DNA of 59,496 bases, counting the filler, from Dimargaris cristalligena (Eukaryota): NCBI GenBank assembly GCA_003614675.1. It is 2 parts of 2 records of this genome, joined end to end, with 100 filler letters (N's around TTAATTAATTAA, not from the genome) between each part and the next. Parts side by side here need not be neighbours in the genome. Positions count along the whole stretch, not along the records: positions 1 to 29,711 come from ML002476.1; 1 more part is not named here. The stretch is one strand, 5' to 3'. Positions within the stretch are counted from its first letter, which is position 1, and every line of letters starts with the position of its first letter. Below, piece after piece: positions 1 through 59,496 of this stretch. The notes under the pieces were generated by a model. That model worked only from the letters and a program-made list of their open reading frames with translations. It was not told where the DNA came from and searched no databases. A program made the position numbers and the translations under genes.

Positions 1-589
1 CGTTAAATGTATTGGGGTCTACGACGCAGGGTCGGGTAAGACGCCCTTTCATCTAAAAAATAAAGAATTATATAATTGAGGAAACGGCATGTGCACCTAA
101 TATAGTTAATGTTGGAAATATAAATATGATGGTAAACGCAAGTGTCTTCAGATACAACTAAAAAGATTTAAAGAAGAGAGAAAGAACCGCAAGGGGCAAA
201 GCTAGATGCCCGTGGTTGGTTTTATTGTATTGGAAATAGCAGCAATAATGATAAAAACGTTGCTCCGAGTATAGGGTGATATGATCATAGATAGAGAATA
301 GTCCCCGGGATTAGGACGGACCAATCAGAGTAAAGGATTCGGACGGACGGGAGAAATGAATTTCCAACAGTTAATCCAGAGTGTTAGGTTATATCGTTGC
401 TATTCTGACATTTGGCGATTATTATTTCCTAAATAAAAGCCACATCCTCATTCAGGCAGACATGCTACCCTGTAATTAAATGTGTATTCCGACTGAACGA
501 ATTGAAATTATCACCCATGTGCAATACTCTGGTAAAGTGTGAGTATCCAACTTCGAACCCCTGGGCTACTCCATGAGTCGGTAATGATA

Positions 590-727
590 TGTGAGAAGTT
601 CATTCAGGCTGTAAAGCGAAAAATCCATTGGATGAGGCCAATATTACTGGTTAAAAGCCATTCTCATATATTCTCGCCCATACGTGTATTATGTAAAACC
701 TTATAGAGCTAGTTTGAATTTTATCCA
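590..727. mobile_element. 138-bp MITE, copy 1 (Tc1/mariner/pogo-like, TA target duplication)
   Basis: TA|TGTGAGAAGTTCATTCAGGCTGTAAAG...CTTATAGAGCTAGTTTGAATTTTATCCA|TA. Imperfect ~27-bp terminal inverted repeats; aligns with the copies at 12262, 29003 and 33623, all 138 bp long. Confidence 0.85.
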
Positions 728-1337
728 TATCATGTAATATAATATTCAGAATAATCGGATAATAGACTCTAAAGACTTTAATACAGATTGTAAAGTGCAT
801 TTCTAAAACCCCAAGTAAGAGTATTATTGAGACTTACTGGATTGACATTATATAATACTTGTTGGAGTGTAAGAAGCATCTGGTACAATGTAGTAACCTG
901 AAAACAACTACAAGAATCTACTTGGCTGGTCAGTCACCAAGGGGTTTGGCTTGACAACTATGACAGGCGTAGTCGTATCTATAGCAAAATGTAGACGGCT
1001 TTTACAAGCTTTAATTTTTCCATCTCTTTAGCAATCGAAAATCAGAATGTGTATCTTAAAGTGCGTATTTTTTCCCTTATACATTGAGTTGGCTATTTCA
1101 AATATTTAAGGACAGACAGATACAACCACGACTGCAAATTGCCCCCCCCTAAAAAAACTACACAAAGTGGGAGAGAACGAGAGATGTGGTGGCAAAAATA
1201 TGAAGTTCACCGCATAAAAGATTATATTTAAATGTGTAGGTTCGATACAATCGTGCTGAAGGAACAGCTGCATGGAATTGACCCAGTCAGCCACAAGTCC
1301 GTTAAAAATGATGAGGTAATAGAGACGCCCCCAGGAT

Positions 1338-2623
1338 TTAAACTAAGTTTCTGCCCTTCCGACCATTTTTCTTGGCTTGGCGTTCCGCCTTTGCTGAAGG
1401 TTTTTTAGACGACGGGGGAGCACTAGAGGATGCGGAGCCACCCGATTCAATGGCCATGGCCGACGATTTCGCATGGGTTGGTTGGGGCGGGTCTTCCATT
1501 AGTTGCTTAAGTTGCTTGGCCACTTCCTCTTCAGTCATATCCAGCTCATCAATGGTGAGGGTTTCCATGATCTCCGGTAGGAGACGTGCCACCTTTCGGT
1601 AGAGAGATTTTCCTATTCGTTCAAATAGAGTTAATCATATATGTTTAGGGGATTAGGGACTTGTGGCTGCAATATCGGTATTGTAAATTTTTTGGAGCTC
1701 ATTCGAGTGCAGATGTATGGGCCGCCGGGGGAAATTGTCGTAGTATTAGGGTGGGGGGCGAAAGAGGTACGTAGGGCATGTCACTTACGGTCTGTAATAG
1801 ACGAATTGAGCAATTGTCCGCCTTCGTGCCGTAATTGGACCTTGACTCGCCCAGGGTTTAAAAAGTCGCGGGGGTGGATCTTGTCGGGCTGGGGTCATTG
1901 GAATTCCAATGTATTCATAAGTATGTGTTAAAATCGGCTGATCAATATTGACGATTCACATGATGGTGGTTGCGAGTAAGGGAGGAGGGTCGCTGTTTTG
2001 GGATATCCGTTAGATTAGTTCGTAGATGAGAATACAATAAATTAGATATATAAAAATAGGCGCTTACCTCAAAGAGCAACTCAAGGTGAAGGTCGCTAAC
2101 CGCTTCGGCGAGATGGCGAACTCGGGGCCGCTCCACGGCCAAATCCAGGTTCACGCGACGGCCTTCCTCGATGGAATGGTTACGATCAAAATAAAGGGGG
2201 TAGAGGCACACCCAACTAGCCACACAACACAGGCGAAGAAGGGATAATGAAGGTTAGACGCGTCGGAGAACAAACCATATAGGATTCGAGGGGAAAGGTC
2301 AGCAAACGTAGTTTGCATTATTACATGGGCAGAAACCCAGCGGGCCAACGACCGATTCGCGGGATCGAGATAGGACCAAGGACCATGTGGGGTGAAGGAG
2401 TAGTGGCCCCTCGTATAGGAAGTGCATGTGAACATTAAGCGAGCGGCATCTCAACTTACTCTTTGAATCGGGCGTCATCGGTCACGTATTTGACGTTGTG
2501 GTGTCCGAGGTCGGCAGGCAAGGAGGTCGGCACTAGTGGTAGGGGAAAGTCCATGTTGTCGATGTCGTCGTCATCGTCTTCGATGGTGACCATTGGGGCC
2601 TTGCCTTTTGATGGGGGAACCAT
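1338..2623 (-). CDS. SEC65: Signal recognition particle subunit SRP19/Sec65; exons 2623-2460, 2215-2068, 1888-1789, 1612-1338
   Basis: The spliced frame gives MVPPSKGKAPMVTIEDDDDDIDNMDFPLP...WVCLYPLYFDRNHSIEEGRRV...AVERP...FEPDKIHPRDFLNPGRVKVQL...RKSLYRKVA and a basic C-terminus, matching SRP19 motifs. All three introns are GT-AG and in phase. Confidence 0.92.
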
Positions 2624-3993
2624 ATTGCTGTAAACGGAATCACGAATATGCAATTGGGGGATCGGAGGTGCAATATACTAATCAGGAATAGAGATATACT
2701 TAGCAAATGAAAATAGTTAAAGGTAATATTTGCGAATGGGGCATTCGAAAGATGGAGAGTTTAGTAAGTCCATACTAGGCTTAGAGACGAGGGTGGCTCA
2801 AAGATGGTGCAGCAGCCCCATATTCCGGACGCGCGGGATGTACCAAGCGCATAGTATAGGGCCGGATTCAATTATTCAATTTAATACCAGCATACTTCGC
2901 TGGGATCCCAATACATTATTTCAATCGAAGCACAGGCACAACTCCCATTATATTTCACGCCGACATATGCCTTTAAAAAACGGAGTAATCTTGGCAGTTG
3001 ACTTGAGCGGTAAAACCATTCCCCGGGGCAGACTAAACCACCCTCTACCTGGAATCTATATTTGGCACCCTAGCCTCAGACAGTGTAGCCAAGTGTAGCA
3101 CTAAATTCTGCCCACCTTTAACTATAAGAGCAGTTCTCCGACTAACCCAAGTAACAAGACGTGTGAACTGTATGTTAAATTAATCTCACCAAAGGATGTA
3201 ATAGTTCGAGAATTTAAAAGGCTGGTTTCAGTGCCATACACATAAGAATGGTAAATTATACTGAGTGAGAAACAATGTGGCCCGTATTTGTGGGGAGACA
3301 CCACTGCAATTCAAATCGGGATAAACTGTGTTGCATTGGTGTGGGCGAAGGCTGGCACACCTGGATAGTAAGTTTATAGGGTAAAATATACGGAAAATTT
3401 ATTGTGAACCGGTAAAGCCAGTCTCACCGAGCGAGTTTTTTATTGTGTGGCCGCCGTGGACCTCCCCCGTGCGGGTTTACAAGGGTTGAGGAGAAGGGGG
3501 ACGCCGACTTCTCTGCCAATGTCGGAGATTTGATTTTCCTATTTTAGCCGACCCGAAGGTGTAGAGTGGGACTTCAAAACCACCATTGAGCGTAGCCTGT
3601 ACCACCAATTTTTACACGGGGCGTGACCTGTTGACCAATATATAACGCGGGTTCACCTTGCGGTATAGGTGCCGCTAAAATACCAACGCGGGCTTACAGG
3701 GAAGAGGGGGGAGAATAGTCCGGATTCATTGTTCCCCTTCCTGTCGGTGATTAATTCGTGCGGTCGTTCCACTTCATTACACACCCGGGGTTATATTTCG
3801 AGTACAAGGGCGCCATATCCACACGCACACATAGATGTTGCTTTACCACACTATTAACTAATGTCTAACCGCTCCTGTACGCAGTGTAATTCGCTATCTA
3901 AGGTGCGTTTTCAATCTCCCGGGAGGACCCGCTTCTTCTGCGTCCAATATTATACATCCGCGTGGACTATCCGGCTTGGTATACACAGGTTCA

Positions 3994-4001
3994 TATATAA
4001 A
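3994..4001 (+). promoter_or_regulatory. Candidate TATA box of the signal-peptide/F-box gene
   Basis: TATATAAA about 150 bp upstream of the ATG at 4149, followed by a pyrimidine-rich leader. Confidence 0.45.
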
Positions 4002-4148
4002 AAGAATAGGCCGCCCACGATTAGCCCCATCTCCCTCTCTTTTTCTATATATTGCCAAGTCCTATACCCTACAAAATCTGGGTTTCCGGTTCAACTGGCC
4101 TATTTTCATACTCAACTCCGTAGAAGTCCCCGTCCCTAGTAATCCCTG

Positions 4149-5597
4149 ATGAATCTCTTCCTTGCCGTTGCCTCTACAGTAAGCTTACGCTTTGCACTGC
4201 TAGGACTGCTTGCCCCATTCGGTACAACGCACCCTACATTTTCCCAACAAGACCTGCTGGGAGAACTCCCATTTGAGGTACAAACCTTGTTAACCGACCA
4301 TTTGAACACTCAGTCTATAGTCCAGCTTGCACTAGTCTGCTCGCGGTTTAATTCGGTGGCTAGAGATGGGCTGCACCAAAGTCGAAATACGGTAAGTGCA
4401 CGGTGGTTTCTACAGTGACCTATTACATGTATCCGGGGGAGTGGGGGGGGGGGGGGGAGGGGGGTGTTTGCGTTTAAACCCATCCAATTTGCGCACATGG
4501 TATGTGGCTTATTTCACCATTACTAAAAATTATTCTTCTGGGTAGATTATTTATTTTCTTTCGTTGGCCACTTGGTGGTTTAGGTCACTGGTAAGATACG
4601 CACCTTCATGGGTATGCCAGAAACTGATATAAATGCCAAGCTTAGTAGCGTCCTGCCAACCCCTGCCAAACGAATCGAGACTCTTCTCGATATTATTCGA
4701 CCTTTTGAACTTTCGGCCTATCAGTCCATGGTGGTCTCAGTCCTGGAGTACCACCGTGTAGACCTGCGCGGCCAACCGTACGATGCTTTGGATAATGTCC
4801 CCGCCGAAGGCACTCCTGGTCCCTATGCCAGGCTGGCTCCCCATTTGCGGAGTGGGCTAGACCAACTGGCCACCAACTGGCAGTATCTCGACTACCGGGC
4901 CCTAAACCAGCAGCAAAAGATTGCCCTGAACCCCATCTGGGGTCTCATAGCCCAGGGTGAACTGGCCGACTTGGGCTGCGTTTGGAATAGTCTATTTGAC
5001 CTACCGTTTAATTCCCTTGAGCCACTCCAGCTAAAGGCGCGCATGTTAGCCATGCAGCGCGACACGCTCGATGCCAACCCAAACTACGCAGAGACCATCC
5101 CCGATGCCCAATGGTGGGCAATCACCCGGGACTTTGTCATCCCCAGTTTGGTGGTTGTTCTGATGGAAGAAGGCCAAAGTGCCTGGCTAGTTAATTTTTT
5201 GAAATCCAAGTTGAAAACGGATCCCCTGGTGGACCTCACCATCCTTTTGACCACTATTTTCCTACTCGAACGTGACGAATACCCATCTGACGCGGGGTTT
5301 ATCGAATACCTCGGTGGGCTATATGATACCAACTACCGGAACATGTACCTGCAATGCATGGGTGACTTTGGCCATAATCGGGCCCAGGTCACACTTATTG
5401 CGAAATGGCAAGTGACTCCAACCACCCTACCTGATTCATCCATCTGTGACAGCACTCTATACGACTCTCTAAAGTTATTTGTATCGGCAGATACTGTAGC
5501 CTTTCGCCTACTGCAAACAACGGTACCTGAAAATCTCCAAAGTGACCAGTTCTGGCGCAATGATTTAGTCACCGATGAATACAGCGAGCGAGTATGA
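4149..5597 (+). CDS. Putative secreted protein (~418 aa): N-terminal signal peptide, F-box-like motif, unrecognised C-terminal domain; exons 4149-4391, 4584-5597
   Basis: Exon 1 encodes MNLFLAVASTVSLRFALLGLLAPFGTT-HP (signal-like), then LLGELPFEVQTLLTDHLNTQSIVQLALVCSRFNSVA (F-box consensus LxxLPxE...L...L.LVCxxW/F). Donor G|GTAAGT at 4392 and acceptor TTTAG| at 4583 join in phase 0 to the 329-aa ORF. Confidence 0.75.
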
Positions 5598-6275
5598 TAT
5601 CTTATGAATACACATTACCAATACTCCCCTTATCATTCCTTACATTCAATAGATATGGGGTACGAAGTAGGCGGTGGCTGACTTAAATTGGGAAGAAGTT
5701 CAATCCGCCCATACCCCAGAGTCGATTTGCTAATTAAAAATACCCTCCAGTCACCTTTCCTTTAACATTGAAATTAAAATTAATATTCTAGCCGTTTTAT
5801 GCATGCCTTTCCTAGCTTAATTATACATTGAAATCCCAACACGCTATTCATTTTAAGAGAGTATATATTCGGAACTGACATCTTAGTATGATTAAGCCTA
5901 AGCAGCACCACTGGAGGCACGCAGAGCCTAGAGACGGAGGGAGAAGCGGCCACTTGACTTTCCACATTGAGCGAAAAGTTAGGACGTCTGCCCCCATGCC
6001 AAAAGTAATCGAACGATAGGTATTAGCTAGTTACCATGCGAGAATTCATTATTAGTTTTCCATGGAAAAGATTTGTGGGACCACGCTCAGGCACCCCACC
6101 GTTTAATTAATACTTCGCTATACCGATTTATTTCGAATCTATATGGTGTACTGATATGGAAAAATAAAAGGCGGGGCTATATAAGAGCTAAATCGTAAAA
6201 ATAGATAGGTTCGGGATACAGTTTACCGGGACAGATGCAGTATTTGCCTGGGCCACTTTCCACTTGATCCGACGC

Positions 6276-7304
6276 CTATTCCTGCTTAGCCGGGCTATCC
6301 GCCGCATCTGCTTCGTGGCCGAAAGTCTCTGTGAAGCCCTGCTCAAAGGCATCCATACCGAGACGGCCGTTGCCGTCCACCCCGTTCATGAAAGCCTCCA
6401 GCTGGTCCATCCGACGGCTCTGCATGTCGGGGCTGACTTCCTGGACGCGGAAATCACGGAGGGTAGTCCGCGTCACAAACGAAGTGATATCGGCATTATC
6501 CCCGCCGTTCTCCTCCGCGCCCAACAAGTACGGTGACTGGGCGGCCGGTTCCATGGCAATGCGCTGCAGATGGTCATCGATGTTATCGCGGGTCACAAAG
6601 TGCTGGGCGTTGTAAAAGAGGTCCACCATACGGGCCCGCAGTTCCCGCCGGTAGTGCGCATCCACATCGCGCCGGTTCTGTTGGCGCCGGGTGTGGCGAT
6701 CGGCCAGGAAACGGGCCTTATCTTCCGGGGTACTGAAACTCTGCACCAATTTGGATTCAATCGGGGCATCTTTCATAATGGTCGAGCCCTCCGCGTTGAG
6801 GAGATTTTCCGCCGAAAACGGATCCCGGGCCACCCGGGTCTGGAACTCCTGGCGCTCCGCCGCCTTCTGGGTCTGGGCCGCCTCCACTCGTTCCACCTCG
6901 GCCCGCTGGGCCTTTTCGGCCGCGTGGCGACGCCGGTCCGCCAGACCCAGCGAACGGGCCCGGTACTCGTAGCGGATCTTGGTCATTTCCAGCCGATAGG
7001 CCTTCTCCGGGGTGGCTTGGGCCGGCACCGGGGCGGGCTGACGTTGGGACGGCTTGGGTAGATCCTTCAAAGTCATGGGGGGCTTCTTGGCCCGATGGTT
7101 GCGGGGCCAATTCTTAGGGGGGGCAAACCCCGGGGCGTACCCACACACCCCCGGAACGTAGGAATCTTCCGTAGAGGGTTGGAAATCTCTGGGCTTGTTC
7201 GGTACCGAGGGAATCACGCTCGAGGCCCGTTGGGCTAGACGGGGCGCCGTCGAGAAAGCCCGGATCCGCGAGGCCATGTGAAGTGACGGGGAAATGGGAT
7301 TCAT
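6276..7304 (-). CDS. Mitochondrial protein, probably small-subunit mitoribosomal mS26/PET123-like
   Basis: Single-exon 342-aa ORF with an Arg/Ser/Ala-rich presequence (MASRIRAFSTAPRLAQ; alternative start 7277). Charged helical core and MVDLFYNAQHFVTRDNIDDHL resemble fungal mS26 as I recall it; the family call is tentative. Confidence 0.55.
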   Translation of the reverse strand: MNPISPSLHMASRIRAFSTAPRLAQRASSVIPSVPNKPRDFQPSTEDSYVPGVCGYAPGFAPPKNWPRNHRAKKPPMTLKDLPKPSQRQPAPVPAQATPEKAYRLEMTKIRYEYRARSLGLADRRRHAAEKAQRAEVERVEAAQTQKAAERQEFQTRVARDPFSAENLLNAEGSTIMKDAPIESKLVQSFSTPEDKARFLADRHTRRQQNRRDVDAHYRRELRARMVDLFYNAQHFVTRDNIDDHLQRIAMEPAAQSPYLLGAEENGGDNADITSFVTRTTLRDFRVQEVSPDMQSRRMDQLEAFMNGVDGNGRLGMDAFEQGFTETFGHEADAADSPAKQE

Positions 7305-8055
7305 GGTTATACAAAATTAGCGACCGCCAGCGAGGAGTTGTTAGCAAAAGAATGGGTCCTTTGACAGAGGAGGAATCGAAAGAGAACAGTGGTGGGTGGG
7401 CCGGCTGGTTCCGCTTGGTTAAAATCAGACTGGTAGGATTCCTTACGGTTGATCAGAATGGGGAGGAAACTCCGGCCTGATCAGGCAGTATAGTATGTAT
7501 GCGGTAGGTCTTGCTCTTACTTATTATCCATCCTAATGAATAACAGCCAGAATGTTCACGATGTGGAGAGCAGCGATTAGGGTACGCCTGGTGAATTGAT
7601 ATTATATTCACGTGATTTTAACCGCGGCATTTATTATACGCATTATGCATGTCATATGTAGACTATAGGAGCATAGGCTGAACGGGTTAACCCGCCAACA
7701 CCTGAAGTCAGGAAGAATGGGTTTACGAGTCGCTGTGGATTATAGTCTGAATTAGTGAGAAGGCGACGACGGATGTGCTATGGAGGAAGCAGCAGCGCCC
7801 TTTTGTCCACCGTCAACCACTCAATGCAACACGATCTCAACAAGCAACATCCAGAGGGGCTTTTTTACCTTCCCTAGACTCACACTGCGTGTCCCAATCG
7901 TTAATACTCCCCAACTCTTCCGCGCTCCCTTGATTATCCCTATTCCTTTCTGTGGCAGCTTCTGTTCTTGTAATTCACGGCATACCTACCTTCTGCGCAT
8001 TCGTCCATTTCCACCTCTCCCCTATTTTCCCACCAGCCCACCTACCCTAATCAAC

Positions 8056-8648
8056 ATGAGCTTCTCTGGCATGTTCGGACGTGGCGGAAACGCCGGCATT
8101 TCTGCCCAGCAGTCCCAGGCTAACCTTATGATGGCCGAGCAGGAAATCGAAATGGTCACTGATCTGTTTAACCGGTAAGTCGAACTCCCAGGGTTCTTTA
8201 TGGCTGGGCACATTATGCCTCTAGCTATACCATACGGTTTGTCGACGTGCCCTGTTGTTAGCCTGACCAACTCATTCTCCCCTTCCACATACTACACGTT
8301 GGCTTTCGATTGATATCCACCGAACACACTATCACTGCAGCTTTGAATCGGCCTAAACTCACTATATACCCGCTCACCATAATAACCCAACGACTATTTT
8401 GACTATGCTGAATTGTTAATACCGGGGAACCCCCTATTTACACTTTCACTATTAGTGTCTCCGATTCCTGTTTGAAGAAGTGCATTCCCGACGACTATCT
8501 CGAAGCCGACCTCAACAAGGGCGAGTCCGTCTGCCTCGACCGCTGTGTATCCAAATTCTTCGAAGTCAACAAGAAAGTGGGTGCCAAGCTGCAGGAAATC
8601 TCCGGTCAGAATCAGGCCAACGCCAACCGGTCCGGAGGACTCTTCTAA
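8056..8648 (+). CDS. TIM10: Mitochondrial intermembrane-space chaperone Tim10; exons 8056-8174, 8456-8648
   Basis: [52 protein letters not shown] carries the twin CX3C motif; the intron is GT-AG, phase 2. Confidence 0.95.
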
Positions 8649-9137
8649 GGTTCAGCAAAAAAATAACCCCCAGCTGAGAAACACCCTTTGGCCGATAATG
8701 TTTTTACGGAATTTGGTCAATTTTTATATATATAAAATATAACCTGCCGAAATAGGCTGTATTCACACATTTATGTCTATAAATTTCGGAGTGCCCTTCC
8801 CCCTCTTCCGCCAGGTAGATGTCATTCGAATTCTCTCCGATTAGAGTACGGTTTCCAATGCGGTTCAGACAGGATATGGTCCCTTAAATGGATATATGCC
8901 AACGATTTCCATAATCGGCACTACTATGGAGTGGCCCATTAATTATACTGGTGATTTAATTAGTAATTAAGACAATGGGATAGTAAATGTAATGTGCTTC
9001 GGTAAAAGGAAATCGTAATAGTACGGGGAAGTAATTTGCAAGAAATACTCGTAATCGAATCAGAAATTTCGATTATAATGGGTCGGGTCCGAACGAGACC
9101 CCCTCCCCATCAGTAAAAAACGGTTTCTATATCCCCT

Positions 9138-10724
9138 TTAAACCTCCTCCACCTTGCAGTACTGGCCATCGTCCAGGACAGCGATGGCGGCACCCAGACA
9201 CCAGCCGGTTTCCACGTCGTTGATCTTTCTGGCCGTATGCAGGGTACGTTCCTCCGGGATATCATAGCCCGTACTCAAGAGCGAGTAGACGTAGTTCAGA
9301 TCCATACAGTAGTGGGGGCGGGAGAAGAGCTCGGATTGGATCGCCGTATCGAAGACGGGCAGAATCTGTTTCGTAGCCGGCAATTGGGTGTTGGGCGGGT
9401 GCTGGTACATGCAAGCCCGTTTGGTAAGGGCCCGCAGCTGCTTGAGCTGGAACGTCTCCTCCAGACCCAAGGGCTGGGTACGATCGTAGAAGTAGGAAAA
9501 CACGTAGATGGGGTTGGTGGCAAAATAGTCAATCAGAGGAGGTTGGTAGATGCCCTGGAAACTGCAAGGCGAAGTATCACAGGGGGCGTGCTTGTGCAAA
9601 ATGCGACCGGCTAGGAGGAGACATGTCTTCCAACTTCCCGTATCAGTGCCCTGGAAGGTGACGGATTCCTTCAGCTCGGGGTGGTTGGTGGGCTTCCATT
9701 CCTCGGTGTAGTTACTGGGGAAGCAGGGGTTGGGCACCACCAGGGTCTTGCCAATCAGACCTTCCTGGGGATGGTCACGCAGATAATCGTCCAGAATGGT
9801 TTCCTTGATCTGCCGGCGGGCCTCCTTGAGCCCGTAGCCCAGGTAGCTGTGCTGGTACAGGTCATAGTGGTGGCCGTTGAAATCCAGGTTATAGTGGTGG
9901 TCGCCGGGGTGCATCGTGAACTTTTCGGCGGCGCTTTGCGAGCTGGGTTCGAACACAATTTGGGTGGAGCCACCGCCCAGATCGAACACGGCGGCGGTGG
10001 AGTCCTTGCTGGGGTTGCCCACGAGACGAAGGAGGTAGTTAACGGTAATCCAGGCGTAGACCCCTTCATCTTTCCCGTCCATGATCACGACACCGTCCTT
10101 CTTGATGATGGGGAACGGGTACTGGTTCTCCAGGTGTTGGCGCACGGCGTCCAGGATGACCTGACTCTGGGCCTCACCCAGGAGCCGCAGCCCAGCGGTG
10201 GCCTTGACTGTCACGGGTGTACAGTGGTGAAGGGACACGGGGACGTTTTTCAGCGCCGTTAGCATGAGAGCATCCAAACTCCGGGCGGCACCCTTGGGGT
10301 CGTCCGGGTAGGCAGACAGACCCGGTTTGGTATGCTCAAACACCTCGGACTCGAGTTCCGGGCCGTCTTTGCAGTAGTTGAACTTGTAAACGTGGATGCG
10401 GGAACCGGTGGAGCCGGCGTCGATCATCAGTGCGTACTGGATGAGAGGGCGACCCGGGTGGGATACGTCGCAATGCTCGGAAGAGAGGGCGGCATCCTTG
10501 GGGCGGAATAGTGTGAAGACCCGGCTGCTTTGCTGGCGCAGAGACGTCTGGCTCAAGACTAACCAGAGGGCCACCACGGCTAGACCCCCGTAGAAAAGGT
10601 ATTTGTAGATGCGACCGGCGGTCAGTGGTGATGAAGGCTTGGCAGCGTACTTATTGTTGCCCTCGGAATCGGCCACCGAGATGGAGTCGCTGTCGGGCTC
10701 CTGAACGAGCAGGGTCTCACGCAT
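9138..10724 (-). CDS. GDA1: Golgi guanosine diphosphatase (GDA1/CD39 family)
   Basis: One N-terminal TM anchor plus apyrase conserved regions IDAGSTGSR, KATAGLR, DEGVYAW, DLGGGSTQ and GWCLG. Confidence 0.93.
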   Translation of the reverse strand: MRETLLVQEPDSDSISVADSEGNNKYAAKPSSPLTAGRIYKYLFYGGLAVVALWLVLSQTSLRQQSSRVFTLFRPKDAALSSEHCDVSHPGRPLIQYALMIDAGSTGSRIHVYKFNYCKDGPELESEVFEHTKPGLSAYPDDPKGAARSLDALMLTALKNVPVSLHHCTPVTVKATAGLRLLGEAQSQVILDAVRQHLENQYPFPIIKKDGVVIMDGKDEGVYAWITVNYLLRLVGNPSKDSTAAVFDLGGGSTQIVFEPSSQSAAEKFTMHPGDHHYNLDFNGHHYDLYQHSYLGYGLKEARRQIKETILDDYLRDHPQEGLIGKTLVVPNPCFPSNYTEEWKPTNHPELKESVTFQGTDTGSWKTCLLLAGRILHKHAPCDTSPCSFQGIYQPPLIDYFATNPIYVFSYFYDRTQPLGLEETFQLKQLRALTKRACMYQHPPNTQLPATKQILPVFDTAIQSELFSRPHYCMDLNYVYSLLSTGYDIPEERTLHTARKINDVETGWCLGAAIAVLDDGQYCKVEEV

Positions 10725-12261
10725 GATGGAAGTCGAGTTAGAAATGAGCGGAGTGGGCCAAAGGAAATGTAGGTAGTATAAAACGCAGCTTAAGTATTAA
10801 AAAAACCCCTTCAGCTACCACACCTCATAAATAAAATGGAGGGGAAGAGACCTTTGAGAGGAACAATTAGCCGAACAGGGAGAAGAACCGGAATTAGCGG
10901 AGACAAGCAGTAAAAAAACCCATTGGCTGACGAACTAGGATATAAGCAGCAGGTAGGGTGGTAGCGCAGTCAAACCCCACCCAGTGGCACACAATGCTGC
11001 TGCTGTAGGCCCCTCTGCCATGTTCTATAATTCAGCAAAAGCCACTGAACCAATCATTATAAAAATGCCGACCAAACAAGAAACCCGATTAGAACCGTCC
11101 TCACTAGCTTACCTCCCGTTATTTCGCAGTGATTGGCGGAAGAATCATGATGCCCACCAAATAATAACAATGGTACATGTGCGAAGACTTCTCGCTGAAG
11201 GTCAGTCAGCAGGCATCCCCACCAGGTGTCCTACTACTTGACACAGCAGTAGCCGATGTATTGGAATAGCCATCGGACCGTGTTTGGCTTATGTAGCCCT
11301 GGAACCAGAGAAATTGTGGTCTAATATTCCCACCATATGTAGCACGCCTCGGCCGGCTCCATAAAAACATGACTATAGGTATCCTAATATGGGTGACTGC
11401 CTGGTTCCGCATAGGTGGGCATACCGGGAAGGCAGCTGCTGGGAATTGATATCCATGCAAACGAAATATAAACTATGCCCCACCTGGAATGGCCTAAAAC
11501 AATGTCTTAGAAGTAGGCTATAGTGTGTTATATAACCAATATTCCGTGTACTGGGCCGTTCCATCCCCATCGAAAACAGCTATACAACCAATACCCACAT
11601 TCATACTGTATTCCTGGACGAATACTGATGAACGGAGCTGCTCTTATCTAATCCAATCTCCGCGTAAACTAGAAGGATTAGAAAGAAGTATTACATAGCC
11701 AACCATACTTCCATATTATCTTTTACGGAGTGAGAGATGGGCCTCATTAATCCCAGCATTCGACGAAGCGATAACCATATGATGCTAGAATACACTAATT
11801 TTGATTTAGGTCGGCAACATAATTTAAACTCCTGCATCGAATACTATACAGCAAAACCGCCCAAGTTGTAAACCGTATTAGATGGTACTCCATATGAACT
11901 GCACTTATACTGCAGGCGCCACATGCATCTCTGCCGTAAGTGACAACTACTCGTGTATGCTAGATTTAGGGTCTTATTTGATTGGCGATACCCATTAGTC
12001 GCAGTGTATTGTCAGTGAGGAGGAGGGCGGGGGATACCAGTATAGAGAAGGGTATGCCTAAGTGAAAGGCTGCTTAATGGGGGGAGGGGCTTAAAAGAAT
12101 ACATGTAAAAACAATGAATAAAAGTAGTCGGCTTTAAAGAGAACCAAGTAAACCCATTTATATGTGCCTCATATCTTCGATATAGTTATCCACAAATGAT
12201 GCTGAAAATGGGGAAGGTGTCCCAGTGGGCTACCCGGGGCAAGGAGTGGTTGTGAACCACA

Positions 12262-12399
12262 TGGGAGAGGTTCAACCGAGCTGTATAACGAAAAATCCGT
12301 TAGGTGAAGCAAATATTACTGGTTAAAAATAAATCTCCCATATATTATCACATACACTTATCATTTAAACCATTATACAGCTGGGTCGGATTTCACCCA
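12262..12399. mobile_element. 138-bp MITE, copy 2
   Basis: CA|TGGGAGAGGTTCAACCGAGCTGTATAA...TTATACAGCTGGGTCGGATTTCACCCA|CA. Same family and orientation as 590-727, but flanked by CA on both sides. Confidence 0.88.
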
Positions 12400-13801
12400 C
12401 ATCGAGTTCTCTATGGAACACTTGAAAAAGCATACCTTAAGCAATTGGTCAGCGTGTCCTGAGATACACCCGACAAACCCGTGGGACACCTCTGGAACGT
12501 ATATCAGCCTGAAGCATATTCTCATTCAATGACCATTTTATGGCCTGCCATAGCCATCTATATTAGAACACAATTTTTCATATTTTTATAGATATGTCCA
12601 GTCAAACTTCCCAAATGACCCATTTAGACACCATAGATAGCAAATCTCATAGAAAATGGCAAACATACATGAACCCTATAAACCCGCCCTTACAAATATA
12701 CCCAATGAATTTATCGAACACAAAATCATCAAACCCTTGACTAATTACACCCTGTGTGTGTCCAATACTATTTAGTAATGAATTTACTAATACACAACCA
12801 TCTCGATATTCATATTTAGGGTGCCATCTGTTTCCCTGCCAGGCATCTCCCTTAGGTCTGGAGTATCCATGTATCCAGATTTACACACCAGTAATGACCA
12901 GTCCGAATACCGCCCCCCCCAAGAAGGATTGTTCACGTTATAAAATAGACTTGTTAGCCGTCCCAGTTGATTTATTTTGGTTTCATAATATAATCCCAAT
13001 TACTCCTATCCCAAAGTTGGGAATTTTAAATGGTCTAGGATGGACCAATAAGTTCACAATATGGGATATTCCAGTAAATTGTGCAGCAGAGATTTAAAGA
13101 CAATTTTGTGAGGTCGGGGATAATTCCTAGGGTATTCTATTTAAACTATCCGAAGAAATAGTTTCTCTATTCTTCTCCATTGTTTTCAAGTCGTTTTCCT
13201 CAACTAAAGTCGCCCTTTACTCGTTGACGGCTCTGGTCAACTATTTACTTTCGTCGACTTGTATTTTAATATTGGTCTCGTACCGCGGGTATTTGATAAC
13301 TATACAAGGCTACCATGGGAAGCCAGTGGAATGAAGGGGATGGAGCAGAGGCTAAATTCCATATACGGAAGAGCAGAGGGAAGGAAGAGACTGGTAAAAT
13401 TTAGAGGAGTAGGCGGCAGTAATAGCCGCCCAATTTCATCCGTCCATCCACAGATTCCTCCCGATGGACCCTTCCTGGCTTCATGGTCAAAGACAAGGAT
13501 TTAATGGCTCGCCTTGATCGATTGAGGTAGCGTGGAATGCATGAAGTTATTTACAACATACCCCCAAACACACAAAATTACCTCCCTGGGGATAAGAAAA
13601 CATCGGCAAATGTAGGTATAGGCAGTGGCGGTCAAGCGACTACAGGGCGTCGTTGTATCGGCCACCAAAGTATAGAAAACCCCGCCTACACCCCACTTTA
13701 CAACATTATCATTACCCATTTATACCTCAATTGCATCCCCCCTTCCCTCACCGGATTTTTACAAAGTTCTACCCCCATCCTCTCGGACTAGCTTAAACAT
13801 C

Positions 13802-14573
13802 ATGTATTGCATTTGCCCTGTCACCGCTACTGCGCTCCTTGCTTTGGTCGTGTTATAAACGAGATTGAGCGAGTGTAGGAATATTCAGGAAGATAGCTTT
13901 ATTATAATTAGCGGCCCCAATAGGGTATGAAGACTAATGTAGCGATTGTAGGAAATGAAAGTAAACGTATGGGAGCAATAGTCATCTGAGGACCCGTCTC
14001 TGGGTTGGCCAACGGTTCCTTTTTATACTGGCATAACTCAAGAACCATTTATGCGCATACAGCCTTCAGGATGAGTCGGGGGTAGTGGAGGAGAAGATAC
14101 CATCGGATGCCTGGCTATATGCACTGTCTGCTTGTCGCCGGGTACATCTGGCGCCGCAATATTAACAGTCACAAGCCCTACTTTACTAGCCTTGCCAATG
14201 TCTAGTAATGTCGGACATACTACTTTGCCTGTGCCAACCTCCCATATTCACCGTCGCCAACCTTCACCCTTCTTTCCATTCCCTCCTCCATCTAGCAGTA
14301 TGCCTGGAACATGGGTCGACATAAAGAAGGAAACCCCGAAAGCCGGTGGAACCAGCACCTCATCTCCCGCGACTTTCAAATCCACTGGCACGAAGCCTAG
14401 TGGTGGCGCGAACAACCAAAAAGCGGGTGTAACCAATTTCCCAACCTCTAAGTCCCTGAAACCCATTACTGTGAATACAAAGAATACATCTTCTAGCGCG
14501 GTGTTTGTTTTCTACCGCAAAGAAAGTCACGCCGAAAGCCAATGGCTATGAAACTAAGATCATTAAGAAATAA
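13802..14573 (+). pseudogene. Small secreted Ser/Thr/Lys-rich protein gene disrupted by a solo LTR (copy A)
   Basis: Removing 13851-14171 restores MYCICPVTATALLALVASPTLLA-LPMSSN...HIHRRQPSPFFPFPPP..., colinear with the paralog's ATVLLALVATSIFLA-LP. A probable frameshift lies near 14505. The terminus AAG AAA TAA (14565-14573) is shared with copy B. Confidence 0.65.
13851..14167 (-). mobile_element. Solo LTR, 317 bp
   Basis: TGTTA...TAACA termini and a 4-bp target duplication GTCG/GTCA. The minus strand has TATAAAAA (14020-14027) and AATAAA (13898-13903). The segment is absent from the paralogous locus near 29580. Confidence 0.85.
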
Positions 14574-16600
14574 TACCTCGAAACAGCCGACCAAAGCATA
14601 GAAGTCACCATCGCCCAGTCCCCCGTTTTTTCATCAACCTTTGCGGATTCGGTATTGCTCATCTACAGGAGGCTGCTTGCCCCCCAGAGTCCTATCAATG
14701 GGCAGCACCCATGGTTTATTTCGGCCTATCCGACGATATTATCGCCCAACAGCTCCGTTTAGTGTTGCTGTTATATCCCAAATGCGGTGGTTCATTAACA
14801 GCCATATATTGCCCTTTTCATTCATCCCTCGATGTTTTCACTACCTTCATTTTGAGGGTTTTATTGTAATTTACACTATCTTACTTCAGCAGCTACTCTG
14901 TATCTTGGACAACTTATTTTCGCGATTCCAATAAAGCATTCCTATAGTTGTATATAAGCCCATAAAGGTACGAAGATATATTAGCGTATTTTAAGTATTA
15001 GCAATTGGGTTCTTCCTCCCTGGCCTATCATTTGGAATTATGAATATTATATTCTGCCTAGAGGAATACAGTCTGAACCTACCCTGGTTCAGTATTGTGA
15101 AGACTGCTTAACCTGGTATGTGCCCATTATCTGTAGTTCGGGTAGAAGCGTCTTGCTGATAGTATAGGGCATTCATAATACTTCAGATCAGCTATTCCTG
15201 CTCACTAGGTCTATAATCCCTCCCAGCAGTGGAAAGTCTCTACTAAAGCTGATGTGCCCGGATGTGCACACTATAGCCATTGTCTATATAATATCAATAA
15301 TACCATATTATTAAATAGGGGCATATATATACAAACTGCTTGGACTGGGCACTGGTTGTTCAATATTGGACGAATATTTCTTTACTACTAACCGTCTAAT
15401 GACCCGCTGTGTTTGGCACGGCCCCTTGCTGTTAGCTTTTGGCACTCCCAAATAGCGGTCCATATACTCGGCACTTGCCGTATATACATACTGTACTATA
15501 TATTCAGCACCAACCATAGCCAAGGCATTTTCCTGTACGCATTAATATTAATCGCAAAAACATTACCTTTCGCTCCAATTTTGAATATTCAATTATTGGG
15601 CGGTGTATAGCGTATGTCGAGCTCCCGGACATTAAACCCTTATGTTTTCTCTGTATTCTTTTGCCTGACGCCTTCAGAATGAAACTTGCCTAGTTTTCTA
15701 TTAGACCGTCTGGTGTGGGCAAAACAACCTGCCGCCACAGTATGCAACAACTGCAAGTTCGCCCTAAGATACCAAGCCATCCCTGTAAATCCCCACCCCG
15801 GTTTTACCTGTATATACTGGAGACTGGTATACTATGATAATAAAGAACCCCAGTCTCCAGAAATCTAGATGACTTTATTAAATTGGATTGGATTAGGCTT
15901 AAAATTTCAATTTTAGTTGTTGATGTAGACCTTTGTTTTTAGCGGCATCGAGTAGCATTGGCCCAGTCTAATTCGGGATATAGTTTTCGGATATTAGTTC
16001 CTGTTTTTAGTACATACCCCTATTTAAGCCGAGATTCCTGCAGCCACTGCTAGTCATTTTAGTAAGAGGTTAGTAAGTGAGAGCGGGGTGGCTGCAGGAG
16101 CCGCCGAGCGGGGTGTGGGGGATGAAGCCAAGTCCGCCTTAATCTTGTGTTTGTGGGCCTTTCTATATTCAAACACACTCAGCCGGCCACTACTCGCCCC
16201 GCTTTAGGCGCAGGGGAGAGAAACCTAAAGGACGAAAAAGCGATGAACCCAAAACACTCCAATCCCCAAACATGTAAACAACTCTGCCCAATCAATGGGC
16301 CAGATATCTCCCCTTCTAACAACACGTTTTACTTAGCTCTGCTGGTCGGCTGCACTCAGGGACCTGTCTTTCTTTCTCTTTCTCTCTCTCCCCTCCACTC
16401 TCTCCATTCAAACCCCGACTTGGTTCAGTTACTGATTGTCATCAGAGAACTGGTTGGTTGTTCCATTGAGTAAAGCCCTCCTTTTACGCCCTTTTTTAAT
16501 CCTTTTATTATGAGTTTGCATTGACGCTATCTACCATCACCTATATAACCCACCCATCCGTTGCTACCCAGTGTATCTTCCCCACTCTCCGTTGCCAACC

Positions 16601-18736
16601 ATGCTCCGCACTCCCGACCACAGTGTCGAAAGTCGAATGGACGGCCTCACCATCGGCAACCCCGCCCCGGGAGGAGTCTCCGACCACCCCACGGTCGCCC
16701 GAGTGGTCGCCTCGTCGTCTTCGTCGTCGTTGTCGTCCGGCACTGCCGCGGCCTCCAAGCCCCGGTCGGCGCTCATCACCCAAGCCGCCCCCCTAGTCGA
16801 AGTCAGTACCAAGTCGGCCTCCTCCGCCGGCCATGCCTACGGGGGCCCCACCGCCGGTATCATGACCAAACGAGCCCAAATGATGGCCCTCGACCCCGTG
16901 GTGCGCCGCAAATGCGAGGCCACGCAAGTGTACTTCCTGGACTATTACTTCGACCTGTTGTCCTATATTAAGCACCGCAAGGGCCGGTTCCAGAAACTGA
17001 AGGATGACTTGCGGAAAATCCAGGTCACCCAGAATCAGGCCCAGCTAGCCTGGCGGCGCTACTGTGCCGACGAAACAGCTTACCTGCGTCGGCGTCGCAT
17101 TCGCACCCAGGAGAAGGAGTTCAATATTCTGGCCCAGATTGGGCAGGGCGGCTACGGCCAGGTAAGTAACTGATATTTATACCAAAGTATCTGTTCGATC
17201 AACTATTCCCCAAAATTGAATGACAATCCACCATCGTATAAACCACCGCATGGATGGTACTTCCAACCGAGTTGCAGAACACTATATGTTAACCATGTGG
17301 CATGCTCTATGATTTTTGATGACCATGTAAACGTGCACTTGCAGGTCTTTTTGGCTCGTAAGCGCGACACCGGTGAAATCTGCGCTCTCAAGAAAATGAA
17401 CAAGAAACTACTGCAGAAACTCAATGAAGTTCAGCACATCTTGACCGAACGGGATATTCTCAAGGCGAGTCACACCGACTGGCTGGTCAAGCTCCTGTAC
17501 GCCTTCCAAGACCCCGAGCATGTCTACCTAGCCATGGAATATGTTCCCGGTGGTGACGTCCGCACCCTGCTCAATAGCAACGGCATCCTCTTGGACAAGT
17601 ACACCCGGTTTTACGTGGCAGAGATGTGTTTGGCGGTAGTGGCTCTGCACAAACTGGGTTACATCCACCGCGATCTCAAGCCCGAAAACTTCCTGATTGA
17701 TTCAACCGGCCATGTCAAATTGACTGATTTCGGCCTGTCCAAGGGCAACCTCAGCTCCCAACGAGTAGATGCCCTGCGCCACAAATTGGAGGCCGTCAAG
17801 AACAACCAAATTATCTACCGTACCTCGGAAGAAAAACGTAGTTTCTACCGGTCCTTGAAGCGCGAGGACATGACTTGTGCCTTTTCGGTGGTGGGATCGC
17901 CCGACTACATGGCCCCGGAGATTATCACGAACCAAGGGGCCGGCTACGATAACCGGGTCGATTTTTGGTCCATCGGGTGTATTCTGTACGAGTTCCTGGC
18001 TGGCTACGCCCCCTTTACTGCCCCCACTTTGGATGAGGTCTGGGTCAATGTATACCACTGGGAGCGGGTCTTTGAGCGCCCAAAGTTCGACAGCATCGAG
18101 GCGGAACAGAATTTGACCGCGGAGGCCTGGTCCTTGATTAACCAACTGATTACCCACCGCAACAATCGCCTGTCGTCCCTTACTGACATTCAAAACCACC
18201 CGTACTTCCACCACTTTGACTTGGCCACCATGCGAGAGACTGTGGTAAGTATCAGTATTTAATATATATTCAGTTGATGGTCCTGGTTGTTGGCTTAGGC
18301 CAGTAGCTCGGTGGTTTTGATGACGAATTCCCCATTGTAGACAACCCGGCCGTCTATATCACCGACTCTGGCATGATATAACCCTCCACTCTAACCCCCT
18401 AGGGTGCCATTCCTTGATTCTTTACCCCCATTCTGCTTACAGGACCCACCATTCGTCCCAATGCTCGAGTCCGAGGCGGATACTTCCTATTTTGATGATT
18501 TTACCAATCCCGACGACATGGAGATATACAAGGACGTCAACAACAAGAAACAGCAAATTGAGGAATCCATGCGTACCACCGAGCACCAGACCACCGCCAA
18601 CAAAGATGGCGGTACAGCCGACCCTGGTGGTGACGCCGGCCTACCGAACGCCACCGCGGGGTTGAAGGAAGACCGGGCGGCGTTCATTGGATTCACTTTC
18701 CGTCACCGGGATTTTCTGCCCACTGGACAGCGCTAA
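16601..18736 (+). CDS. DBF2: NDR-family Ser/Thr kinase of Dbf2/Dbf20/Sid2 type (~584 aa); exons 16601-17161, 17345-18244, 18443-18736
   Basis: Mob-binding region YFLDYYFDLLSYI..R..R; GQGGYGQ|VFLARKRDTGEICALKKM; HRDLKPEN; DFG with insert; SVVGSPDYMAPE; AGC tail PPFVP..DTSYFDDF and FIGFTFRH. Both introns are phase 0. Confidence 0.92.
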
Positions 18737-20126
18737 ATCATGGCTTGAGTCGCTCCAGCCCGATTTATTTTTCTTAAAGTTTCGACATTTTATTTTATTT
18801 TTCCGATAATTACCCTAGTCTGGGCCGATGGCTATGGCGGGTTTGGGTCATCCCTTGTGAAATGTCCCTCGATGCCTCCTTGTCCTAGTCGATTCCTGTT
18901 TTCGCCTAAAATCTGCGGACCAACACCCGTCGTTTCCAAGCAGCTACGACCATCCCCCCAACTACCGGGGCTAGTCTTATTTATCTTGCCCGGGGCTTTT
19001 TTATATCACCCGATATTCATATCGACCATGCCCATTCTTTTATAACGTAAACCAACTGTATTTCTTTACATTTTCAGGGTGTCGTAAAACCACAACTTTA
19101 TATACCACCGCGCACCCCCCCCCCTCCTTTTATTATTTAATGGCAGGTTTATTATGCTACCAACATCCAATTCATATTCAGTTTGATTCGCATCTATTCC
19201 AGTACCTCCTCCACCCTTTACCATCCGGTAACTTTGCCAGTAACAATTTTCGACTCTACCCAAGGCTCAAGTAGTCTGTTGGATTAAGTATCAGTAGCAC
19301 CCCCAGTGAGGTAGTTAGATCCCTGGACGATTTAGTTGCCAATGATTTCTGATACGAATGATGCATTTGAGGTGTGCAAATCGGTTGAACACTAATTGGG
19401 TATATATGGGTGGGCATTTTATCGGCCAATTTCCGATCCCAAAGAATCGAATAGATTGTGGGGTGGAGAAACCAGGCAGATTTGATCCAGTGAATTATTT
19501 ATTAGTGGACTGATATTCTTGTTTGCAATGGTGACTGAAGTAGCTATTTTGAGTGGCTCTTGTTGTATCGTTCAGGTGGCCATCTCTTTTGGGCCTATAT
19601 TATGATCAGACTCACGTGGACTGGCATCCAATGGGACTTTTTTATAGATAAGTTTCCCAACAACCAGTAAGCGTCGTGGAATACTGATATGGGATGGGAT
19701 AATCTAGTAGAAGAAAATGAAAATCGGCCAGAAATGTGCGCGTGTCACAATCGAATTGAAATGCCCTCTTTCTTGCTGTATTATGTGGTGCGCGGTAAAG
19801 AGGCGCTGGACTTGACTGGCTAACTAAGAAAGAAGGACCTGGTCAACTAGTTAAATAAACTGGGGGAGTTTCCACGCATACACCAACCTCCAACAGGGCA
19901 TGCGATTCCTTCAACAGCCTTCGTTGTTTTGTGTCCTTTTTCCGCCTGTATGATCAGTGGTGTTGTGTGTGGATCGGTTGAAGTTCCCTTTGCTCTTTAT
20001 TGTTCGCTTGCCCATTTTTGTTCTTTATACTTCTTAATTCAGTCTAGTCAGACCCTTTTCTTCTATCGAACTACTCGACCCATTCTTCAATATATCCAGT
20101 TAGCTCTTTTATTTTATTATTTCGAT

Positions 20127-20990
20127 ATGGGTATCTTCTCCGTTTTCAGCCGTGGCTCGTCCACCCCGTCCGAGGACTCGTCTTCGACCCAGACCACCCC
20201 AGCGGCCCCGGTCCCGGCGCAGTCCCAGACTCAAACTAAAACTCAAACTCTATCCGACGGGTCCTATCCCTCTAACTCAGCCGCCCCGGCCGAGACCCTC
20301 TCCAGTGCCACTAGCCCGGAACTCGTCGAACGGGCCACCCCGGACACCCCCTCCTACTCGTCCACGCATGCGGCCGCCCATATGGCCGAACAGTCGCTGG
20401 ATCTGTCTAATATTTTCGCCGCCGCCCAATTGTCCACCGATCGGGGCCGTGAGGCCCTGTTGGGCCCGGACAAGAAAACGGTCGAATACCTGATGCTGGA
20501 AGAACACGCCTCGCACCAGCTCCCCGGGGCCGAACCCGGTGCCCTCCCCAGTCGCGGCTGGTCGGACGACCTTTGCTACGGTACCGGTATGATGTACTTC
20601 TTAGGGCTCAGCACTGGGGGTGCTTGGGGTCTGCTGGAGGGTCTGCGCCAGACCCAGGGCCGGCCTTTCAAAATCCGCCTCAACGGGGTGCTGAACGCCT
20701 GTACCCGGCGCGGCCCGTTTTTGGGTAACTCCGTCGGGGTCATGACTATGCTCTACAATTGTACCAATGCCCTGATCGGCTCCATCCGCGGCGAACACGA
20801 CGTTTACAACAGCCTGGGGGCGGCTACGATAGCCGGGGTATTGTTCAAGTCGACCGCGGGCATCAAGTCGGCCGCTACGGCCGGTGTCCTCTGCGCCGGC
20901 GCCGCTGGTGTATGGAATCTGAATCGGCAAAAGGTCCAGGATATGCGTAGAGCGTTTGTACAAAAGGCGGGCATTGGCCACTTTGCTTAA
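20127..20990 (+). CDS. TIM23: Mitochondrial import translocase Tim23
   Basis: LPSRGWSDDLCYGTG..Y..GLSTGGAWGLLEG, RLNGVLNACTRRGPFLGNS and AGVLFKSTAG; first in-frame ATG at 20127. Confidence 0.93.
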   Translation: MGIFSVFSRGSSTPSEDSSSTQTTPAAPVPAQSQTQTKTQTLSDGSYPSNSAAPAETLSSATSPELVERATPDTPSYSSTHAAAHMAEQSLDLSNIFAAAQLSTDRGREALLGPDKKTVEYLMLEEHASHQLPGAEPGALPSRGWSDDLCYGTGMMYFLGLSTGGAWGLLEGLRQTQGRPFKIRLNGVLNACTRRGPFLGNSVGVMTMLYNCTNALIGSIRGEHDVYNSLGAATIAGVLFKSTAGIKSAATAGVLCAGAAGVWNLNRQKVQDMRRAFVQKAGIGHFA

Positions 20991-23900
20991 TTCCGACCAT
21001 CTATCTGAACTACATTACTATTACCTAAGTAGCGCATCATCTGTGTAGCCCTCCGTTTTTAACCCTCATATACTCTCTTTTGGGGTTTCCGGCCCTTATA
21101 TAGATTTAAGAACCCGGCCTGTTATTACTTTTCCAATAAAATTCATCCGATTCCCTTGACATGTACATTCTAAGTAGAGGGGTGGCATTGTGAGTGTACC
21201 AGGCTTGTCTGTATGGAAAATACGTGGGCATGACTGGGCCAAGAGGCGATTCGTCCTTGGGTCTATATTTTTATAAAATTTATATCGATTGATTATATTT
21301 CAATATGGAGCAATGGTTAAGCTGGCGGCTATTATTGAACTTAACATGCTGGGGAGTTGCCCAATTTGAGTCTCTATCACACAATTCTTTTTTGTCTATT
21401 TGCTATTTCACTTTTAATCGGGCTATTGGCAGGGCAGTTTGGCCGTTTCCGTGATCAACTAGGATATGTATTCGATAGGAGGTAATAATTAAATAGATTA
21501 TGAGATGTGGTTGGGCTATTAAACGCAGCACCTATTTCATTTTGGCCCAAGAATAACCACTATCAGTAAGAGTTGAATGGTAAAGCGCATCGATTTGACT
21601 GCATTATTAAAGTATACTTTGTTACTTTTCGAATAGTATAATCTGGCGCAATCTAAAATTTAAAATGTACCCTGGCGTACTATAATGTTAGAGCCAGCAA
21701 ATACGGACGATATATAAGGAAGTATCAGTGAAACTCGTGCCAATACGATAGAAACTGACTTAAGTCATAACGGTGAATGGGGGAATACTGCTTCCCCTTA
21801 ACTTTTGCGGGCACAGACGCGATAATGACTAAGGCGGACTTTGTTAGCTAAGCTCGTTATTGGTTTCCTGTTTTTTGCGTGTTCACCATATGATTGAGCT
21901 TCACATGTTAATGCCCAGCGAGTACACCGGGCTTAACGACCCACACGAAACCGCATTTTTATGAGTCGAGCTGGTTTTGGAGGATGGGAGTCGACTGAAT
22001 AGGGCTCGCTAACCCTAAATACAATCGCACGGCACATCTATTTTCGCACTCCCCTCCCCATCCATCTCCGACCAACGCCATTACTGGTCGTTACTATTAT
22101 CCCCCCATGGTGGATAATAGCGGCCAAGGTCCGAATTATGGTAACACTCAATGCCTGAGTGATAATTGGGGGGAGGATCCCCAGGCACATTGGTTAATGA
22201 TAGGATAATTAATCGGAAGGTGAACCGAGTCGATCTTGGACGATGCAATCCCCCACCCTGGCTCTGTCAAGCTGTTCAATTGACTTGCCCAGTAGCGATA
22301 TATAGTTCGGATTCTATCTTAGATAAAGTGTTAATCGGCCCAATCCCCCAAAAGCGACCAGATAACTGGGTGAGTGGAATGCTATAGTAAACATGAATAT
22401 CATTTGATAATATACCTAGGTGAGTTGACTTGGTATACGCCATCAAGGAAAATGAATTCATTGGGCAAGTAAAATTTACTTATTCCGTGGACTGTTGCTC
22501 CAAATTAGAATAGAGAGTTTAGTGGAGTATATGTTTACATTTATAGATAAATTCTGCCGTGACTGTAAATCATATGTACTAAAGTATACTTGGGAAAAAG
22601 GGGGGAGGGGTTCTTGTTTGAAAGTGAACTGTCCTGATCCGTAAAGAATTACTTCAATGTATAGTTAGGGGGAACGTATCTATACAAGGTCACATGGGTT
22701 AAATGCGTAACTGTGGGTTTCCAAGACCAGCTACAGGCAATAAATCCAAGTTGCCCCTCAAATATGTAGCAGCTAATTTGGTTTACTAGCTTGGTGACTG
22801 TGCTGCGAGTGTGTAATGTGAGCAACAGCGAATCTCAAAGAGCCCCGTGTTTTATTAGTCATTTTTGACTGGCACGGTGAAGTGAAGGCACCTCCGTTTT
22901 TGCTAGGGCGAAACTCGTCCTGCCAAGTATGGATAAATGACTCAAGGATCGATTTCACAATATAGTTGGGAAATCCCCCCCCCTTTACCATAGAGTTTGT
23001 GAAATACAGGTGGTATAAACCCTCCCATACTCTAAATATTAACCAATAGTGGCATTCAGCTAGTCCAGCGAACCTGAAGGGGGAAGACACACAATGTCCT
23101 CAATTCAATGTGCTTCTTTATCCCGATGGGCAACTACAAGGCATATTATACATCAACTTCTAGATGAATATATAGAAAGGATATCGGTATTTGTTCGCCG
23201 CGTTTTCCTCCCCCTCCCCAGTGGTCGCGTATTGGATGTTTATTCATGGCATACCCCCGAAAGTAATGCATGTCGGTACACCACTCTAACGTTGGATTCA
23301 CAGCCTCGGTGTCTTAGAGATGAACCTCCACGGAATGACCAGCTTCGAATAATCAAAACCTATATGAGCCAATCACCTTGGTAACCTGAGGACTGATTTG
23401 CTTGTAAAACGAAGCCATAGGGAGGTGCTCCACGGATTGACGAGAACGGCGGCGACCTATATGCGAGGGGATCGTCGTTTACTCAGCCGATCCATGTTTC
23501 CCAAGGCCATTTTGAACAGTGACCCTTCCCTCAAAATAGTCGAATGCGGAATTAGCTCGGTGCACATGCAGGGATCCCTCTAGTCTACGCTCTTCCATAC
23601 ATTCAATTCTATAGTACCGTGATATGTAGTTGCTTAAAAAAGCTAGGCTAGAAATAAACAGCCACTATATACTGCGTGCCACATTTTAGCCACATATCAT
23701 TAATATTATTTAAAATCTAATGGGCACCACCATAAAACCGACCGTGGGCGTGTGCATATGGGGCTAGTGGTTATATTCATTGATGCGGATGTTTATGGGG
23801 GAAGGGGAATAGGTGGCTCTTAATTAAACATTGTATGCCGGAGATATATCCCGCGAGCAGCTAATATGTGGGCTTACAGGGGAAGGAGTGGCCTACTCAA

Positions 23901-24347
23901 TATCCAAAAGGGGGTTGGAGCTACAGAGGATGTGTTCATACAAAGAGCCGATGGAATATCACCTCCGCGCCGATCCGCCAGCCTCCAGACGAGACATCCA
24001 TTTCTACACCCACCTACCTTGTTCCTAGTATTGCCTCGCCATGTGCCTGGCCAGTTTTGAACCTGGCACGCCAACCGAGGCCAATTCCTCCAAATCCCAT
24101 GCACACCCTAAAATCCAGCAGCTATAAATACACGGGTGTCATGCCCCTCGACTATGAATTCATCACCCAGCCATTTCACATTATTTCCAGCGTTGCACGC
24201 ATTCTCACATTACCTTTCTCCCACTCTGCTTCTTTTGACGACCAGTTCTTCCTTGTAACCTACCCTTTACGGCCCGTTGTTTGACACACTCACGAACCCC
24301 CCCACCTCCTTTCTCCTCCTCCTCCCCCCATCCTTCCACTCTCCACT

Positions 24348-24815
24348 ATGAAGTTCTTCGCCGCCACTGTTGTTCTCGCCACCTCCGCCATGGTTGCCCT
24401 GGCTGCCGACAGCGACTCCGCCGAAATCGAACAGTGCCTGGCCCAGGCCAAGTGTCAGGCCGACCCCACCTCCTGCTACTCCGAGTGCCTGGACTTGTCT
24501 TCGGAACAGCTCGCCAGCTTCGCCTCCTGCACCAAGGGCTGCACCCTGCCCACGGACTTCAAGGATACCACCGCTGTCACCGCCTATAACGACTGTGCCA
24601 CCGATTGCCTCGACAAGTTCCTGCCCTCTTCCTTGACCGCTTCCGCCACCAGCAGCGGCGCCACCGCTTCCAAGACTTCGTCCGCCAAGGCCTCGTCCTC
24701 CAACAGCAACGACGACGGTGAGAGCGATGACAGCTCGGAGAGCACCTCTTCCGCCAGCTCCGTCGGCTTCTCCGCCGGTCTGGTCGTGGCTGCTCTGGCC
24801 CTCACTCGCTACTAA
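24348..24815 (+). CDS. Secreted, probably GPI-anchored Cys-rich cell-surface protein (155 aa)
   Basis: Signal peptide MKFFAATVVLATSAMVALA, an 8-Cys acidic domain, a Ser/Thr-rich stalk and a hydrophobic C-terminus (SSASSVGFSAGLVVAALALTRY). Strong C-ending codon bias; TATAAA at ~24123. Confidence 0.88.
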   Translation: MKFFAATVVLATSAMVALAADSDSAEIEQCLAQAKCQADPTSCYSECLDLSSEQLASFASCTKGCTLPTDFKDTTAVTAYNDCATDCLDKFLPSSLTASATSSGATASKTSSAKASSSNSNDDGESDDSSESTSSASSVGFSAGLVVAALALTRY

Positions 24816-26727
24816 ACTGCTCCTATAGACCCGTTTTTTAGTTCCGTCTGAGTGACAATACTCTCAAATATTTCTCTCGTTTACACGCCAAACGTGTCCA
24901 ACCCCTTTCGCCTATCCGCCTCTTTTCCTTTATTTTATTTTTTGTCACTCAAACACCACTTTGTTCAAATACTAAGTTGTCATCATTGGGAGGGCAAGTA
25001 CTAATCTCCCCCACTTTAGTTGTATGTGGTTTTCTATTCTCATTTGCCATTCCAATGTGCTTTTTATTATATTTCATGACCCCCCCATTATCATATAATT
25101 CACATTGAAGTAATAAACTAGGGCTATCCGCCAATCTGTATCTCAATCTTCCATTTAGGTGCAGATGACCTGCCGATCAGTAAATCCATGGACCAAGGAA
25201 TACTGCAGCCCTCAAGCTCACAGGGCAATCCATCCTAAAGTCATTAATTGTGAATGGCTGATTCATCATTATAGAGTGGATAGTGTTATGGTCAGCATGG
25301 TACGGCATTTAGCTGGTTTTCAGGTCAAAATAAAGTTTATCGCCAATGTAGACCAAAGGGTATTGCATAACAACCAACATCTTTTTCTATTATTATTTGT
25401 TAAAAAATTGATCATAAAAGTCGACCGACCTCTTCGGATACCAGTATAAATTCAAGTAACAAAAACGATGAAGAACGCCGCCGACTGCACTGCTAATCTC
25501 CAGGACTGTTTATCAATGGATACAGGGTCGATAGGTGACCTAAAGACAATGTGGCTTTAAACAATATCTTTGTCGAAGATGGGATGTAGTAGCCTAAAGG
25601 AAGGGGGAGGCTGAGTGATAAAGAGTGGTTGGCAATTCGCTCTCACTAAAACAAGTTTAGGTAGGGTGGATATGGCGGACTAAATCATATCAATGGGCTT
25701 ATAATTCTCATAAAGACCAAAACATAGATATGGGAATACTTGTCTATGTTGGGTAGGCGAGTTTCCTTATACTGTATATCCACTACGTATTCGCACATCC
25801 CTACTTAGGTATGTCCCCAAATAGGTTAAGTGGGAATCACAGTGAATGATCATAGCCATTTCCGTTGAACCAGCTGCTAAACTCGGCCAGGATTAGCAGT
25901 TTGTCAATCAGTCGACCACTCATCTGGACCCCATTGGGGTATAGACTGAGGTTTGCCCTTTAGGTTCTCCCCACAATTATGTTACATAGCGACTTCAACT
26001 CTCCCACAATCACTTTAAACCTCCCACCTTTGACTAATCCATATCCTAAATTTTGGTTTAATCACATGCCATCATTTGAAACTATTAGCTTACCTCCAAA
26101 GTGATGTGGGCATTGATTAGGATGGGGTAGGGAATGGACACACGGCCTAGACCGAGGACTAGCTCCAAATATCAGACCCTTTAGCACAGTGAATGTTTAG
26201 ACAGAACTTGAATCGATTCTGAAATCAATGACAATGCAGATCAGGCAGCTGGGCCAACTTAAGTCAAAAACATTATCTTCCAATCCATATAAATCCACGG
26301 GCCACCAGCCTGTAGTCAGGCAGCCGATTTTGTAATATTAATCGAATTGGTTAGATAAAGATCTTGGCCTACTATTTCTTTGTGAACATGTCATTCAAGC
26401 CGCTATTCAACTGGTAAGGACACCTTTCCTACGGATTCCATCAAGTCAATAACGTATTAACATCACAAAACCTCATTTGAACCCATGCCCATATTCAATA
26501 CATCTTATTAGAAAGAATCCGATGTTTATGTAAAAGTACTCGATCATGCGTGAATATCCAATGTGGCCTTGAGTGATTTTTACGACAATACTGAGAAATG
26601 GGGGATATAATACATGGTAAAAAATGGAAAATAAGGCAGCTAGCTGAGGATTTAGCGGAAAGGAAGTCAGGCAAAAGCAAATAGTGGAGAGGCCAGGTTG
26701 TCGGTTTGGACTATTTGGTCAAACAAC

Positions 26728-28056
26728 TCACTCGTCCTCGTCCATCTTCGAATTCTTGTAGAGTTCCGGGAAGTCGATGTACTGTTCTTGGACTCGGCTA
26801 ACGTCCTGGTTAAAGTCGGTTTTGACTGAAATTTCCATAATCTTGTTATTACCCGCCTCAAGTCCTCCAAAGACACAGCCGTTAGCCTTATCGATAGCCG
26901 AGAGGACTGCCATCACCGAGTTCTTGTCCTAGTGATTTCGAAATTATGGATATGCAGGGATATCATAAACATATATTATATAGTTGTTTAGAAACGGATA
27001 ATGGGAACCTGGGAGAGTAGGGCGATTGTCGAGCTAGTGATTGGACTAATGAGCCTCTCTAGGCATAACCACTGTCAATAAAACGGTACTTGGGAGAGAG
27101 TATAGGACCGTAAATTACCTCGATGCATAGTGTCTGAAAACCCACTAGATTATAGTCCTCAATGAGCTCACAGAGTGCCTCGTTTAACTTGTGGTATCTT
27201 TTAGTGAAAGCACCGGCATTCAGGCGATCCAGAAGATAGGAGAGGTCATGCACCTCAGTATAGTATTCTAGGTTGAAGTCTTAGGAAATGGATATGGGCC
27301 GTATTGTACATAAAATATTGGGGTATAAATTGATCCCAGTCAGTGGTATTCAAAAAATAATAGTCAATAATTAACACCGGTTAAAGAGGCATGGGTTCGT
27401 CTAATCAACCGAAATTTTACGGCAATCAAATAGCCCGACTGGATATTGCTAATTCCAAATCATACTCATAATAATCCAACTCTTGACATAGAAGGCTTAC
27501 CTAAGTTTCCGTAGGATTGAATAAGATCGATTTTGGACAGGACATTGACATGGGGTAGCTCCAGCCAGACCATAGTTTTCAACGACAAAAGAAGCACCGA
27601 AATGAATTTAGCCGCATCGGTGCAGTGGTGGGCATCGACCAGATTGACCGCTGCGAATCGAAAGTCGCGTTGTTTGATCAACTGCCCAATGACCTGGTCC
27701 CGAAACTGCGGGTGGTGCGTGTACAGTTCCACCTGACCCGGACAGTCAAAAATATAGTACGCCTGCGGGGAATACTCGGCCAGGCGGCCCAGCAGCCAGT
27801 CCATATGGTCGGCCAGGTACTCCATGCAGTAGATGAGGCCCCCGTTGGGTCCGAGCCCCAGCTCATCCATGGTGTCCTCTAGCGTAATAAGTTCCGTAAG
27901 GTCAATGGCGCAGTCGTAGGGCAGGTGATCGTTGGCGGGGTCGAGATTAACTAGAATGACTTCGCGACCCAGGGCGGTCAAGAATTGCTGCATGCCGTGG
28001 CAGTAGGTCGTTTTGCCCGCCCCAGGCGGTCCAATGACGAGCTGAGCAAAGGGCAT
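26728..28056 (-). CDS. GPN2: GPN-loop GTPase 2 (~305 aa); exons 28056-27501, 27279-27119, 26928-26728
   Basis: [73 protein letters not shown]. The intron-1 acceptor is AAG rather than YAG. Confidence 0.93.
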
Positions 28057-29002
28057 TACGAAGCAGCTAAACGATGGAGTATAATAACAGAAAAAAGGGG
28101 GGGTAAGAGTATATTGCGTGGAGACTTGAGGTATACTATGTAGCGGTCACAACGAGGAATTCGGAATTGGATTTGAAAGGTGTGTTTTTGTGATTATATT
28201 ATCAGGAATAAGAAAAAGAATTGGTAATGGGCGGTACCAATGAGGAGGTTCCTTTTCGAATACAGGGTAAGTAATGAACATATGGACACCTCCCGTTTAG
28301 AAGTACCAAAAGTCAGTGACAAAGGGTTATACCAAACTCAGTAGGGTTATTCTTCACATTTAGCGGTAAAGAAGTATTTAGCCCGTATTGAACAACCAGT
28401 GTCACTCAAAACCGTTCGTATACGTATACCCCACTTACGAAAATGTCAGTATTGATAATAAAAAGACAATGGCTATGGTATATACGTCTAGGTACATCAA
28501 TTTTAGTAGTATTTCCACTACTAATGTGGAATATAGGCCTGGGGAGCAGGTGTAATTGATCTGAAGTATTATGATTATATACTATAGGCAAGACGCCTCT
28601 ACCCAACCTACAGGTAATGGGTACAGGCCAAGTTAAGCAATGTTCAGAATATTTAACCAGTGTAGATTCAGACTGTATTCCTCTAGGCAAAGTATGGTAT
28701 TCATAATGGTAGGCCAGGGAAGAGGAATCCAATTGACAATATTTGCAATATGCTGATATACATTTGTACCTTTACGGGCTTATACAACTATAGGTGTATT
28801 TTATTGGAATCTCGAAAAAATATGTTTGAAGTACAGAGTAGCTGCTGAAGTAAGATAATGTAATTTACAAAAAAAAAAAAACCCTGGAATGAAGGCAATG
28901 TAAACATCTAGGGATAAATGAAATGTGCAATATTTGGCTGTTAATGAACCACCACATTTGGGATATAACAGCAACACTAAATGGAGCTGTTGGGTGATAA
29001 TA

Positions 29003-29140
29003 TGGGTGAAGTTCAGCTTGGCTGTATAAGAGTTTAACTGATATGTGTATGGGAAAATCAGTGGGATGTTGATTTTCAACCAGTGGTACTTGCCTCATTA
29101 AATGGATTGTTTGTTATACAGCCTTGTTGAGCTACTCCCA
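29003..29140. mobile_element. 138-bp MITE, copy 3, with an empty site in paralogous copy A
   Basis: GGGTGATAA TA|TGGGTGAAGTTCAG...GAGCTACTCCCA|TA TTATCAAATAGGCCGA. Copy A (reverse complement, ~14720-14748) reads GGGCGATAA TA TCGTCGGATAGGCCGA with a single TA. Confidence 0.92.
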
Positions 29141-29323
29141 TATTATCAAATAGGCCGACATGAACCAGGAGTGCTGCCCAAGAATGGGACTCTGGGGAGG
29201 GGGGCAAGTAGCCTCCTGTAGATAAGCAATACCAAATTCACGAAGGTTGATGAGTAAACAATGGACTGGGCAATGGCAGTTTCTATACATTGGTTGACTG
29301 CCTCCCAGATTTGTTTTTGGTCA

Positions 29324-29620
29324 TTATTTCTTCATAAGCTTATGAGGTAACACTTATACTGACTAAAGCCTGCTCCATTAATCAATCACTTTGTGATAGT
29401 ATTCATTCATATGCCTTGGGCAACATGGTGCCAATGGTTTGTCTACTGCTGACTTTGGAGTTCTTACTAGGATACCAAAGCCAAGTTGGTTTGAACAGGG
29501 CTGCTTCTGCTGGATGGCCCAGTGTAGTCAGCCTGGCATGTCCAGTTAATGGCAGGGCTAGGAAAATAGAAGTTGCAACTAAGGCAAGGAGCACAGTAGC
29601 AATTGTAAAGAACTGAACAC
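29324..29620 (-). pseudogene. Decayed small secreted-protein gene (copy B)
   Basis: Signal-like VQFFTIATVLLALVATSIFLA-LP with no clear ATG, a premature stop at 29403 and a terminal AAGAAATAA matching copy A. Confidence 0.5.
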
Positions 29621-29711
29621 AAATCCTTGAAAACTGAACTTTATTCAAAAAGATAGGTGATAAAAAGGGAAAGGTGATGATAGACTTGCTGTTCCAAGAG
29701 GTGGCAGTAAG

Positions 29712-29811
29712 NNNNNNNNNNNNNNNNNNNNNNNNNNNNNNNNNNNNNNNNNNNNTTAATTAATTAANNNNNNNNNNNNNNNNNNNNNNNNNNNNNNNNN
29801 NNNNNNNNNNN
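29712..29811. other. Assembly gap or contig-joining linker
   Basis: 44 N + TTAATTAATTAA (stops in all six frames) + 44 N, exactly 100 bp. Confidence 0.97.
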
Positions 29812-32554
29812 CATGAGTTAGACTCACCAGAAATTTTGGATGACCATAACTTCATCAAAAATAGTCATAGAAAGATAGAATAATATAATGGAACAGGAAA
29901 CCAGAAGAAAAGAAAAATCAGCTCATATAGAGAAGGTAATAAAATCTCTTACTCCAGAATGACCTCAATAGCAGCTGATGACCATGACCTTGTCTATATG
30001 ACAACTGGGCCTTGGTGGCTGACCAGTGCCAGTGCATATGCAGCCCAGTTCACACTGTCCATGGTAGTACATATATATTATCTATTAAAATATATAAAAC
30101 AACTTACCCCTAACATTGACCACTGTTGGACCAAATTACCCATTGATTATCTACCCCATACTCAATATGCTACCCATTTATAAGACCTCCTATAGATTCA
30201 GTCCAACTACTATTTAGACAAGTCTCTGATAATAGCTCAGAGTAGTAACAGTTGTGGTGTACAGCCATCAGCATGGTTAATGGTCATACTACCTCACCAT
30301 AATGGCACTGTATTAATTACATTGTAGTCCAATGGCCAAAGTCTGTATGTCAGTGATGTGGTTAAATTCTTATGATAGAAAGGTTGGAGTGGCAAATATG
30401 TTGAATTTATTCTCCAAACTAGCATGACAATGCCAGCTAAAGGAATTGGGTAGTAACAGGTGGGACTGTGTAAGAAAGATGTTGGTAGATCTACTATTAG
30501 TAGTATGGTGCCCTTGTTTTGCTATTAATATGGACTGTCTAATGATTTTGTTAGCTAGACAACTCCTTTTTTAACTCCTATTTTCTAATAGTATGTAATA
30601 ATTTATATCTCAGCAGGACACACCAGGTTCCCCCAGTATGGTTGAATGACTCAAGTCTACTCTGAATGCCCGAAATGAGGGTCAGTCACCCTTCTCAATT
30701 GATCCACATTCCTAATTTTATTGCCCCCCCCCCATTCCAACAACATGAATAAGAGCAATTGGGAATGCTGCCCAATTTTTCTAACCTGGAGAGGTGAAAT
30801 GTAATTGATGAGTACTTAGTGTTCCATATTTGCTTTCCAATACAAAAAGAGATTATAGATGGAAACACCAACCTTGAATAATAAATTATTTGCTGTATGC
30901 CTGCTAACCATTCAAGAACATTGGTAGGTTTAAATAGGAAACTAAAATTGAGTGGACTCCCATTTTTAGCCAGGTTCACAATGCAGCCTGTTTCTATGCA
31001 CATTGCACACACCCACTCTCATACAAATATTAGTGTACCTGCACCCCTCCTGAAGTAAATCCATGATCTATACATTGTCTATTCCTTTGGAAAACACATG
31101 TCACCACTACCTTTAATCCTATTACCAAGTCCTATGATGCCCCAGTTCTATAGAACAAGATGTCCTTCCCCTGTCAGGATGCCTGACTTCATCTGGTCAA
31201 CAAGGATATCAATATTCCAATGGCCTGATCAGGAACTACAATTAGCAACTTGGGTGCAGCACTCTCAAGTTTAACTACATCACCTATAACCAATCAAGCC
31301 AACTATTGGAAGATTAGCTATCTACTGTCTTTTTACACCTCCACGGATACATAATTGATAAGGTTAATTTTAGTTACTTGAAATACCAAGCCCAACTAAA
31401 TCTAACTACTATCCACCAAGGGCTTCACAGTATGAGTATATTAGTGTACTGCCATGGGCAGGTACAGTCTTCTCCTTCCATGGGAATAACCAATTATTTC
31501 CTTTCACCACACAACACCAACACACACCGAATAAGCAGTGACTACTTCAAAAACTTATTTGGAAACCACCTATCCAGTTGATCCTATTTTCAACCCTGCC
31601 TATTTCTGGTCCTGCTGACTGAATGGTTACTTCCACATCATCAGTGTTTGTGATTCCAGACAAGTTAGAAGGAACATCCTCTCATGTGGAAGTGAAGTAG
31701 GTAGTGTTGAAGCTTATCCTTATCCTTATCCAGTTACCATGAATGCCTTGGTGAATCTGAGGTATTTCCACTTTCCATTTTATTTAGCTATTTTCAGTAC
31801 AAAGTTCAAACTTGAAGACCCAGCCAGTTTTTCCCATTGTGGTTTTATGGTTAGTCATCCGTCCAAGGACAACATCTGAGAGGCATAGCTTAAGTTTAGT
31901 TTATAATCCTATTTTATATATATAGTCCCCCAGTTGGCCCTTAAAATGGCAAGTTACTTTCAAGATAAGTTTTTATTATTCAGAATAAATATCTGCCTTT
32001 AACTTAACCTATAATTTTACCCAGTATTGGTTGAAGATTTCAACTGGAAGTCAATTTATTGTTTTATTTTTTTCTATTTTTCTATTTTTATTTATCATGT
32101 TACATGACCAGTTCATTAGCACATAGCCACCATGGCTCCTCCAGTTCCTAACTCTGATGATGGGACTTTTGGATCAATCTGCTTAGAACATTTCCCACCA
32201 TACCCCAGTTCGTGCTCAGACAGCTGTTCCAACCCAATCTGACTAGCTGAGGGACCATTTCCCAGATTCTCAATGTTCCATCTAGGCACCAGTCCCTTGA
32301 ACCTGATGTCCAGTGAGCCTACCAGCCCAGCGGAAGGCAGGGGACCCAACCCCAGCCCCAGTCCCAGAAGGGAGGAACCTTAAACCACTGGCACAATATC
32401 AGTATATCATATAATATTGGCTTTGGGCCATGCCCAGAAGTCATACAGTGCTCACTCCTCTAGTTTGCCCCACATCAACACCAGAACTCATATTATATTA
32501 AGGAAGGTGACTATTATGGTGTGTCATTCACCTAATAAGTAGTCTTTAAAGTAC

Positions 32555-32871
32555 TGTTACGCCTACAGTGAGAGCAGGGTCCGACCCTGGCCACCATATT
32601 AACCCAACCTCCCTGGATCCCACCAATATTCCCAAGACCATAACCTTGGAAGCACTAACAGCAGAGCAGGGTGGGTTATAGCCATCCATTAGCTTCACCA
32701 ACCATATATGTGGCCTCCTAATTGCTCTTATCTGAGGGAATTAATGGGGTATATAAAAGTGTACCAGCTGTACTCCTTAATTCCTTTAGTTTACTAGCAA
32801 TTGTGTTTCTATTGGTTCTATAATACATGTCCCCTCTTAATAAACACACTTATCCTACCCACTATTTAACA
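32555..32871 (+). mobile_element. Possible solo LTR of a second family
   Basis: TGTTAC...TTTAACA termini, TATATAAAA at ~32750 and AATAAA at ~32839, inside the CpG-depleted block. There is no matching target duplication and no visible similarity to the 13851 LTR. Confidence 0.45.
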
Positions 32872-33622
32872 AGAGGACAATTGGTACATTAGGACATAGT
32901 TTTTAGCTCCAACCTAGTGGGCAAATATCACAGTAGTTTGTACCAATTACACTGATCATCTATACCTACTATACTTAGTTTTTTTTTGTAGATAGCAAAA
33001 GGATATGATGTTGCCAAATTTTAGGTGGCATTTGATAGTAAAATATATAGCATTGAGACCCAATGGACCAGTAAAGTCAAGAACTACACTGTCCAATTCT
33101 AAAGCCTTAAATCTTAATGGGGCTTTTAGTTATGTTGCTAGATCAACAAGACCTTGGGGCTGAATTAGGTTTTTGTTAACAGAATGAAATAGAGACACTA
33201 AAGGGGTTTGATTTATTAATTGAAACACCATATAGCAAGCTAAGAAAAGTAATTAATACTAATAGTGAATACTTTGTGAATAACTGATACTCCCCAAATA
33301 AATATTAAATTAATCTCAAAGGTACTAAATACCAGGTTGATGATATTGGGAATCACTTGCCTTTTATCTTTTTCTAAGAACCTTTTATTCCCAGGTCTGC
33401 TTAGATTATGGGGATCATCTACACCAAGGGGAAAGGGTAATTTGTGCATATTTAGAACTTATCATCACTGGTGTTGCCCGGGTTAACCACTCTTAGTTCA
33501 TCAAGAGCCCCAGGGATAGGCGAATTTTATTAAGGAATTAATATAAGTGGTATGAACTTACTGAAGCGATGTGGACACTAGTAAACTGGAGAATCAGAGT
33601 GTGCAACTAATACTTATTTATA

Positions 33623-33760
33623 TGGGTGAAATTCAGCCCAGCTATATAAGGGTTAGCATTATATGTGTATGGGAGAATACATGGGAAAATAATTTTTAAC
33701 CAGTAATAATGGCTTTATCAAATGGATTTTTCGTTATACAGCTTGGATGAACTTCTCCCA
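33623..33760. mobile_element. 138-bp MITE, copy 4
   Basis: TA|TGGGTGAAATTCAGCCCAGCTATATAA...TTATACAGCTTGGATGAACTTCTCCCA|TA; same orientation as copy 3. Confidence 0.92.
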
Positions 33761-34636
33761 TATGGACTATACTAGGCGTCGGATAGGTCTAAAGAGAGTC
33801 AATAACATATCCACCGAACTCTCTGGAATAGTGCCCTAGATAGCAGGACTGGTGACGCCCGCGATGAGGTGTTGGTTAACCAGGAGTCCCCGGTCGAGAC
33901 GTAGGTAGTTGGGATATACTCTCGATAGCAGATGCCGCGGCCGGAACTACGGATCCGGTTATATCAACGGGCTCCAAGGGAACCAGATTGCCTCGGTGAC
34001 CGGGGTCGGGCCTTGTGGTGACTGCAGATGTAGCACTGGCAACTGTAGGTGAAGTCCGAGTAACTGCTGATATCTGCAAAGCCAATGGCTTATTATCATA
34101 AAGTTCACTAGTCTTGTACAGGTGCTTTGGCTATGTAATGGATAGCCATTTGTAGTTTTGATTGAGCATACTCTGTTGGTTTTTCACCATTATCTGACCC
34201 GTCTGTCAAAATGTTGTTGACCTAGCGATGGGAGCGAGCCCTACGTCGAGGGGTCCGAATCTCACCTGTCATGACGTAATCCCCGATCTTACCGGTACAC
34301 CAAGTCCTGACGCTACAATAACGGGGCTATCCTATAGCAATATGTATGATAACTGGCAAGGAAATTATAGAGTTACCCCCAACTGGGGATAGCATTTCCC
34401 GGAATACCGACAGTATCAATAACTTATTGAGCAATAAACTGTACGGCAGTTAGACATACAGAGTATATACATCATAGTACAAAGTGTTTATAGAGTGAAT
34501 AAACAAGGTAGGTAAAAAAATAGTACTCGAGGCAGTCAGGAACAGCATAAAAAGAAATTTGGAAAGTTTCCAAGTTCATAAGAGTCAATAAAAAAATATT
34601 ATTAAGTGCTAGTTCTGGAGTGACCTCCATACGGAC

Positions 34637-37600
34637 TTAAGGTAGAATTTCGTAGCAGGATATGCAATTGTACAGCCATACTACTGACCGTGTCTGTGCT
34701 TGGACAGTAAGAGTTAGGCTGGGGTCACTTCCATCCAGCCTGGTATCGAGGGGGTGATCCTTGCTTAGGGGCGTTTTCAAAGACGATCGCCGGGTAGACT
34801 TTGAGGGAGTCGAGGAGTTGGCAGTAATGGCAGTAGCCTTGGGATTTAATTTCAGGGATGCCGAATGGTTGACTAGATCAATGATAATGGGAAGCGCGGG
34901 GTCTAATGGTTTAGGTTGCAACGATGTTGATGAACGCCTGCGCGATTTCTTTGCCGCAAGGGGCTTATCGGCCGTTTGAAACCGAGCCAGGTCGGGAAAC
35001 CCATCGACTGCTTTACCGCCACCGAACTGTACGAGATTCTTAACAACGGCTGGGTCAACTGCGGTGCCACTTTGGGGCTGACCGGGAATACCACGGTCTA
35101 TATAGAAAGTAAGTCCGTGGAACAATAGCTGGGGCGGAGATGTCGTTTCATCGGAGGAGGACAGCAAAGCCTGAATGGCAGCGATAGACCCAAGGGGTGG
35201 AGACCGAGCGGGGGCTAATTGATCCTTTACCAATTTCAAGTAAGTAGAATCCGCCACGGCCTCATAGTCCGTTTCGGGGATGTACTTATGTGCAGCCACG
35301 CAATCGATGACCCCTAATGTGAAAAGTGATAGAAATTAATAGACAGTTAGCATATAAAAAAACGGGTCAGGAAAATCCTACCAAAACGTGCTACTGATCG
35401 GCCCACTGAACAGATCTATATTAAACAGGGTGGGTGATCCACTAAGATTTACCTGTACAATAGACGATAAAAGATTCACGGAGGCGAGATCAATTCGAAG
35501 CGCCTATAATACTTACATTTATAATCAACCACTTTACAGGCGGACAATACTCCATACATGTACTTGAGGGTCCGGGGACAATGCCGATGCTTATCCAGTA
35601 CGGTGACCACATGAGTGACCCCCGTTTGAATCGTCTTTCCCTTAGTCGGCCGCGCCAGAGGATTACGGGTCGGAAAATCGTTCACCAAGGCCACTTTGAA
35701 AAACCCAGGCGAGAGCACTGACTTTTGGACGTTAACGTCCAGTTGAGTCAACTTAGCCCCAGTCACTGAAGTGATAACAATCCGGGCTTCGAACAATTCC
35801 CGCTGGGATGCACTGGGGAGTAGAACTTCCTGTGATTCAGAGATTCGACTGTTGTCGTTCGAGGTTGAGGCGGGAGGGAGTGACTTGCGCCTACTGGATC
35901 GTGAACCTTGAGCTGCGACGAGGGTTGAGGTTGCTTTTGTTGGATTAGTCGGCTCAATTACAACCATTGGTTGGAGGGTGGGCGAGGGAATCGGGGAAGC
36001 CCAGGGCTCGTCGTCATCGGACTCGAGCAGGATTTTGGCCCTTTTGCGGGGACTAAAGGTACGGCGCCCTGTGCGGGTGTAGGTCCGGGAGTTCTTGGTT
36101 GACTTTTGTTTCCAGTCCACACTGTCTAGGTCATGGTCTGGTTCGCTCGCATGGCTGCGGGCAAGGTCAATACTAGTAGTCGATTGAGCATCTAGGCCAG
36201 CGGGAATAGTACAGGGGTAAGATGCGGTTGAATAGGGTGAGGTCGTCATTAATACAATGTATACCAAAAAGGCGGATGGGATGGAGGGTTAAATTTAGTG
36301 AATCCAGTTGGCTAGACCATTGAATTAACACTCGATTTAATCGGGGATAGTATAAATCAACGATATTGGAGCCCACTTTCGGCCTGCAAGAGAATGGGTC
36401 AGCGAAAAAGCAGCCCAGCTAGTGGGGGTGGTTTCGACATTGTAACGAAGGTTCCTTTCTGCGTTTTAACTCGGTATTTCTCCGCACAGGGCCAGACTAT
36501 ATCACCAGATAATTACTTACCATCGGGAGCTTCGTCCAAGACAAGCGGTGGCGGGTTCGAAGGCTGCGTGTTTTTCCCCAACAGCAATTCAACCTCGGGT
36601 AAAGAGACAATGGAGCTCGTATCGTCCAGAGCGTCGAGCCAGGGCTCGGAAGAGGTGGGATGGTTCATAAGGGAACTCCACATGGGGTTAGGGCGGGAAG
36701 GGGAAATGCTGAACTCAAAAGTGTCGGAGGGGAATGAACTCGAGGAATGGGACGGGACAGTGGGAATCGCGAAATGGGTTGCGGGAGTGGATTTCGAGAA
36801 AGGGCAGCGGGTTTCAGGGGAGGCCGTCGGAATAGTAGTTGAAGGAAGAGTGGTAGGACTGGGAACAGGAATTGGTGCACTTGTAGTCGAGGCAGAGGTT
36901 GGAGGGGCTAAAATAGGAGGGGTAGAGGTACTAGAAGGTTTAGTAGCAAAACCCTGACTGCGGCGGCGTCGCATACGAGAAGGGGAGGTAGTAGTTAAGA
37001 AGGCTGCCGCAGCTGAGAGCTGGTCTAATAAAGTTCTATTTGACTGGGCACTGTGGCTACTCGCAGTGGATTGGGAGCTGGGGTTAGACGAGGAAGCCGC
37101 CATACTGGGAGCGGTCGTGGACAACGGTGGAGGAGGGGGGGCTGCCTTCTTGCGGGGGGTCACGAAAGGCGACGGCTGGTCATGGTATTGGGTCTGCACT
37201 GCCTCGGACTGGATCAGGTGATCTAGCGCCGTAAGGTCCCGCTGGGACAGCTGGGTGGGTCGGTCTGACCCCACCAACTGGTAAATGGCCTTGAGGCATT
37301 CTACCAACGTGTCGTAGGTAGGGCAGTGGCGCAGGTTTCCTGCCCGCACCGGCAACTGACACTGCGGGCAGACCGACTCGGTGCCTAAATAATCGTCGAT
37401 GCATTTTCTAAGGAAGGGGAGGGGACGAGCGGATGTAGACAGCAGCATGCCGGGTTTCAGCTGAGTTATCACGATGGAGTTTGGTGCCGCCAGGGGAGGG
37501 AGAGATAACAACAAATACTACTTGGACGGGACTATTACAATATTCCCTAATAATCCCGGGATATGGTAATTAAAGTCCGGAAGAGATCGTCGTAATAAGA

Positions 37601-37979
37601 AGGGCGGCTATCCGTACACGCATCGATATATTTCAATAATAATTATGAACCAGCTGGATACCTGCAATAGTTGTGGCCGCACTCGGTAGCGGTAAAGGTA
37701 TGGTGAAACAGGTGGGTGCTATTCGCAATGAAGTAAAGTGGGGCAGTTGTTAATAGGGGAGGCGTGGCTATATGTGGGGTGCATGTATATGGCGGTAAAT
37801 TGGAGGTACGGTTTAGACAAGTGCACCTCCACACTATACCAACGTTGACGGCCGTCTTACCCCGGGGTCGACCATTGAGAATCAACAAGTAGCAGGGACG
37901 GGTGGAATAGACCAACCTACCAGAGTGAACATTCCAAAAGGGAATGAAGGGCCCTGAGGGCTGTCCCGAATCGGGTCAT
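34637..37979 (-). CDS. BRCA1/BARD1-like protein (~784 aa), N-terminal C3HC4 RING and C-terminal tandem BRCT; exons 37979-37921, 37718-37662, 37407-36521, 36191-35517, 35313-34637
   Basis: Spliced RING: LECSLC...TECGHNYCRKCIDDYLGTESVCPQC. BRCT1: VTHVV...CPRTLKYMYGVLSACKVVDYKWVIDC. BRCT2: LLFHGLTFYI...LVQFGGG...VVWLYNCISCYEILP. All four introns are GT-AG and the total of 2355 nt stays in frame. Confidence 0.85.
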
Positions 37980-39604
37980 GGCATAGATTCAATTGCGGCG
38001 AGGCGAGCAGGATGATTCAAATAAGCGGAGATTCGGAAATAGTGCGAATAAGAGGGGAAAGCTGGGTGGAGAGGTGGGGAATGTGGTCAAATCCTAAGTA
38101 CATCCGCAGCGAATGCGCGCATACACGCAATTGTCCTCCTTTCAAAAGGCCCTTCCGTCTCCCTAATATTATGCCAGCGTATTTACTGTATAAAAAAACG
38201 CACCAGCTTACTTGTATGCCCATCATCCAGAGTGTTTTCCAACGCCCAGCAAGTGTAGTTGTTATGCTGTTTACGGTCTCTTATCACCACTGGGACCCCC
38301 CACCGAAACCAAACACTTGACTCATGGGGTTCACAGCCCATATGCCTGACATCGAAACCCTATTTACACGGCCTAAGAGTTAGTTAAACAGCCAGGTCCC
38401 CAGGAAAACAATAAAGAGGTCAGTTGGTGACAGTAACCAGCATGCCCTTAAGGCACAGACAAAGAAAAGGGTGCCTCGACTGGAATGGAGTAGTGGTGGT
38501 GTACTGTACTATACCGTACCATACCATACTCTCCCGATCATCACATACGGTTTTACCGACTATTTGTTGACTGGCAGGTTGGTTGGGTTTTAGTTGCGTC
38601 CATCACATTCCCTGCGACCAAGTAACCCACGCCCCCATGTTTCGTCGTGGGTACAGGGCAGTAGCGGGGCGATGAGGTCCTCTTTTCTCTCCCACCAACG
38701 GACTCGGACATCTCGTATAGCCCCGAAGGACCTTATCCCCGAAACATCTTTTGAATCTGCATGGCTGGGCCAGCGGAAGTGGCGCAGACCAGTATACCCT
38801 GAAGGTGCACAGGAGGCGTGACTGGGTCAAGGTAGTACCAAAGAGAGGGTAAACGTGAGCTCAGCATTCCACCCCATTAGGCCCAGCTAGCTGACAGAAA
38901 TTGCCTGTTGGGGAGGGGGCTGCTGTTTACACGAGAGATCCTGGGTAAAAAAGCCATACATGGGAGGTAGGTTTAGTCATGGAATACAATAGATACAAGT
39001 CCGTTTAAAGCGCCCCAATTGGATGGGGAGGGAGGATCATGCATCGTGCGGTAAAATTCGGGGGAAATTGGGACTGGGAAGAGAAAGAAACCACCAAATT
39101 GACAGTGGTTATGGGCCACCCGGATGCCAAAATCTCCACAAACCATTCAGGGGTAAAATAATAGACGACGACCCAGAAGTGGTGAAAATCCTCCTCCCCC
39201 CATTTCATTACCGCCCCTCTCACAGACATTCCTGACCGCATGGCCACAACCAAAACCAAAAGGAATTGCCAACCCCGCACCCAACCCAGTCAACACTGGG
39301 AAGGCCGGGTAATGCGGAGGCAACGACTTGTGCATGAGTGGGGGGAAATTCCGGGTAACTTCTAAAGATGGCTTCAGCAGAGGAGGTCAGTGGGGGTAAA
39401 TATGTGTGAGTCGACGACAACCCTCTCCGATACTGGCAACGAGCTACTCACTCCCCTACCCGCGAAAACCGCTGCGACAGCGTTGGCGGTGCAGGCTGCA
39501 AATAAGGCGCATAAGGAAGCAGCCATGCAATGTTGCCTAATTGGAGCCATTTTCCCCTCTCATACATACACCGTCGACCACTTGGAATCCAGGGCTATGG
39601 TTCG

Positions 39605-39638
39605 TATATATATATATATGTGTGTATGTGTATGTATG
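39605..39638. repeat. Compound (TA)n/(TG)n microsatellite
   Basis: tatatatatatatatgtgtgtatgtgtatgtatg. Confidence 0.7.
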
Positions 39639-41327
39639 TCTGGAGTTCCTCCTCCTTCCAACCAGCCCAAGACCGCCAAGGTCCGCAATGTTGAGTGGAC
39701 GTGTGCATCCGTGCTGACAGATATGGGATATGTCCTGGGAACTCCCTCCCTTCTGCTTCCCCCCTAAACTGGTCGACTTCTCCTGCTTTAGTGGCCATTT
39801 CCGTGGCTACGCGGTGTGTGTTCTACTTATTTACTTATTTGCCTTAAGGCTGACCTGGATGCTGTGAACATGCCCTCCCCCCCCCCCGCCTACTCGTACT
39901 TGTTTAGTCATAGCTTCAGCGATGGACGGGATGCGCATGGTTTTTTGTCAATTAAGATCGCTCCCCCTTTATCATCTACCTTTCGCTATAAAACCGGGCA
40001 ATCCAAGCACCCCCATTTTCTTTTTCATGAACCGCGTTGATCGTAGGGCGATGCAGAATCGGTTCCCCCAACCCTCCTTCGCGTTAACCCCACATCAACA
40101 GCCTCCATCCTAGGATTTATGGCAATCCGAAACATTGAAAAATAGAATAATTTTAATCAACGGGTGGTATAGTGAGTGTGGCGAACTTTTGACTCAGATG
40201 CAGGCGTCGTCCTCTCTATTAAGGTGTGAGAGAAAACAGAATGGCCGATCTCACTCCAGCGCATTACAGTCAACTGAAACCCTCCCCTCCGCTCAACGTA
40301 GCGGCCAAATCCACCAACCCAAAACATCGCGAAAATGCGAATACCTCACCTACGAGCTCCCGCGTATTCTTTTTCAAAGAGTATATTGTAGTATACGTTC
40401 GCCCCCGACCCTAAATATATTGGTATAATCTTATAAAAATATTGCAACTGGGGATGATTGATACTCAATTTTTGACTGTGCCCATTATATCCAAAACCGA
40501 CGCCGCCGAGGACGGTAAACAAAATGGCGGGGCGCACAGCAGTGGGTGAGTGTCCTCTTTTCCTCCTATCGGCTACGTGCCCCAAATCCGCTCGACCATG
40601 ATAGAATGGCGTTACTGATCTTGGTTTCGGCGTTTTAGAGCAATGGGGGCTTGGACCTGAGTAGTATAAATCCCAAAGACTTCCTTATTCTTACCTAAGG
40701 CTATACCTGTTCCTTTCACCCAATTTCCAAGGACTGCATATTTATTATTCGCGTTATTCAGTTCCCCCTCGTCCACTTTATATTCGACATTCATACATAC
40801 GCGGCATCGCATACCCGCAGTTTGCACACTCCGCCCATCGTCCAGGGACGCCGCGTCCGTCACTGCCTTTCTGTATTTCCGGTTTTTCTATTATATAGAT
40901 TTGAAGCAGCATTGCATAGCAATTGGCTGGCTCTCGTAGTAGTCATATCTTGCTCTTTACTCTCGGCCACCATTGCCTGGGAGGACCGATTCCCCTTCTC
41001 TCCTGGTCGGGTTGGTTTCCCCTGACCACAACAAGCTTTTTTTCCAGTAATTTTTCCTTCGGTAGGAACCGTTTGTATAGGGCACACCCACCCTCCCACT
41101 ATTTCGTGTTTGACCTTCATCTGACCTGCCCATCGCCGACACGGTCTCTTGCCCTGCCCAGTTCCCAGGTTTAAAAAAGACGAGACACCCTCCCCCCTCG
41201 GCACGCCGTTATAGTACTATTTATCCTTTAGAATTTATCGCCCCGTTATTGGAGCATATCACCCCTATCCCCCTACATCTGTCCTTCTTCTCTTCACCGC
41301 TGCTCTCGCAAATCATCCATCGGCACC

Positions 41328-42563
41328 ATGTCTCAGCCTGGCATCAACCCGCAGGCCTACATCAGTGACAAAACCATCCATAATGGTCCGGCGGCCGGCC
41401 TTCCGCCCCCCGACGGCAAACCGATACCAACTGCCGCGACCTATCCGCCCAATGTCCAAAACGTGGGTCCCAGTGGCCCACCCTACGCCGGTAACTACAG
41501 CTACGGTGTACCCGTTGGTGCCCCCAACCCCAACTTCCCGGCTGCCAACGCGGGAAATTCCAACTATTACGGCCAGCCTAGTGCCACTCAGACCATGCCC
41601 GCGGGCGACTACTCCTCCAACCACCCCGTGATGGAGTCCGACTACCCGAACCAGGCCCATATGAGCAAGAAGGAGCGGCGCCGGGAGGAATTCATGTCGC
41701 ACGCCCGCTGGCACACCCGCGCCTTCCCCAATCGTTGGTTCGAACGGGTCCACTCCCTCCGGGTCCGCTACCGGGACTACCTGGCGGAATTCTTCGGAAC
41801 CGCTGTGCTGGTATTTTTAGGCGACGCCGCGGGGGCTACCGTGACACTGTGGCCTGATGCCGCCTTCAGTTCGCCTTGGCTCATTGTTTGTTTCGGTTGG
41901 GGCCTCGCCCTGACCATCGCACTGTTCATATCGGGCGGTATTTCCGGGGGTCACTTGAACCCCGCGGTCACGTTCACCGCCGGCTGTCTGCGCGGTTTCC
42001 CCTGGCGCAAAGTGCCCGGTTACATTGCGTGCCAATTAGTCGGAGCGTTCGTCGGGGCCGGCTTCGTGTTCGCCCTCTTCCACAGTTCGATCCACCATTT
42101 CGACGGTGGGATTCGCCAAACCACTGGTCCCTTTGCCACCGCCGGTATTTTTGCCACTTACCCCAAACCCTGGATCACCGTTGGAACAGGGTTTTTGGCC
42201 GAAGCCATTTGTACGGCTGTACTACTTTTCGGAATCTACGCCATTACGGATGAACGTAACATGCCCGGTACGAGGTACGCTCCCATCGCTATTGGATTGG
42301 TCATCACCGCCATTGGTATCTGCCTGGGTTTCCAGACCGGTTTTGCCGTCAACCCCGCCCGTGACTTGGGCCCCCGGGCCTTCACTTCCGCCGCGGGCTA
42401 CGGTTCCGAGCCCTGGATCGCCCACGACCGCTGGGCTTGGGTTCCCTGCGTGGCCCCATTTGTAGGAGGATTGATTGGCGGTTTCCTATATGATTTCTTT
42501 GCCAACCACCCTCGCTTGAGTCACGACGATGATGATGATGATAAATCCCATTCCGAGGCTTAG
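41328..42563 (+). CDS. Aquaglyceroporin (GlpF-type MIP) with a long Pro/Gly/Asn/Tyr-rich N-terminus
   Basis: YLAEFFGT, ISGGHLNPAVT, TAGIFATYP and TGFAVNPARDLGPR; intronless, 411 aa. Confidence 0.95.
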   Translation: MSQPGINPQAYISDKTIHNGPAAGLPPPDGKPIPTAATYPPNVQNVGPSGPPYAGNYSYGVPVGAPNPNFPAANAGNSNYYGQPSATQTMPAGDYSSNHPVMESDYPNQAHMSKKERRREEFMSHARWHTRAFPNRWFERVHSLRVRYRDYLAEFFGTAVLVFLGDAAGATVTLWPDAAFSSPWLIVCFGWGLALTIALFISGGISGGHLNPAVTFTAGCLRGFPWRKVPGYIACQLVGAFVGAGFVFALFHSSIHHFDGGIRQTTGPFATAGIFATYPKPWITVGTGFLAEAICTAVLLFGIYAITDERNMPGTRYAPIAIGLVITAIGICLGFQTGFAVNPARDLGPRAFTSAAGYGSEPWIAHDRWAWVPCVAPFVGGLIGGFLYDFFANHPRLSHDDDDDDKSHSEA

Positions 42564-45500
42564 TTATCAGCCCCTCTTTTCCCCCCCACACCCCTCCCGC
42601 TTTTCTTTGTCGTATTTTTTATATTCTTCCAGTGTATACTTCAGTAGTTAAACTGACTGACTGGAATGGCCTGGCCTACTTGTAAAGAGTCTGTGACTCT
42701 GGGACATACGCTTTTTGCCGCGGGTTTGCACCAAATCTAGCAAAGTTTACCTTGGTCTGATTGGGAGGTAGGTCGAGTGTTACCATTACTGACTATATTA
42801 ATTACCTAATTGCTAATATAATCGGTGGTACCTCATCATCATTATCCCATCAGTACCGGAGGACTATGCCTACTCTGTTTATATATCGCACCACCACCAC
42901 CACCACCTTACTTACCAGTTCCCATATTCTACAATTATTCTTATATGACCCACCCATTAATCACTATAGCTTATCTTTATAGTTGTTGTCCTGTAATCTC
43001 TACTCATATATTGTATGTAGCTGTCGCCTCGATAAAATCCATAATCACCCAAACCGATGTTGCGAGTGGGTGGGTGCTTTTTCGGCGATGCCAAGCCTTC
43101 AAAGGCGGATATATTTTCCGAGGGCAAACCGGCTGTAGAGAGCCCAAATGCACTCGGGTGCACTGGTGGGCTGCAAGGCAGTGCAACAATATTTACATAA
43201 ATTAAGAAGTTGGCATACCTCATGGTCAATCTCGCCAGGGCACGTGGCAATAACAGAGCAACAGTCGCAATAAAGCCAGGTTTGCCCTCGAAGCTGTGGA
43301 TTATGCCCGACAGTGGGCAATTTTCATATCTTCTATAAAGAGAGCAAACGTAGTGTACCGGGTCAATATATACAAGGGTCACTACTGTATTTCACACTAA
43401 GGGGGGCCGATCTTTTGATTCATAACAATGAACAGTTCCTCCGTATGTATTTTTAGACGTCATCCATCTCATGATACGACATCCAAGCGAGGTAGGAGTG
43501 TCTCTTTTCCCTTCGCCCCCCCTATGCTTGTGCTTCCAATATCCCAAACTAAAAAGAAATGCGGACATGGTTCGCCTGAAATGATGTGATTTATTCCGCT
43601 CGGCTATCCATATGACACCCATGCGCTTTTGACCGAACATTCGCCGCGCGGCAATTTGCAGTGCGTTTCTTTACTTGTGTACTGCGCGTTCGCCGCCCGG
43701 CAACTAAACTACCCCACCTCCTTCCCGCCCTGTTCGCATTCTAAACGATGACAAAGCGGAAGAAATTAGGATAGTCACGGCGGGCAGGCCGTTGAATGAA
43801 TGGCAAATGATGGTATATTAGCATGTATCGGAAGCATTCCCTTTTAGGTCTCTCAATTTTTCTCGGCCTACCCCCTGGTAAACGAGCCTCGATGACATCA
43901 AGCCAACCCAGGTGACCGGCTAGCTGCTTATGGTTCCACCTCTACCCTTAAATGGAATATACCGTTCGCCTCTCCCCAATAGTCAAGTCGCTTGGCACAC
44001 CAAATGGGTAAGGAAAGAAGAGAGTGTGTGACCTTAATTCGACGCTATGTTCCTTTTGGGGATATTAAATGGGCGTGTCGTCCATGGCAATAGGTCAGGG
44101 GGGAGGGGGAGGATGTACATTACGCTAATAAACGTCATGCATTCACCCCCCGTCGGCGTTTTATTTTATCCCCAGCTTTCCCCCTCCCTATTCCCGAATG
44201 AGAGAATCATACTATCCCTTAAAGTGTGAGTAGAGTATATGATATTATATATACATAAATTTAAAGGACCCTATAACAGTTCAAATGGTCAAGTGCAATT
44301 AGGTAAATCACGAAGGCCAATACTTCTTTCTCTAGCCCAGCACCACCACCGTGGAGATTATTCAACCCATTGAGAGAAACCCAAAGCTCGTGATTAGTCC
44401 AAGGCAATCTGTGTGAGTTTTTAAGAGGATCCAAAGCGAGGCGAAGGGCCATTATAACTGTCACTTTGAGTGGATTGAAGAGTGGCGTCCAATAAACAGT
44501 CACCATTCCAACCATTATTTGGTTACGAATCCTCGACCGCTACGCCACATCTTGATGGGGATTGGAAGAGAGTCAGGAGGTACTCCGTTTAAACGTTCAC
44601 CCGGAGGTCGGTTGGTAGGCCGACTTGCTAGCTAAATGGGAGAGGGGTGTGGCTGACCAGTCCGGAGGCTGGGAGGAATGTAAAATGACCTGCGTGATAT
44701 AAACTATGGATGGCCCTTGGGAATGGATGGAATGTAACGAATACCCAATCATTGATGCTGAATTTATTATAACGATTAAATCTTGAGCCGAGGCGAGGAA
44801 TGGTTGGTTGGACTGGATGAAAAAAAGTGGCGGTTATTTTGTCTGTGTGAAAATATAGCAGGAAACTACCACCACCACCAAGATCCACTCACGCTCGCTA
44901 TACCTTTTTCTCATTGTCTCCTTGCACTGCGGCTGGAAATATCCCCCAAGAAGGGCGGTGTTGTTGTGAGAATATTGCAAAGAGAAAAAGTGTGGGGTCA
45001 ATCCTCTAGTAAAGCAGCCGCATATTGCACCGCTCTGCTTTGAGTGCAAGAGGGTTTATTTAGTCTCCCTCGCAATATAAACCTACAGAGGTAAACTAGA
45101 GATTTAACCAATCAATTTGCGAAGCGCCAAAGAGAGAGAGACGGTATGGGCGATTTGCCGTGGCGCGCTTTATTCGGTATTCTTAGTATAGCGGAATATA
45201 CTATAGTTTTATTAGTTAATTGGGCCGAGAACTCGTGTTATTCATTTACCACCAAACAATAGAGTGTAAGGTCGAGACAGGAAAAGTGCACCGCGTATGC
45301 AGGAGAGAGGGCCAGTCCAGCCAGGTTTCTCCCTCGATTTTTGGTGGAAAGGGGAATGAATAGGCACCATTTTTTTTTAATACTCTCCCCATGACTACCA
45401 GTCACATTGATACCCAGCCGTTTCTTCGGATTGGTAACCAAGATTTCACCTATACACCTTGTTCACCGTTCTCGCTCGGAAAATAACCCCATGCCTACCT

Positions 45501-48500
45501 TCACTATTACTTATAGTAATAGTTGATTTACTCCTTGCACCAATTAGAATCGCCGTCAAGGAATGTAGTATTTTGCCGGTGTCACCATTATTCGTTGGAT
45601 TATCCGCACTTCCACGGGTCTGGGTAGAACTACTCGCTCTATTTTATAAATACTTTATCTTAGTTGTATATTTCCGCCGTGTAATACTTCGGACTTCACA
45701 CGGTAGCAGCTCATTCAAAGGAATGCTACTCTTATAATAATAATAGTAATAATGGTACAAGATATATGAACCTGATTTGGATCGAGCACTCCGTTCACTT
45801 TACCACATACGAGACGACACTACTGGATACCGTAAGCGGTGGCTTGATCTAGCGGATTTGCATGGGCCCTTGGTCACAAGGCATGGTGGAATATACTCCG
45901 AAGGACGACGGGATGCGTAAGGGAATATATTGGTAAACCAACCCACCTCTGGCTGCATTTCGAGATCAGTTCATTTTTTGAGGGCTGGTCAATTTAGGGA
46001 ACACTAACGTGAGGGGAAATAATAGGAAATGGCATTCTTGGTACCCCCCACCCCCCAAAAAATATAATCAACTAACCCAACCGTGTCGACTGAGTAGACT
46101 GTATTCATCCTTCATGTACGACCTACAGACGAGACTGTACCGTCAATATCAGCGACCTGTATATTGGCCAATTTTTACATTTTTTCGCAGGTATGTTTCA
46201 AAAATTTAAAGAATAGGCCAGGCTTTGTCATTCGAGAAAAATGGTTAAGACGTCTTACAATCAGCCACACACACACACACCTCCCCCATCTACGTTTATT
46301 GGGACGCTGCAGCGACGGAAAGATAACAGACCACTCGACATCCAATTAGAGTGGTACATGCACTAGGTATTCCGTGAGGGGAGAGTGTAGTTCTCGTATG
46401 TACGCAAAGCGCAGAAGCGGCCAGCTGCAACTCGACAGATTTGTCCTACCATGTGTTAACAATATTGTATAATGTACCTCTCTTCCTCTCCCCCTACACT
46501 GGACATGAAGGAGAGGTGAGAGAGTAAGATTTGGGTTATTACGTTGCGGTCACGCGAAACCTGGGTTTTCGTCTCGAAAAAAATGGGTCAAATCAATCAC
46601 CCCCATACCTCCCCCCCCCCCCCCCCCCTTGAAAATTAATTAGGGGGGAGGTAATAAAAAAAACTAGGTTGGCGGAAAAATAAGGAAACATAAAGTGCAT
46701 CTGTACAACAGCGGCTAACCAGCCCCTCCCCTGGGCGAAGGGAAACACAATGGCTATAGCCAGCGGTAGGGGATGAAAAGGACACATTCTAAAGCTGGGC
46801 AATTAAACCACATCCCCTTGAATTGTCCGAAACGAACCAGCCATTGGTCCCCCAGTGCTACTTGGCTAGTCAAGCCACACTTGAGCGCGGTGCTAGTGCT
46901 AGTGGTGGTGGTGGTGGGGAGGAGGAGGGGTTCGAAGGAATGCACCAATTGCGTTTCTTCTCATTACATACCCAGAGGCTCTAGGTATTGGAACTACAGA
47001 GGGAATGTAATGATTTAACCCGCCGAGGGATGTGCCGAAGCTGTCACAGTTTGTCCCCGCCGCCACCATCTCATGACCAATCCACCTCCTCTGTACCCCC
47101 GTTTGGCTTAGACCGCTGGGAAGACGGCCGTACTAAATGTATAGCCGGACTGGCCGAGTTTATGTCTGGTGGCCAATTATAGGTCGGGTGTAGCGAATAT
47201 TGGAGTGTGACAATAGACCCTTCCAACCTCCACCTCCTCCTCTTTACACCACAGTCCTTTGCTGTAAAAAATATCTCTTCACCGTAGATTCCAAGAAAAA
47301 GATAGTTATGACCAATGAACGGGCGATGAACGACTTATTGGACTGCATTTTTCGTAGCGGTTACACCATCAATTAATGTATCGGATTGGTTACTTAGCCT
47401 GACTGGTGGTTCGTAAACGGGCATAATGCGCTCGTTCATCCTTGCGTAAAATATACCCGCCCATATATGGACGAAGATGCCTCGATACCCATTGGTCGGG
47501 CAATAGAAAGGGGTTAAAGGGAATAAGGGAGAGGCACACCCCCCTCCTCTCTTTCCCCGGAGGGAATCACACCACAGGGAAGGAGGACGTGTCCAGTTGG
47601 TCAACGACCAACAGCGGCAGCACGCACACATACCACACGGCTTACCGTCGACCAGCTACTGTTTGGAAAAGGGTACGAGATTTCAAACTGAAAGTCACAA
47701 GTCAGCAGCTCACTTCTCCGTCAAGAAGCGATTCTACTGGATATCACCGTTTTTCTGGTGCCGACGTCCGAGATTTTTACTTGTCGCTCATATCCCCCCA
47801 TCGCCAATTAGTCCGTCCGGCTCTCCACTCTTGGGCCATTGTCATACGCTAGTTAGTTGTGGTAGTGGCGAGGAAAGGGGAGAAGGGAGAGGAGAAGAGA
47901 TGAGGAGGACCTGTCACGAGATGCCCCAAAGTAAAGTCGCGGCGTCATATAAATACCTAGGTCCCTGGCCCAAGGAATGAAGACTATCATCACAACATTA
48001 GTTCTCCAACAGTTTTATTAGCCTACTTTCCCCTACCCTACCCTCCCGACGCCGTCCCGCTTTCTTCTGTATTTCTAAAGGCAACCTATACGGCTTACTA
48101 CTCGGGCTCTAAGATTTTGCCTTGATATTATTCATTTTCCGGCGTCTTTCGCCAGTGTTATTCCGAACCTGTCCGTGTCTGCACCGCCTCACTTTCCTAC
48201 ATACACTATAGCCAATTTATCCATTGTGGGTAATAGTCTTAACCCGATTGACCACCGAGGGTTACATTTTATTCTTTCATTCGCACAATCACTTTTGCGT
48301 ACCAGTTGGATCCAGCGATTCCAGCATATCTCCTCCCACGTTGGCATTTAAATAGCCCGTCTAATCCCCCCTCCTCCCTTTCCAATTAGTGCACTAGTTT
48401 CCTAGTCGACTCGGTTATAATCGCGAACGTTTCCGCTGATTAGACCGTTTTCCCTCATTTTATTTTTAACGTCGCGCGCATTCGTTTAGTATTATTTCTT

Positions 48501-48542
48501 CCAGAACCTAATCCCCAGAAGAAGATTGGCATAATTATCACG

Positions 48543-49535
48543 ATGTCTCATTCTCCCGCCATCACCACCCACGACGCCGACTACGAAAGTCTGTCGGCCC
48601 AACAAACGACCGAATTCAGCGTGGTCAACATGGAAAAGCAACACGCCATCGACCACGACTCCAACACCACCCACGCCCAATCCCGCTGGCATAGCACCGG
48701 TTCCTCCTCCAAACACTGGCTCGAGCGGTTCCACTCCCTCCGGGTGGACTACCGCGACTATCTCGCCGAATTCTTCGGCACGGCGGTCCTCCTCTTCCTG
48801 GGTAACTCCGTCAGCGCCACCGTGACCCTGTATCCCAGTGCAGGAGCTTCGGCCTCCTGGGTGCTGGTCTGTTTCGGCTGGGGGTTCGCTCTGACCATGG
48901 CCCTGTTCGTTTCGGGCGGTATCTCGGGCGGTCACTTGAACCCCGCGGTCACTTTCACCGCCGCCTGCCTGCGCGGCTTCCCCTGGCGCAAGGTTCCCGG
49001 TTTCATCGCTTCCCAGCTCATCGGCGCATTCGTCGGTGCCGCCTTCTGTTACCTCATGCACATGAGCTCCCTCGATAATTTCGACGGGGGGGTTCGTCAA
49101 ACGACTGGTGAATTCGCCACGGCCGGTATTTTCGCTACTTACCCCCAGGCCTGGATCACGGTGGGCTCAGGCTTCCTCATTGAAACGATTGCCACTGCCA
49201 CGCTGGTGTTCTGTATTTATGGTTTGACGGACGAACGTAACATGCCCGGTACCAATTATGCCCCGCTGGCTATTGGCTTCGTGGTTACCATCATCGGTAT
49301 GGCCCTCGGTTTCCAGACCGGTTTCGCCATCAATCCCGCTCGTGACCTGGGTCCCCGTACTTTTACCGCTTGGGTAGGCTATGGCTCCGAACCCTTCACG
49401 GCGGCCAACAATTACGCTTGGGTACCCGTGGTTGCTCCCTTCCCCGGGGCCTTGATTGGTGGTTTGATTTATGATTTCATGATTAATCACCCACGCCTGG
49501 ATAAGTCATCCTCCATGGCGGACAAGGAAGTGTAA
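48543..49535 (+). CDS. Aquaglyceroporin, tandem paralog
   Basis: YLAEFFGT, ISGGHLNPAVT and TGFAINPARDLGPR; 330 aa, core highly similar to 41328-42563; TATAAA at ~47948. Confidence 0.95.
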   Translation: MSHSPAITTHDADYESLSAQQTTEFSVVNMEKQHAIDHDSNTTHAQSRWHSTGSSSKHWLERFHSLRVDYRDYLAEFFGTAVLLFLGNSVSATVTLYPSAGASASWVLVCFGWGFALTMALFVSGGISGGHLNPAVTFTAACLRGFPWRKVPGFIASQLIGAFVGAAFCYLMHMSSLDNFDGGVRQTTGEFATAGIFATYPQAWITVGSGFLIETIATATLVFCIYGLTDERNMPGTNYAPLAIGFVVTIIGMALGFQTGFAINPARDLGPRTFTAWVGYGSEPFTAANNYAWVPVVAPFPGALIGGLIYDFMINHPRLDKSSSMADKEV

Positions 49536-50917
49536 ATATCATATAATTTTATTAAGTAACCTAAATACTCTTCCCCTCCCCTCCTCCCACCCTACTCCAC
49601 TCCTCCAATTACGTTTAAGACATTATTTCTATTATCTCTATTTGCTAAACGACATCATTATCAAGCTCTTGTAGCTCCGTTTTTATTATATGCGCTTTGA
49701 CAATTTCACTACATCATAATACCGAAATACTCTGTGAGTTATAATCATGTATAAAATTACGAAATTGTTATACCTACATCACATACCCTAGTCAGCTAAA
49801 TATGTCCAGTATGAGGTGGGCGGGCTCTACCAGTTAATTAACTATTCATTCAAACCAATATGCATCATTATTTTCCGTTTCGATATATCAAAGGGTAAGA
49901 TATGCCTAAGACAGATCCTGTGGGCAAAAATACTCGTGACGTTAATTACACCGATGTGTGGGGCGGGCGGGGTGGGTAATGAAAATCAGTAGCCAAGGGT
50001 CTGGCGGAGTAATTGGAGGATTGGCCTATTGTCGCGAACACGTTGCTTGTATTAAAATAAAAGGGGGGGATTGTCGTGGGGGTTTAAAATATAATACCCC
50101 TTATGTTATTTTTATCATGGGGTTTAAAGGCAATCAGGTGTGATGAAAATAAAAATAAACCCAGTAATATTTAAAGTAGTGGGGTGACAGGAGGGGCGTC
50201 GAATGCCGAGGCTAGTATAGCTGTGTTACGAAATATCCGGTTTTGGGGTCGTAATTTACCGGCCGAAGAATTATCGCAACGATTACCCCGTGGGCATATC
50301 ATTCGAGACGTGGATATTTTAAACATCACCCGTATAATTAAAATGATTTTGCAATAAATCGATGACCTTTAAACCTCCGGACACCAATGTGAACATAAAC
50401 ATAATGCATAATAAGAATCAGATAGCTTGCCAGCCGCCAGGTTTCCCAACTGGACTTTGGTCTAGAAATGCATTAACACCATGATGACCTCGCCTGAATA
50501 ACCGCATCGATTAAAGATTTTTGGTCAATAATATTATTCATCGGAATTTCCCACCAATAACTAAACAATAGTCACGAAATTTTCGCCGCCTTATTAAACG
50601 ACGGGGCGATGATGGCATTCGCAACTCGTCCACCAAAGGGGGTATATAATTATTTCTTCTGGGAACAAAGGCCGTGCTGCGGGGGTTGTTGCGTGGTGCT
50701 ACAGCTATCCTGCGAATCACTCACTGGAAGGCCATTGGCAAGCATGGAGGTTGTCTTTTAGTCTGTTATAATCCCCCGAAATTCTTATCTCAATTTGACC
50801 CATTCCCCACTACACAAGTATATACTTAGCTTACGCATCCCTAAATATTTTCCTTCTGTCCAGCGGCTGCCCTTGTTATTAGAACCATATTCTTCTCCGA
50901 CTTTATTGACATTCACC

Positions 50918-53032
50918 ATGCCCACCCTCCGGCACATCGCGGAGTTTGCCTCCGAGCTGCCCGAAACCGAATCTTCCCAGGCTATCAGTGTTCTTGAGGG
51001 TCTGGGCATACGGACAGGTAGGACTGGCATGCAAAAACCGTATAGAGTTTATGTGAATTAGGCCCAGACGGGATTGCTTATCGCTCACATACACCGCGTC
51101 AGGGCCAATGTGTCGAATGAGATTCCGAGGACGGACCAAAAGTGCCGCACTTCTTTATTTCGCTTAGCTTTCCGCCGCAGCAAGCTGGCTGCCCAAGTCC
51201 AATACTAATTTTGCTAACCTGGGTTTCTACATACTGCAATGTGCATCCACCTCACTCGTAGACCATCAGTTACTATACGTGGATTGGGAGTCCCAAGTCG
51301 AGCCAGGTAGATCGGAATACCAGGTAGGCAGCCCTTTCGCCGCCTTCGCCATGCCAATTCGTAACTGGTAACCGACCTTGCTGCGGGGTAACCGTCTAAC
51401 TGGTTTATACCCCCCCTAGCTTAGTGATTGATTCATACCCCAAGTGATTCCATACGTATTTACCGGATTTGCTTCAGCCTTCCCCCTTCTGCCTATTTTA
51501 CTATTATTCCGATACCGATCCGACATAGACTATCCACCGCATGGTCGACATTTTATTCCAAAAGCTGAGCTGCGAACCCGTATCGGTCTATAATGAAATA
51601 GCCCTTGGCCAAACCGCCAAGGACGCCATCTTCCGATTCGGGCTACCTCCCCTGGATGCTCTTTTGAAGAACAGCATCTCCCCCGGCCATATTCTCGAAT
51701 TGATTGGAACCGCCGATAGCGGCCGGACCCTGCTTTTGCACTACTTGTGTGCCCATACTTTGCTTCACCAGCCCGAAACCCAAATCACTTTTGTCGATAC
51801 GGCGGGGTGGCTTTCTTCGCAATTGGTGCTGCGGTGCGCCAGAGTGTTGACATCAACCGGTAACACCGGGCTGGAAGTAAGTAGTGAGTAGATAAGGTTT
51901 TTGTAACTTCACATTTGATGTAACGCAGGTTCGGTCATTCATACAACATCATCCAGTCTTTATTTATCTTTCCATGAGGTATTCGAACTAGTGCCCGTAA
52001 AGAAGGGGTTGCATTTTATGACTCCTGGCTATTTGATGCTACACCATATTTTGATTACTGTTATTCACATTATGCGAGCCATTCTATACTCGGGCTGCTA
52101 TACTCAGATCACATCGGATGCGCTGGATCGAATCGAAAGCGTGTCTTGTGCCACCTATGGCCAACTATTGGACCTGACCCAACACTTTCGAGACCGGCTA
52201 CGTCAGATCCGACCGATGGTACCCCGGCTTTTTATTATCGACTGCCTGGCCACTCTCCTCGACAGCTGCCGACCCTCTTCCACCCAAGGCCAGGCGATCC
52301 TTAACACCACGGCGCGAGCGTTACGGTCCATCACACAGGACTATCCCTTGGCCACAGTCGTCTACACGAATGCGGCCCTGCCCCATCACGACCGTCGCAA
52401 CCGCTTCCACGCGGACATCTCTAACGCATCACCCCGGACCCAACTTGATACGCTAACCGGTACGGGCTACCGGCCCATGTTGGGCGTGAATTGGACGTAC
52501 ACGTCCGATATTTCGTTGCTATTGACCAGTGCCACCGGACCTACTACCTCCGGGCTGGGTTCGGCCTTCGGCTCTGTTAAGCGAAAATATAGATCAGATG
52601 ACGATGCTGATTCTGACCTCGATGGCAATGGTGGCACAACTAATAATAGCAGCTATAGCCATCACAATATTGGTATGCGGAATGCCCATCTATCCACCAG
52701 TTCGGTTTCCGGTAATCCATGGAAAATCATGGAGATTGTAAAATCAGTCTACAGTGTAAGTATAGCATCGCCACCCCACCCGACATTTACTTTATATATT
52801 ATTGCCGTTGTTTGAGAAACTGGCTACAGTCTCATTTTTACCATGGCAGTTTCGTGGCATTGACTACTAGTTATGAAATATGGCGTCGAATATTCTCTAC
52901 TACTTGAACTGATAGTTTGATGCAATCCACCAATTCAACTAACCCACCTATAATTGATACCAAATTAACTAGTCGTGCCACCAAGCTACGTATTTCCAAT
53001 TCCCATTGTTCGAACATGATGCGCATCAGTAA
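50918..53032 (+). CDS. RAD51 paralog, RAD51D-like; exons 50918-51017, 51262-51323, 51529-51876, 52108-52755, 52973-53032 (last exon tentative)
   Basis: GLPPLDALL...PGHILELIGTADSGRT (Walker A), ITFVDT, LFIIDCLA (Walker B), VVYTN and RPMLGVNWTY, then EIVKS. The introns are GT-AG and in phase. Confidence 0.8.
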
Positions 53033-53161
53033 TTGGAATAGGTTTATCCCTTTGAATACTGATTAAAAAAGGGCGCCTTTTTCCCATTGACCATGAAATG
53101 TAATGCCGTATTCTATGCAGTTCATTTTTTTGGTGCATTTCCGGCTTTTTATTATTAATGT

Positions 53162-53189
53162 TGGGGGGAAATTCAGCCCAACTGTATAA
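53162..53189. repeat. Isolated terminus of the 138-bp MITE family
   Basis: TGGGGGGAAATTCAGCCCAACTGTATAA resembles TGGGTGAAATTCAGCCCAGCTATATAA; no partner terminus 138 bp away. Confidence 0.5.
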
Positions 53190-56100
53190 AACTGATTTGT
53201 CATGACTATAAGAAGGGTTGGCCAGGGCTTCATTGTTTTAATCGGATAGGTCTAGCGCAATAAATGTGTTTTTTTATTGCGTAGTAGAACCGGCCTAGTC
53301 CCCTATTATAACGTTGCCATTGCTATTATCGCCTATTTCTCATGGCTTTATACTACATTAATCTAATTATCAATACTGAGCAACCTGGTTTATGATTTTA
53401 CCCCACTGACCAAACCACCCCACTCAAAAAGTAGTGTTATCTGCCGATGCATTTTACTACTTGGTGTGGGGTATAGGTTTCTAGCCCACGTGGCCTGTAT
53501 TGTCGATGCGGGGATGATAATGCAGTAGTAGTATAACACTACGCGATGAATGGAGTGATTGGTGCCTTGCCCAATCTGCCCTTATCTGCGGGGTAGATAA
53601 AATGACCTGCCAAGACCCTATTGCTAAATATTGGGTTGGTGAGTGATCCTAAGAGTTCCAAACTTACTAATATGTCTAGTTCGGTCCTGAGGAAAACCCG
53701 AGAACGTTGGTTTTAAGGATGAAAAGTTTGAATAGTCATTGTCTAAGAAACACGAAATCAATGTTGACTAGATTTGGGAACATACTCATTTCGGATTACG
53801 CCATGACACTAGTGCCGTTAATGGGCGATTGTCCTAAAGATCAACCCCCCACCCACCCTGTTGCCCCTGGAAACCCGTTCATCAAATTAATCAATACCAG
53901 CTTACTTCCCGATATAGCACAATAGATAAGGCCGGTTTACCCCAATTGCATTAATGAGCTGACTGTTAACATAAGCCAGGTTGATGAAGTGTTGAATAAT
54001 GAATCATTTGGCCATAGGCATGGGAAGGGTGGCAGCGTCGCCGTTTGGGTAAGTTGAGCACGTTGGCTTCACAGTGGTATTATCCTCTTTAAACCAATGT
54101 ACCGTTTCACTATTCACCAAGTTAGGGGCACGGTGGTTTCATCCACCTCATTCTAATCCGCCGTACTTTTACTTCATCACCGCCCCCGCCCCCCAATGGG
54201 AGCCCTACATTCATGGTGGAGGAATTCAAAATAACCTTGGTACTAACCGGGGTTTATAAGGGGTAGCTGGCGCTGGAAATGGGTATTGTTTAGTGTTTGC
54301 ATTGGGGCCATTTTACTCTTGTACTCAACGTATAAATCCACTGTATACCCCACCATTCTCTCTAAACGCGGAATATGACCTTCAGGTCCCTAAAACATAA
54401 CAGGTTCATTTAAAAGGCGGACGGTGGTCAGCCGGTTAAAGGGCGGGGCGGGGTGGGATATATAGCGCAGTCTACCGCGCCTCTTCGCAGCAAAATGCCG
54501 TTTATTTGTGGGGCCAACCCTCCCGTTTTACAGCGAATAGCTGGATTCCATTCGAGTAAGGCGTGGGTCATTTGTACTATTCCGCTATTTATATGTTATC
54601 GCGCATACTAATGAAGGTCGAACATTCTTTTTATTAGCATTAAAGTCCAATGGCATGAGACGCCGACCTTACTGGAGTTCATACATTTTTGTGCCGAGAA
54701 AGTGCACCTGCCCCCCCCCCCCCACCGACAACAACGGCCACCATAATTATAGAGGGAATTAAGAATGGGGAATAGAGTTGTACGCGAAGGGTGCGTGACC
54801 TATAGCGTTCGTTTGATTCGGCCAGCACTGGGACAACAGCCAGGGTTTGCTAATTTACAGTGCCAGTTAACTGGCTGATGGGCCTTCCGATTGTCCAGCG
54901 CTATCGCAGTCATCAATGGAGCTTTGATTGCACGTTACCGTATGAGGGCGGGGAAGAAGAGGGGAGGGGACTGCTGAGTGCATCATCTATCTGGTGGTCA
55001 TTCCGACCGAGTGACCCTTGCCTAGTGAATGGGAGGAGGTTGGAGAGGGGAGGGATGTATTGTTTATTATTATTATTATATATTACTCTATCGTATAGGG
55101 CTGGCGACCCCCTCTTCTATTGATGTGACTGATAATACTATCGAAGAGGAAACGGACGGCCCTCTGTATCACCCACTACCAACCACAGATCCGGAGCACT
55201 TTGCATAATCAATTTGATCAGACCAAATCCCTCATCATTTGCTGGAGTCCAGGGAAAATGGTCCATTATTGGCCATCGGGTCGGATCTAGTCGCGTGCTC
55301 CGCCTTTCCTCATTCGAAAATAGTATCAAACTGCTATTTCCCCTCCTATCTCTCTGCTTATCTCTTCACAGGCCAGCGTGTGTCGGTGGCCTTAAAGGGG
55401 AAGAAGCGGTGGGGGATAGCTAGTAGTTATAAGCTATACGGGCAAGGGGGTAGCAGGTTTACGCCCTCAAATTACGTGTTATCGGCGAGAAGGCTTCGCT
55501 CGGGCTGGCCAATGCCTATTGCCGCCTGCTGTATAACCGTTGGGTGTGAGCTGATCAACAAGGTTCTTTTAATCGATGGAGGGTCAGAAAAGGTGGCTGC
55601 TTATCAGCCCGGTTGACGGGCCCTGATGGCTAATCTGGGTGCAGGTTTCCTACTCCCTCTTTTTTCATTATTGGAAGCCTGCCAAACGGGGGGGCATTGT
55701 CCGTACTGCTGGCCTTTTTTCCCCTCTATCCTCCCCATCGGCCGTGCTATTTGTCGAGAGAGATCCGGTTTTACCCTTAACTCTGAGGCCATCTCGTCTG
55801 TCGAGAAACGGGTTCAGCTGTATATATAATCTGTGGGCTCCTTCCTACCCCTGTCTTTGTTTCGCCGTCATTTGGTCGCTGTGATTGATAAATATTAGTT
55901 ATCTGACCCTTCTCATCCCGTCTACTATAGTACATTGTACTAACTGATCATTTTAATTTATTTGTCTAGTTTGTATAATATTTATCCTTTGACCCTCCGT
56001 CCGGGTAGTTTGCACCAGGCTTAGCAACATCGGCTACTACTATTTCAAAACCATCGCTGTTGAATAGACCGCGCTCTAGCCCCTCCTGCTTATTTAGGTT

Positions 56101-56319
56101 CATCGAGCACTTGTTGGGCAGTAGATTACCATCAAATTCTTTCGTTTTTTGATCGATTTTTCTCCTCTACTTTTTTAACTATCTCGTCTTTCATTTTGCG
56201 GGTTACACTTGTTATTCTATTGGGAACGAGACCTACCCTCGTCTCTCACTACTACTTCCCTTTTTTATATATATCTTTTCGGCCGTTGCCAACCCCTCAA
56301 CCAAATTGCACCGCCAACT

Positions 56320-57747
56320 ATGGCCGAATCCGAAATTAATATGGCCAATACGGCTTTCCTTCTCGTGTGTACCTGTCTTGTTTTTATCATGATCCCCGGG
56401 CTCGGCTACTTTTACAGCGGCATGACCAGCAGTAAGTCAGCCCTGTCCCTGGTCTTTTTAAGTATGCTCAGTCTGGCGGTGGTTCCCCTCCAGTGGTTCA
56501 TTTGGGGTTACTCCCTAGCCCTATCGCCCACGGGAGGTCCCTTTATGGGCAACCTACACTACGCCTTCTTCATGAACGTGGACAACACCCCGCACCCGTC
56601 CGCCCCTACCGTGCCGGGTACTGTCTTCGCTATTTACCAATGCATGTTTTCGGCCATCACGCCCGCCCTGGCGCTGGGTGCCACGGCCGAACGGGTGCGG
56701 CTACGTCCGGCTTTAATCTACCTGTTCGTCTGGTCCACCCTGGTGTACGACCCGATTGCGTACTGGACCTGGGCACCTAACGGCTTCTTAAATAAGGCCG
56801 GCGTGCTCGACTACGCCGGGGGCACGCCCGTCGAAATCGCCAGCGGGTTTGCGGCGCTCGCTTACTCCATGGTCCTCGGCCGGCGGACGGGGCTAGGCGA
56901 AATCGAGTACAAACCCCACAACTACTTCAACATTATGCTGGGTACGGCTCTCCTCTGGTTGGGTTGGTTCGGATTTAACGCGGGCAGTGCTGGGGCCACG
57001 GCCCGGGCTGGCCAGGCGATCGTCATCACCCACCTGGCTGCGGCGAGCGGCGGTATGGTCTGGATGTTGCTACAGTACCGCCATGACCGCAAACTGTCGT
57101 CCTTTGGCTTCTGCTGCGGGGCGGTGGCGGGTATGGTGGCGGTGACTCCCGCCTGTGGTTTCCTGTCCTCCTGGGCGGCGGTCGTTACCGGCATCTGTGC
57201 CGGGGCCATCAGCCACATCGCGGTGGAAATCAAGGACAAATACTGGTTCGACGACGCTTTGGACGTATTCGCCGTCCACGGCGTCAGTGGTCTCGTGGGT
57301 AATATCCTAACCGGCGTGTTCGCTGACCGTAACATCGCCGCTCTCGACGGCACCACGGTGATTTTGGGCGGCTGGGTTAACGGCAACTGGAAACAAATGT
57401 TGATTCAGTTGTGGGCCTGTGCGGTGGGAGCGGCCTGGTCGTTTACGGTGACCTATCTCATTTTAGTGGTGATGAACCGCATTCCGTCCCTCCGGGTGCG
57501 CATGGATCCTGAGCAAGAGCGATTGGGATCGGATATGGCCGAGATGGGTGAATACGGCTACGAGCACATTAAGCCCCAGACCACCATGTACATGGATGAC
57601 AACAGCCAAACGTCCACAGCCGGGGAAAACTCCCGCAAGATAAGCGGTAATATCAACGATGGCCGCAATTTCGATGAAATTGCTTTCCCCATGAATACGC
57701 TCACGCGCCCCGATTTGCCCGAGCCCCCGCGGGTCCAGTCGGCTTAG
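56320..57747 (+). CDS. Ammonium transporter (Amt/Mep family, 475 aa)
   Basis: MIPGLGYFYSG, QWFIWGYSL, YQCMFSAIT, DYAGGTPVEIASG, LWLGWFGFNAGS and DDALDVFAVHG; about 11 TM segments; first in-frame ATG at 56320. Confidence 0.96.
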   Translation: MAESEINMANTAFLLVCTCLVFIMIPGLGYFYSGMTSSKSALSLVFLSMLSLAVVPLQWFIWGYSLALSPTGGPFMGNLHYAFFMNVDNTPHPSAPTVPGTVFAIYQCMFSAITPALALGATAERVRLRPALIYLFVWSTLVYDPIAYWTWAPNGFLNKAGVLDYAGGTPVEIASGFAALAYSMVLGRRTGLGEIEYKPHNYFNIMLGTALLWLGWFGFNAGSAGATARAGQAIVITHLAAASGGMVWMLLQYRHDRKLSSFGFCCGAVAGMVAVTPACGFLSSWAAVVTGICAGAISHIAVEIKDKYWFDDALDVFAVHGVSGLVGNILTGVFADRNIAALDGTTVILGGWVNGNWKQMLIQLWACAVGAAWSFTVTYLILVVMNRIPSLRVRMDPEQERLGSDMAEMGEYGYEHIKPQTTMYMDDNSQTSTAGENSRKISGNINDGRNFDEIAFPMNTLTRPDLPEPPRVQSA

Positions 57748-58323
57748 GCCAGTCACATTATACATTTTTTTAACCAGCATATCCGCAAAGGGGCCCAATT
57801 TGTTTTTTTTGGTAGTAGGGCAATAGTCTGGCTGTTGTTTCATTATTTAATCATTTAACAGTTGCGGGCGTTATAATGATATGTACTATATTATCAAAAT
57901 AAAACCCTCTCTCTCTCTCTTTATTATCCATTATTTATTGTGGAGTGGTCGAAATGGCCGAATTAATAGCAATCAGCGGACCCGAAGGATCAGTAACCGA
58001 GTCCGCGGTCTACTTGCTGCTGGGTTAGGAAGAGGTTGCTTGTTGGTTGATGGGGTGCCTCACTGTCGCGCTCATATAACAGACTTCACTGTACCGTGCG
58101 TAACGGAATAGCGTTGTCATATGCATAATAAGTTCGTTTGCCCTGGACTTCTCTCACCTGCCAATTTGTATACAAAGCACTTCTACTCATATTGGTTGGT
58201 ACCCTTTTGTTTTATTTTACTTTGACATCTTTTCCTACGCTTCGTTCTTTTCAATTTTATATTTGTTCATACACACACCCTCTCTCATTCTCTGTATTCC
58301 CCCACATCCCTAGTCGCATTACC

Positions 58324-59252
58324 ATGGCCTCTCAAAACACCCCCTCTGACGTCGCCCCGACCCAATTCACCATTCCCACCGAGGCCGTTGGCCAAGAGGA
58401 GGAGACCTGGGTTGAAGTCCGTGGCCATCCCATATTCACTCGGCATTTCAAGGTAAGAGAACCTTCAAGGATGGGTCGACCCAGGCTGTCAATAGCACTA
58501 GCCTCCCTCCACTCAGTGGACAGTCCTACTCAGCACTTCTCGGAATACCTAATGCCCTCTAACCTCATATACCCCCACAACCAATTCCCCTTCCTGTGTG
58601 CACCCCCCTGACCCGTCTCCCATTTACCCTGCCGACCAGCCCGCCCAACTCCCCCCCCGAGCCACTCTAGTGCTAGTGCACGGTTTTGGCGAACACTGCA
58701 GCCGCTACCTTCACGTATGCCGCGCCTTTGCCGCCCATGGCATCGAGGTCCTTACCTACGACCAGCGTGGCTTCGGCCGCACGGGACGCAAGACCGGTCC
58801 CCTCGGCCACACCTACGGCATCAAAGAGCTACATCGTGACGTAGCCCACTTCTCCCGCCAAGTGTACCAACCGGGCGTGCCCCATTTCTTATTCGGACAC
58901 TCCATGGGTGGTTTAGTGGTGCTATCCTACCTGGTCCAATACTACCCCAAGCACCTGCCGGTGGCATCCACGAATACGACCGACCCGAGTACTCCCGCAC
59001 CCAAAGCTCAGCCGGCCGAGGAGCCATCGGTACCCCTCGCGGGGGTAATTGGCTCCGGTCCGTGCCTCCAATTGGCCCCCGAATCCCGCCAAAACTTCTT
59101 GATGGAAAATCTGGCCATTATGTTGGGCAAGGTGTTCAAATCTGTGGCAATTAAAACGGCGTTATCCCTCGATGATTTGTGCCGGGATAAATCGGTCATT
59201 GACGCTATTCACGACGATTACTATTATTTTGGGATTGGGTCGATGCAATGCA
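58324..59252 (+). CDS. Alpha/beta hydrolase, monoglyceride lipase/lysophospholipase (Yju3-like), 3'-partial; exons 58324-58452, 58640-59252
   Basis: LVLVHGFGEHCSRY, YDQRGFGRT and the nucleophile motif FLFGHSMGG. A donor GTAAGT follows at 59253, so the gene continues past the window. Confidence 0.88.
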
Positions 59253-59496
59253 GTAAGTAGAAGAAAAACCAATTTTGCGTGAATGGCTGAACTTTGCTAT
59301 TTCCGAGAATATGCAGTCGAGTACACTACTTGACTAGTGGTGATTCAGGCTTACGCTCCAGTTCAGCATATTTGACCTAACGGCCACCATGCCTACTTCA
59401 TAGGACTTCTAACGCACCGTCTATTCATTGGTTTTTGTATACCCCCCCCCCCCCCATCGTCGACTTGCGTAACCCTCCGCCCAAAACCTATTCCTG

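Follow-up and report, generated by a model that had tools for sequence, protein, structure and literature searches.

A gene on the + strand of a 59,496-nucleotide stretch of DNA from Dimargaris cristalligena (filler included; hereafter the window) encodes a 418-aa protein, which we tentatively propose as a candidate secreted F-box protein that would be delivered into the host fungus and would recruit the SCF ligase of the host. The gene itself is already public, and was deposited as a hypothetical protein. Its interpretation as an effector is plausible, as a candidate only, and no earlier description was found in the literature searched. This reading is based on a leader that appears to be functional and to have the anatomy of a signal, and on the consideration that an F-box can serve a purpose only inside a cytosol; once the protein is secreted, this would be the cytosol of the host alone.

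In the proposed pathway, a D. cristalligena-specific protein of 418 aa, in which a cleavable signal peptide (about residues 1-27) is followed by an F-box (38-81) and then by an orphan helical domain (82-418), would be directed into the parasite ER by its leader as a nascent chain, and the F-box would thereby be kept from the cytosolic Skp1 of the parasite. After maturation to about 44 kDa, the protein would be secreted at the haustorium and then pass into the host fungus. There the F-box would bind the Skp1 of the host, and the C-terminal domain would recruit a host protein to the SCF ligase, leading to its ubiquitination. Leader cleavage, secretion, host uptake, Skp1 binding and any substrate are steps that we infer within the effector reading.

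The Dimargaritales are described as parasites of Mucoromycota and Ascomycota that use an appressorium and a biotrophic haustorium (PMC9866270), and D. cristalligena RSA 468 is described as having been cultured on Cokeromyces recurvatus, with weak growth without the host (PMC6784888). The source organism is a parasite in contact with living host cytoplasm, as the effector class presupposes. Skp1 is highly conserved among fungi, so a parasite F-box would probably face a closely similar SCF core in a fungal host.

Gene structure and splice junction

The ATG at position 4149 opens an ORF of 89 aa that stops at 4416-4418, and a second ORF spans 4584-5597, in which translation from the first ATG (4608) yields 329 aa. 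The original prediction had joined these two pieces by an in-phase intron at 4392-4583. Splicing of 4149-4391 to 4584-5597, with removal of 192 nt in phase 0, gave a 418-aa product. Its translation was identical, letter for letter, to RKP37569.1, which is recorded as 'hypothetical protein BJ085DRAFT_29360 [Dimargaris cristalligena]' and has the UniRef name 'F-box domain-containing protein', and the putative join agrees with this deposited model. A TATA box had been placed upstream, and the motif scan detected TATATAA (position 3994, 155 nt 5' of the ATG) and TATATAT (position 4046, 103 nt 5' of it). The features of the gene are as follows.

3994..4052, + strand, TATA-like motifs, putative core promoter from the motif scan
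4149..4229, + strand, hydrophobic leader, codons 1-27, putative cleavable signal peptide (hydropathy, -3/-1 rule, paralog conservation)
4149..4391, + strand, upstream exon (exon 1), 81 codons
4260..4370, + strand, F-box, codons 38-74, L-P-x-E-V ... V-C-S-R-F, two Pfam models
4392..4583, + strand, putative intron, 192 nt, phase 0, GTAAGT...TAG
4584..5597, + strand, exon 2, 337 codons plus TGA (5595-5597), orphan domain, predicted all-helical, presumed substrate-binding part

The junction was compared with that of a D. cristalligena paralog (P0002). The two proteins aligned without gaps over this region (S-R-N-T/V-T-G-K-I-R-T-F-M-G-M-P in the window protein and Y-R-N-T/V-S-G-K-I-K-T-V-M-G-M-P in the paralog), and RNT precedes the junction in both. 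The V-T-G-K-I-R-T-F of exon 2, which corresponds to V-S-G-K-I-K-T-V in the paralog, stands right after the acceptor TAG and before the first Met. Since these eight conserved residues are located 5' of the first Met of exon 2, they are translatable only when joined to an upstream exon. The comparative evidence for the putative 4391/4584 junction is good.

The intron contains a G15-A-G6 run at 4443-4464, and its sole branch-like motif is CTAAA at 4523. A second AG at 4544-4545, about 20 nt further, was rejected as an alternative acceptor, because its use shifts the frame into a stop and because the paralog retains the residues encoded immediately 3' of 4583. The presence of this frame-shifting AG at such a distance past the only branch-like motif was counted against the gene model on which the effector reading is built. 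DNA contigs from three sequencing runs, which are possibly the source of the window and not independent of it, agreed with it over 3900-5800 with no mismatch or indel, and in each of the three runs the short-read contigs ended at the G-run inside the intron.

The surroundings of the gene were also inspected. Three of the eight neighbouring ORF products were exact entries of the protein collection, and one of their clusters includes D. cristalligena KAJ1984188.1. A second copy of the gene was not found within the window. Four antisense ORFs and one upstream ORF on the + strand gave no Pfam match above the cut-off, and an Rfam scan of 3000-7000 gave no match. It is judged unlikely that the contig comes from a contaminating host, because the clusters contain D. 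cristalligena records only and no other organism, Mucorales included, yielded a homolog.

The leader and the predicted location of the F-box

A hydrophobic leader ending in GTT/HP had been predicted, and the spliced protein indeed has a mean Kyte-Doolittle (KD) value of 2.04 over residues 3-21, with G25-T26-T27/H28-P29 at the putative cleavage site. Its residues 1-13 are mildly hydrophobic and are followed by R14 and a core of F15-F24 (KD 2.24). The leader of the paralog has K2 and K12, a 12-residue core of V13-L24 (KD 2.48), and then G25-T26-A27/Q28-P29. Small residues at -3 and -1 of the signal-peptide cut are known as von Heijne's rule. G-T-T/H and G-T-A/Q occupy the same alignment column and satisfy this rule, and the residue at +1 is not Pro. 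A charged n-region and a core of 7-15 residues are present in both paralogs, the charge being provided by R14 alone in the window protein.

The identities to the paralog were 10/27 in the gapless leader, 21/44 in the F-box and 127/337 in the C-terminal domain. By this sequence comparison the leader is as conserved as the C-terminal domain, and its conservation in both paralogs suggests that it is functional.

A functional leader of this kind may also stay uncleaved and anchor the protein in the membrane of the ER or of some other organelle, which would hold the F-box and the C-terminal domain in the parasite cytosol as an endogenous, membrane-tethered SCF ligase. We consider this possible but doubtful. 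It would give the F-box a role in its own cell and is consistent with the conservation of the leader. A KD value of about 1.6 is the usual threshold for a membrane span; the value of 2.04 for residues 3-21 and that of 1.89 for residues 4-24 of the paralog both exceed it, and the hydrophobic stretch of the window protein from residue 3 to 24 could have the length of a membrane anchor. On the other hand, R14 (K12 in the paralog) lies inside the would-be span, and only a core of 10-12 residues follows it. Anchors of N-out/C-in orientation, such as those of P450s and Tom20, carry a basic cluster after the hydrophobic stretch, whereas the window protein has none there. The segment that follows its core is neutral to acidic (D35, E39 and E43), with no K or R before about residue 66-67. 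The positive-inside rule is used to orient the segments flanking a hydrophobic core, and such a flank would accordingly place the C-terminal part, including the F-box, on the lumenal side. In addition, the conserved small residues at -3 and -1 are followed by a Pro/Thr/Ser/Gln-rich linker, which is conserved in both paralogs. The anatomy of the leader appears to fit a cleaved signal, with putative cleavage, better than an anchor. If it is a membrane anchor after all, the protein would count as an ordinary F-box protein restricted to its lineage, and would be of modest interest.

Two properties of the leader were counted against the effector reading: the hydrophobic stretch of anchor length, and the extreme N-terminus of the window protein, where no basic residue is present and R14 is the first K/R. 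Outside the leader, the best 19-residue KD window was 1.44 (residue 291), and there was no second candidate span. An HDEL-type or hydrophobic C-terminus was not found in either paralog. Neither paralog has an N-glycosylation sequon, which is not significant, as the probability of zero sequons in shuffled sequences was 0.08 and 0.20. The terms 'signal peptide' and 'SignalP' are absent from the main text of the genome paper (PMC6784888).

The public records of the gene bear on a further alternative, in which the protein is an ordinary cytosolic or nuclear lineage-specific F-box protein working in the SCF of the parasite, and the leader is non-targeting or the 5' part of the model is wrong. By exact look-up, the product of the 329-aa ORF falls into one 90% cluster with the 418-aa RKP37569.1, and the 329-aa member (NCBI sources) starts at Met90 and corresponds to exon 2 only. 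The public records differ in their gene model, since one has 418 aa and the other has 329 aa. This single exon-2-only annotation, one of two public records, agrees with a wrong 5' model and was also counted against the effector reading. As far as can be seen, the public models are ab initio, since the terms 'RNA-seq' and 'transcriptom' are absent from the main text of the genome paper (PMC6784888). The ATG at 4149 has a weak start context, with C at -3. Many fungal F-box proteins evolve fast and have unrecognised C-terminal domains and a narrow distribution. An orphan C-terminal domain with a narrow distribution is therefore usual among F-box proteins and is no pointer to an effector. Against these points, an in-frame TAA at 4140-4142 precedes the sole ATG of exon 1, and the start of the paralog falls in the same alignment column, with the gapless leader identity of 10/27 standing beside that of 127/337 in the C-terminal domain. 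Furthermore, the model of the paralog from a second pipeline (KAJ1977902.1) includes the leader. We regard a cytosolic or nuclear protein of the parasite as unlikely.

The F-box and the C-terminal domain

The F-box-like motif noted originally was recognized by two Pfam models. Residues 38-74, encoded by exon 1, scored 29.3 bits with PF12937 and 24.0 bits with PF00646, against gathering cut-offs of 24.3 and 20.5 bits, respectively. When the whole 418-aa protein was used, the scores were 25.6 and 20.5 bits, the latter being equal to the cut-off and hence marginal. The F-box of the paralog P0002 scored 14.7 bits, which is under the Pfam cut-off. The motif residues are L40-P41-F42-E43-V44 ... V63-C64-S65-R66-F67, and the paralog has the same residue as the window protein at L40, P41, F42, E43, V63, C64 and S65. 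The window protein has L-P-x-E and the spaced hydrophobic positions up to V-C-x-[KR]-[WF]. By Pfam cut-off and by motif, the window protein is assigned to the predicted F-box proteins. The nearest solved structure for this region was that of yeast Dia2 (7pmk_L), with a weak match (E 0.069). The marginal score in the window protein and the sub-threshold score in the paralog are observations that weigh against the effector reading.

It is very unlikely that the protein is secreted or lumenal without acting through an SCF, its F-box-like helices being a structural or other binding module: the scores near the threshold, the sub-threshold paralog and the E value of only 0.069 for the nearest solved F-box agree with it, but the window protein clears the curated cut-offs of two independent Pfam F-box models, the L-P-x-E and V-C-S-x positions are invariant between the paralogs, and we know of no extracellular function of an F-box.

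The original prediction described the remainder of the protein as an unrecognised domain of about 340 aa. This C-terminal part has 337 aa, and no Pfam family matched it at E <= 10; a recognised leucine-rich repeat (LRR) or ankyrin repeat after the F-box was likewise absent at this cut-off. No sequence in the PDB matched the exon-2 product, and the best hit of the family profile was isoflavone synthase, at E 0.84. AlphaFold2 models of the whole protein and of the C-terminal part, each built from a 3-row alignment, consisted entirely of helices at low confidence (pLDDT 40.8 and 43.3, respectively). Searches of the ESM Atlas gave ankyrin, TPR and PPR leads that were under the bars of the tool, the ankyrin lead being at most 0.79, within the range of shuffled proteins. 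These leads were not reproduced with the paralog, for which no usable match was obtained. From the low-confidence models, residues 82-418 are predicted to form an orphan helical domain.

Relatives and known F-box effectors

HMMER against 1,835,955,588 representatives returned three proteins at E <= 0.001, namely the window protein itself, P0002 and the 852-aa P0003. P0002 has 405 aa and matched at E 1.7e-51 with 40% identity. It is a paralog with the same leader, F-box and exon junction, and together with its cluster mate P0004 it corresponds to D. cristalligena KAJ1977902.1 and RKP35527.1. Exon 1 was identical to the paralog at 35/75 positions (E 2e-19), and exon 2 at 123/324 positions (E 4e-67). 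P0003 (E 7e-11, in 10 stretches) was rejected as a relative, as it matched through low-complexity repeats. A paralog search had been suggested with the original prediction, and this one protein, from the same species, was its outcome.

In a word-indexed search of 5.8 billion clusters with exon 2, the only match among 1707 candidates was the protein itself. The family-profile search of the same 5.8 billion clusters gave two matches among 8000 scored, which were the same two clusters. With exon 1 against longer proteins, none of 540 candidates reached E <= 1, but the weight of this result is low, since the 418-aa record is clustered under a 329-aa representative. A metagenome scan gave 210 pattern matches, of which zero were confirmed. 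Single-copy orthologs in free-living fungi, named in the original prediction as contrary evidence, were found neither among the 1.84 billion representatives nor in the 5.8-billion word search. On present protein data, the family appears to consist of two paralogs in one species. The other assemblies of Dimargaritales are described as low-coverage (PMC9866270).

The 329-aa product of exon 2 had 0 differences between the two public records, compared with 2/342 in a neighbouring gene and 6/405 in the paralog. In these small numbers, the identity of exon 2 gives no sign of an arms race or of rapid change, which was counted against the effector reading.

Taken as a whole, the identity with RKP37569.1, the lifestyle of the organism, the F-box scores above the cut-offs, the leader anatomy with its flanking charge, the lack of a further span or retention signal and the lineage restriction are points for the effector reading. 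The parts of the original proposal that stood are the gene model, the F-box, the orphan domain, the conserved leader anatomy and the source in a haustorial parasite. The observations that weakened it are the anchor-length stretch, the 14.7-bit F-box of the paralog, the family of only two members and the exon-2-only annotation. The presence of two paralogs only, with no expanded family, is an observation against an effector. We know of no uptake motif or route for proteins of mycoparasites, and this also counts against it.

The Hessian fly (Mayetiola destructor) SSGP-71 protein combines a signal peptide with an F-box and LRRs, and is reported to interact with host Skp (PMC4617103). It resembles the window protein as an N-terminal F-box of a eukaryotic parasite followed by a target-binding domain, which is presumed here, and SSGP-71 is secreted. 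However, SSGP-71 is a large family with about 13 leucine-rich repeats and a plant host, whereas the window protein has no recognised repeats, two members, a fungal host and a putative binding to Skp. In bacteria, Ralstonia RipG7 is reported to bind Arabidopsis SKP1-like proteins (PMC4617103), and Ralstonia RipG/GALA, Legionella AnkB and Agrobacterium VirF are described as parasite F-box proteins that enter the host SCF, which the window protein would do by analogy. These proteins use type III or IV secretion and have LRR or ankyrin domains, whereas the window protein has a predicted eukaryotic ER-type leader and a predicted orphan helical domain, and apart from the F-box the sequences are unrelated. 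We infer that the window protein is effector-like without the usual LRR or ankyrin domain, its delivery and Skp1 binding being putative.

The literature on secreted F-box proteins and F-box effectors gave no fungal F-box effector among the matches listed, and nearly all of these were bacterial. The sole fungal case in the portions of the fungal literature covered was the likewise uncharacterised Rhizophagus clarus NLS_30765, a candidate effector that is predicted to be secreted and carries the F-box-like domain PF12937 (PMC4746824). These searches agree with the earlier statement that no fungal example has been characterised, this predicted candidate being the nearest case. NLS_30765 differs from the window protein in its length of 542 aa, its source in a plant-symbiotic member of the Glomeromycotina and its binning by a predicted NLS, as described in the same paper. 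It was not among the relatives in any sequence search with the window protein. Neither 'F-box' nor 'Dimargaris' occurs in the main texts of the two mycoparasite effector and zygomycete secretome surveys.

Hardly anything is known of host control by biotrophic mycoparasites of early-diverging fungi. The hijack of SCF by F-box mimicry has so far been established for bacteria and one insect, and if the window protein is secreted and binds host Skp1, this strategy would also have evolved in a fungus. That it is the first F-box effector acting from fungus to fungus, using host Skp1 and a new helical domain to target proteins of the host for degradation, and convergent with GALA/AnkB/VirF and SSGP-71, is a possible but doubtful proposal at this stage. 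If true, it would provide the first molecular handle on the interaction between Dimargaris and its host. Each step is amenable to standard yeast tools, since both partners are fungi whose SCF cores are conserved.

Yeast Dia2, the nearest solved F-box, is a nuclear protein with TPR and LRR domains and has no hydrophobic leader. Its F-box is located at residues 205-241 and not near the N-terminus as in the window protein. In the weak match between these residues (7pmk chain L) and residues 32-68 of the window protein, the L-P-x-E-[IV] and V-C-x-[KR]-[WF] positions are common to both.

Intron homopolymer and the public gene models

The intron of the two-exon F-box gene, which is read as encoding a candidate secreted effector of a mycoparasite, contains a G15-A-G6 homopolymer at positions 4443–4464. 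In all three DNA runs, which are possibly the source of the window and thus not independent of it, contigs terminate or begin at this homopolymer, and the summed contig depth showed a spike in the bin holding it. These assembly breaks in the intron were likely caused by the homopolymer. The public records of the gene are in conflict, with a 418-aa two-exon model (RKP37569.1; 4149–5597) on one side and a 329-aa, exon-2-only record (4608–5597) on the other, and both fall in one cluster. The exon-2-only model was possibly caused by the same homopolymer.

Upstream of the start codon, one contig from X3, one of the three DNA runs, follows the window to position 4110 and then continues with 255 letters unlike the window. 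The divergence point (about 4110) is located approximately 40 nt from the start codon; the contig may be chimeric, or the difference may stem from another allele or from a rearrangement.

Genes and composition of the window

The 342-aa neighbor of the F-box gene and four genes of housekeeping type are as follows.

6276–7316, minus strand, 342-aa ORF
9138–10796, minus strand, GDA1/CD39 nucleoside phosphatase
17174–18262, plus strand, protein kinase
19851–20990, plus strand, Tim17-family protein
56179–57747, plus strand, ammonium transporter

Because the latter four are of housekeeping type, the F-box gene lies outside any obvious effector cluster. A Pfam scan of the 342-aa ORF matched no family. 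The record that clusters with it is annotated as a hypothetical protein of D. cristalligena, and the two public versions of the ORF product differ at 2 of the 342 residues.

Two MIP/aquaporin-family ORFs (41232–42563 and 48444–49535; PF00230 at 176 and 179 bits, respectively) are situated on the same strand about 6 kb apart, and this pair looks like a tandem duplication. The region 28001–34000 of the window is AT-rich (GC 0.37–0.40, versus about 0.48 elsewhere), and no ORFs of at least 200 aa were found in it.

Variation in the paralog

The sole true relative of the F-box protein among 1.84 billion representatives, a paralog from the same species encoded outside the window, differs at 6 of 405 residues between its two public versions, P0002 (KAJ1977902.1) and P0004 (RKP35527.1). 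Two of these six differences, R47Q and K50E, are located in the F-box.
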